A stretch of DNA of 64,000 nt from Lama guanicoe (Eukaryota). Below are positions 1 through 64,000 of this stretch, one piece after another. The stretch covers positions 877,320 to 941,319 of the forward strand of contig MU053810.1 in assembly GCA_013239625.1 (NCBI GenBank), given 5' to 3'. Position 1 is the first letter of the stretch. Each line of letters begins with the position of its first letter. The position numbers and the translations under genes are program-made. The notes below the pieces were generated by a model. That model searched no databases. It was not told the origin of the DNA and worked only from the letters and a program-made list of their open reading frames with translations.

Positions 1-458
1 ATGGTCCCCATTGATCCTCTTGGAACTAGGCCTTGTGTAGATCCCTCCCACTGGATCAGGGCTGGACCAAGTGACGGATAGAATACAGTGGGAGTGATGA
101 CATGTGACTTCCAAGACTGGTCATGACAGCACCGCACCTTCCATCTCTTGCATGGCTCACTCCAGAGGGAAAAGCCACTGTATGCATAGGACACTCAAGC
201 AGCTCCTGCTGAGAGCCCAGAGGAGAGCAATTGGCTTGCCCACCATGTGAGAGGACAGCCTCAGCCCCCACCCAGCCTCTAGACGTCTGCAGCTCCAGCA
301 GCATCCTGACTGCAGCCTTGTGAGTGGCGCTCAGCCAGAACCACCCAACCAGGCTGCCCCTGAGCACCATACACTATGGGGGATGATTACTGACTCGTGT
401 TGCTTTAAGTCACTAAGTTTTGGAATGATTTGTTACACAGCAGTAGATAATTGATACA
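1..458 (+). mobile_element. MaLR (MLT1-type) solo LTR, truncated by window edge
   Basis: MLT1-like motifs (CAGCCTTGTGAG, CAGAACCACCCA) and the typical 3' end TTTAAGTCACTAAGTTTTGGAATGATTTGTTACACAGCAGTAGATAATTGATACA. Confidence 0.7.
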
Positions 459-3400
459 TCTGTCTTCAGAACAAAGGTTCCCCAGGCTGCAGGCTGAATA
501 GCCCTCAGTTTCTTCCAGGGTCCCTTCCCTGGGGTGGGCATGAAGCCAGAGATCCTCTGCCCAGGAATCCCTCTGTCCAGACTCTTTCTTCCTCTTAGAG
601 AGACAACAGCTCAACCCCTGGTAAGGACTCTGGAAAACACCCCACCCAGGTCTCTGGCTTTGGGGTGAGGCAGGATGAAGGTGAAGTCGTCCCTCAGATC
701 TCATCAGAAGACGTCTTCCCCTCCCTAAGGAAGATGAATCCCAGCAGCTGAGGAGGACACCAAATGGATACAAATGAGCCAGCGTGCTATCAGATGGATG
801 CGTCTTCCCAAGATCTACAGCTGATGGCAGGTGGATTCCCGCCCCTGCTGACATCCAGCCTTCAGTCCCTGGACCATCCCACAGAGCTCTGAGTGGCACT
901 GCCCTCCCCAGAGCTCTGGGGCCATCTGAAAGAGGGTATATGCTCTCTGTTTTGGCCTCTGCTGTTTCCAACTGGAGCCCTAAGGGAGATCTTGGGGGCA
1001 CTGTGTCAGCCAGAATGACATCAGACCCAAAGGTGCAGAAGGGGCTGGTGCTTAGGAGCATCCCCAGGTATGTTTTAAGTTTCCTTAGACCCTGCCAGGC
1101 CGACAAGGCCCCCTCAGTGCCTTGACTCCCTCTTCCTCTCCCGGGGAGGGCAGGTGAAGAGGACTTGTTTTAGGTGGTATGTTGTGTTCTTATTTGCAAG
1201 GCTGCCTTAGAAGGAAACCATCAGACTGGCGTGTTGCCTTCTGATCAGTTTATTACCTTCTTTATCCCGCTGCCTTTGGGTATTGAAGTGTGCATTTGTC
1301 CTGTGAGGGGGTGGGAGCAGGAGAGCACTGGATTCCTTGAGACCCTTCCTCAGCCGGCAAGGGGCACACAGGCTATTTCTGGTTCCCGGGCTTTCCAGAA
1401 CAAGAAGCTGGAAACAAAAATGGTTCCCACCAGCCTCAGAGCCTCCATCTCCCATCGTCTCAGAGCTGAATGAAAGCATGAGGAAGCTTGCCCCACTGCC
1501 CCTTCACACCCGCCCTGGTCTGTCAAGCACCACTACGTACACAGGCGGCTTCCTCGCCCCAGCGCCTCCCGCACGCCTCCCCCTGGCCCCACGCTCAGAG
1601 TCTGTCTCCTTGTTTACCCATCCCTTTACTTCGCTTTCCTGGTCCCTGCGGCACCAGGCAGCATGTTGTTTATCCTCACTCGGGCCTGCCCCCGCGGCTG
1701 TTTCTGGATCATGCCTGCCTCGCTAGCCCTTTGCCTTTCTCAAGAAACACGCCACACTGGCAGGAAGTCCATTTTTTGAGGACATTTTCCATCACGGCGC
1801 CAATGTCTTTGCAAACACGCGGGCTCTGGCCAACTGTCCAAGGAGAGGCAAAGGGAGCTGCCCACCCTGTTTCCTGAGGTGTCTAGGGAAGGGCCCTCAT
1901 CTTCTGCCACTGCTGGAGGTCATTTATGTAAAGTTCTGCCCACTGGCCCACTGGCTAGAGGCCGGAGGGGACGAGGGTGTGGTCCGGCCTTGTGGGCTGA
2001 GCAGGGCCTTGGCGGCGGGACAAATCCTGGCTTGGTCATTTCCAACCTTGTCTAAGGGCAGCTCTATTTCATACTCTGGAAAGCAAGTTTTATCTGCTGC
2101 ACACTGGAGTGAGGCAAGGCATGGGAACAGCCAGCAAGCAGTGTTTTTTGTGACAAATGGTAGCAATGCTGACAGTGATGACGAGGTTTCTGCTGAGCTG
2201 GAGCAGGTCCCGCCTGCACTGACTGAGGCGCAGGGATCCAGGAAGCCGGGCACTGGGCACAGGAAACAGCTCCTCACAGCAAAAGAGAACATAATCGATA
2301 GCACCTTAACTCTGCATCGGATTTTTGTCTCTTGGAGCAAACGTTATCCCAAGGCCTCTAGTTCCAACCCCTCATTTACCAGGAGACAGAATTGAGACCC
2401 AAGAATGACAGTGACCTGCCTGAGGTTATCCAGTCACCAGTGGATCCCATGTCCTGACCCACAATTACCTCTCACCCTCAGGCTGCATCGGCTGACTCCC
2501 AGGCAGACAAACCAAGAACCACTCCTCAGGAACTGGTCAGCGGCAGTGGGATGAGGGATGCTACCTGAGCCGGGCTGTCCCCCAGGCCACATTCTGGGGG
2601 CCCCTCCCAGACCCAGAGGCCATTGCTCAGAGGTGGGGGTCATGTAAGAAGAAACCATTAGCATCTGGGAATGTTTTCCAGAGGAAACTCATTCCCAGCC
2701 CTTGTGCCTCCCTCCTACCCAAGGCAGTGCTGTCTGCTGTTTCCCCAGGAGCCTAGCCCTGTGATGGGAAGTCCCTATCTGCCAGTAAAGGGAGGGGAGG
2801 GGAGGTGATGGGCGTGGCAGGGGTGTAGGCCAGTGGACAAGGAGTCAGAGAGATGATCCGGGAGGAGAAGGGATGTGCTTCCACCGAGCTGCCAGGGGAG
2901 GGGCAGGACCCAGAGGGTCTGAAATGCCATCCCTCAGGCCCCGGGAGAGGGCGGCCCTTCCCCTAAACCACCTCCTGCTCTTCCTCCAGCTGTGTTTGAT
3001 GGGCCAGCACCCAGCACCTTTGTTTCAAAGGCTCTGAGTCTCCCAGGAAGGAGGTGGGAAGAAACTCCCAGCTGGATCTGGGAACTGGACAGGAGGAGAG
3101 GAGAGGCGAGGGGAGAGATGGAGAGAGACGAAGGCAGAGAGGGAGGGAGGGGAGAAGTTGGGGCTGGGGAGAGGCCAAGCTGGTCTCTGGTTCTGGCCTG
3201 GGGCAGGAAGGACAGACAGCTCAAAGGCCCAAATCTGCAGCACTTGGAAGTAAGCACAAACTGTGATCCACTGCCCCTCACCCCCAGGCAAAGTCCAGGA
3301 AGCCTAATGGTGGCCCAGCCCCTGGGGACAGTGCCTCCCATGCCCTGTCACCAACCTGCTTGGCCCTGTGGGGTGTGCAGAACAATACATGCCCTATTTT

Positions 3401-3569
3401 GCAAACGAGGAGACCGAAGTCCAAGCTGGTTAGATGGCTTGCCCCAAGTCATCTGGATATTCATGTCTTTTCTAATTATGTTTACTATTCCCCTCCCATT
3501 TCATAATCAATTTGAAGAGCTTTATCATAAACTGTGTGCTTGCAATAAAGCACTTTGGATTTGCTTCTC

Positions 3570-3960
3570 CACATATTTGGTGCTATGTGCCTGGCATTGT
3601 TCTAGACTGAAAGGTGGACAAAGAAAAACAGAGTCCCCGTGGCGCTTATGACCTGGCACATGGTTATCTTGTGTTAAGTGCTCTGAGGGTAAATGACGGT
3701 TGTGAGAGGGACGGTGCATCGACTTTAGATGCAGCCGTCAGGGACCCTGCTCTGGGATGGCAGCATTTAAGCAGGTGTGGTAGCCTCAGGCAAACTGGAG
3801 CTTGGTGTGTTCACACCAATGGGTAGAGAAGGCCAGTGAGGCTGGAGCTGAGACCACACGCTGGAGGCCTCCATGGTGAGGAGCCAGAGTTGAAACCTAA
3901 TAGAACAGAATCCCTAAGGGGGTGGGAGGGGGTGAGCGGTATAATCCCGTGGACACTTTA
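3570..3960 (-). mobile_element. L2 LINE fragment (old)
   Basis: L2-like 3' end motif ACATATTTGGTGCTATGTGCCTGGCATTGTTCTAG followed by purine-rich L2-like sequence; boundaries approximate. Confidence 0.45.
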
Positions 3961-4439
3961 GAAGATGCTTCCTGCTGCCTTGAGGAGAATGGGCTGTCTA
4001 GAGGCAGGAGAGGAAGCAGTTTCTGCAGTGATAGGGATGAGAGGTGTCACTGGAGGACATTCCAAAAGGAGAAACAGTATAGTAGAGTCTTGGGAGGCTG
4101 AATGAAGATAGGAGGGGACTGGTTGAACCAACTTGTATGGCAGATGGGGACAGATAATGTCAGAACATCGTGTTAGAGGTAAATTGTGGGAGACCACGAA
4201 GATGAGATTTTTCTCTATTCTGGAGAAAATTGGGAACTAGGGAAGTTATTTGAGAAGGGGACTTGTGAATAGATAAATTTCTTTGTTAATTTCTCAAGTA
4301 TAAGAAGTATATTAGATGTAGAGAGGAAAGGAGGCAGGGAGGTCATCTGGGAGGCTTCCCAGAAATTTTGGGGGAATGTAAGTATTCTAGAATTAAAGTT
4401 GTGGCAACAAGAACAGAAATTATCAGAAAAAAATTTACA

Positions 4440-4670
4440 CATAGCACTTGTGACATGGTAGACACTTCTCTAAGTCCTTTACTATATTACTCACTTACTC
4501 CTTGCAAAAACTCCCTATGGGGTATATGTTATAATCATCCCCATTTTACAGATGAGAAAACTGAGGCAATGAACAGTTGTATGACTTCTCTATGGCCCAC
4601 AGCAATTAAGTGGTAGACACTGGATCCAACCAGCCAGCATGACTACACAGTCTGTGCTTTTAACTGCTAA
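4440..4670 (-). mobile_element. MIR SINE
   Basis: MIR core CCCATTTTACAGATGAGAAAACTGAGGC at ~4540-4567. Confidence 0.75.
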
Positions 4671-5147
4671 ATCCTGTTGCCTCTTGGGTGGGTACAAGGT
4701 GTGTTTATGAAGAAATTTAGATAGTATTTGGAATTATGTACCATATATGAAGAAAGCAGTGCTATCTCTATCCCTTGGACCATGTTTATTTGTTTCTTCA
4801 ACATAGCATATTGTTTGAGTTAAGGATAGACAATATGCTTTCAAAATAGAATGATGGCAGATAAAATTTGAAATTTCCTTCTTCGATTTGCTTTTAAAAG
4901 ACCAGAGATAACGTCAATCTATTTATTCAAATGCCTCTCAAGTGATAGGCATTTATGTTCTCCAGATATCAATTTTGTATTTTGCTGGGAGATGAAACTC
5001 TGGACTAATTATTTGCAGGGTCTAAAGCCACTAGAATTATCTGGAGGCAAGAAAAGAAAAAAGCCCCAAAACCCAAAAAAGTCTGATTTTCTCCAGATGG
5101 TATTCATTGCACATTTCTATGTCTAGATATAATTATAAATAATAATT

Positions 5148-5738
5148 TCTGGGGCATATATCCAGAAGGAACCCTACTTCAAAATGACACATGCACCCCA
5201 ACGTTCCTAGCAGCACTATTTACAATAGCCAAGACATGGAAACAGCCTAAATATCCATCAACAGACGACTGGATAATGAAGATGTGGTATATTTATAAAA
5301 TGGAATACTATTCAGCCATAAAAACTGACAACATAATGCCATTTGCAGCAACATGGATATTCCTGAAGAATGTCATTCTAAGTGAAGTAAGCCAGTAAGA
5401 GAAAGAAAAATACCATATGAGATCACTCATATGCGGAATCTAAAAACATAACAAAACATAAATACAAAACAGAAACAGACTCATAGACATAGAATACAAA
5501 CTTGTGGTTGACAGGGGGGCAGGGGGTGGGAAGAAACTGGGATTTCAAAATGTAGAATAGATGAAAGATTGTACTGTGTAGCACAGGGAAGTATATACAG
5601 GATCTTGTGGTGGCTCACAGCAAAAGAGAACATGACAATGAATGTATGTATGTTCATATATAACTGAAAAACTGTGCTCTACACTGGAATTTGACACATT
5701 GTAAAATGACTATAACTCAATAAAAATGTTTTAAAAAA
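5148..5738 (+). mobile_element. L1 3' end (ORF2 C-terminus + 3'UTR), young lineage-specific subfamily
   Basis: Encodes [27 protein letters not shown], closely similar to the copies at 36.1 kb and 60.5 kb; ends CAATAAAAATGTTTTAAAAAA. Confidence 0.9.
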
Positions 5739-5898
5739 TAGATAAACATCAGGGTCTTACTGTATAGCACAGGGAACTATATTCAATACCTTGTAATAAC
5801 CTATAATGAAAAAGAATATATATAAATATATAACTGCATCACTATGCTGTACACCAGAAACAATATTGTAAATCAACTATACTTCGATTAAAGAAAAA
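5739..5898 (+). mobile_element. L1 3'UTR tail fragment (different subfamily)
   Basis: CTGTATAGCACAGGGAACTATATTCAATACCTTGTAATAACC...TATGCTGTACACCAGAAAC...TATACTTC, the same tail type as 23660-23815. Confidence 0.75.
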
Positions 5899-6662
5899 GT
5901 ACAGTTAAAAAATATATATATATATTTTATCACTCTGTATACTATGAGAATTATTTCTCTAAGAACTTGAAAGGCCCTTACAAAATCACATTTTTATAGT
6001 TCTCTTCTGTTTTTGCATTGGGTGTTTACAGTTCAATTTTTAAAGCACTCAATGCATATTTATGTACTTTTATTTTATTTTTAGGAGAGTGTTCAGTTGA
6101 CATTCACCTGAACTGCCTCACAGAGGAAGTCTCAAGGTGATGCTGAGAAAGATTGATGATTCACGACCCACTCAAGCCAGACTGCAGTAGGGTGCTGGTA
6201 GAAGTCAGAATCTAAAATCATAAAAATGTGGAACCGAGATAGACTATAGGCATGAAAGGACAGAAGCACTTAGAGTTTACTGAATGCATAAATGTTAGCT
6301 TTAAGACATGGAAGCTGTCATTTGTTGTTCCAAAACATCCCCATATTTATAGTTTTAAATGAAATTCACCATCAAGAGTGAAAAAAGCCTCAAATGTACC
6401 TATGTTCAAAGATGTGTTAATTTTATAAATGTTGTCATATTTGTTGTGAAACTAAACAATTCATCATATATTATAGTCAGATATGTAAATACCTCTTACA
6501 TGTTTTTCATCTTTTTTTTAATCTTCACTTCTTTAGATTCTCTTTGATTCCCCCAAACTGTATGGGATAAAGTTTTTAAAAAGTCATTATATAGACTACT
6601 GAGCATATAAAGCTTTTGTGATCTCACATTTGTCTGCTCTTTCACCCCAGTCTCCTTCCATT

Positions 6663-6840
6663 TGTTACCAAACCAAACTTGGATCCCTCGTCCAAGCGCG
6701 GTAGAGCCAATCTAGTGACACCGGGTTGTGATGAAGAAAGCGCAATGTTTATTGCAGGAACTGACAAGTCCCCAGTTTGTTTCAGGGAAGGTGTTTTAAA
6801 GCCAGGATGAGGAAGAGGTTTGCAGGGTGTGATCAGCTCA
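6663..6840 (-). mobile_element. ERV1-type LTR, 3' half only
   Basis: Starts TGTTACC (reverse complement of an LTR ...CA end), AATAAA on the minus strand at ~6748-6753; resembles laurasiatherian ERV1 LTRs from recall; similarity stops next to the DAXX copy. Confidence 0.5.
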
Positions 6841-6849
6841 GGGAGGAAG

Positions 6850-9490
6850 AATCAACTTGCCAACTATGAGAAATAGTACGGAAACGCAACCGAAAGACCG
6901 GACAGCGACGTGAGGGGTAGAGCTGGGAGTGGGACTTAAGGTTTTCAGACAGTTTGGGGCTCCCACAGTAAAGGTCCAGAAAAACATATGGTACTAATGG
7001 TTGCTGAAGACAGGCAGTGAGGACACTGTTGAGCATGGCTGGGTGTTTTTGAAACCCAGGAAGACTGGAAAATGTGTGAGATGATGGGATGGGGCTGTGC
7101 TGGAGGGGCTCTTTCTGAGGCCCCATCCCCTTCCAGCAGGAATTACGAAATCCCCAACACTTTCTCCCTCCAGGGGGTTTGATCCCCCATGGCCACCACT
7201 AACAGCATCATCGTGCTGGATGATGATGATGAAGACGAAGCAGCTGCTCAGCCAGGGCCCTCCCACCCACCCCCGAATCTGGCCTCACCCGAGGCAGAAG
7301 CCCCTGGCTCCTCCCAGCCCCATGTGGCCAGAAGAAGCAGTAGTTCGGGTGGCAAGAAATGCTACAGGTTGGAGAATGAGAAGCTGTTTAAAGAGTTCCT
7401 TGAACTGTGTAAGACGCAGACAGCAGACCACCTGGAGGTGATCCCTTTCCTCTATAACCAGCAGCAGCGTGCCCACTCTCTGCTTCTGGCCTCAGCGGAG
7501 TTCTGCAACATCCTCTCTCAGGTCCTCTCTCGGGCTCAGAGCCGACCAGCTAAGCTTTATGTCTACATTAATGAGCTCTGCACTGTCCTCAAGGCCCACT
7601 CAGCCAAGAAGCAGCTGAATCTGGCCCCTGCTGCCGCCACCTCTAGTGGGCCCTCTGGGAATAACCCTCCCACAGACTCCTCGGACCCCACAAATGCTGA
7701 GACCACTGCCTCTGAGGCCCCAAGGACCCGTGCTTCCCGGCGGCAGATCCAGCGCTTGGAGCAGCTGCTAGCACTCTATGTAGCGGAGATCCGGCGGCTG
7801 CAGGAAAAGGAGCTGGATCTCTCAGAACTGGACGACCCAGACTCCACTTACCTGCAGGAGGCAAGGTTGAAGCGTAAGCTGATCCGCCTCTTTGGGCGGC
7901 TGTGTGAGCTGAAAGACTGCTCTTCACTGCCAGGTTGGGTCGTAGAGCAGCGCATCCCCTACCGTGGTACCCGCTACCCAGAGGTGAACAGGCACACTGA
8001 GCAGCTCATCAACAAACCAGGGCTTGACACCTTCCCTGACCATGGAGATGTGCTGCGGGCCGTAGAGAAGGCATCTGCTCGGCACAGTCCTGGCCTCCCC
8101 TGACAGCAGCTTCAGCTGATGGCTCAGGATGCCTTCCGAGATGTGGGCATCAGGTTACAGGAGCGTTGCCACCTTGATCTCATCTACAACTTTGGCTGTC
8201 ACCTCACAGATGACTACAGGCCAGACATTGATCCCACACTGTCAGATCCTGTCCTCGCCCAGCACCTGCGGGAGAACCGGAGCTTGGCTATGAGCCGTCT
8301 GGATGAGGTCATCTCTAAATATGCAATGAAGCAAGACCAGAGTGAGGAGGGCGAGAGACAGAAGAGAAGAGCCCAGCTCCCCCAAGCCACCTCTTCCCAC
8401 TCTGTAGATCCCCCCAAAGCCTCCTTGGATTCTGGTGAGGGCCCTAGTGGGATGGCATCCCAGGAATGCCCTACCACCTCCAAGGCTGAGAAAGATGATG
8501 AAGAAAATGAGGAAAGTGAGGAGGAGGAGGAAGCAGGTAAGGATGGAGATAAGAGCCCCATGTCCCCGCTACAGATCTCCACTGAAAAGAACCTGGAACC
8601 TAGCAAAGGGATCAGCAGGTCTTCAGGGGAGCAGCAAAACAAAAGACTTGCAGTGTCACCATCTTCACTGTCGGAAGAGCCCCCAGCCCTCTCCAGCACA
8701 GATGCTGAAAGCAGTGGAGAACACCTCGAGGAGTTGCCCCTGGAGGAAGAGAGCCCTATGTCTCAGCTCTTCGAGCTACAGATTGAAGCCTTGCTCCTGG
8801 ATACTACCCCTTCTCCTGAGAAGAGGGATGCTTCCTCTTCCAGGAAGCAATCAGAGGAACCCCTCACCACTGTTTTGGAGAATGGAGCAGCCATGGTCAC
8901 CTCCACTTCCTTCAATGGAGGTGTCTCTCCTCACACCTGGCGAGATGCCGGTCCTCCCCACAAGAAATCTCGGATGGAGAAGCAAACAGAAGCAGGGCCA
9001 TTAAGAAATAGCCATGTGGAAAGGCAAAGGGCATTGCGTGGGAAGAACGGGAAGGAGACATGTACGCTGCCCAGCCCACCTTCCCCCTTGGCTTCCACGG
9101 CTCCTGTTGCTGATTCCTCAGGGAGGGTGGACTCTCCTAGCCATGGCCTGGTGACCAGCTCCCTCTGCAGTCCATTTCCACCCTGCTGTCCCAAACCCCC
9201 CAATCACAACCCTCCAGGCCTGGTACTTATGAGATGAGTGTGGCCACACAGTGCGATCCAGAGGAGATCATCGTGCTCTCAGATTCTGATTAGCTGCCTC
9301 CCCCTCCTCCCTGCCTCCAAAATGTTTTGGAATAGTATTTGGAGGATGGTGGGAAGCAGACGACAGAGGAAGGGATGGACTGAGCTAAACTCCTTTTGGT
9401 GGTTTCTTTTTTTTTAAAAAAAAAGGCTTAAGTTTTACACAGAAACATTAATAAACAATAAAGTTCTTTTCTTAGTGTTAAAAAAAAGAA
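6850..9490 (+). pseudogene. DAXX: DAXX processed pseudogene (death domain-associated protein 6)
   Basis: Intronless CDS 7189-9293 from MATTNSIIVLDDDD to ...CDPEEIIVLSDSD*. Nonsense TGA at 8101-8103 (probably from CGA), frameshift near 9180, AATAAA at 9450 and 9457, A-tail at 9480-9487. 5' boundary uncertain. Confidence 0.95.
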
Positions 9491-9552
9491 ATCACACTCA
9501 ATTTCAACATTTTTTGACAGGCAGGCTTTGTTAATTATGATTGTCCCACTTG

Positions 9553-10321
9553 GTGACTACAGGTTAAACCTGGGCTTTTGAACAAATAAATCTAAACAAA
9601 GGATGTCTGCTCACACATCTTTTTCTTGTGTTTTAGTAAAAATATCCTTTCCTTAGAGTCTCAGATGAAATAGCACGTCTGGGAGAAGAGCTTACCATCC
9701 TCTGTTAAGTGTAGGGACTTGTCTGCTAAGCTTGTTTTTCTGAAGTGTGTGTTAATTCCTTCTCCTCCTCACAGCTATCATCAGCAGGCTTTTAGGACCT
9801 CTCCAATCGACTTGTGACAAGGCCTTGCTCAGAGGAAGTTAAAAGGAAAAAGAAACACTGTATATGAGCGAACTCTCCAAAGTGTCTCAAGAAAAGAATT
9901 AGTATTTACTTTAAGTTGTTCCCTTTGAAGACATTTTTTAAAAGCAAATTTGTAGGTCATTAGGAAGACTTACGGATGACACAGGTGCAGATAGAAACTC
10001 CAGAGAAAAATCACCATTTCTTCCCGACTCTTTTTTGAATATAAAGTCAGAATGTGTAACATCAGGGTTAGATTTATATTAGGGGTTTCTTGGGGCTCAA
10101 ACTCATTTATAAGTCGGGATTAAGTTATGTCAAGAAAGCTGGGAAGTATCATTAGAAAATGTCAGGAAGGAACAATTTTTATGAAGGGGTAAGTTTCTGA
10201 TTGACCCAGAGCCATTCTGGCTTTAAAACATCAAAGCACAAAGGTCAAAGTGATATTGAGGATCAGCAAGCAGACCACTAGGGTCAGTTTGTTCAAAAGC
10301 CCAGGTTTAACCTGTAGTCAC
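9553..10321. repeat. 34-bp perfect inverted repeat pair (9553-9586 and 10288-10321)
   Basis: GTGACTACAGGTTAAACCTGGGCTTTTGAACAAA and its exact reverse complement about 700 bp downstream. Confidence 0.95.
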
Positions 10322-10608
10322 AGCGGGAAGCTTATAAATGCGGGGTGAAGGAGTAGCTCGATCAAAGTATTATCTTTCAAACCAAACCAAAACACAACAA
10401 ACAGCAAACATAAACCAAGTCAAGTCCCCCCACCCCAGAATCAACATTCACTTAGGACATACCAGTATCTTCTTATCTTATCCTGTACTTCTATGAGAAA
10501 CACCTATTTTAACACTGCTGACTTCTTATTTTTAAGGAAGTTATTTATCATTCTAAACTACTTTCTTTTGAACACCTTTAGATTTTTGGGTACTTTTAAG
10601 TTATTATA

Positions 10609-10716
10609 AGCTCAGTGGTAGAGCACATGCTTAGCACGCACAAGGTCCTGGGTTCAATCCCCAGTACCACCATTAAATGAATTAATAAACCTAATTATCT
10701 CCCCCACTTAAAAAAA
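10609..10716 (+). mobile_element. tRNA-derived SINE (Vic-1-like, camelid)
   Basis: A box AGCTCAGTGGTAGAG, B box GGTTCAATCCC, A-tail, 11-bp TSD AAGTTATTATA (10598-10608 and 10717-10727). Confidence 0.9.
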
Positions 10717-11446
10717 AAGTTATTATAGCTTGTTCAGTTGCCTAATGATCTATTTGGGAGTAACTGATAATATTTTAATGCAGGTCTACCTCATATAAGT
10801 GATTCCAAATTAAATGGCACTAAGGAATCTGCTGTCTCATGGGAAATTGTTAAGGTGCACAAGGAAGTATTTGTAAACAAATGAGAACACCTGTTACTGG
10901 CAGGAGGCGAAATTAGAAAAGCAGAATGTGAGACATTGATATTGAGGGAATAATTCCCTTCTACAAAGACTACAAGAAAATCTCTCAAGAAAATAGTTGA
11001 TACTTTTTTTTTATGACATTTACCAAATCAGGGTAACACAAAGAAAAGGATTTGCTGAGAATCATGTATTGGGGAGTCATGTGGCAGGTGGAACTAGGGT
11101 CAAGGTTTTCATTGTGCCATTTGCATTTTGATGACTCAAAGGACCTCAAAATATTTTGGGTTTTGAGGAAAAGGGGGACATACAAAAAACACGTGGAGGG
11201 CTATGATGAATAGTTTGATGGTCAGGTGTGGACCACCTTCCCTGCAGGTGCAGACAATCAACATTATCCAAGCAAACAAGACAGACATGGGCTAAGCGGA
11301 GGGAAAGCCAGTGTCAAGCTGTTGGACATAAAATTGCCTCATGGGTTGTTTCATTTCCTTTAATACTGATTTCAAAGCAGCCAACTATTAACCTTTGGGT
11401 CCAGCTTGTTGCTTAGACACAGGACTGCCAAGTTAATCATCTGATG

Positions 11447-11743
11447 GAGGAGTTAGCAGGCTTTTCCCATAGAGGATTAATAGTAAATATGTTCATATGC
11501 TGTACACCAGAAATTGACATAGCATTGTAAACTGGCTATACTTTAATTAAAAAAATAGTAAATATGTTCAATTTCGGGGACCATGTGACGTCTGTTGTAG
11601 CTATTCAACTCTGATGTAGTCAGATGGCACAGCCTTAAACAATATGTATATGATGAGCATGGCTGTGTTCCAATAAATCTTTATTTATAAAAAATCAAGA
11701 TGTAGGTGGGATTTGAGCCTTGGGCCATAGTTTGCCAGCCCTG
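11447..11743 (+). mobile_element. MER58A-like hAT-Charlie MITE with a nested L1 tail
   Basis: MER58 motifs ATGGCTGTGTTCCAATAAA and GGCCATAGTTTGCCAGCCCTG; 58-bp L1 3' tail inserted at 11496-11553 with a 17-bp TSD. Confidence 0.75.
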
Positions 11744-12362
11744 TGGTCTGAAGCCACTTTCTTGTGGAAGACATGAAAATCTGCTTGGTGGAATTTTAGA
11801 GAGAGGATACTAAGTGAGCTCTGTCTCTGTGATTTTTGTTTTCTTTTAAACTTGATTATTCTGCAATTTAAAAATTCTCTAATAGCTCATCTTGAGTTTG
11901 GCTTTTTATGGCAACAAAACAAATTTATCTAATCCTGCACTTACTTATGTAACCCTGAGACCCACTCAAGACTATAAGCATCTTAAGAACAGAACTGATT
12001 TACTTCATTTCTGTGTTCTCAGTGCACAGTGTAGTGCCCATCACTAAACAGATGATAGGTATTTTAATTGGAGCATCAAGTATTTCAACATTTCTAGGCT
12101 GCTTTAAGTACAATAAAAATTCTGAAAAGCTTGAGAAAAGAAAAGTGCTCAGTGGCTCCTATTTCTACAATAAAGAGCCTACTAGTCAATGTTTTTCTTG
12201 CCTTTGGAAACATTTTTATTGCTGCAGTACAAAAAAAAAAGTTTCTGGACTGAAACCTTTTATTCAGGGTTTCCAGGAAATCAAAGACATAGACCAGGAT
12301 AGGTTTATTTATATAAAGGAATATCAAATATGGTGTCTGGAGCAGTAAAATTGAATTTGGAG

Positions 12363-15300
12363 ATGTCTTCAGGGCCAGTGACCCAGGCTATGTGCGTTTC
12401 TTCAGGGTCAGTCACCGAGGCCAAAGATGTGACTTCAGGGCCAATAACCCAGGTCCAGGGTGTGCGTTCAGCAACAGAGACCCAGGCCCAGGGTATGCCA
12501 TCTAAGAAAGTAACCGAGGCCCAGGCTGTGATTTCATGCCCAGTGACATAGGCCCAAGGTTGCCTTCAGGGCCAGTGACCCAAGTCCAGGGTGTGCCTTC
12601 AGTGCCAGTGACCCAGGCCAAGAGTGTGCTCTCAGGACCACTGACCCAGGCCCAGGGTGCTACTTCAGGACCAGTGACCCAGGTCAAATGTGTGTTCAGG
12701 GCAAGTGACCCAGGCCAAGTGACCCAGGCCAGGGTTTGCCTTCAGTGCCAGAGACACAGGCCCAGGGTGTTTTTTCGGGGCCAGTGACCCAGGCCAAGTG
12801 AGCATCTTCTGCACCAGCGATCCAGGCCTAGAGAGCGCCTTCAGTGCTACTGACCAAAGCCCAGTGTGTGCCTTCTTTACCAACGACCCGGGTCCAGGGT
12901 GTGCCTTCAGCGCTAGTAACTCAGGGCCAGGGTGCACCTGTGTGCAAGCCACCCAGGCACTGGTTGTGACTTCAGAGCCACTGATCCAGATCAAGGGTGG
13001 GACTTCAGCGCCACTGACCCAGGAAAATCACGTGTGTTCTGAGCCAGTGACCCAGACCAAGGATGTGACTTCCATGCGAGTGACCCAACCCCAGGGTGGG
13101 CATTAACAAACAAAAGCCGAGGCCCAGGTTGTGCCCTCAGCACCAGTGACCCAGGCCAGGGTTTGCCTTCAGTGCCAGTGACACAGGCCCAGGGTGTTTT
13201 TTCGGGGCCAGTGACCCAGGCCAAGTGTGAGTCTTCAGGTCCAGTGACCCAGGTCAAGGGTGTAACTTCAGGACCACTACTAAAGGCCAAGCATGGGCCT
13301 TCAGGGCTAGTGACCCAGGCCGAGGTTGTGACTATGGGGCCAGTGACACAGTCCCAGGGTGTGCCTTCAGCGCCAGTGACCCAAGCTCAATGTGTGCCTT
13401 AGGGGCCACTGACCAAAGCCCAGATGTGCCTTCAGGCCAGACACCCAGCCCTAAGGTGTGTCTTCAGGACCAGTGACCTAGGCTGTGTGTGTTTCTTCAG
13501 GGTCAAGACCCAGACCAAGGGTGTCCGTTAGGCATCAGTGACTCATGCCTAGGGTGTGCCTTCTACGAAAGTGACTGAGGTTCAGGGTGTGCTTTCATCT
13601 CCAGTGACACAGGCCAAGGGTGTGTCTTCAGCGCCAGTGACCCAAGTCCAGGGTGTGTCTTCAGCGCCAGTGATCCAGGCCCATGGTGTGTCTTCAGGGA
13701 CAGTGACTCAGGCCAATGGTGTGACTTGAGGGCCAGTGACCTAGGCCAAGAGTGTGTCTTCAGGGCCAGTGACCCAGGCCCAGGGTGCTAATTCAGTGCC
13801 AGTGATTGAGGCATAAATTGTGCCTTCTGCATCACAGACACAGGACCATGGGGTACCTTCAGGGCTAGTGACCCAACCCACAGTTTGTCATCAAGGCCAG
13901 TGACCCAGCCCAGGGTGTTTCTTCATGGCCATCGACCCAGGCAGAGGGTGTGTCTTCAGGGCCAGTCACCAAGGACAAGTGTGTGTCTTCAGTGCTAATG
14001 ACCCAGGTCAAATGTGTGCCTCATGACCAGGGACCCAGGCCCAGGGTGTGCCCTCTGCACCAGTGACCCAGGCCCAGTGTGTGTCCTCTGCACCAGGGAC
14101 CCAGGCCCAGGGTAAGGCTTCTGCACCAGTGACCCAGGCCCAGGTTGTTTGTTCGGGGCCAGTGACCCAGGCCAAGAGTGTACCTTGAGGACCAGTTATC
14201 CTGGTCCAGGGTGTGACTTCAGAGCCAGTGACCCAGGTAAATGGTAAGACTTCAGCACCTGTGACCCAGGCCCATGGTGTGCCTTCCAGGCTAGTGACCA
14301 AAGCCCAGTATGTGCCTTCTTTACCAGTGACTCAGGTCCAGCGTGCGCCTTCAGCATCAATGACTCAGGGCCAGGGTGTACCTTTAGCGCCAGTCACCAG
14401 GGTAAGGCTTCTGTGCCAGTGACCAAGGCCCAGGGTGTTTTTTCAGGGCCAGTGATCCACGATAAGTGTGTGTCTTCAGGGACAAGGACCCAGGTCAAGG
14501 GTGTGACTTTAGGGCCACTAACCTAGGCCAAGAATGTGCCTTCAGGGCCAGTGACACAGTCCCAGGGTGTACCTTTGGCACCAGTGACTGAAGCCCAGAT
14601 GTGCCTTCAGGCCACACACCCAGGCCCAGGGTGCGCCTTCAGGGCAAAACCAGGTCCAGGGTGTGCCTTCAGTTGCAGTCAACCAGGCCCAGGGTGTGCC
14701 TTCAGTTGCAGTCAACCAGGCCCAGGGTGTGCCTTCGGGGCCAGTGACAGAAGCCCAGATGTGCCTTCAGGCCAGAAACCCAGGCCTAGTGTATGTCTTC
14801 AGGGCCAGTGACCCAGGCTAAGTGAGTTTCTTCAGAGTCAGTGGCCCAGGACAAGTATGTGTTCCAGGGCCAGTGATCCAGGCCCAGGCTGTGTCTTCAG
14901 GCCCAGTGACCCAGGCCCAGGGTGCTAATTCAGGGCCAGATTCCTAGATCAAGTGTGTGTCTTCAGGGCCAGTGTCACAGGCCCAGTTTTGTCGTCGGTG
15001 CCAGTGAACCAGATCCAGGGTATGCCTTCAGCTCTAGTGACCCAACTGCAGCGTGTGCCTTCTGCCCCAGTGATGCAGGCCCAGGGTGTGCCTTCAGCGC
15101 CAGTGACAAACGGCCAGGGTGTGGCTTCAGGACCAGTGACCCAGGTTCAGGGTGTGCCTTCAGCACAAATGACTCAGGGCCAGGGTATGTCTTCATGGCC
15201 ACTGACCAAGGCCCAGGGTGTGTCTTTAGGGCCAGTGACCCAAGCCTAGTGTGTGTCTTCAGGACCAGTTACCCTGGTCCAGGGTATGACTTCAGGGCCA

Positions 15301-16183
15301 GTGACCCAGGCCAAGGGTGTGACTTTGGCACCAGTGACCAAAGCCCAGATGTGCCTCAAGCCAGACACCCAGGCCCAGGGTGTGTCTTCAAGGCCATTGA
15401 CCTGGGCTAAGTGTGTTTCTTCAGGGCCAATGACGCAGGCCCAGGGTGTGCCTTCTGCACCAGTCACCCAGGCCCAGGGTAAGGCTTCTGTGTCAGTGAC
15501 CCAGGCCCAGGCTCTTTTTTCTGGGCCAGTGACCCACAACAAGTGTGTGTCTTCAGGGCCAGTGACTCAGACCAAGAGTGCGTCTTCACGGTCAGTGACC
15601 CAGGCCCAGGGTTGCAACCAGTGCCAGTGATCCAGGCCCGGGGTATGCCCTCAGCCCCAGTGACACAAGCACAGCATGTCACTTCTGTGCCAGTGACCCA
15701 GGCCAAGTGTGTGTTCAGGGCCACTGACCCAAGCCAAGTGTGTGTCTTCAGGGCCAGTGACCCAATCTAAGCGTGTTTCTTCAGGGACACTGACCCAGGC
15801 CAAGGGTATGCGTGCAGCACCAGTGACATGGTCCCTCGGTGTTTCTTCTAGGAAAGTGACCGAGGCCCTGGGACTGCTTTCATGTCATGTCACACAGTCC
15901 CAGGGTGTGCCTTCAGGGGCAGTGACCCAGGCCCCCGGGTTCTTCTGAAGGCCAGTGATGCAGGCCCAGGGGATGGCTTCTGTGCCAGTGACCCAGGCCC
16001 AGGCTGTTTTTTTAGGGGACAATAACCCAAGCCAAGAGTGTGTCTTCAGGGCCAGTGACCAAGGCCAAGAGTGCGTCTTCTTGGCCAGTGACCCAGGCCC
16101 ACGGGGTCTTCTCAAGGCCAGTGACCTAGGGGATGGCTTCTGCACCAATGACCCAGGCCCAGGGTTGCCATCAGCGCCAGTGA
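12363..16183 (+). repeat. 33-bp tandem repeat array, left arm of palindrome (~115 degenerate units)
   Basis: Recurring CCAGTGACCCAGGCCCAGGGTGTGCCTTCAGGG with ~33-nt period; broken ORFs translate to PVTQAQGVPSG repeats. Confidence 0.95.
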
Positions 16184-17258
16184 ACCCCGCCGCCCCCTCA
16201 CCGGGTGGTCCCACGATCTTAAAGTCGCGGGTGAAGGTGTCCCAATGCCAGAAAGACCTTAGGTGGCACCTGGGAAGGACCTGGAAGGACTGCACGGGGC
16301 GGAGACCGACGCAAGGGGCCAGTAGGTAGCGCCAGAAAGCAGACAGGACCGTTGGGCGAGCCGGGCCCCTGGCGAGCCAGGCCGGGAGAGCGGAGAAGTT
16401 TCTCCCCAACTTCCCGACTCTGAGCTGGCGAGGGCGGGTGGGAGTGGCGCGCCCGGGCGCCGGGGCCGGGGCCGGCCGCCTTCGCCCGCGGGTTGCGTGG
16501 AGGGGGCGGCGAGCGGAGGCGAGGCCCGCGGGCCCTCTCCCTCCTCCACCTCCAAGCCCCGGGTACCCGGCCGCGGAGACGACTGCACAGCCGACCGCGC
16601 AGTAGCTTCTTCACCGGGAGTGAACTCCCGGGCTCTGCTCCTTCGCGGGCAGGGGCTCGGAGGGACTTCCGGTTTGCGAGCCGGGCGCGCGCGAGGGTAA
16701 ACGGAAGTCGCGCGCGCGACCCGACGGCAAACCGGAAGTCTCGCGCGCGCCCGGCTCACAAACCGGAATCCCGTCGCGCCCCTCCCTGCGAAGGAGCAGG
16801 GCCCGGGAGTTCATTCCCGGTGAAGAAGCTACTGCGCAGTCGGGTGTCCGGGGTTTACGAGATGGAGGAGGGAGAGGGACCGCGGGTCTCGCCTGCGCTC
16901 GCCGGCCCCTCCACGCAACCCGCGGGCGGAGGCGGCCGACCCGGGCCCCGGCCCCCGGCCCCGCAGCGCTAGGCCCCGGCGCCCGGACGCGCCACTCCCA
17001 CCCGCCCCCGCCAGCTTAGAGTCGGGAAGTTGGGGAGAAACTTCTCCGCCCTCCCGGCCTGGCTCGCCAGGAGCCCGGCTCGCCCGATGGACCTGTCTGC
17101 TTTCTGGCGCTACCTGCTGGCCCCCTGCGTCGGTCTCCGCCCCGTGCAGTCCTTCCAGGTCCCACTCAGGTACCGCCTAAGGTCCTCTTAGCGTTGGGAC
17201 ACTCCGACCCGCGACTTTAAGGTCGTGGGACCACCCGGTGAGGGGGCGACGAGATTCA
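16182..17258. promoter_or_regulatory. CpG island made of a head-to-head duplication; putative bidirectional promoter
   Basis: Very GC- and CpG-rich. 16182-16695 is the reverse complement of 16740-17258 (roughly 85-95% by eye). ETS sites ACTTCCGGT 16665, ACGGAAGT 16701, ACCGGAAGT 16731, ACCGGAAT 16762; CGCG runs; GC boxes. Confidence 0.8.
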
Positions 17259-20200
17259 CTGGCACTGATGGCAACCCTGGGCCTGGGTCACTGGTGGAGA
17301 AGCCATCCCCTCGGCCTGGGTCACTGGCACTGATTGTAACCCTGGGGCTGGGTTACTGGCCGTGAAGACGCACTCTTGGCCTTGGTCACTGGCCCTGAAG
17401 ACACACACTTGGCTTAGGTCACTGGCCCTGAAAAAACAGCCTGGGCCTGGATCAGTGGCGCAGAAGCCATCCCCTGGGCCTGGGTCACTGCACTGATTAA
17501 ACCCCTGGCCCTGGGTAACAGGCCGTGAAGACGCACTCTTGGGCTGGGTTACTGGGCCTGATACACAGCCTGGGCCTGGGTCAATGGCCTTGAAGATGCA
17601 CTCTTGGCCTTGGTCACTGGCCCTAAAGACACACACTTGGCTTAGGTCACTGGCCCCGAAAAAAACAGCCTGGGCCTGGGTCACTGGTGCAGAGCCATCC
17701 CCTGGGCCTGCATCAGTGGCCTTGGGAAGACCCCGGGGGCCTTGGTCAATGGCCCTGAAGACGCACTACTCACCTTGGTCAGTGGCCCTAAAGACACACA
17801 CTTGGCTGGGTCAGTGGCCCTAGAGACACATCCTTGGCTTGGGTCACTGGCCCCGAAAAAACTGCCTGGGCCTGGATCAGTGGCGCAGAAGCCTTCCCCT
17901 GGGCCTGGGTCACTGGCCTTCAGAAGAACCCAGGGGCCTGGGTCACTGCCCCTGAAGGCACACCCTGGTACTGTGTGACATGACATGAAAGCAGTCCCAG
18001 GGCCTCGGTCACTTTCCTAGAAGGAACAGCGAGGGACCATGTCACTGGTGCTGCATGCATACCCTTGGCCTGGGTCAGTGACCCTGAAGAAACACGCTTA
18101 GAATGGGTCAGTGACCCTGAAGAAACACGCTTAGATTGGGTCACTGGCCCTGAAGACAGACACTTGGCTTGGGTCAGTGGCCCTGAACACACACTTGGCC
18201 TGGGTCACTGGCACAGAAGTGACATGCTGTGCTTGTGTCACTGGGGCTGAGGGCATACCCTGGGCCTGGGTCACTGGCAATGATTGCAACCCTGAGGTTG
18301 GGTCCCTCGCTGTGAAGACACACTTCGTCTGGATCACTGGCCCTGATACACACTCTTGGCCTGGGTCACTGGCCCTGAAGATGAAGTTTTGGCCTTGGTC
18401 ACTGGCCCTAAAGACATATGCTTGGCTTTGGTCAGTGGCCCTAGACACACACTTTTTGGCTTGGGTCACTGGCCTCGAAAAAACAGCCTGGGACTGGGTC
18501 ACTGGTGGAGAAGCCATCCCCTCGGCCTGGGTCACTGGCACTGATTGCAACCCTGGGCCTGGGTCACACTGGCCGTGAAGACGTACTCTTGGCCTGGGTC
18601 ACTGGCCCTGATACATACGCTGGGCCTGGGTCACTGGCCGTGAAGACACACTCGTGGCCTTGGTCACTGGCCCTAAATATGCATACTAGGCTTTGGTCAG
18701 TTGTCCAAGTGACACACCTTTTGCTTCGGTCACTGGCCCAAAAAAAATAGCCTGGGTCTGTGTCACTGGTACAGAAACCATCCCCTGTGCCTGGGTCACT
18801 GGCCTTGAGAAGACCCCGGGGTCCTGGGTCACTGCCCCTGAAGGCACACCCTGGTACTCTGTGATATGACATGAAAGCAGTCCCAGGGCCTCAGTCACTT
18901 TTCTAGAAGGAACACCGAGGGACCGTGTCACTGGTGCTGCATGAATACCCTTGGCCTGGGTCAGTGACCCTGAAGAAACACACTTAGACTGGGTCACTGG
19001 CTGTAAAGACACACACTTGGCTTGGGTCAGTGGCCCTGATCACCCACTTGGCCTGGGTCACTGGCACAGTAACACGATGTGCTTGTGTCACTGGGCTGAG
19101 GGTATACTCTGGGCCTGGGTCACTGGCACTGATTGCAAACCTGGACCTGGGTCACTGGCCGTGAAGACACACTCTTGGCCTGGGTGACTGGGCCTGATAC
19201 ACATCCTGGGCCTGGGTCACTTGCCTTGAAGACATAGTCTTGGCTTTGGTCAATAGCCCTAAAGACACACACTTGGCTTTGTTCAGTGGCCCTAGAGACA
19301 AATCTTGGCTGGGTCACTGGCCCTGAAGACACACGCTTGGCTTTGGTCAGTGGATATAGAGACACACTCTTGGTTTGGGTCACTGGCTCTGAGAAAACAG
19401 CCTGGGCCTTGATCACTGGTGCAGAAGCCATCCCCTGGGCCTGAGTCACTGGCCCTGATACACACCCTGGGCCTGGGTCAATGGCCTTGAAGACGCACTC
19501 TTGGCCTTGGTCACTGGCCCTAAAGATACGCACTTGGCTTAGGTCACTGGCCCCGAAAACACAGCCTGGGCCTGGGTCACTGGTGCAGAAGCCATCCCTC
19601 TGGGCCTGAGTCACTGCCCTGGAGAACACCCTGGAGGCCTGGGTCAGTGACCCATAAGGCATACCCTGGGACTGTGTCACTGATGCTGTACGCACACCCT
19701 TGGCCTGGGTCAGTGACTCTGAAGAAACACATAGACTGGGTCAGTGGCCCTGAACATACACTTGGCCTGGGTCACAGGCACAGAAGTGACATGCTTTGTT
19801 TATGTCACTGAATCTGGGAGCACACCCCGGGTTTGGGTCACTGGCCGTGAAGACACACTTGTGGCCTTGGTTACTGGCCCTAAATACACATACTAGGCTT
19901 TGGTCAGTTGTCCAAGTGACACACTCTTAACTTGGGTCACTGGCCCCGAAAAAACAGCCTGGGCCTGGATCAATGGCGCAGAAGCCATACCCTGGGCCTG
20001 GGTCACTGGCACTGATTACACCCCTGGGCCTGGGTCACTGGCCCTGAAGACATACCCTGGGTCTTGGTATCTGGCCTGAAGTCACATCTGGGCTTCGGTC
20101 ACTGGCTCCAAAAGCACACCCTGGGCTTGGGTGACTGGCACTGATGTCAAACCCTGGACTTGCTTTGTGGTCCTGAAGTCATACCCTTGGTCTGTGTCAC

Positions 20201-22947
20201 TGGACATGAAAGCACACCCTGGGCCTCGGTGACTTTCGTAAAAGGCAACTCCTCGGCCTGTGTCACTGGTGCTGAATGCATACCCTTTGCCAGGGTCACT
20301 GGTCGTGAAGACACACCCTGGGCCTGAGTGTCTAGCTGAAAGCACATCTGGGCTTCAGTCACTGGCACTGAAGGCACACCCTGGGACTCTGTCACTGGCC
20401 CTTATGGCACATTCTTGGTCTGGATTAGTGGCTCGAAAGTCACACAGTTGATCTGGGTCCCTGGCCCTGAAGACACACACTTGTCGTGGGTCACTGGCCC
20501 TGAAAAAACACCCTGGGCCTGGGTCACTGTTGCAAAAGACATATCCTGGGCCTGGGTCATTGGTGCAGAAGGCACACTCTGGGTCTAGGTCACTGGCACT
20601 GAAGGCAAACCCTAGGTCACTGGCGCTGAGGGCACAACCTGGGCCTCGGCTTTTGTTTGTTAATGCCCACCCTGGGGTTGGGTCACTTGCGTAGAAGTCA
20701 AATCCTTGGTCTGGGTCACTGGCTCAGAACACACGTGATTTTCCTGGGTCAGTGGCCCTGAAGTCCCACCCTGGGCCTGGGTGACTGGTGCTGAAGGTCC
20801 ACCCTGGCCGTGAGTCATTGGTGCTGAAGGCACACCCTGGACCTGAGTCACTGGTAAAGAAGGCACACGCTGGGCTCTGGTCACTAGCGCAGAAGGCACA
20901 CCCTAGGCCTGGGTCGCTGACTCTGAAGTCATATCATTTACCTAGGTCACTGGCCATGAATACACAGCCAGGGCCTGTGTCACTGGCCTTGAAGACACAC
21001 CCTTGGCCTTGATCACTGGCCCTGGAGACACACACTTGGCCTGTGTCACTGGCACTGAAGACACTCTTGGCCTTGGTCACTGGCCCTGAAGACACTCTTG
21101 GCCTTGGTCACTGGCCCTGGAGACACACACTTGGCCTGTGTCACTGGCACTGAAGACACTCTTGGCCTTGGTCACTGGCCCTGAAGACACTCTTGGCCTT
21201 GGTCACTGGCCCTGAAGACACACCCTGGGCCTTTGCCTCTCTCCTTGAAGACAGGCCCTGCTCCTGGGTGACTGGCCCTGGAACACATACTTGGCCTGTG
21301 CTACTAGCCCTGAATTAGCACCCTAGGCCTGGGTCTATGGCCCTGATGACACACTCTTGGCATGGGTCACTGGCCCTGAAATCACACCATTGGCCAGGGT
21401 CACTGGCCCTGAAGGCACACACTGGGCCTGGGTCACTTGCCCTGAGCACACATTTTGCCTGGGTCACTGGTCCTGAATTAGCACCCTGGGCCTGGGTCAC
21501 TGGTGCTGAAGGCACACTCTTGGCCTTGGTCACTGACCTTGAAGACACATGATCTGCCTGTGTCAATGACCATGAAGACACAGTCTGGGCCTGTGCCACT
21601 GGCCTTGAGAAGAAACTGTGGGCCTAGGTCACTGACCCTGAAGGCATACCATGGTCCTGAGTCACTGGCGAAGAAGGCACATCCTGGGCCTGGGTCACTG
21701 GGACTGAAGGCACAACCTGGGCTTGTGTCATTGGCGCAGAAGGCACGTGCTGGGCTTGGTTCACTGGCGCTGAGCACACTCTGGGCCTGGGTCACTAGGC
21801 CTGAAGACGCACCCTGCACCTGCGTCACTGGTGCTGATGGCAACCCTGAACCTGGGTCACAGGCCCTAGAACACAGAGTTGGCCTGGGTCACTGGCTCTA
21901 AATTAGCACCCTGGGCCTGGGTCGCTCGCCTTGAAGACAAACCGTGGCCCAGTGTCACTGGTCCTGAAGGCACACCATGGTCCTGGGTCACTGGCACAGA
22001 ACGCACAACTTGGGCCTGTGTCACTGGCTTTGAAAACACACCCTTGTTCTGGTTCAGTGGCCCTGAATACACACCCTGGACCTATTTCTCTGACCATCAA
22101 GGCATACCCTAGGCCTGGGTCACTGGCCCTGAAGGCACACCCTGGGCCAGAGTCACTGGTGCTGAGGGAACAACCTGGACCTGGGTCACTCGTCCTGAAG
22201 GCACCTCCTGGGCCGGGGTCATTGGCCATGAAGATACACCATTGGCCTGGGTCACGGAGGCTGAGGACGCACACTGGGCCTGGATCCCTGCCGCTCAAGG
22301 CACACCGTGGTCCTGGGTCACTGGTCCTAAGGCAAAATCTGGCCCTGGGTCATTGGCCCCAAAGATACACCCTGGGCCTGTATCACTGGTCCTGAAGGCA
22401 CACCCTGGGCCTTGGTTACTGGCCCTGAAGGCACACACATGGCCTGGCTCACTGGCCCTGAAGACACACCATTGGCCTGGGTCATGGGCCCTGAAGACAC
22501 ACAATGGGCCTGGGTCACCGTAACTGAGCGCACAACGGGGCCTAGGTCACTGGCGCTCAAGGCACACTCTTGGCCTAGGTCATTGGTGCTCAAAGCACAC
22601 CCTGATCCTGGGTCACTGGCCCTAAGGCAAAATCTGGGCCTGGGTCCCTGGCCCTGAAGACTCATACTTGGCCTGGGTCACCTGCCCCGGAAAAGCACCC
22701 TGGGCCTGGGTCACTGGTGCAGAAGGCACACCCTGGGTTTGCATCACTGGTTCTAAAGGCAAACCATGGTCTGGGTCACTGGCACTGAGAGCACAACCTC
22801 GGCCTCTGTCTTTGTCTGTGAACACCCACCCTAGGACTTGTTTACTGCCGTAGAAATCACAGTCTTGGCCTGGGTCACTCACGCAGAACGCACATGTTTG
22901 TCATGGGTCAGTGGCCCTGAAGTCCCACCCTTAGCCTGGGTCAGTGA
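17257..22947 (-). repeat. 33-bp tandem repeat array, right arm of palindrome (~170 degenerate units)
   Basis: Recurring CCCTGGGCCTGGGTCACTGGCCCTGAAG, the reverse complement of the left-arm unit; variant blocks are shared with the left arm. Confidence 0.95.
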
Positions 22948-23818
22948 CCAATAGGCACATGAAAAGAAGCTCAGTATCGGTGATTATCAGAGAAATGCAA
23001 ATCAAAACTACATTGAGGTATCACCACACACGGGTATGAATGTCCATCATTAAAAAGTCTACAAACCATAAATGCTGGAGAGGGTGTGGAGAAAAGGGAA
23101 TCCTCCTGTACTATTGGTGGGAATGTAGTTTGGTGCAGCCATTATGGGAAACAGTGTGGAAATTTCTTAAACAACTGAAATTAGAGTTACCCTATGATCC
23201 AGCAATCCCACTCCTGGGTATGTATTCAGAGGGAACTCTTAATCAAAAACATATATTCACCCCAATGTTCATAGCAGCACTATATACAATAGGCAAGACA
23301 TGGAAGCAACCTAAATGTCCATCAACAGATGACTGGATAAAGAAGTTGTGATGTATTTATACAACGGAATACAACTCAGACATAAAAAGTTATAAAATAA
23401 TGACATTTGCAGCAACATGGATGGACCTGGAGATTGTCATCCTATGTGTAAAGTAAGCCGGAAAGAGAAAGACAAACACCATTGATATCATTTATATGTG
23501 GAATCTAAAATAATGACACAAATGAACTTATTTCCAAAAAGAAATAGACTCACAGAGATAGAACAAATTACCAGGAGGGAAAGGGGGTGAGAAGGGATAA
23601 ATTGGGAGTTCACTGTTTGCATATACAAACTACTATATATAAAATAAACAACAATGTCCCACTGTATAGCACAGGGAACTATAGTCAATATCTTGTAATA
23701 GCCTATACTATAAAAAGAAGGTGAAAAGAATATATATAGGTATAACTGAAACACTATGCTGTACACCAGAAGTTAACACAGCATTGTAAACCGATTATAC
23801 TTCAATTAAGAAAAAAAT
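22948..23818 (+). mobile_element. L1 3' end (ORF2 C-terminus + 3'UTR)
   Basis: ORF 23040-23351 reads [39 protein letters not shown]-rich tail; abuts the array with no visible TSD. Confidence 0.92.
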
Positions 23819-24108
23819 AGAGAGAGAGAAACTGAATTAGACCAAAGTCTTAACTGAGAACCATGCTCCTAGCTGATTCCCCAGAGGTAAAAGGTACCTC
23901 TCAGAACACATGTGATACCTGTGCTGGTGGGGGGGCACGTGCGCGCATGTCCATGAACAAGTCAAATTGTCCCAATAAACTGAGTCCTGTAGGATGGGCA
24001 CGCATTTCATTCGCCTTCAAGAAGTGTTTCTTGTATTAACTGAATCCTGGGGGGATGGGCGCCAGGGACAAATCTGGGGCTGGGTAGGCTATGGGTCAAA
24101 CCACATGC

Positions 24109-24189
24109 CCACCAACGGAAGCTCCACCAACGGAAGCTCGGCCAACGGAAGCTCCAACATCTGGGCACGAGCAGCTGGAGCTCCAACGG
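24109..24189 (+). promoter_or_regulatory. 15-bp triple repeat with CAACGG (MYB-type) motifs upstream of PTCHD3
   Basis: CCACCAACGGAAGCT twice plus CGGCCAACGGAAGCT (24109-24153) and a fourth CAACGG at 24184. Confidence 0.45.
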
Positions 24190-24232
24190 ACTCCCTTGGA
24201 ATTCCTCCAGGAAACTGTCAGGAGGGGTGGAG

Positions 24233-31422
<7,190 letters not shown>

Positions 31423-32369
31423 GTTCGTTTGAATAGCCACTAACAAATCAAAGACCAATTACGGAATTATTGCCCCAATCCAATCTGATAAAAATGCACT
31501 ATTAAAAATAGTTTATAAACTAAAAACAAAGGCATGTTGCCTTGGCTTGGAAATCCCATTTTAAGATATCATTTAAAACATCCTGAGAAAAATTAGCTAG
31601 TCTTACATTGCAATATGTTTACAAATTACAAACTGTTGTCATCTTTATTATGGTCTATACAAGGCATAAGGTATAACTTTCCGATTATTATTTCCTGCTA
31701 TTTCATCGTTAGAAGCTTATGTCTGTAATACAGATATTTTATGTATTACACTATATAAATGGAATATTATTTTCATTGTACTTCCTATATACATTCATAT
31801 GTAAAAGTGCAACTGATTACTATTTATTCTCCCAGTCTGAGGTTTTTCTGTGCATTTTCTTTTTTTTATCATTAATTAAAAATTTGTATAAATGATTAAT
31901 GCTAATGATAATCATTATCATCATCATCATCATGTCTGACTTTGGGACTTCTCAGTGCCTTACACTTGCTCATCAGGACATCAGGTGCTAAGGATTTTCT
32001 TGTGTGGGTGGGTTCAATTAAGCCCCAAAGTCCAAATAAATTTAAATCAACAGAACTCCAGATTAAACACCATTTTCCAAACACTGAATTATTTTAAACT
32101 CCCAAATAACAGTTCATGTTTTTAAGAGATTTCATTCAGCTTCCACGGCAAGACATGAATTTTTTTTTTCCCTTTTCCATTAAAAAAAATCCTCATCAAT
32201 CTCTGGCTGGTGACAAATGAGCATCAATTGACAAGGAATTTGCTTCTGCTCTACTTTAATAATGTCTGCGATTTCTGTAGTAATTTAGAATAGGAAAGCA
32301 TTTTAATGTTATCTCATTTGATTCCATGAAGTAGGCAGCATTATTTTACCTACAAGAAATCATGGCTCA

Positions 32370-32451
32370 GAGAAAGAGAAAGAAAAATACCATATGACAT
32401 CACTCATACGTGGAATCTCAAACAAACAAACAAAAAAGACACAAATGAACT
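32370..32451 (+). mobile_element. short internal L1 3' fragment
   Basis: GAAAGAGAAAGAAAAATACCATATGACATCACTCATACGTGGAATCT...GACACAAATGAACTT, homologous to 23461-23530. Confidence 0.7.
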
Positions 32452-32699
32452 TTCAGGCCAGACACCAAGGTCCAGGGTGTTTTTCCGGCCCGGTGACCCA
32501 GGATAAGTGTGGTTCTTCAGGGTCAGTGACCTAGGCCAAGGATGTGCGTTCCGTACCAATGACACAGGCCCAGGCTGTGCCTTAAGGGCCAGTGACCCAG
32601 GACCAGGGTGTGTCTTCAGGGCCAGTGTCCAGGCCCAGGGTGTGTCTTTAAGGCCAGTGACCCAGGCCCAGGGTTGCCATTAGGGTGAGTAATCCAGGA
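32452..32699 (+). repeat. outlying mini-array of the same 33-bp repeat (~7 units)
   Basis: GGGCCAGTGACCCAGGACCAGGGTGTGTCTTCAGGG and similar units, same orientation as the left arm. Confidence 0.92.
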
Positions 32700-33249
32700 T
32701 CCAAAGATTCCCAGATCTGTGACTGCAGAAACAGCTTTCTGTGTGAAGCCTGATCCCATGGTCAGGTCCTTCCGTGTGAGCAGTGACTATAACCAGGGTG
32801 CAGCAGGTTTTAAGTTCCATAGACAGCTAATGGGCAGGAAATGTGGACTGGAAAACTCTCCGAGGACAAAGTAAATGCCTCATTCTACAAGAAAGTTCAA
32901 CAATTATCATTGATAGAAGGTGGTTGGAGTTATGCGAACGGCAGTGAAGGATTTCATGAATGAATCCCATTTACAACTCAGAATCATCGAAGTTTTTCCT
33001 GTAGTGGAACAACCGGTACAATGAACAAAAATAACTTGTGGAGTATAAAGAAAAGGTAATTTTATTTTTTTATCTAATGGTCCTTTGTATAAAGGCTAAT
33101 GACTAATACATAGACACATTTATTTGGTGGGTCTGATTTGTCTTGTGCCCTGGGGGGCCTTATCCGATAACTTTGAAGAAATAAAAATCCTACCATCACT
33201 TAGGTCACAAATTTCTAAAATTAAAAATGTCTTGTGCCTATTGGATTTA

Positions 33250-34200
33250 CTTTCTCTCCCGAAACAAACAGATAAAACATTAGACAAAATATATGAAACT
33301 GTTTTAAAGGCATTGGACATTGTGTGTGGAGGACAGTGATGGCTGAGAGGCAGAAATCAAGTGATGTGAGCCCTGTGGTGGTTACAGCAGCCTTGAGGGC
33401 ATTTCCAGGCTGTAGTGCAGGGTGAAGGAAGTCTGGTACAATCCAGCAGACTCCCTCAATTGAGAAATGGACCTGAGAGTTCAAGGTGACCAGATCATCT
33501 TGAGTCTGTGGGCCAGCATCCTGGAAAAGAGAGCTGTACAAAGAAAGAGTCCTTGAGATCTGCAAGAGGGTCTTCCAAGTTCGGCACATGCATGTGAGAA
33601 ACCAATGGGCCTGAGTCCAGGGATGGAACCTGTTGAAAGGATTAGCTGGAGCAGTAGGTGGTGATCAAGGTCAAAATAGTGGCTGTCTCCTCAGCTAGAC
33701 TGGAAAACTTCACAATTATGAAGCCCCGGGTCGAGTACTCAGAGGTTCTTGACTCAGTAGTGTGAAATAATTAGTCCTAAAGTAAACACTTTAAAATATT
33801 CAAAAAATTAAGTCGAGATATGAATGATATAAAAAAATATAAATCAAATTTCTAGCAATGAAAACTGTAACATCTAAGATTAAAAACTACACTGCATTGG
33901 ATTAATGGAAGATTTAATTTCACAGAAGAAAAATTTAGTGAATTTGAAGGCTTAGGAATAGACAGTCAAAAATGAAACACAAATTTAAAAAGTTATTGAG
34001 TTGAGGGTCAACTTCAAGTAACCTGATATACATGTAATTGTAATTTCTCAAGTCAGGTGAGTAGGAAAAACCTTGAAAAAATAATGGCTGAAACTTTTCC
34101 AAATATGATGAAAGCTGTAGACAGAGAGCTGGAAAATTCTGCAGATCCCAAGCAAAAGAATAAAAGAGCCCTGGAAATCATAATTGCATCAGTCAGTGCA
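33250..34200 (+). mobile_element. old L1M (L1MC/MD-type) 5' region and ORF1 relic
   Basis: GACAAAATATATGAAAC..GGACAT, AGACTGGAAAAC and ATAATGGCTGAAACTTTTCCAAAT resemble old L1M 5'/ORF1 consensus from recall. Confidence 0.6.
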
Positions 34201-34251
34201 TAAGATCTTTTCTTATTTATTTATTTTAACTTTTTAAATTTTTAAATTAAA

Positions 34252-34995
34252 TTTTTTTTATTGAATGAAAGATTCCTTAAATTCTGTAGTGCTTTATAAC
34301 ATTCAAAATTTTCACACACGATTTTGTATAATGCCACAGTAACCCTTTCTACCTCCCTACCCTATATTGCCCTCTCTCCTTCCCTGTCCTCACTGGTAAC
34401 CACTAGTGTGTTCTCTATATCTGAGTTTGCTTCTTTTTTATTTTATTCAAGTTTGTTGTAATTTTTAGATTCTATATATAAGTGATATCATACAGGATTT
34501 GTCTTTCTCTGTCTGAGCTATTTCATGTAGCGTAATGCCCCTCAAGTCCATGTTGCTGCAAATAAGACAATTTCATTCTTTTTCATGGCTCAGTAGTATT
34601 CCATTTGTGTGTGTGTACGTGTGTGTGTACCACATCTTCTTTATCCAGTCACCTATTGATGGACGCTTAGGTTGCTTCCATACTATGGCATTATAGATAA
34701 TGTTGTTATGAACATTGGGGTGAATGTATCTTTTTGAATTACTGGGGTTTTTGTTTGTTTGGTTTGGGGTTTTTTTAGATATATACCCAGGAGTAGAATT
34801 ACTTGGTCTCATGGTAGTTCCATTTTTAGTTTTTTGTAAAACCTCTATACTGTTTTCCATAGTGGCTGCATCAATTTACATTCCCACCAACAGTGTACAG
34901 GGGTTCCCTTTTCTCCACATCCTCACCAATGTTTGTCATTTGTGTTCTTTTTGATGATGATCATTCTGACAGGTGTGAGCTGATATCTCATTGTG
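34252..34995 (-). mobile_element. L1 3' end
   Basis: Minus ORF with WKQPKRPSIGDWIKKMWY; T-rich tail on the left. Confidence 0.85.
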
Positions 34996-36138
34996 CTCAC
35001 AGCCACCAAAACAGTCTTGGAAACTAGGAGCAAGTAGCAGAAGTGGCCTGACTTGAGATCCCCAACTTTTTTCAATCTGTTCTCTGATAATGAGTAGCAA
35101 AATCATGAAAAAGGAGGGAAAATACAATTACCACTTCTGAAATACTATTTTTCCTCTCAGTTTTATGTTTAAAAATTTAGAATATATTTTTTAAAAGAAT
35201 TTTTGGAACAGTTGATACTCTGTCTTCAACAGTGCTAGTAACACCTGATATCTGAAGACAAATCACTTTAATTATTTTCTCATTCCTAGAATCTCTGCAG
35301 TTTGCCCCTCCAGCCCCTTTTTTGGTGCTTCAGAAAAAAAAAATCTCACAAAGTATTGTTTGCATTTTAAGATTTTCCTTTCTGTTCAGGCAAGGGCCTC
35401 GTGATAACTGGGAAATATTCTGCGTTCTTAAAATTGGACATTTTGGCCCAGCTACTTGAAATATGAGGCTCATCGGCATTTATAGCAGTTTTGCAATTCA
35501 CCTCCAGGCTGCGATTTGAAATGTTGAGTTTAAATGGAAATGTGTTATGATTGGACTTGCGTTACCTTGGAAAAGTGCCTTTTTCTCATGTAGTCTCAAA
35601 GTAGGAAAGACCAGTCTGTGTGCTCCCTGTGCTGTTTCTGTGATTAAACTTCGAGGAAATCAGCAATAAGACAGGGTTCTCACATCTTTGGATTTCACAC
35701 CTGTTCTTGGTCTGTAAGTTACATTGAACTAAAAATTTCGAAAGCACTACAAAACCTGTATTTGAAGAGTTTATCTGTATGGGTAGGACTTAGCCTGGCA
35801 TTTTTATCATCAATTTAAAAGGATGGTTCTACATAAAAGGATATGCTTATAAGGTAACTGAATAGTTCCTTTTCTTTAGAAGCATTTTGTAGACATTTAA
35901 AACTATTTTGGCTGCAAATCACAGGCTTAAAATGTTATATAATCACAAGTATGAAATTATTACTGTTGGTTTGAGTGTGTGCTTTGCTGAGTAATTTAGA
36001 CAGTAAGACATTTTGAATCTCAGTCTAATACTTATTTAGAGAATCTTGAAGAGGGTATGAAATAACACAACTGAATTGTGTAACTGTGTTCTTACTAGAG
36101 CAAAATGTTCTTTAGAGGTTATGGGGAAGCATTGTGGT

Positions 36139-38188
36139 GGGTTTTTTTTTAGTACTTTTTTATTGAGTTATAATCATTTTACGATGTTGTGTCAAATTCC
36201 AGTGTAGAGCACAATTTTTCAGTTATATGTGAACATGCGTATATTCACTGTCACATTTTTCTCTGTGAGCTACCACAAGATCTTGTATATATTTCCCTGT
36301 GCTATACAGTATAATCTTGTTTATCTATTCACATTTTGAAATCCCAATCTCTCTCTTCCTACTCCCCGCCCCCTTGGCAACCACAAGTTTGTACTCTACG
36401 TCTGTGAGTCTGTTTCTGTTTTGTATTTATGGTTTTTGTTTTTGTTTTTTTTAGATCCCACATATGAGCCATCTCATATGGTATTTTTCTTTCTCATTCT
36501 GACTTGCTTCACTTACAATGACATTCTCCAGGAACATCCATGCTGCTGCAAATGGTGTTATGTTGTCAGTTTTGATGGCTGAATAGTATTCCATTGTATA
36601 AATATGCCACATCGTCTTTATCCAGTCATCTGTCGATGGACATTTAGTCTGTTTCCATGTCTTGGCTATTGTAAATAGTGCTGCTAGGAACATTGGGGTG
36701 CAGGTGTCATTTTGAAGTAGGGTTCCTTCTGGATATATGCCCAGGAGCAGGATTCCTGGGTCATATGGTAAGTCTGTTCCTAGTCTTTTGAGGAATCTCC
36801 ATACTGTTTTCCACAGTGGCTGCACCAAACTGCATTCCCACCAGCAGTGTAGGAGGGTTCCCCTTTCTCCACAGCCTCTCCAGCATTTGTCATATGTGAA
36901 TTTCTGAGTGATGGCCATTCTGACTGGTGTGAGGTGATACCTCATTGTAGTTTTGATGTGCATTTCTCTGATAACTAGTGATATTGAGCATTTTTTTCAT
37001 GTGCCTATTGATCATTTGTATTTCTTCATTAGAGAATTGCTTTTTAGGTCTTTTGTCCTTTTTTGGTTTGGGTTGTTTGTTTTTTTCTTATTAAGTCGTA
37101 TGAGCTGCTTATATATCCTGGAGATCAAGCCTTTGCTGGTTTCATTTGCAAAATTTTCTCCCATTCTGTAGGTTGTCTTTTTGTTTTACTTATGGTTTCC
37201 TTTGCTGTGCAGAAGCTTGTAAGTTTCATTAAGTCCCATTTTTTTATTCTTGCTTTTATTTCTATTGTTTGTGTAGACTGTCCTAGGAGAACATTTTTGA
37301 GAGGTAAAAGTATCACTGTATGCTGATGACATGTTACTATATATAGAAAACTCTAAAAGCTCCACACAAAAACTACTAGAGGTGATCAAAGAATTCAGCA
37401 AGGTAGCAGGTTACAAGATTAATGTTCAAAAATCAATTGCATGTCTTTACTCTAACGATGAATCAACAGAAAAAGAAAGTAAAGAAGCAATCCCTTTAAA
37501 ATAGCACCCAAAGTAATAAAATACCTAGGAATAAATCTAACCAAGGAGGTGAAAGAATTATACACATAAAACTATAAACCATTGATGAAGGAAATTAAAA
37601 AAGACTTTAAAAAATGGAAAGGTATCCCATGCTCCTGGATTGGAAGAATCAATATTGTTAAAATGGTCACACTGCCCAAGGCAATCAACAGATTTAATGC
37701 AATCCCTGTCAAATTACCCAGGACATATTTCACAGAACTAGAACAAATCATAATAAAATTTATATGGAACCACAAAAGACTAGAATTGCCAAAGCATTAC
37801 TGAAGAAAAAGAAAGAGGCTGGAGGAATAACTCTCCCAGACTTCAGACAATACTATAGAGCTACAGTAGTCAAGACAGCATGTTATTGATACAACAACAG
37901 ACATATAGACCAATGGAACAGAATAGAGAGCCCAGAAATGAACCCACAAACCTTTGGTCAACTCATCTTCGACAAAGGAGGCAAGAATATACAATGGAAT
38001 AAAGACAGTCTCTTCAGCAAATGGTGTTGGGAAAACTGGACAGCAGCATGTAAAACAGTGAAGCTAGAACACTTCCTTACACCAAACACAAAAATAAACT
38101 CAAAATGGATCAAAGACTTAAACATAAGTCAAGATACAGTAAACCTCCTACAAGAAAATATAGGCAAAACATTATCTGACATACATCT
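36139..38188 (-). mobile_element. 5'-inverted (twin-primed) L1 insertion
   Basis: 36139-37302 is an L1 3' end on the minus strand; 37301-38190 is the preceding ORF2 segment on the plus strand; TSD CATTGTGGT at 36130-36138 and 38189-38197. Confidence 0.9.
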
Positions 38189-39365
38189 CATTGTGGTTTT
38201 TAAAAATTGTTGTGAAATAATGCTGTTTGTTATATATAACACATATTTACTTCCCAAATGGTCTTTTAAAAATAAAAGTGTTAATTGTAGCGCCCAGAAA
38301 TCCTAACAGTTACAAGCAGTTGGAATGTCTTCACAATGTGTCAGAACATTTTAGCCAACTTTGTCATAGACTTTCTACTACATGATTCATTCATTGTCTG
38401 ACTTGGATATTTTTGGTTAAAGAAGAAACATAATGTAAACTTCATTGTTTCTGTCACCTTATAAGAAGCACTGAGTCGCATCTCCTGTGTCATAGCTATT
38501 TACTAGGAATGCAAATTCTTGCTTTTATTTTTTTAACCTTAGGTGCAGGATCATTCTTTTACAATGCCACGTGTAAGGTGTTTCTGAAAAATAAAATATA
38601 TTGGGACTCATTTTGCTTATCCACATTTACCTTTTAAGCCATTACTACAGAAGTAAAATTTTTTTCAATGTCTGCTTTAGGTATTACTCGCAGACTTTTT
38701 GTATGTGCAGAATTTTACTAATGTGCCTATTATAGCTATGTTTTCTCTGTGATGTTCTTTTTAATTTTATTTTTTTTGTATAAGACTCTAGTGGACATTG
38801 ATATTATCCTCAGTAGGTCTACTTATTTTTTATTATTATTGTTCTTTTTAAGAAAAATACTGTTATAGGTAATTTAGAAATAACTCTGGTCCTGCCCGTA
38901 GAAATAAATATAAAAACTGTGACGTGTGTTGCAATAACCTGGTGTGAATACTGCTGGACACTTCCATACATGGTGACATGTGCTGGGGAGCCGTGGCAAA
39001 AACAAATGAATGAGAGTAATTTGGAGGTGCCTTTTTCCCCTGTCGTGGTTAGCAGTGACTGTAATACAGTTCTTTCCCTTCATCAAAACTTTTGGCCTGT
39101 CTGTTCCTCAGTTGTAAGCATTTCATTGATGATCTCAGCCTGTTCCATTCATTTTCTTTGACCACCCCGGAGACCTCTAATCCGTTGACCTTGCCATGAT
39201 TTCTGTCAGTCCTTGCTCGCTTTAATATTAACTTCTCTACTACTCAACATAGATTTTATGATCCAACAGTGTAACTACTTTTGACATGTAGAACTAGATC
39301 TTGTGGGGAATGCAGGAGGCAAGCTGGGTTGAGGGGAAGATGATGAATCCAATTTTTTTTACAGT

Positions 39366-39477
39366 GGAGGGGACTACAGCTCAAGTGGTAGAGGGTTCTG
39401 GGTTCAATCCCCAGTACCTCCTCTAAAAATTAAATAAACCTAACTACCCACCCCAACACACAAAAATAAAATAAAAA
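39366..39477 (+). mobile_element. tRNA-derived SINE (Vic-1-like), internally deleted
   Basis: AGCTCAAGTGGTAGAG..GGGTTCAATCCCCAGTACCTCC..AATAAACCTAA followed by an A-rich tail. Confidence 0.75.
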
Positions 39478-40959
39478 GATTAAGCTGTCTTACTTTAATT
39501 TTTTACATATTACAAAATAACTTTGTGGCATCTTAAAAGGCAATGTCAAGTGGTGCTTATTATGTGGTTCTGAAATTCACAGGAGAGTTCTGGGTGAAAA
39601 GTGTCCATTTTGGGAATATGGGTGATCTTAGGAAGAGAGCATATAATGATGAAAGAAAGGGGTAGAACTGAGCCAGGCCATAACCTCTAACGGCAATGAA
39701 GGGGTGATGACCCTGTAAAGATGAGGCCAGACAGGGAGAAGGAGCCAGAATAGCATGATGTCAGGGAAAAGAGGGCTTTAGAAAGGAAAGAGGGGTCATC
39801 CATGTAGAATGAGGTGGCGATGTGTGAACTATGGCAATGAAACCCTAAGGCTAAAATGTTGCATGACTGACATTAGAGAGGCAGTGAGGTCACTGGTGAC
39901 CCGAGGTGGAGAGTAGTTCTGAAGACTTGTGGGAGCCAAATTAAAATAAGGGTAAGAGTTGGAGATGATGAATGGAGACACACATAGAATGTTTTCTCAA
40001 GAAATGAGGCTTGGAGGGAAGCATGAGGGAAGGTGGGACAGACAGTATGTGGAAAGGGGAGGGGGCTAAGGTGAGATTTTAGTTGGTTTCCTGTTTTTAG
40101 TCTGGGAGAGACTAAGTGATGAGCATAGCTCAGTTGCTGGCATGAACTTACCAGAATTCCGGTTTTATTATATGTTTTCTAGCCAAAAGAAATGCTTATT
40201 GGGATCCTGTTGATCTTGATTTTTGCCTTTTCCAACTACTATTGGAGTCTCCCAAGCAGCTCCAGAGTAAGTCAATAAACCGGTGCGCAGGTTTATTTAT
40301 TAACTTCTATGTGTTTGGCTAGCTTGAATCATGGTTTGAGAAACTATTTGAGTGCATTGATATAACAGAGGTTCTAGACTTTCAAAAATCTAAGCTATAG
40401 ACTGTGGAACATGGTGCTTGTATTTAGATGTTGCTGGTGTGGCAGTTGGGCTGATGTGCTAGTAAGAGGAATAAGGTTCACAGCTACTGTCAGTCCAGCC
40501 CTTACCATGTCCCACCTCACACTTCACCTGTCTCTAATCCTTTCCAGCAAGAAGGCCTTCATTATCTTCATTTTACAGGTGAAAGAGACGAGGCTCAGAT
40601 AATAGTTTTTGTTTAGATGTTACTATAGAAATATTCAAGCATATGTAAGAATAATGAAATTAGTGTCAAGAAACCCGTGAAACCCAGATTCAAGAATTAC
40701 AGATACTTGCCAATCTTGTTTCATCTCTGTTTTCTCTCCTGCCTCCCCAGCAGGTTTTTCCTTCCTCCAGCTCAGAGAATTTAAATGTCTTGCCCAAGGC
40801 TACATGATTAGCATGCTTTTAAGTCTCTCCTACTGGTTAAACACTAGGTGAACCATTGGGAGTACAGATACAAAGAAGATTTGGTCTCTTTCAACATAAT
40901 CACTGCCATTACCACCACCAAGTACTTGATAGACTTTTAATGATGAACTAAATCGGTTC

Positions 40960-41100
40960 TTACAGGACAACAATCCCATGAGGTTAGGAAGTATTATGCC
41001 CATGTCGCAGATGTGGAAACTGAGTTACAGAGAGGACGAGCAACTTGCCCAGGAGTGGTGTAACTGGATTCTAACCCTGATGGTCTGGCTTCAGAACCAG
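40960..41100 (-). mobile_element. MIR SINE
   Basis: CCCATGTCGCAGATGTGGAAACTGAG..AACTTGCCCAGG core. Confidence 0.55.
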
Positions 41101-42882
41101 TACAGTCTGACGAAGAGAGCAGCCTGTAAATAGTTTGACTTGTGATGAGCTAAAAGGACAAGGAAAGTACAACCTTCTGGTCTCCCTGGCCAGCTGGCCC
41201 CTCTCTCCCTCTGAGCTCCATCACCACGAGAGCGGACATCTGTGACAGCACCAACACCTCTGGGAGGCAGTGCCTATCTGGGTCTGTCTCTCCTGGTCTG
41301 TGCAGCTCTGTCAGAGTCAAAGAGAAAATTCTGAAGTTAGCGGTAGACTTCAACCTGCTTGAGTTTAAGAGGCTGCTAACCTGATGATGTGTCTGATTGA
41401 GCATGTTGGTAGAAACTGGCAGCATCAGCCTCTGAAAAGCCTTTCAGGGGAATAAAGGTGGAGGCTTTTTAATTGCCAGAGAGACCTTGGTTAGCCAAGC
41501 CGAACACAGAGGAGCTGGGCTCTGCCTGAAGCATGTCCCCCCAATCATCGTGTTGCTTTAAGTTACATAATATCTCAGTCATTAATAAGCATTGTTCTTT
41601 CATCTGGAGTAGAGAGGAGAAAAAAAATTGCATCAGGAAGAAGATGTTCCTTTTTATTTTTCTGGTTCCCCATGGTTATTCAGGATATCGTGTGACTTAC
41701 ACTCAGATTAATTGCTTGGTGATTAGTTGTGATTTCTGTGCCTGCTCTAGGGACTAAAATGGTAGCTGCTGCCCCGTAGTTCATAGGCAAATGGGTAGGG
41801 ATGCAAACTTACATGTAGCTGCGGGGTTGGCAGGAGGAGAGAAAGGAGAAGAGGGAGGGAAAATTAAGTGAGTATGTGGTAGGCTCAAATTTGTCTTCTT
41901 TGTTAAGAAGCACAATACTCTGAGTCAGACATTGGGTATATGGAAATGATCACTTGTAAGTGAAATTCATCTTGGGGGGGTCGTTGATGTCAGCATTCGT
42001 GTCTTTTGATTTGAGTTTCTGAATTGTGTAATTGCATCATTTTTATTTTGCCTTGGAACTTCCTCCTTTGAAATAGAAGCAAACCCTTCTTCATGCCTGA
42101 AAACCGAAGGGCAGTCTCCTGGGTTGATGTTGAGAGTGTGCCAGTGGGAAGTTAGGTGGCTTTTGAGTGATGAACTGTTTGGGAGAATCGTTGTGCTTTA
42201 AATTGCTCCCAAGCTGATTTTGTAAAACACAGTGGAAAGACCTGTCCTCTAGACGCTTGGCAAACTGCTGGATAACTCGTGTTCAGCAAGTGAAGCCTTT
42301 CAGCTATTCATCGAAACAAAGGCTCATATCCCCACTCACCTTGCAGATTCTCAGTGAGCTTTTGATGGAAATAAACTGTGACTCTCACCCAGCTCACTTT
42401 CCTATTAAAAAAATAATAAAAAAAGAAAAGAAAAAGGGAAGGAAAGAAGCCTCTGTCACAATGATTCATTAGAGGCAACTACCCATGTCCCAGTTCATCT
42501 GAAGTTCATTAAGTTCCAATTCCCTCGAATGCCAAGTTCCAATAACACTGTAATCCAAGAAGTCAAGGAAATAATTTATCCCAATGGTTTATATACTTGT
42601 AAGTGCCCTGCTGGGTTTGTGATGTACACAGATGCGTGACGCTCATTACTATATTTGACAAGTTTATACATGACCTTTGGGCAATAGGAATTTTACACAG
42701 TAGGAGACATTCCCATTGGACGTGTGTTGGCTTAGCCACACATTTGAATTCTGTGTTAGTTTGCATCATTTCAGGGTTTGAAATCATTTCTTTGAAGAAT
42801 GTTCTACTCTTTTCAAACCTTTCAGAATTGAATTTGAAGAAGATAATTCTACTCCCTAAGTTATATTCCTCTTAAAATTATT

Positions 42883-45619
<2,737 letters not shown>

Positions 45620-46377
45620 CCTCTTACAATTATTTTTGATGGGGGGTATCATATATTCTTACCGGGCTGGTGAAGATTGGAAGGAACTGTCAAATATGAA
45701 CACATTTGTTTTATGTTATGCATCATTATTAAGAGCATGAGAGTTGAAAGTAAATTTGGCTCTGAGAAAAATATATTATTGGTGAGGGTTAATGAACACA
45801 CCAGGCATTTTAATACAAAATTGTCATGAAAACATATACCATATGCTTGAATTAAATACTGAATTTGAAAGAAAGCTTCTTGCTGAATTTGCACTCATTT
45901 TAGATGTTGAAATTGTTTTTGTGATGTCTGTAGAATCAGTTTTTTTAGAGGATGAATTTTTCCACATTTTACACTAACTAAATGGGATTATGAATGAGCG
46001 AATTATTACAAATATTGTTGTTTTCTGAGGGAGAAAAAAGTGATATTAAATACGATAGGAAGAATATGCAAATTGCCATTTTGACCTATTGCTACAATGA
46101 AAAGAATAAAATGTGTGATATTGATAAAACAAAGTCAATTAAACAAATGTGTATTAAAGAACAATTGTTTCAAAGTAAAATAAGGTTTTCTGTCCTTTGT
46201 CATCTCTCTTCTGAGGACTATAGGCTACGTTCCTTTCTTCCTTTATTTTTATTTTCATTTTTTAAGCATAGCACAGCACATCTTACTCAGCCCATGTAGG
46301 ACATGTGTCCAGACCTCCTGGTTAATCTTACAAAGATGTCCACTAGGAAGTGTATGGAACTCATCTTCACCTACTTA

Positions 46378-46930
46378 ACAACAAATATTTGTTCAATGAG
46401 TATTATGTTCCAGGCACTGTTCTAGGCATTGGGAATATAATAGTGAACAAAATAGGCAAAGGCCCTGACCTCAAGGGGCCTACAATCTAGTGGGAGGGAT
46501 CAGATAATAAACCAACAGTCACATATCAGTAAACCAATAACCCAGTATATCACTTAGGTAGATATAGGTAAACATATACTTGGAAATAAAGCAGGGTAAG
46601 GACGTGCAGGGAAGAGAGATTTACCATTTTTGAGTGATTAAGGGAGGCGATTCTGATAAATGATCTTTTGACCAGAGATCTGTGGAATATGAGGGCATAA
46701 ACTACATAGTTATCCGTTTGGAGGAAGTGTCCTGAGCAGAGGAACATGCCATGAGGTTTGGCAGGTTAGAGGATCTTGGAAAAAGCCAGTGTAAAGGAAG
46801 AAGAGAAGGAGGGGAGGTCAAAGAGGAGCAGGTGGCACGGTTATGGGGGCAGCCCTGGGGTTCTCTTAGATTTTTATACTAAGATGGGAGGTCATTGAAG
46901 GGTTTTTGGGCAGAGTGACATAATCTATTG
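46378..46930 (-). mobile_element. L2 LINE 3' fragment
   Basis: AACAAATATTTG..ATGTTCCAGGCACTGTTCTAGGCATTGGG..GTGAACAAAA typical of an L2 3' end. Confidence 0.7.
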
Positions 46931-48349
46931 ATCATTGGGCTGTTTCTTGATTCATGGGTAAATTTTTAAAAATCCTCAAAATTGTTTCTGTACTTAATGC
47001 AATTTAACCCTCATAAAAACAGATCAGATTAGAGAGGCTTAGTACCTTGCCCAACATCATAGTGCTAATAGAGAAATAGAGTGGGGATTCCAACCAAGAT
47101 CTCTCCGACTGCCAATCCTGAATTCTGAACTACTCTATTATTACTTATCCAGAGTATTTGGTATAATCAGTAATGGTTGCTTTACATCTAGTGGTCAGAA
47201 TTTATGGGAGAAGCTTCATCAGTGGATACCTAAAGCGTATTCTGAATTATTATTTTTTTTTTGGAAACAGACAAGACACAGTTGTGTTAAGGACAGAGAA
47301 ATCAAAACCAAGCACATCCTTAGAAAAGACACATCTGTCATTGCTATCATAGAAACTGTTTTTAGAGGGAAATTCTATGTAAAAAAAAATTGTCATCCAT
47401 CCAGGCCTGGACATTATCTATTGGCTTCTGAGACTGTTTGGTTAGAGTAGCCCGCAAACATGAACAATGATTTAGGTTTATATATTCATCTGATTCATAT
47501 GGACCAAAACACTGGGACAGGAGTGGGAAATTTTATTTTATTTTGCTGATCAGAAGGGCAGAAAGTTTTCTGTCTCATTGGCTCTCGGTGTGGAAAAAAG
47601 TCCTGAGCAGGGCTTCCGGTATTTCAGTTGAGTATACAAACCAGATTTACAGTCTGCTTACATTTTCTCCTTTGTGTGCCTGGCTTTCCCAGATTTGTTT
47701 AACTTCTTCCACGTGGCATTTTATTCTTTGATTTTTGTTGTTACGTATTTACTGGGTGTTAATGAGCTAGAAGCACTGCAGGAAATAGCAGTTACACAGG
47801 GTCCCTTCTCAGTAAATTTATTATAGAAACTGGAAGCATCATATGATATTTTCGGGGATGGTAGGTGGATAATTCTATTTTAAGTTTATTTTTAATGATG
47901 GGTCAGTGGAATCTCAAACACGTGCAGTCAGAGCTTATCTGACATTTATTTCGCTGCCCTTTAACATTTAACTTGGTTGGCCTGTTTACAAAATTTTTAA
48001 AAATATTTTTTCCTTTTTATTCCTTAGATTGGAATATTTCATTTTATCTCTCTTCAAGTTTGTTGTGCCACAAAGCTGCTGTTAAGACTATCCAGCAAAT
48101 TTTTTTTTGTACTTTTCAGTTCTATAATTTCCATTTGGTTCAGTATTATAGTTTCCAAACTTCTGATAACATTTTCATCTGTTCATTTGAAAATATTTTC
48201 CTTTACATTTTTGAACATGTTTATCATAGCTACTCTGAATTCTGTGCTATTCCAGTATCACGATCATCTTAGAGGCGGTTTCTGTTGGCTGGGCTTTCTC
48301 TTGACTGTGGGACAAGTTTTGGTTTTGTTCTGCCTTTTTTTTCCTTTAA

Positions 48350-48567
48350 CCTTTTTTTTTTTTAATTGAAGTATAGCCAGTTTATAATGTTGGGTCAATT
48401 TCTGGTGTACAGCATAAGGTTTCAGTCATATATATGCATACCTATATTCCTTTTCATATTCTTTTTCATTGTAGGTTACTACTGAATATAGTATATTAAA
48501 TATATATATATACTATATATATAGTATTCAACATATATATACTATTGAATATAGTTCCCTGTGCCAT
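48350..48567 (-). mobile_element. L1 3'UTR tail inserted in an older L1M relic
   Basis: Poly-T then AATTGAAGTATAG..TTTCTGGTGTACAGCATA..AGTTCCCTGTGC. Confidence 0.75.
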
Positions 48568-51092
48568 ATTGCCTGGTTTTAAATGTCAAATAATTTTTTG
48601 TTGTATAATGACCATTATGTTTGATGTATTGTAGGGGCTCTGGATTTTGTTGTCTTTCATATACAATCTTGGCTTTTGTCCCAGCAGGCAGTTAACTTAC
48701 TTGAACTTCAGCTCCTAACTCTATAATCTCTCTGGTGAGCAAGCAGCTGAAATCTCCTCTCAGTTCCTTGAGCCTCCAAATGTTAATTTCACCCGCTGCC
48801 CTGGAGTATGTGTAGTTCAGGGATCAGTGAAGGATGTGGGTAGAATCTACAAGCAGATTTGGTCTCTCATCTTTATAGCTCTCTTCACTGGGAGTTTTCT
48901 CTTTCAGACCTGAACTCAGTTTTCTGAGTTTACAAGGTACAGAGCTGCCCAGACTGGGAAGTGCCCTCATAGAAAAAGCTGCATGAACACAAATTTCATG
49001 CAATACAGTTACTCTTTCAAAAGTCTTTTCTCCTTAAATTCTGAAAGTTTTGCTCAGTTTTTAGTACCTTAACTTAGAGTGATTGTTTATATACCTGTTT
49101 TGCTTAGAGTTTATATAATTGTTATCTATGGAGGGGTCATCCACTCTGCTGTTACTAGAAGGAGAGTCTGTATAGAATTTAATATGCTCAAGCAACCATA
49201 CATTATTGAATGTGTCTTAAGGTGTCTTGGGAAGGAAAAGCCAAAAAGCGTTTTTGAAATCAGATTTTTTAAAAAGTGAACAACCAATCAAACAAGAAAT
49301 GTTTTCTATCTGCAACTCACCTGATTCACACTGAGAAATAAATCAGTTACAGGTATTCTAGCTTGTTGCCTGACATATGCATAGTAGCCACTGTGTGTTT
49401 AGAGAAAATCAACAAAGGCTGATCAACTAATTTGTAGTAAAGCGGAATCTTGTGATTAGTACTGGTTTATCAATAGCTAGAGTTATACGTAAACTTGACA
49501 GTTCATCGATCATTAAAAACATGTAAAAAAAGTGTCAGTGGTAACACGGATTGTAGAGACTTGGCATTAGGTGTGTGGAAAAGTGTTTTGTTTTGAAACT
49601 GTTTATTTATATGGAAATTGGCTATAAGTGTAGGTAAGTTATTCAAAACTCCTGGTTAAATGACCAGGTATTTCCTTTCTCATGACACTGAAGGCAATTA
49701 AAGTTTGGCAACAATGGGAAAATGGGATGCATCCAAGGTGACCTTTTGTTCTCTTTTAAATCAAATTTCCTTTGCCTTTTCTGCCAAAAAGGCTGTAATT
49801 TGCATGAACTGAGCTTTATAATATGTATTAGTTTAAAAAATAAACTAACCAGAGTAAAGAGTCATTATGTATTTTTCCTTATATTGAAAATATGCTTTTG
49901 TAGGTTGTTGAATTAAAATAAAAATAGCAAATTTCAATGTTTTAGGCATATCTGGTAATGAATTTGTAAGGGAAATAATAGTCAATTATTCTTCTTATAA
50001 GTATATTGCATTCCTCTGTCTGCGGTATTTTTAAGTGACTAGTTTTACAATGTAAGGCTGGATTAGATTGGACTTTGAGTCCTTTAGATTAGTAGTCCTT
50101 TCTACTCCAGTGTCTAACACAGTGTCTGGCTCATAGTAAAAAGACAAAAATGTCTATTTTCCAGATAGTGTTTTTTTTAACTGTAAATATCTTTTCCAAG
50201 CAGTGAAGGATAATTTGGATCATTGGATTTTCATTGTTGTATCACTTTACACATTATTTTAATGTCATATAGTTTTTACATGGACACTTTAATTTAGATA
50301 GATTTCTTCTTTAAAGTGTCATAATGTATTGGGTAAGTTAAAACTTTATTTTTCAAGTAAAATATTAATTTTTGAAAACAAACTAAGACCTTCTGCTTCA
50401 AAAATGAGTGTCATATCTTCAAAGTTGAATATTCAAACATTGCTAGGAAGACCATTGTTTAAAGGGAAAAATGATTAGGTCTTGAGCTTCTTAAGGTGAT
50501 GGGTGTACTATTCTAATTGTCTTTATATTTGGAATTCCTAGCTCAGAGTAGGAAATTGATAAATATTACATTAAATCAACAGACAGTGGATGCTAATGTT
50601 ATTCAATGTATTATGAAAATAATAAATGTGATCTTAATATTTCCTAGCTAATAAACTGTCTATCAGAAAAATTCGTAGAGTTAGAATTCATTCTATGTTT
50701 GCACACTCCATCAGAATTTTCAAACACAGCATTAACTTTTGGTGACCTACATAAATATATTGATTTTTTTGCACCCTATTTTATCATGGAATTTTATTAC
50801 ACATGTTAAATCATTTAGATCTGCTATTTGTTTACTGTTCTGGCAGCTATTACACAGTGTGTTGAAGAGTTGAGTGTTTTACAGTTATCCTGATTGACGA
50901 GGATTTTGTTTGAAGGACTGTGGGTCAGTGAGTGGATATCCACCCAAAGCTTATTTAGGGAAAGGCCCTCCAGTGCACACTGTCTTCTCTTCAGATAATA
51001 GGTGCTGGGGCTGTCGGTTATGAGTATGAGGATACATTATTTGGAATATAGCCTGTTGTGTAACTGCCCTTTATTCCAGGCTTTTACTCTTT

Positions 51093-51402
51093 ATTTTTTA
51101 ATTGTTTAAATTGAAGTATAGTTGATTTACAATGTTGTGTTAGTTTCAGGTGTACAGCAATGTGATTCAGTTATACACACACACACACACACACACATAC
51201 ATATATGTATATATATATTCTTTTTTGGATTCTTTTCCATTATAGGTTATTACAAGATACTGACTATAACTCCCTGTGCTATGTAGTAGGTCCTTGTTGT
51301 TTATCTGTTTTATATACATTAGTGTATATCTGTTAATCCTAAACTCCTAATTTATCCCTCCCCTCCACTTTTCCCTTTGGTAACCATAAGTTTGTTTTCT
51401 AT
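51093..51402 (-). mobile_element. L1 3'UTR fragment with (CA)n
   Basis: AATTGAAGTATAGTTGATTTACAATGTTGTG..CCATAAGTTTGTTTTCTAT; approximate TSD CAG(G/A)CTTT(T)ACTCTTT. Confidence 0.8.
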
Positions 51403-53867
51403 CAGACTTTACTCTTTTTTGACCTTGAATTCTTCTATTTATATTTATGCAGCTTCTATAAAATGATGATGATAAGAATAATCTGTAATTTGAACACAGT
51501 TGGTATTTCTCTGCATTCTCTCCCATATACCAGCTATCCAGCTAAATTGAAAATAAAACAGATGGATCTATTTCATGTTAGTATTATCAGTCAGCAGTGT
51601 CCAGTCAGAGGCAAGAAACCACTCTGGGTATTTTGAGTAGAGAGGGATTGAATTTGGACATCATTCCAATGATGCTGATCAGGCTGGAAGAAGAAAGAAG
51701 ATGGGAAGTGTTACTCTTGCTCTGCAGAAGCCCCGCATCCCCACCTGGCAACTATAGCCGTGAGAACTTCCAGCTGCTAGGGAGCCACGTTCCTCCTTAT
51801 TTTGGATTTGGTTAATTTTTCTTTAAAAACTTGATTAGCGTGCATAGCTCAAGAAATGTGAACTCTACTTAATGTGAGTTATTGGGTATAAAATCTAGTT
51901 AATGAAAACATTTCCATGAGTATCTGCTGGTATATTATTATGACAGCCCCATTAGCTTTAGGGAAGGTTCCTATCTTTACTCTGTGTTGTTAGTTGAACG
52001 GAATTAAGGAATTCGTGTTTTGTGACTTCATAAAGGGTTTGTGACTAGGGTAACTAAATTTTAAGAGCCTTTTCATGCAATCATCTTGGAAAAATGGATT
52101 AATTTTTATGTTTCCTACTTATAAGAAGTTTAGGGAGAAACTGGTAGGGTTGATGGGACTGGGATGTGTCTGCTAGTTCATACTTAGAAGTATAGTATTA
52201 TACTGGGCATAATATACTGTGTTACATGAAATTGACATTTACATTTTTGTATTAGATGTTTGAATGTGAGATATAATCGTTTATAAAATTCTAAGTTTTA
52301 GAGATTTTGTTGGTACTTGTGAAATTAAAAATTTTGAAGTATTTAAAAATTATTTTTATATAATGAAAGATTTCAAGGGTACAGAAAAATATAGAGAATA
52401 ATTAGGCACGTGATGTTCATCCCATTACCCACTTTGCTTCAGAATTTGGAAGAGATTTTTAATGTATTAAGAAAGGATGGTACACTTTAGTTGTTTTAAC
52501 ATTTTCATAGGGGCATTAAATAATGTCAGTTCAGCCTCTTTGACTGTCAGCTTTATATTAAAAACTATTTCTCATCTTATTTTTGGAAAATTATTACCTT
52601 ACATTCTTATAGTTTCTAGTATATGGCACATGAAATACTCCATAAAAATGACTAGATTAAAATCAAAATGTGAATTCTTCTGCACATAATAAGAGTACAA
52701 GAATATTGTGTATGGTTTGGACATCAAGCAAGTTTTGGTTTCATAGGATAGTTTAGTTGGAATAAAATTATGAATATTATTTAAATGAGGTAAAGGATTA
52801 TATGGTTCTTTATGCAGAAAATTTATCTCGTTTCTCTTACTTTATTATCTCATTTGGTTTTAGATGAAGGATGTCATATTGTATAATGAGGAAACCCGAT
52901 CTCATTTTCACCAAGACTGCCCAAATTTAATACATGTGCTTCAAGCTTTAGTATCCTTCTAAGTAATAATCTGCTATGTTTCTTACTATTTTGTATGTCA
53001 AATATGGGCAAGGACATAGTGAAGTTTATAATTTTGCTCTGCTCAGCTGCCTGTAACAATATTAATTGAAATTTACTGCAGTTTTCTATGATACTAAAAG
53101 TTCTAATTTTCTCCTATTTCTAATGTTTTTTTCAAAATTTTCAGAGTTACTGGAATCATTTGAGGTAGCACCCAAAGACATGCCCATAAAATATCTCTAA
53201 CAAATTCCAAATTCTTTTTCATAACCTAACAAATAACATAATCGAATATATATTTATATCTAGGCCAAAAGGTTTTTTTCTTCCAATAAAAATTCAAAGT
53301 AAATTATTCAGTACCTATATTCTTAATGTCTTTGTAGATATTTAGACAAATAAAAGGACCAGACTTAACTAAGTGTCGTTTGTATTTTGCATCTATGTAG
53401 AATTTACTGAAGTAAAAAAAGGATTACTTAAGGCTAATGTTGAATTATATTTTACTTATTCCTTATCCAAATAGCATACGTTCACACACACACACACACA
53501 CACACACACATCACTTGAGCTATCTTGTCAGCTAGCCCACACTTACACATAAAGGAAAAAATAAAGCAATAAAGATGAAGTGAAGGGGGTAAAAAATAAA
53601 AAGGCCAGCTTTAATAGATGTGCCCTTTTGGGGATTAAAAATAGCAAGAGGTTTTCAAATAACTCTGAAGAGAAGTGGAATGACAATTTATTTAATACCA
53701 TATTAAGGTAAATATATAAAATTTATATTTATTAGAAATAGGGACATAATTTGATTCTCCGTATTTAATAAGATAAGGCCATTTACCTAGAAATGCATGC
53801 AGAAAACAAACAATGTCCCATTCTGGTGGGAAATGGTGACAGTGGGGAGGCTATGGATGTGCAGGGG

Positions 53868-54615
53868 TATACAGTTCTATGAATTTTGACACTTACTTAG
53901 TTTCATGTAAGTACCACCACAATCAGAATACGGAATAGTTTCATTATCCTCCCCAAAACCTCTCTTGTGCCACCCCTTTGTGGTCAAGTTTTCCTTCTGC
54001 CCTTTAATCCCAGCAGTTGCTGAGCTGCTCTCAATCACCGAAGTCTGGTCGTTTGAAGGACGTCATGTGTAGGATATTATATGGTACATCACCTTTTGAG
54101 ACTGGTTTCTTTCACTCACCATAATGTCTTTGGTAACCATGCGAATTGTGTGTGTTGATAGTTTGCATCTCTTCATCGTTGGGTAATATTCCACTGTATG
54201 GCAGGACCACAGTTTTTTTATCCATTCATCAGTTGAAGGACATTTGTGTCATTTCCAGTTTGGGGAAGGATTATAAATAAGTTTTTCTAAACATTCACAT
54301 CCAGTTTTTTTGCCAACATGATTTTTCATCTTCCCAGGAGCAGGATGGCTGGTTCATAGGATAATTAAATGTTTACATATTGTAAGAAAGCACCAGACTT
54401 TCCCAGAGTGGCCGCGTCATTTTACATTCCCATTAGCGAAGCATCAGAGTTCCAGTTGCTCTGCATCCTTGCCAGTATTTAGTATTAAATGTAATTTTAG
54501 TTTTTCTAATAGGTGTGAAGTTGTAGCCCATTCTGGTTTCAATTTGCATGTACTTAATGACTAATAAGGGCAAACATCATTTCATGTACTTATCTGCCGT
54601 CTTTACGTCTTCTTT
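53868..54615 (-). mobile_element. old L1 (L1MB-like) 3' fragment
   Basis: TATCCATTCATCAGTTGAAGGACATTTG..TTTACATTCCCATTAG..AATTTGCAT motifs. Confidence 0.65.
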
Positions 54616-54624
54616 GCATTTTAT

Positions 54625-54790
54625 ATTAATTAGCTCATATAATTCTCACAATAATTCCATGAGGCTGTGAGGTAAGTAATATTGTCCCCATTTTACAGAT
54701 AAGGAAACTGAGACACAGGAGAAGTTATTTGTCTCTAGTTATATAGCCGGAAAGTAGGAGAACCAAGATTCATACTCAGGTCCCTATAAA
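54625..54790 (-). mobile_element. MIR SINE
   Basis: CCCCATTTTACAGATAAGGAAACTGAGACACAG core. Confidence 0.7.
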
Positions 54791-57064
54791 TAGACATTTA
54801 AGCTGTTGATAATTATTTTTCCCATTGTATATATTTCCAAGAAGAATATTTTGAGCATGGAACTTCTTTTGTACGAGATTATTTATGTAGAAGTTTTCTT
54901 TGAGATAAATTTAGTAGATCAAAAGATGGGAAAACATTTTTAAATGTCTGATAGCTAGTAACAAATTGTTTTTCAAAAGGGGTGTACACATGCACACCGC
55001 TCAGCAGCCTGTATGCTTTCTTGTTCCATTTTCCTTGGCTGTGCTGTGCAGGGGCCTCTGGGCCTGCCTGAAGTCCCCCTGCTCTGGGTGGCTTCTTAGT
55101 CTGCCTCTTTAATCTGCCTGTAAGTACAAAGACTATAAAAAAAAGAGAAGAGAGGTTTCTATTTTTCTTTTAAGCAAGTGACTTAGAATTGTTTACAAGA
55201 TACTAAATCGACTTTTCATAATGATAAGGGGTCTTTATACATAATTAGGCAGGCCATGCCATCACCTGTAAGTCATATTTGGAAAGGTTCCATGAAAGAG
55301 GTCCTGCTTACCCATCAAAACATATTTTTCTTACTGACCTATCAAATTATCATCTTTTACCCTGTCTGATTTGTAATTCCAATTAGCAGAGTCCAAAATA
55401 GCCAAGGTATGAGACGTTATTAAATGTTATTGGCTTATTTTAGGGGGTAATTCTTCTTAAATGGGGAAGAAGAAACTAGAACTTCCCCTGAAGGATAAGA
55501 TTTAATTGTCACCTGACTGCAATTCTCAGCCACTAACCCTGAAACTGGGGAGCCAACTGAGGAGGTGGAGCCCCCAGAGTGCAAGCTCAGGGAGACTGTG
55601 GGGAGGGTCAGGACTTGGGTCAGAGGAAACAACCTGCAGAGCGGGTTGTCCCAAACCCACGTGACACTGTATGACCTTGTGAAAACCACTGTAAAGATTC
55701 AATCTTAAAATTTTCAAACTAAATTTAATTTTCTGCATTAAATTAAATTAAATGTTATTAAATTACCCTATATTTTTTCTCCTGGTAATGCAAACTGTTT
55801 ATTTTCATCTGCTGAGTTCAATTAGTAGACTTTTAAGATCTCAGATGCCACTCCAGACTTTGGTTAGTTTTCCTGATCTGTAGATCTTAATTACTCTCCA
55901 TGTTTTTCCTTGAGTATTTCCAATGTTGTCTTTTATATTTACTTGTATTTACTGATACAAAGCAGTTTCAGACCCTGTTGTTGGTTTAGAAAATGTTTCC
56001 CACTCAAGAAATGTATCCTGTGGACATAATTTAAAATAAAGTCTATTTGTGTGAAGTGGTTTGTTGCAAAATTACTTGTAATGGAAAACTTTGGACAAGA
56101 TTAAACTAGATGGAATATTTTGAAGATGCTATAGCTACTGGGCAACATGAAATTGTATCTGAGATATCATGATAACTATGAAACTGTGTGAATATGGATA
56201 AAAATATTCAAAGGAAGACAGAAAAATGTCCAAGTGTTAGGTTGGTTGCACTAACAGTCATCATTGTGTATGCTTAATTGTTTTAAAGTTGAATCATTTT
56301 ACAGTTTGAAAAAAAAAGGTATGATCTGTTGAGATATGGCCTTAGTCCTGCAGGAGCTCAGTTTACAGTTTAGTTGCAGGAAGATAATCCACGTGTGCAC
56401 AGAAAGATAACTGAAGCTCTGAGGCTTCATATGATAAGAATTCCGTGAATACCCTGGACTATCAGAATTTTAGTTCTAGCATTTTTCTTCTATGATGGCA
56501 TTTCCATCTCATGAGATACTGGAGAGGTGGCCAATTCCGATTCCATCAGACACAGAAACGTATTATATAAAGAATAGTGTCCCTCGTGCCTCACTCCTTC
56601 ATTTCCAGCTCATTTAGTTTCCATCTACAGATCCATTTGGTGCTTCTATTACACAGTGAATGATCTTCCAATTTAAACCACATTCATTGATATTTTTACT
56701 TAGTTTTTGTTTTATCAGAAAAGGGAATACTCTTTAGGATAAGACAGTGTTCTTCACTAATTAAATTTTTTAAAAATTCCACTTAATTCTTGTGAAGTTT
56801 ACATTTGCCTAGGGAACTGGAAACATTGTAATTCAGTTCATCCTACTCCTTGAATAAGTAAAATATTCTTGAGGAAATATGATTGTAATCTCTTTAGAGA
56901 GGGCTAATTTTCCGGTCTGCCCTTGATGGAAAGGTTGCTATCTGATGACTCTGTATGTTTAGACGGGAAAAATAATGGATCAAGATGTTAGCCTGTTTCC
57001 ATATGGCCAGGTTAGGTCTGGAAATATGCTAGTAGCCTGTTCCCTGTCCTGAGGACCTTACCAA

Positions 57065-57432
57065 TGCTATAGATTGAATTGTGTTTGCCCTAAATTCATA
57101 AGTTGAAGCCATAGCCTCCAGTGTATTAGGAGACAAAGCTTTTGGGAGATAATTTGGTTTAGATGAGGTCATGAGAGTGGGTCCTCATGATGGGATTAAG
57201 GCCCTTAGAAGAAGAGACACTATAGAGCTTGCTCTCCCCTCTCTGCCAACTGGGGACATGCATCTAAGAACACAGGAGAAGTTGACCACGTAGGTGCCAG
57301 GAAGAGAGCCTTCCTCAGAAACCAGCCATGCTGGCACCTTGATCATAGACTTCTGGACTTTGAGACAGTAAATTTCTATTGTTTAAGCCATCCAGTCTAT
57401 GGTATTTTGTTAAGGAAGTCTGAGCTAAAGCA
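57065..57432 (+). mobile_element. MaLR (MLT1A-type) solo LTR
   Basis: TGCTATAGATTGAATTGTGT.., GATGAGGTCATGAG, GCTGGCACCTTGATC, GTTTAAGCCATCCAGTCTATGGTATTTTGTT. Confidence 0.8.
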
Positions 57433-60400
57433 CTGTGTCATTGCCCAAAGGTCATGTTCAGTCGCCATTGTCTGTAACTTGTCTGAGGGATTTCTCTGAA
57501 GCATCCAAAGGCAGGTGTGTCTGCAGCCTAGGAAGCACCAAGAAGTCACCCAGCACTCTCCCCACCCTCAGAGCTCTCAGCAGCTGGCCGATGGGGTCTG
57601 ACCCCTGACCCCCGGAGGATGGCTCTGAAGGTGTGCTCTACATCATTCGTTACCTAGTGGGAGCTGGCTGGTGATGTGGCCTTTTTTCACTGCCTTCCCT
57701 TTGCTGTTATACCCCTACTCCTTGATAGGAATTTTCTGCGCTTCTCAAACTGCTGGTACTTGAGTTCTTGCTCAGGGTCTACTTCTGCTGGGGCACAAGA
57801 CATGCTGAAACCTTCTCTTGGCCACTTGGTGGAAGGATGTGGCTTGTTGCTGTGGAAGAAATTGCGGGAGCCTGGGTACAAGCACATGGGCATCAACATT
57901 GTTGGAAAAAGATTTAATCACAGGATTAGGCTCTAGTCCTTGGTGGGTTAACAGTATATATATATATTTTTCTTTCCCACAACACCCAGGCAATACGTAC
58001 GTGTTTGTATTGAATGCATGTGTATTTAAAGTGAATACTTCACTGTTTTTCTGTTGGGTCATATAACAGGCTCTCTTATATAACAGAATCCACCCAAGCA
58101 GGGGCAGAACTTATTCAATCTCCGTGCTGTAGGGGGGCTGCTTATTTGGTTGGTTTACTCTGTGTGCCAGGATCTTAACCGCGCTTGCTCACTGGAGGTG
58201 CCTTTAGGGTACATACTGGCCCAGTCATACTGGTTGTTGAAATATTCAAACACTTCTGAACTGGTTGCTGAAAGGCTGCTGCCCTGATCCTCCTAGGTAG
58301 ACTTTCATCCTCGTCACTCTCCCTCCAAGCTGTCTAGACCCTCCTGAATATTCTCAGCATCCAGATCTGACAAGTGAAGAGTTGATGCCTTCACAAACAT
58401 TTTAAATTTCAGCACCACACATAGGACAAATGAAGAAAAACATATAGATGCTCTTAATGTAGGCATTTAAAAACCATCCTTAGAATTAGAGTCCACTCGA
58501 TGAAATAGGCTCTATTTCTTTTTACTTGTCAATTAGTTTATTTATTCATTATCAACCGGCTGAAGCATGAATATGAATGTGTGTGATTTGTGTATGGATA
58601 TTATATGAACATATGCATATATGCATAATAATATACATAACAAATATCTAATACATTCATAACCAGTCAGCGTGCAGTATTGCCTTTGCTCTGGCCCCGT
58701 TTCCGCAGTCCTGATTCTGGGACATCATCCTCTGATTCTCTTCATATCATACTGTCCCTTATTTTTGTCAAAAATACGTGTACAGGAAAGCTCAGCTTTA
58801 GCTTGTCCAGGCTGGGCACCCATAGCAGGAGAGTGGGGCGGCCCCACTGGGAAGCAGAGTGCTGGTCTGAGCCCGGGGTTCTCTGAAGGTTGCTAAGAGT
58901 CAGCTAAAGGTGTTGCCTTCATTCTAATGACTTGTGCCTCTCTGAGCAAAGATGCTTTGTAAGACGGTTCTTTTTCCTTCTTTAGATTTCCTGAGAAGTA
59001 CCTGTAGCCTGTTATCCTGGGAATGGCTTTCTCTCCTTCATGGATTTCTGTCTGATCTCTGCTCTGTGAACTGTCTGATCTGTGCTGTGCCAGTGGGAGG
59101 GGTTTGTAGGATTTGGAGAAGAAAGAAGCAGCCACTGGGTTGATGGTAACTTGTGAGTCTTGCTTGGCACCCTGAACATAAGACACTTCTTTAGTGTTAA
59201 TGGCAAATATGTCTGCGGATGTAGTGACCTTGCAGTTTTCACTAATTGCATCAAGTCCACTGTACGTTGTACTTTAAATGCGTCATTTTATTTAATTTCC
59301 CCAACATCACTGTGAAATAGCATGCTGGAACTTCTGCATCTTAACATTTATAGATGAGGAAATGGCAGTTCAATACTTTGCAGGCTGTATTTTGCTTCGC
59401 CAATACAAATGACCAAATTAATATTGGCAGTGACAACAGTTTGAATGCTGTGTAAGAGCTTTGTTTCCTTGAGTCTCCTGGCATAATGTAGACTCCCGAG
59501 GTTACACCCAAATGTAGGTAATTTGTGTGAACAATGATGCTCATGGACTAAGACTTTAGAGATGATTGGTTGTTTGTGAAATGTGATTTTCACATGCTGC
59601 TGGTAATTCAGCATCTGTTTTGGTTCTAATTACATGCTCCTGGCTGTCTCCCTTTCTCTTTATTTTTACCTCTTCGTCACGCTCCTTTTTTCTTGCTCTT
59701 ATTTTTCCTCTTTACTTTTGCACTTGTCTCAGGCAAGATCACATACCTGAAGCTTTTTAATTTTTTTGATTACTAGAAAGCCATTTAGTGACCACAGTTC
59801 TCGTCCCTACTTGTACTTCGCTTCTGTGAATTACACAGAAGACATCTGAAATTCACAGGGAAGATCATGGGATGGTTTTTGAAGGTGGTGATCATGCCTT
59901 ATTCATCTTGTGTCTTTTGGAATATCTAACTTGGTGTCATATGGGCACAGGGTACATGCTTGTTGAGTGAATACTTGGAGGAGAGGAGAACAAGACCAGC
60001 AATCAGAGTTCATACCCTTTTAGTAAAAGGAGGAGAAAAAGGACAGGAATGACAATTTTAAAATGATGGGAAAAGATTCATGAAAAATAATTCTTTGTCA
60101 TTATTGGGTTATGCATAAAAGATTAAGTTGTCAAAAGAAATTTAGACTGATGTGACAAAATATGTCAGCTCATACTCTGTATAGAAAACTAAATACAATT
60201 TCACATGTTTATTAGTCCCGTCACTAATGCACTCAAAAATCAACTATCTGCCATGTGCCAGCCACTGTGATGGTACTCTGGATGCAACGGTGGATAAAAA
60301 TAGATATGGCTTCTGTGTTCATAGTTTGAGGACTGCTGGGATGTAAAGAGAATAAATATCTGTGTGATATTTAGGATTCTTTTCATTGTAAGCAGAAGAA

Positions 60401-60486
60401 ATGGAAAATTAACATGGTGGAGATAAAAATGGTAGATGTCAGTAGGAATTTTTGGCACATGTAACTGAAAACTGGAGGTTATTTTT

Positions 60487-61283
60487 CTTTTTTTCTTTCT
60501 TTCTTTTTTTAATCTGGTATTTATTTATAAACTTTTTTTATTGACTTATAGTCATTTTACAATTTTGTGTCAAATTCCAGTGTAGAGCACAATTTTTCAG
60601 TTATACATGAACATACATATATTCATTGTCACATTTTTTTTGCTATGAGCTACCACAAGATCTTGTATATATTTCCCTGTGCTATACCGTATAATCTTGT
60701 TTATCTATTCTACATATGCCTGTCAATATCTACAAATTTTGAAATCCCAGTCTGTCCCTTCCCACCCCCTCCTTTGGCAACCACAAGTTTGCATTCTATG
60801 TCTATGAGTCTGTTTCTATTTTGTATTTATGTTCTGTTTTTTGTTTGTTTGTTTGTTTGTTTGTTTGTTTTTAGATTCCACATATGAGCGATCTCATATG
60901 GCATTTTTCTTTCTCTTTCTGGCTTACTTCACTTACAATGACATTCTCCAGGAACATCCATGTTGCTGCAAATGATGTTATGCTGTCAGTTTTAATGGCT
61001 GAATAGTATTCCATTGTATAAATATACCACATCTTCTTTCTCCAGTCATCTGTTGATGGACATTTAGTCTGTTTCCATGTCTTGGCTATTGTAAATAGTG
61101 CTTCTATGAACATTGGGGTGCAGGTGTCATCCTGAAGTAGGGTTCCTTCTGGATATATGCCCAGGAGCAGGATTCCTGTGTCATATGGTAAGTCTATTCC
61201 TGGTCTTCTGAGGAATCTCCATACTATTTTCCACAGTGGCTGCACCAAACTGCATCCCCACCAGCAGTGTAGGAGGGTCCCCT
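60487..61283 (-). mobile_element. L1 3' end, young subfamily
   Basis: Minus ORF 60871-61248 matches the ORF2 C-terminus; ~21-bp TSD TGAAAA(C/G)TGGAGGTTAT(T/C)TTT at 60466 and 61284. Confidence 0.92.
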
Positions 61284-61879
61284 TGAAAAGTGGAGGTTAT
61301 CTTTCAAGCATTCTTGGACCAGGGACCTGTCACTCTCCATTTTCCAGCTTTGCTCACCCCTTGGGTAGTGTGTTACCAGGCTTTTCCTACATCTCAGCTG
61401 AGATAACTCCTTGTACTGCAGGTTTACATAGTCTTTGGCACCTATGATCTCAGAAGGAGGGAAGCGTTCCTTTCTCTGTTGCTCCAGCTCAGGTGGCTTC
61501 TGACTGGGCTGTCAGTCACTATGGCTTGGAAGAACTGAACATTCAGGCCTGTGTTTGGAGTGGGTGATGCTTACCCCATCTAAACCACTTAAAGTGCATT
61601 TTTCGTAAAGAGAAGTGTTCACTTTTCAGCAGAAGGAAGGAGGGATGATAGGTGAGCATAAGAAATATTATAATGTATAGTATTTACTATATTATACTAT
61701 AAAATTTTAGTATATAAATACTCTATTTGCTATAAATACTTTTGAAAAATATACAAATTATTTATTTAAAGGAGTAGAATATTATTCTGTAAAACCAAGT
61801 CAATGAAGTAAAAGCTAACAATAAAATCATAATAAATATTACTAATACTTGGATAGCACTTATTATTTGGGCACAACAA

Positions 61880-63700
61880 TCAACTTTCTAAGTGAAGAAA
61901 TATTAGCAGCATTTCTTTTAAAATCAGCCAAAAGCTGGAATGTTCCCTTTTGCCATTATTTACAGTAACCAATTTGCTAGAGGTTTTGGCTATGCAGTAG
62001 GTCAAGAAAAAGAAATTAAAAGCATAAAGATTAGAAAGGAGGAAATCTGTTGTTGATTTTGCTTGATATAACTGTCTACATGAAAAAAATTTCAATCTAA
62101 CAACATATTACAAATTATTAGATCTAAAGGCAAGGTTAGCAAGATGACTGGATGCAAGGTCAGTATAAACAAATGAATTATGTCTTCATTCACCAGCAAA
62201 TAGTTTTTTAAGCACCTTTTATAGTAGCAACAAAAACTGTAAAATTCATAAAAATGAATCTAACAAAAGGTGCAAGATAGATAGTTATAAAACTTCATAA
62301 AACATATTGAAGAAGCCTCCAAAAATGGAGAGTTATGCCAAATTCAGGAATGAGGAGGCAATATCATTAATAATTCAGTTTTTCCCAATCTGTTTACAGA
62401 GTCCATGCAAGGCCAGTAAATATCTCAGCAGGGTTATTCATGGAGTTTGACAAACTGATTTTCTCATTTGTAAGGGAGAACAAAGGGTCAAGAAAAGTCA
62501 AAACACTACAAAAAAAAAAAAGAAGAATGAAGATGCACTTGCCTTACCGTATGTCAAGACTCTTTTAGAGCTATAGTAACTCTGACACTGTGGTGTTCGT
62601 GCAGACATGAGCAAACTGAATAATGAAAAAAAAATTGACTAGAAATAGAACCTGCATATTTGGAACTTGATATTTCGCAGAGATGACAAAGCAGATCCAT
62701 AGAGGAGGAGACACTATTTCATAAAGGAGGTTAGGACTGGTTATGATATGAAAACATAGAATAAATTGAGTCCTCACATTGCACAGGATTAAAAATTCAA
62801 CCCCTAAAGGTTGAAGACAGAAATATGAAAAGGGAAGTGTTAAAACTGTTAGGAGGAAATCTAAGGAAATGCTCTTCTGGCTTTGATGTTAGAAAGGCTT
62901 TGTTTTTTGCTTTCTCATTTCTTTCTTTTGAGGGGGGGAACTAGATTTGTTTGTTTGTTTGTTTTTTAATGAAGATGCTGGGACTGAACCCAGGACCTCA
63001 TGCATGCTAAGCATGTGCTCTATCACTTGAGCTATAGCCTCCGCTTCTTAAGACAAAGAAAAAGCCAACCAGCAGAGAAATCATAGGTACATTTGTTACA
63101 TTAAAATTAAGAATTTCTTTTGACTAAAAACACCTTGAAAAGCCTGAAAAGGGTGGTTACTCCTAGGAAAAAACATTTGTATTATGAATACCTGACTAAG
63201 TACTAGTAACCAGATTCATTAACTACTACAAATCAGAAGAAAAACACAAAACAACAGAACATATAAATGGGAAAAAAAGTATGAATAACTATTTTGCAGG
63301 AGAAACTCATGCTGGGAACAGTTGTGAAGGCTGACAGTTGCCAGTGCTAAAGATACGGATTCGCTGGTTGCTTTATATATTACTGGTGGCTTATATGCTG
63401 TTAGTAAAACTACTTAAAAATATTGTCTGTTCTATTTTAATCACTTACCATATAATGCAGCAACTCCAATCCTAACTATATATTCAAAAGAAAATTTTAC
63501 TCACATGCTCCAGGAGAAATACAAAGTAATCTTCTTATATTTAAGAGCAAAAAATTGGGGAAAAAACTAATTTTTCATCAAATAGTGACAAATTGTGTTT
63601 ATCACTGCTTCCACTAGTGAATATTTCAGCTATAAATAACAGTGTAGATAAAATCTGTAGTATAGTTTTGAAAGAAAAAAATCAAGTCTCAGAAAACTAG
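61880..63700 (+). mobile_element. old degraded L1 ORF2/3' region
   Basis: CAAGAAAAAGAAATTAAAAGCATAAAGATTAGAAAGGA and AGCAAGATGACTGGATGCAAGGTCAGTATA ORF2-like motifs; many stops; boundaries approximate. Confidence 0.65.
62922..63042 (-). mobile_element. tRNA-derived SINE (Vic-1-like)
   Basis: GGACTGAACCCAGGACCTCATGCATGCTAAGCATGTGCTCTATCACTTGAGCTATA is the reverse complement of the SINE head. Confidence 0.85.
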
Positions 63701-64000
63701 GTACTGGATATAAAATTACTTAGTAGCCTGTGGGGCAATTTGTAACTTTTGCACTGTGTAGACTGAAGGGGAAAATCAGAGGGATTAACAGGTAAGAAAT
63801 GCATCAACCGAGCCATGGTCTTACTCCCTGCTGATACCAGCTACTCTGCGAGATGGACATTTCCTCCCTTTATGAACACTAGACTAAGTGACATCAGTGG
63901 TGCACTGATAAATGTTTAACAGTTTTAACAATTGAATTTCCAAGAAAATAAAACAAAACCCCGATTTGTAGCATTTTCTGACTTCTGAGTTGTAAATTTC

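What the first reader, a model, noticed from the sequence alone, without database searches (positions are those of the whole stretch)
12363..22947. 10.6-kb palindrome: two inverted 33-bp repeat arrays mirrored around a CpG island
Seen: 12363-16695 and 16740-22947 are reverse complements in architecture (array then unique GC block, mirrored) with only a ~44-bp spacer. Both array/core junctions fall at the same base (CAGGGTTGCCATCAG(C/T)GCCAGTGAA). A distinctive marker block lies about 3.6 kb left (~13100) and 3.9 kb right (~20660) of the axis. Established: long short-spacer palindromes are unstable and rare on autosomes. Inference: a lineage-specific unit made of a promoter plus repeat-RNA template, duplicated head to head and retained. 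A read-through transcript would fold into a multi-kb hairpin. I do not recognise the 33-mer as a named satellite.
Basis: partly seen in the sequence, partly recalled or inferred. Interest (0 to 1): 0.85.

Follow-up and report, generated by a model that had tools for sequence, protein, structure and literature searches.

The report
Old CpG-island palindrome with minisatellite arms
Just upstream of the sperm gene PTCHD3 in a camelid genome lies a real but old and worn 10.6-kb near-palindrome, a promoter-like CpG island copied head to head and flanked by mirrored 33-base repeat arrays, and it is one of at least five such units in that genome.

Summary
Window 12363-16183 and 17256-22947 are inverted, degenerate 33-bp arrays (about 117 and 174 units). 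Between them lies a 1.07-kb CpG island made of two inverted arms, about 88-89% identical, around a 43-bp centre. The arms differ by about 12% and two indels, so this is an old quasi-palindrome and not an assembly foldback.

It is not unique. The same array-core-core-array design recurs at four other places in the same genome, with three single-arm relics and two core-only relatives. All 12 array-bearing arms share one array/core junction. Two loci share 3.8 kb of one flank, which shows spread by segmental duplication. The 33-mer alone occurs at about 18 places.

The cores keep CpG o/e of 0.78-0.99 while the arrays are at 0.10-0.28. I infer that the cores have stayed unmethylated in the germ line. 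My best reading is a promoter-like CpG island with ETS-type and GC-box motifs that fires outward into the arrays.

No coding signal, transposase or target-site duplication was found. The hairpin-RNA idea remains untested. Moderate interest: a new variant of known kinds.

The parts
12363..16183 (+). Left 33-bp minisatellite array (consensus CTTCAGGGCCAGTGACCCAGGCCCAGGGTGTGC), about 117 degenerate units
   Evidence: TRF rows 12367-12716 and 12713-16183. 47 units lie at exact 33-bp spacing and are 81% identical to the consensus, with no 3-base periodicity. CpG o/e is 0.11-0.16.
16184..16697 (+). Left arm of the CpG-island core (array-to-centre orientation)
   Evidence: Aligns to the reverse complement of the right arm at 89% column identity. 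It has paralogues at about 9 loci of the genome. An ACTTCCGG motif lies at 16665-16672.
16698..16740 (.). Centre or spacer: an extra copy of the 31-bp ETS-motif unit (CGGAAGT at 16702-16708, CCGGAAGT at 16732-16739)
   Evidence: TRF row 16702-16768, period 31, 2.2 copies. The sequence was read. It forms the loop of the predicted DNA hairpin.
16741..17255 (-). Right arm of the CpG-island core (inverted copy of the left arm)
   Evidence: It is 87.7% identical to the left arm over 530 aligned columns, K2P 0.135.
17256..22947 (-). Right 33-bp array (reverse-complement units), about 174 units, with internal duplications
   Evidence: TRF row 17256-22943. 78 units lie at exact 33-bp spacing, 79% identical to the consensus. 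Internal duplication 17809-18108 / 18695-18994 at 89%.
12994..13182 (+). Marker block, left arm
   Evidence: 93.7% identical over 189 bp to the reverse complement of 20589-20772.
20589..20772 (-). Marker block, right arm
   Evidence: A further, more diverged copy lies near the right outer end: I16, 12979-13276 versus 22649-22946, 77%.
32440..32685 (+). Third, short patch of the 33-mer, about 1 kb behind the last PTCHD3 exon. It ends with the same terminal unit variant (GTTGCCAT[C/T]AG) but has no core.
   Evidence: TRF row 32515-32685. 32654-32683 matches 17294-17265 at 96.7% over 30 bp, and there is no core homology beyond. The sequence was read.
24233..25240 (+). PTCHD3 exon 1 (neighbouring gene). 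Its start codon lies 1,286 bp beyond the right array's outer end.
   Evidence: tblastn of P0001 (patched domain-containing protein 3 [Vicugna pacos]) gives aa 1-336 at 99.4%.

Best explanation
SHOWN: This is an old quasi-palindrome. A promoter-like CpG island of about 0.5 kb became fused to a 33-bp minisatellite. The array-plus-island unit was duplicated head to head, and the whole palindromic unit was later copied to other places by segmental duplication. This gave a low-copy family of at least 5 full palindromes in this camelid genome. The copy in the window sits 1.3 kb upstream of the PTCHD3 start codon. The arrays have since drifted, expanded and exchanged blocks, and the core arms have diverged by about 12%.

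INFERRED: The cores have stayed unmethylated in the germ line while the arrays were methylated. The reason would be that the centre still works as a TATA-less CpG-island promoter, with tandem ETS-type CCGGAAGT sites at the axis and GC boxes in each arm. It would fire in both directions, so each arm yields the same kind of repeat-rich, non-coding transcript running outward through the island into its 33-mer array. On the right side that transcript runs towards PTCHD3.

Arm divergence plus the asymmetric 43-bp centre is what lets a short-spacer palindrome persist.

The confidence given is for the whole statement. The structural part alone I hold at about 0.9, and the promoter part at about 0.45.
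For: Structure:
- Searches show the inverted arrays, the 88-91% core arms and the two indels.

Family:
- The core query (window 16184-16700) gave 17 matches at about 9 places.
- Of the 9 regions examined, 5 have array(+)-core-core(rc)-array(-). Three have one arm with an array on one side: C7565:42k and C1724:5254k with the array abutting the core, C3272:254k with an array 1.6 kb from a partial core. One has a core without arrays (C3806:1384k).
- All 12 array-bearing arms in the alignment share the junction ...GTTGCC(A/T)TCAG(C/T)GCCAGTGAAC, which points to one origin of the array-core fusion.

Segmental duplication:
- The right flank of C2405 is 93.6% identical to the left flank of C7251b over 3,783 bp. 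Matching arms pair across these loci (89.6% and 88.7%), while arms within each locus are only 79-81% alike.
- C3272:2030k carries a PTCHD3-exon-1-like piece, 89.3% over 1,438 bp, next to its array.

Germ-line hypomethylation:
- Core CpG o/e is 0.89 (window), 0.91, 0.78 and 0.99 in four full palindromes, against 0.10-0.28 in their arrays.
- Of 58 substitutions specific to one window arm, only 6 are CpG transitions. S>W outnumber W>S 35 to 8, so GC-biased conversion is not what keeps the island GC-rich. 42 of 53 and 39 of 52 majority CpG sites are kept.

Promoter-like motifs:
- ACTTCCG lies within about 100 bp of the inner end in 7 of 14 extracted arms, which is 6 of the 8 arms of the four CpG-rich palindromes. 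There are 3-5 GC-box hexamers per full arm. That these motifs are ETS and SP1 sites is recalled.

Not coding:
- The units show no 3-periodicity.
- No Pfam family was found on the core ORFs.
- No protein in the 5.8-billion set resembles an array translation.

Presence in relatives:
- 12 DNA runs other than the two possible source samples, carrying 4 coded organism labels and 6 studies, hold 63-87% of the core's sampled 31-mers.
Against: - No transcript was seen.
- GC skew runs the wrong way for outward transcription from a typical CpG-island promoter. The left core is +0.10 and the right core -0.08 on the + strand, so outward RNAs would be C-rich. The active direction may therefore be inward, or there may be none.
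- The core-only relative C3806:1384k, a possible progenitor promoter, could not be tied to any gene. Pfam found nothing above cut-off on 150 of the 152 ORFs of 75 aa or more in 80 kb.
- Two copies have decayed (CpG o/e 0.43 and 0.49), so retention is not universal.
- Motif assignments rest on short consensus strings recalled from memory, not on a scored motif library.
Confidence: 0.5

Rival explanations
1. Inert duplication debris. The unit is a fossil of segmental duplication. The CpG island is kept only passively, for example by leftover transcription-factor occupancy or simple chance. It yields no RNA of consequence and has no effect on PTCHD3.
For: - The arrays are degenerate: units are 79-81% identical to the consensus and neighbouring copies match at 67-70%.
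- The arms drift without recent homogenisation: 88% here, 79-81% at two paralogous loci.
- Two copies have lost CpG richness.
- No gene or conserved ORF lies in the unit. The ATG of the short right-arm ORF is absent from the left arm and from several paralogues.
- Other patchwork duplications with stray CpG islands were noted in this genome (unchecked notes).
Against: Four palindromes keep CpG o/e at or above 0.78 in cores that have diverged 8-25% between arms, while the adjoining arrays fell to 0.10-0.28. CpG transitions are only 6 of 58 arm-specific changes. This needs long-term protection from germ-line methylation, which is most simply explained by promoter activity or factor binding.
Confidence: 0.28
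2. Hairpin-RNA or small-RNA source. Transcription entering from one side reads through the axis. The RNA folds into a long imperfect duplex, which is processed into endo-siRNAs or edited by ADAR.
For: A read-through RNA of 16125-17314 is predicted to fold into one nearly continuous hairpin of about 570 bp (MFE -1206 kcal/mol). The inverted arrays would extend it imperfectly. The neighbour PTCHD3 is known as a sperm-expressed gene (recalled).
Against: - No upstream promoter aimed at the unit was identified.
- The fold follows by construction from any inverted repeat.
- The arrays are only about 72% complementary in any register, which is poor Dicer substrate.
- A CpG-island promoter at the axis would give divergent, non-complementary RNAs.
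- No RNA data could be laid.
Confidence: 0.08
3. Foldback-type mobile element. Long terminal inverted repeats built of short tandem repeats flank a central domain, and the unit moves as DNA.
For: The anatomy resembles Drosophila FB elements (recalled): inverted arrays of a short unit around a centre, in several copies. The window's flanks share no homology with those of most other copies. Array-only loci exist, such as C3427.
Against: - No target-site duplication is seen at the outer array ends of the five full palindromes read.
- The outer ends fall at different points in the array.
- No transposase-like ORF was found (Pfam nothing).
- Two pairs of loci share flanking sequence, as expected of segmental duplication and not transposition.
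- Copy number is very low and the copies are 74-86% identical to the window's core, so there has been no recent activity.
Confidence: 0.05
4. Assembly artefact: a foldback chimera or a collapsed or misjoined repeat.
For: Palindromes and minisatellites are hard to assemble. The genome is fragmented (55,231 contigs). Reads across the axis could not be inspected.
Against: - Artefactual foldbacks give near-identical arms. Here the arms differ by about 12%, by 28-bp and 21-bp indels and by 1.9 kb in array length.
- Four other loci on other contigs have the same design with their own diverged arms.
- There is no N in the window.
- The core's 31-mers are held by runs of four organism labels.
Confidence: 0.02

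Closest known systems
Palindromic segmental duplications of mammalian sex chromosomes (human Y P1-P8; primate X palindromes, PMC8327919, abstract seen in the listing)
   Same: Two inverted arms around a short spacer, persisting over millions of years and copied within the genome. It sits next to a testis-type gene.
   Different: Those have arms of 8 kb to over 1 Mb that are more than 99% identical through ongoing arm-to-arm gene conversion (recalled), and the arms carry protein-coding gene families. Here the arms are 4.3 and 6.2 kb, only 72-91% identical, carry no gene, consist mostly of minisatellite, and have a 43-bp spacer.
Bidirectional CpG-island promoters with GABP/ETS sites (recalled from the general literature)
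   Same: A CpG island (GC 0.70-0.75, o/e 0.88) with CCGGAAGT motifs in both orientations at its centre and GC boxes on both sides.
   Different: Ordinary bidirectional promoters are not inverted duplications of themselves and are not flanked by mirrored tandem arrays. No divergent gene pair was identified here, and GC skew is opposite to that expected for outward transcription.
Foldback (FB) transposons of Drosophila and relatives
   Same: Inverted arms composed of short tandem repeats around a central domain, present in several copies.
   Different: No target-site duplication, no defined termini and no transposase. Spread by segmental duplication is shown for two pairs of loci. The host is a mammal.
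Repeat-array non-coding loci next to CpG islands (e.g. DXZ4, FIRRE; recalled)
   Same: A CpG-rich promoter-like element associated with kilobases of tandem repeats that might be transcribed.
   Different: Those arrays have large units (156 bp to 3 kb), are in direct orientation and bind CTCF. Here the units are 33 bp, the arrays are inverted and CpG-poor, and no CTCF-like motif was evident by eye.

Membership tests
Minisatellite (tandem repeat, unit 10-100 bp) | Head-to-tail copies of a 10-100 bp unit over hundreds of bp or more | tested here: met
   TRF finds period 33 with 106 and 174 copies. Anchor spacing is 33 in 47 of 89 and 79 of 144 intervals.
CpG island | Longer than 200 bp, GC above 0.5, CpG observed/expected above 0.6 | tested here: met
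   16001-17000 has GC 0.70 and o/e 0.88. The 1,151-bp core window has GC 0.709 and o/e 0.89.
Bidirectional CpG-island promoter | Divergent transcription start sites within about 1 kb, shown by transcripts | not testable with these tools
Sex-chromosome-type large palindrome | Arm-to-arm identity above 99%, kept by gene conversion | tested here: not met
   The core arms are 87.7% identical, and the arrays about 72% with blocks up to 96.9%.
Sex-chromosome-type large palindrome | Protein-coding, testis-expressed gene families inside the arms | tested here: not met
   No Pfam family on ORFs of the core, no coding periodicity in the arrays, and no similar protein.
Foldback transposon | Terminal inverted repeats made of tandem sub-repeats | tested here: met
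   Inverted 33-bp arrays flank the centre at 5 loci.
Foldback transposon | Target-site duplication and defined element ends | tested here: not met
   The outer boundaries of the 5 full palindromes, read, show no matching direct repeat, and the array ends fall at different unit phases. In the window the right end abuts what looks like an L1 fragment, so that one is inconclusive.
Foldback transposon | Insertion at unrelated sites without co-duplicated flanks | tested here: inconclusive
   The window's flanks are unrelated to most copies. But C2405 and C7251b share 3.8 kb of flank, and C3272:2030k shares the PTCHD3 exon-1 region.
Hairpin-RNA / endo-siRNA locus | One transcript spanning both arms, and small RNAs from the duplex | not testable with these tools
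   Only the predicted fold is available.

The most novel reading that the evidence does not exclude
Camelids carry a small family of stabilised short-spacer palindromes. In each, a self-duplicated, germ-line-unmethylated CpG-island promoter drives the same 33-nt-repeat RNA from both arms, or long double-stranded RNA and small RNAs when read through. The copy at PTCHD3 feeds repeat-containing transcripts into, or silences, this sperm gene. That would be a repeat-RNA gene family born from a promoter-minisatellite fusion and held in palindromic form for tens of millions of years.
Probability: 0.1. Interest if true: 0.7.

Novelty: new variant of a known kind. Interest (0 to 1): 0.42.

Why it matters
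Long inverted repeats with spacers of a few dozen bases are usually thought too unstable to last in mammalian genomes. Here a 10-kb example has lasted long enough for its arms to diverge by about 12%. It was copied to other loci with its form intact and is held in sequencing runs of four organism labels.

It offers a natural series of five palindromes of different arm identity (79-92%). That series could be used to ask how much divergence and central asymmetry is needed for stability. It could also show whether a CpG island placed on a palindrome axis stays unmethylated because it is a promoter.

If the centre is active, it would also be an unusual alternative upstream promoter or antisense source for PTCHD3. 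If it is silent, the locus is ordinary duplication debris with an odd shape.

Tried and rejected
There are therefore no data on axis-spanning reads or on expression.
2. In one search, six rows were listed as RNA or guessed to be RNA, four of them on record as RNA. They include two labelled reproductive system metagenome.
3. The search of earlier findings by place and by sequence returned nothing for the window, an array piece or the core.
4. Two metagenome scans with conserved core motifs gave 0 hits each. Orthologues in other mammals could not be sought, and no non-camelid mammal genome or Dfam/Repbase copy is on hand. Whether the 33-mer has a name there, or is truly camelid-specific, is therefore open.
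5. The search for the progenitor gene around the core-only copy C3806:1384k failed. Pfam on 150 of the 152 ORFs of 75 aa or more in 80 kb gave only three sub-cut-off hits.
6. Coding origin of the 33-mer (11 aa) is rejected. Entropy by phase is 0.73/0.89/0.90 and 0.81/0.87/1.00, there was no protein match, and ORFs in all frames are at most 206 aa. A first fuzzy-regex segmentation caught only 21 units and was discarded.
7. Rfam at gathering thresholds found only two tRNA-like SINE heads in the window.
8. Literature searches found no description of this structure. The terms were PTCHD3 with palindrome; camelid, satellite and 33 bp; inverted repeat, CpG island, minisatellite, bidirectional promoter and palindrome; camelid, segmental duplication and palindrome; foldback and mammalian. 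The alpaca satellite paper PMC13751797 lists only 1.8-8.5-kb units and has none of the terms 33 bp, palindrom, inverted, CpG or minisatellite in its main text. I read its outline, one section and a term search, but not its supplements.
Only C3427 was then examined.


Full report
**What is there**

Tandem Repeats Finder finds two long arrays of a 33-bp unit. The left array runs 12367-16183 with consensus CTTCAGGGCCAGTGACCCAGGCCCAGGGTGTGC, in two rows of 10.7 and 106.3 copies. The right array runs 17256-22943 with the reverse-complement unit, 174.1 copies. Neighbouring copies match at only 67-70%.

Using a 7-base anchor, 47 left and 78 right units lie at exact 33-bp spacing. They are 81% and 79% identical to the consensus. 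These are old, degenerate minisatellites.

Between them, 16184-17255 is a CpG island. GC is 0.70-0.75. There are 108 CpGs in 16001-17000, giving o/e 0.88, against 0.10-0.22 in the arrays.

**The core is itself an inverted duplication**

- Arms 16125-16467 and 16972-17314 are 91% complementary without gaps.
- The full arm alignment has 89% column identity. A 28-bp stretch is present only in the right arm and a 21-bp stretch only in the left.
- Over 530 aligned columns in the family alignment the arms are 87.7% identical, K2P 0.135.
- The centre, 16698-16740, is not symmetric. It is an extra copy of a 31-bp unit (TRF 16702-16768) that carries CGGAAGT.
- In all, the axis region has ACTTCCGG at 16665-16672, CGGAAGT at 16702-16708, CCGGAAGT at 16732-16739 and a decayed CCGGAAT at 16763-16769 (read).

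**How far the mirror symmetry extends**

Mirror register continues about 220 bp into the arrays: 15961-16467 versus 17482-16972, 88.3%. After that it is broken by duplications in the right arm, for example 17809-18108 and 18695-18994 at 89%.

Some non-mirrored blocks are more alike than the core. For example, 15607-15797 versus 18104-18294 is 96.9%. Blocks were therefore exchanged or copied between the arms after the core arms had begun to diverge.

**Not an artefact**

The arms differ by about 12%, by indels and by 1.9 kb of array length, and the window has no N. Artefactual foldbacks would have near-identical arms.

The core's sampled 31-mers are held at 63-87% by 12 DNA runs other than the two possible source samples. 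These runs carry four coded organism labels and come from six studies.

**Where it lies**

- The large ORF 29899-31422 is the last exon of PTCHD3. Its best hit is 'patched domain-containing protein 3 [Vicugna pacos]' at 99% identity, and the next best is 85%. Pfam finds Patched and sterol-sensing domains.
- That alpaca protein maps to exons at 24233-25240, about 26123-26287, 27148-27300 and 29899-31419.
- The genome is therefore a camelid, in agreement with unchecked earlier notes on the same genome.
- The palindrome's right array ends 1,286 bp before the PTCHD3 start codon. What looks like an L1 ORF2 fragment lies in between (recalled resemblance).
- A third small patch of the 33-mer at 32440-32685, in the opposite orientation to the right array, lies about 1 kb behind the last exon. 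It ends with the same terminal unit variant as the array/core junction but has no core.

**It is a family**

Searching the window's own 2.05-Gb assembly with the left core arm gave 17 matches at about nine places. I fetched 20 kb around eight of them and mapped arrays and cores.

- Full array(+)-core-core(rc)-array(-) units occur at C2405:~768k, C7251:~487k, C7251:~30k and C3272:~2030k, besides the window.
- C7565:42k and C1724:5254k keep one arm with its array abutting the core. The former is interrupted at the centre, the latter by an N gap.
- C3272:254k has a partial core and an array 1.6 kb away.
- C3806:1384k has the core sequence in a larger CpG island with no array. C3272:254k is its paralogue, about 90% identical over 1.6 kb. 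This is a possible progenitor promoter, but Pfam found nothing above cut-off on 150 of the 152 ORFs of 75 aa or more in the surrounding 80 kb.

In the alignment of 14 arms, all 12 array-bearing arms share the same array/core junction. The fusion of minisatellite and island therefore happened once.

The 33-mer itself is more widespread. A 601-bp array query gave 129 matches at about 18 places on 10 contigs. At least one of these, C3427, is an array with no core.

**How it spread and how old it is**

The right flank of C2405 and the left flank of C7251b are 93.6% identical over 3,783 bp, while their other flanks are unrelated. Matching arms pair across these two loci (89.6% and 88.7%), but the two arms within each locus are only 80.7% and 79.2% alike. 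The palindrome therefore existed, with already diverged arms, before that segmental duplication.

C3272:2030k carries a PTCHD3-exon-1-like segment, 89.3% over 1,438 bp and inverted, beside its array. It is a decayed duplicate of the window's locus. The full PTCHD3 last exon is single-copy.

The window's other flanks match the other loci only through common transposable elements. No target-site duplications or fixed termini are seen at the outer array ends of the five full palindromes.

In the tree the two window arms are sisters (support 0.93), and the two arm types of the C2405/C7251 group are sisters (0.98). Two histories fit this. Either an ancestral palindrome had early arm-to-arm homogenisation in each lineage followed by free divergence, or palindromes formed repeatedly from the same unit. 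The shared junctions favour the first.

Core arms change about 1.8 times faster than flanks (K2P 0.113-0.123 against about 0.066 for the same duplication). On that scale the window's arm divergence of K2P 0.135 corresponds to roughly 7% neutral divergence. That is on the order of 15-30 million years at commonly quoted mammalian rates. The rate is recalled and the date is rough.

**What it probably does**

Coding is unlikely. The units show no 3-base periodicity, ORFs in every frame stay at or below 206 aa, no Pfam family hits the core ORFs, and no known protein resembles an array translation. A short ORF starting at an ATG in the right arm is not conserved in the left arm or in several paralogues.

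The strongest functional hint is methylation history.

- Four palindromes keep core CpG o/e of 0.78-0.99, although their arms have diverged 8-25%. Their arrays are at 0.10-0.28.
- Polarising changes with the paralogues, only 6 of 58 changes specific to one window arm are CpG transitions, and 42 of 53 and 39 of 52 majority CpG sites survive.
- S>W changes outnumber W>S by 35 to 8, so GC-biased gene conversion is not propping up the island.

I infer that the cores have been unmethylated in the germ line for a long time, with a sharp boundary at the array junction.

The motif content also fits a TATA-less CpG-island promoter firing from the axis. ACTTCCG lies near the inner end in 7 of 14 arms, which is 6 of the 8 arms of the four CpG-rich palindromes, and there are 3-5 GC-box hexamers per full arm. 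The motif meanings are recalled.

Because the arms are inverted, the two outward transcripts would have the same sequence, not complementary ones. Only read-through across the axis would give the long hairpin that predicts. The central 256 nt also fold as single-stranded DNA far better than shuffles (z = -20.7), but both folds follow by construction from any inverted repeat.

Against the outward-promoter picture, GC skew is positive in the left core and negative in the right on the + strand. Outward RNAs would therefore be C-rich, unlike typical CpG-island promoters. No expression data could be examined.

**Comparison with known things**

The unit works most like a bidirectional CpG-island promoter, and it looks like a small, worn palindromic segmental duplication.

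- It fails the defining features of sex-chromosome palindromes, which are more than 99% arm identity and genes within the arms.
- It fails those of foldback transposons (target-site duplications, fixed termini, a transposase), although its inverted tandem-repeat arms resemble them.
- My literature searches found no description of it. The recent alpaca satellite survey treats only kilobase-scale units, and I did not see its supplements.
- No Dfam/Repbase copy and no non-camelid mammal genome was available. Two metagenome scans with core motifs found nothing. 'Unnamed' and 'camelid-specific' therefore remain untested.

**Verdict**

The structure is real, ancient and retained, but it is one of a family and its repeat is dispersed. 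Any RNA role is unproven. I rate it a new variant of known kinds and of moderate interest.

Noticed in passing
window 7183-9237 (+): Intronless DAXX-like copy. Pfam finds the Daxx N-terminal domain (E 2.6e-46) and the DAXX histone-binding domain (E 1.1e-21) in two adjoining ORFs split at 8103. This is probably a processed retrocopy with at least one frame break.
   Followed up: partly
window 43434-45513 (-): Intronless SANBR (KIAA1841)-like copy. Pfam BTB_SANBR (E 6.9e-13) hits ORF 44214-44975, with neighbouring ORFs in other frames and a small CpG-rich patch at 45001-46000 (o/e 0.65). This is probably a processed retrocopy.
   Followed up: partly
window 17256-22947 and 32440-32685: PTCHD3 (24233-31419) is bracketed by oppositely oriented 33-mer arrays. 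The decayed duplicate at C3272:~2030k has the exon-1 region inverted relative to its array. This suggests array-mediated inversion.
   Followed up: partly
G000:C3272:~249400-251300 (L025 about 5000-6900): A different tandem repeat lies directly before a 33-mer array. It is seen as long ORFs of reiterated PSPGPALSWACPLLGL-like peptides on both strands. The unit was not measured.
   Followed up: no
window 1-4000: A GC-rich block (GC 0.53-0.57, CpG o/e 0.14-0.37) with long ORFs on both strands but no Pfam family. Its nature is unknown.
   Followed up: partly
window 10600-10672 (+) and 62970-63041 (-): Two tRNA-like heads (Rfam tRNA, 35 and 43 bits; ARAGORN calls the second tRNA-Ala), each followed by A-rich tails. 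They are probably tRNA-derived SINEs of the camelid type (recalled).
   Followed up: no
G000:C1724:~5253300-5254200 (L023 about 8290-9200): ORFs resembling an RRM-protein retrocopy (hnRNP M-like by recall) lie just beside the single-arm copy of the core.
   Followed up: no
G000:C3806:1384151-1385400 (L020 1-1300): The core-only CpG island continues about 1 kb beyond the shared part. It contains an AACATGGCGGCGG motif typical of start regions (recalled). The gene it serves was not identified.
   Followed up: partly

Follow-up and report, generated by a model that had tools for sequence, protein, structure and literature searches.

Between two arrays of 33-bp repeats, the guanaco (Lama guanicoe) genome carries a short CpG-rich island, which raises the question of whether this island is a promoter that fires in both directions and, if so, how it came to be two-sided. 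An earlier note on the 64,000-nucleotide stretch of DNA analyzed here (the window) had proposed a symmetry axis formed by a dense core of ETS and CGCG motifs facing both ways. Comparison of the two halves of the island identified a left arm (16191..16695, minus strand) and a right arm (16740..17250, plus strand) that are alike at 474 of 523 ungapped columns, with a longest exact run of 37, and are therefore a real, old duplication. The arms differ by 49 substitutions (37 transitions and 12 transversions) and by indels of 24 and 28 bp, and each runs outward into a 33-bp minisatellite, the core being the middle of an old inverted duplication. Beyond the arrays, a within-window comparison detected no homology between the two flanks. 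Since assemblies are error-prone at palindromes with repeat arrays, a fold-back chimera had to be considered; the 49 substitutions and the indels exclude an assembly fold-back, and an independent dromedary assembly has the same layout, leaving an artefact with a vanishingly small probability.

The arms end at 16695 and 16740, which places the axis at 16717.5, within an asymmetric 44-bp spacer (16696..16739, plus strand). This spacer contains two plus-strand ETS sites (16701 and 16732) as well as a perfect 14-bp palindrome (16707-16720) that is its own reverse complement and consists mostly of a self-complementary (CG)5 run. The palindrome had been read as the mark of the symmetry axis, but its center (16713.5) lies 4 bp away from it. 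The 22-mer said to read outward on each side is indeed present at 16597..16618 (minus strand) and 16816..16837 (plus strand); as a part of the duplicated arms, it is a by-product of their duplication. Similarly mirrored are the best 5' splice-site-like 9-mers of the two arms, which sit at the island/array junctions at 16196..16204 (minus strand, donor at 16201) and 17235..17243 (plus strand, donor at 17238), the left one reaching 5/7 on a simple consensus score; they may be used as splice sites.

Within the core, CGGAA occurs at 16667 (minus strand) and at 16702, 16733 and 16764 (plus strand), so that the four ETS sites reported earlier are all found in place, although the outermost right-facing one (16762..16769, plus strand; CCGGAAT) is damaged, being one base short of its mirror partner, the intact left-facing site CCGGAAGT at 16665..16672 (minus strand). 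The right-facing sites belong to tandem 31-bp units of an ETS site plus a (CG)n run (16702..16768, plus strand; 2.2 copies by TRF, CGGAA spacing of 31 and 31), and the inner end of the left arm holds a (CG)n run at 16685..16695 that amounts to half a unit with its ETS site missing. The core is consequently not equally symmetric in both directions, as had been supposed: one intact ETS site faces left, whereas two intact sites and the damaged one face right.

The whole 64 kb has only three strict ETS 8-mers and only three runs of at least three CG, and all of them lie inside this core. In 2000 dinucleotide shuffles of 16191-17250, four CGGAA within 110 bp arose with P=0.01, and neither three CGGAAGT nor the (CG)n runs arose once (0/2000 each); with a single arm plus the spacer, which avoids double counting, the values were P=0.068 for CGGAA and P=0.0015 for CGGAAGT. 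The three (CG)n runs thus stand as described, but their assignment to the CGCG motif does not: the island has no match to TMTCGCGANA, and the best match to the published CGCG element/BANP motif TCTCGCGAGA, at 16739, has two mismatches, for which reason we rejected this identity. The runs share with that element a CGCG core within ~50 bp of the predicted starts, but they consist of (CG)4-5 and match it in one flank only; Mahpour et al. (2018, PMC6192621) report that the flanks matter and that some variants lose activity. By its motifs, the core is of the ETS/GABP type. It also lacks TATAWA, i.e., it is TATA-less.

The entire island (16191-17250, 1060 bp) has a GC content of 0.72 and a CpG observed/expected ratio of 0.92, against 0.14 and 0.17 in the two arrays. 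The aligned arms contain 61 CpGs, of which 49 survive in both, 8 are decayed and 4 are otherwise changed, in agreement with the claim that CpGs are kept in both copies while the arrays are CpG-poor. The CpGs in the arms are not hypermutable, as the arms mismatch at 13/123 CpG sites and at 36/400 other sites (p=0.6). In array paralogues at ~8% divergence, 6 of 8 CpGs are decayed (p=0.0008 vs. the island), and at 2.7% divergence 3 of 6; L1 pairs, which agree yet are a poor control, kept 0/9, 0/8 and 0/5. Retention between the arms and decay in the arrays therefore suggest that the island is unmethylated in the germline and the arrays are methylated. Such an island, as read from substitutions, is the firmest support for the promoter proposed in the earlier note.

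We then analyzed whether the flanking DNA encodes anything. The left array (12364..16190, minus strand; ~106-116 units) and the right array (17256..22950, plus strand; ~174 units) are both read outward and are therefore opposite in sense, and their units are ~78% alike to the consensus. The possibility that they encode 11-residue repeats was rejected, because stops are as frequent as predicted column by column in each of the six phases and between a fifth and a quarter of the units break the frame (24/116 on the left and 43/174 on the right have lengths that are not a multiple of three). A protein search with one array frame gave no match, and at the island no protein-coding first exon was found, as had been noted before, nor any protein family match; the arrays are likewise non-coding. 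The unit order is scrambled between the arrays outside short runs. A third fragment of the repeat (32452..32700, minus strand; ~8 units) has the orientation of the left array and no island; it lies 1 kb past PTCHD3, beside an L1-like fragment, with its best likeness (0.76) to left units 37-44.

We also considered whether the 33-bp unit could be a CpG-decayed ETS+(CG)n unit. This was not supported, since the best unit ranked only sixth among island positions; it scored 17.1 against an island mean of 8.0 (sd 4.0; P=0.02-0.04), and four other cuts of the unit were no better (P 0.04-0.86). The unit contains an imperfect inverted pair of half-sites with a 1-base spacer, presumably nuclear-receptor IR-1-like, of which 31 imperfect and 4 perfect copies occur across the arrays and none in 33000-64000. 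The literature, searched mostly outside subscription journals, yielded neither an account of this locus nor one of a 33-bp repeat in camelids. The alpaca satellites VpaSat01-20 are also camelid tandem repeats, but with monomers of 1.8-8.5 kb, and no 33-bp family was present among the satellite entries accessible in that source, with the consensus compared over its first 400 bases (PMC13751797).

A search with an array frame against 1.84 billion representatives returned 11 hits, led by the Camelus dromedarius hypothetical protein KAB1254128.1 (E 3e-33); the other 10 are unrelated low-complexity repeats (names checked for 9). The 1463 residues of KAB1254128.1 run through an array inward, island, core, island and an array outward; judged by this layout, it is a spurious gene model, an artefact of prediction across a non-coding palindrome. 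At the best axis, 38 of the 44 informative positions in the core of the model are compatible with a mirror (median 0.45 over 251 axes), as are 13/13 to 16/16 positions in four overlapping slices. The core could accommodate ETS cores at three places facing left and two facing right, besides a third, damaged one facing right, and its innermost ETS pair lies 2 nt off the axis (hand-derived); ETS compatibility alone is a loose test, passed at 27 places of the whole model, and it is the mirror test that carries weight. The window has one left-facing and three right-facing ETS units and a left arm that stops mid-unit, suggesting that this copy probably lost two inner left-facing ETS units.

The dromedary model also bears on the age of the structure. 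The 24-bp and 28-bp pieces, each missing from one window arm, are by eye kept in both dromedary arms. Of the 49 diagnostic sites, 14 could be called in both dromedary arms, in a comparison that left out codons requiring more than one change; 11 of these show a shared allele, 3 are arm-specific and none is reverse. Only 3 of 312 island sites place the two dromedary arms together and apart from those of the window, the orthology of the dromedary model being uncertain. This pattern indicates that the four arms split at about the same time, so that the duplication, or the last homogenization, may be placed near the camelid split, which according to the part of PMC13751797 used here occurred > 11 million years ago; the date is soft.

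After calibration, with three codons trimmed at each alignment break, KAB1254128.1 differs from the window by ~9-11% in an array block described below and by 15% or more in the island, and it diverges from the window more than PTCHD3 does (96% protein identity). Array words pair the first half of the model with the right arm (12 to 2, with 5 ties, among the 19 of 86 words shown; only words with at most 3 differences were compared, i.e., 19/86 and 3/50), contrary to 3 island sites that pair it with the left arm. Its last 150 residues have no match in the window, and a protein search with its island part found no match. Taken as a whole, KAB1254128.1 may be a paralogue or the product of an error-rich assembly. 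CpG decay is not strong in its arms (11/86 vs. 23/334 and 6/80 vs. 26/274).

Part of the likeness between the window arms appears to have been renewed. An array block at 15622..15957 (minus strand) is 97.3% (327/336) alike to its right copy at 17911..18279 (plus strand; one extra unit), compared with 474/523 in the island (p=7.6e-5, a generous value because the block was chosen for its likeness). The difference is 2.7% between the window arms against ~9-11% to either dromedary arm, with the same uncertainty of orthology; this closer likeness therefore points to a tract of arm-to-arm conversion, which we consider likely. Mammalian conversion palindromes likewise have inverted arms, a short spacer and a patch far more alike than its surroundings, but those covered in the cited parts of 10.1101/800185 and PMC8600007 have arms of >10 kb at >99% identity, whereas the arms here measure 4-6 kb at 78-97% and contain no coding genes.

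Despite the density of motifs, the ETS core is not better conserved than its surroundings in the arms, with likeness at 90/99 for the inner 100 columns and at 386/420 elsewhere (Fisher p=0.69). A core without extra conservation, with a damaged site and lost units, argues for weak or no purifying selection on a two-way output. These same observations, together with the lack of any protein or RNA family match, would also fit an unmethylated and nearly silent relic, in which CpG density alone protects the island and only short, unstable RNA is made, without entering the arrays. We regard this as unlikely, taking into account the three intact strict ETS sites, far above chance, the dromedary arms, which are also without strong CpG decay, and an AATAAA triplet directly past the left array.

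This triplet (12215..12309, minus strand; hexamers at 12309, 12264 and 12220) starts 55 bp past the array, and represents a candidate 3' end for a leftward RNA of ~4.3 kb. The DNA after the left array is AT-rich, and AATAAA triplets within 100 nt occur at three places in the window, one of them a TATT microsatellite. Farther left, a DAXX processed pseudogene (7183-9237, plus strand) is intronless, is interrupted by a stop codon (8101-8103) and has its polyA tail near 9480; it lies antisense to any leftward read-through from the island. A second processed pseudogene, of SANBR (KIAA1841), is located at 43434-45620 (minus strand), and its 5' end accounts for a small patch of CpG-rich sequence (45400-45620). 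Rfam searches of the window at the gathering score gave two tRNA-like matches only, both low-scoring (10600-10672 and 62970-63041), which resemble each other and 39394-39455 and are probably tRNA-derived SINEs.

The locus has the sequence features of a GABP-type bidirectional promoter, namely a CpG island without TATA, clustered strict ETS sites and CpG retention, and is probably a housekeeping-type promoter that was duplicated back-to-back along with a non-coding repeat array and fires two ways. The bidirectional CpG-island promoters treated in the cited part of Collins et al. (2007, PMC2077898) share the TATA-less island, the CCGGAAGT clusters on both strands and the divergent layout; here, unlike there, the promoter became symmetric through its own inverted duplication, paralogous sequence lies in both directions, and minisatellite arrays take the place of a gene pair. 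In that work, GABP binding accompanies bidirectional activity, tandem sites can initiate alone, and adding a single CCGGAAGTG increased reverse activity in 4 of 6 promoters; some GABP-bound promoters are active one way only, which counts against two-way firing (Collins et al., PMC2077898).

On balance, we slightly favor a GABP-type CpG-island promoter made symmetric by duplication and giving divergent non-coding RNA of doubtful function. A TATA-less island of short ETS+(CG)n units and its downstream 33-bp minisatellite would have been duplicated head-to-head, a mirror seen in the window and in the dromedary model, either before Old and New World camelids diverged or at about that time. Short duplications are described as building motif clusters at germline-open sites, with NRF1, CTCF and PRDM9 as the factors given in the relevant part of the source and GABP not named (Kaiser et al., PMC8559717). 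The mirrored core may have begun with about three ETS units per side, and loss of the inner two left units would have produced the asymmetric spacer. GABPA or a related ETS factor would bind the clustered sites and keep the island open and unmethylated in the germline, for which CpG retention is indirect evidence. Pol II would start both ways at ~30-60 bp from the outer edges of the cluster (around 16600-16640 on the left and 16790-16830 on the right), and transcription would run into the methylated arrays, yielding non-coding RNA at a low to moderate level that might be spliced from the mirrored donor-like sites (16201 and 17238). For the leftward RNA, the AATAAA cluster (12220-12309) is a possible end; the rightward RNA may stop within the L1 or shortly before it reaches PTCHD3. 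Since drift in the arms is not slower than neutral, with conversion now and then, this RNA would more likely be a by-product than something maintained by selection. In public data, eight RNA runs from two studies and one presumed RNA run hold 0.07-0.13 of the words sampled from 12300-22299, a stretch of which the island makes up 0.106, and six unlabelled runs hold 0.73-0.75; these runs provide no evidence either way on expression.

The mirror island lies 7 kb upstream of PTCHD3, on the same strand as the right-facing units, and PTCHD3 is in the path of the rightward transcript. Its coding region (24233..31422, plus strand) extends from a first coding exon at 24233-25240 to a last one at 29899-31422, which is the last long ORF of the window and has a Pfam Patched match; the predicted protein is 98.5-99.4% identical to alpaca records and ~96% to Camelus records, which marks the window as South American camelid DNA. 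Human PTCHD3 is overlapped by ICR_643, a candidate maternally marked imprint control region in the data cited from PMC9665137. Between the right array and PTCHD3 in the window, a LINE-1-like 3' end (22952..23820, plus strand) adjoins the array and matches five other copies in the window. From its sequence and an ORF at 36451-36996 we take this repeat to be L1. AATAAA hexamers 3' of the right array are found at 23643 and 23974. Just 5' of the PTCHD3 start codon, a tandem repeat with a 15-bp unit (24109-24190) contains four CAACGG hexamers (24113-24184), which we take to be MYB-like, and could be PTCHD3's own testis promoter. Three of the four hexamers continue with AAG, in the fashion of an ETS core.

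This arrangement would also allow a one-sided function, in which the right-facing units are an upstream promoter or enhancer of PTCHD3, an island exon splices from 17238 across the array and the L1 into PTCHD3, and the left arm is a passenger. The gene's strand and its distance of 7 kb, the excess of intact ETS sites on the right (two vs. one) and the donor-like 9-mer at 17235-17243 would agree with such a function. Nevertheless, the left arm keeps the same donor-like site, PTCHD3 has its own candidate promoter at 24113-24184, two AATAAA intervene, and derived changes among polarized sites number ~22 in the right arm against 13 in the left (hand count), so we judge one-sided function to be distinctly improbable.

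The mirrored donor-like sites and the left AATAAA cluster could also be viewed as the parts of a self-mirrored promoter for two paralogous, repeat-filled long RNAs, selected as lncRNAs or piRNA precursors and kept in step by conversion, that regulate PTCHD3, feed germline small RNA or, via the antisense pseudogene, act on DAXX. The antisense direction would then have been given the same donor and polyA-signal-poor repeat track as the sense direction, so that both elongate. Models for such RNAs are the repeats of Xist, Rsx and DXZ4 and the bidirectional pachytene piRNA cluster. The structure common to the dromedary, the homogenized array block, and a testis gene with two processed pseudogenes nearby are in line with this proposal. 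It is opposed by the scrambled unit order outside short blocks, by ETS cores of the housekeeping type, and by the distribution of the MYB-like hexamer (A-MYB sites being expected at the promoter of a pachytene piRNA cluster), which is absent from the core and occurs once, at 16349, in the left arm only; in addition, no literature linking Ptchd3 and piRNA clusters was found in a search that lay mostly outside subscription journals. We hold selected twin RNAs to be a rather remote prospect.

Layouts of this kind have precedents. DXZ4, DXPas34, Xist and Rsx each have a CpG-rich promoter beside tandem arrays with units of 30-35 bp or larger; the likeness is one of layout, and the window has no lncRNA match in Rfam at the gathering score. 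The palindrome described here lies beside what we take to be an autosomal gene. The structure is real, duplication of an ordinary promoter type explains it well, and its palindrome accounts for the spurious dromedary gene model.

Even now, the locus neatly illustrates how a single promoter can be made symmetric by a fold-back duplication, with a sharp, apparently unmethylated island between methylated arrays. It also constitutes a natural experiment, in which two downstream copies separable by their 49 substitutions share one core with unequal ETS sites, so that directionality could be read per arm from ordinary stranded data. It would gain in importance if stable RNA came from both arrays, or if the cassette turned out to predate the camelids.
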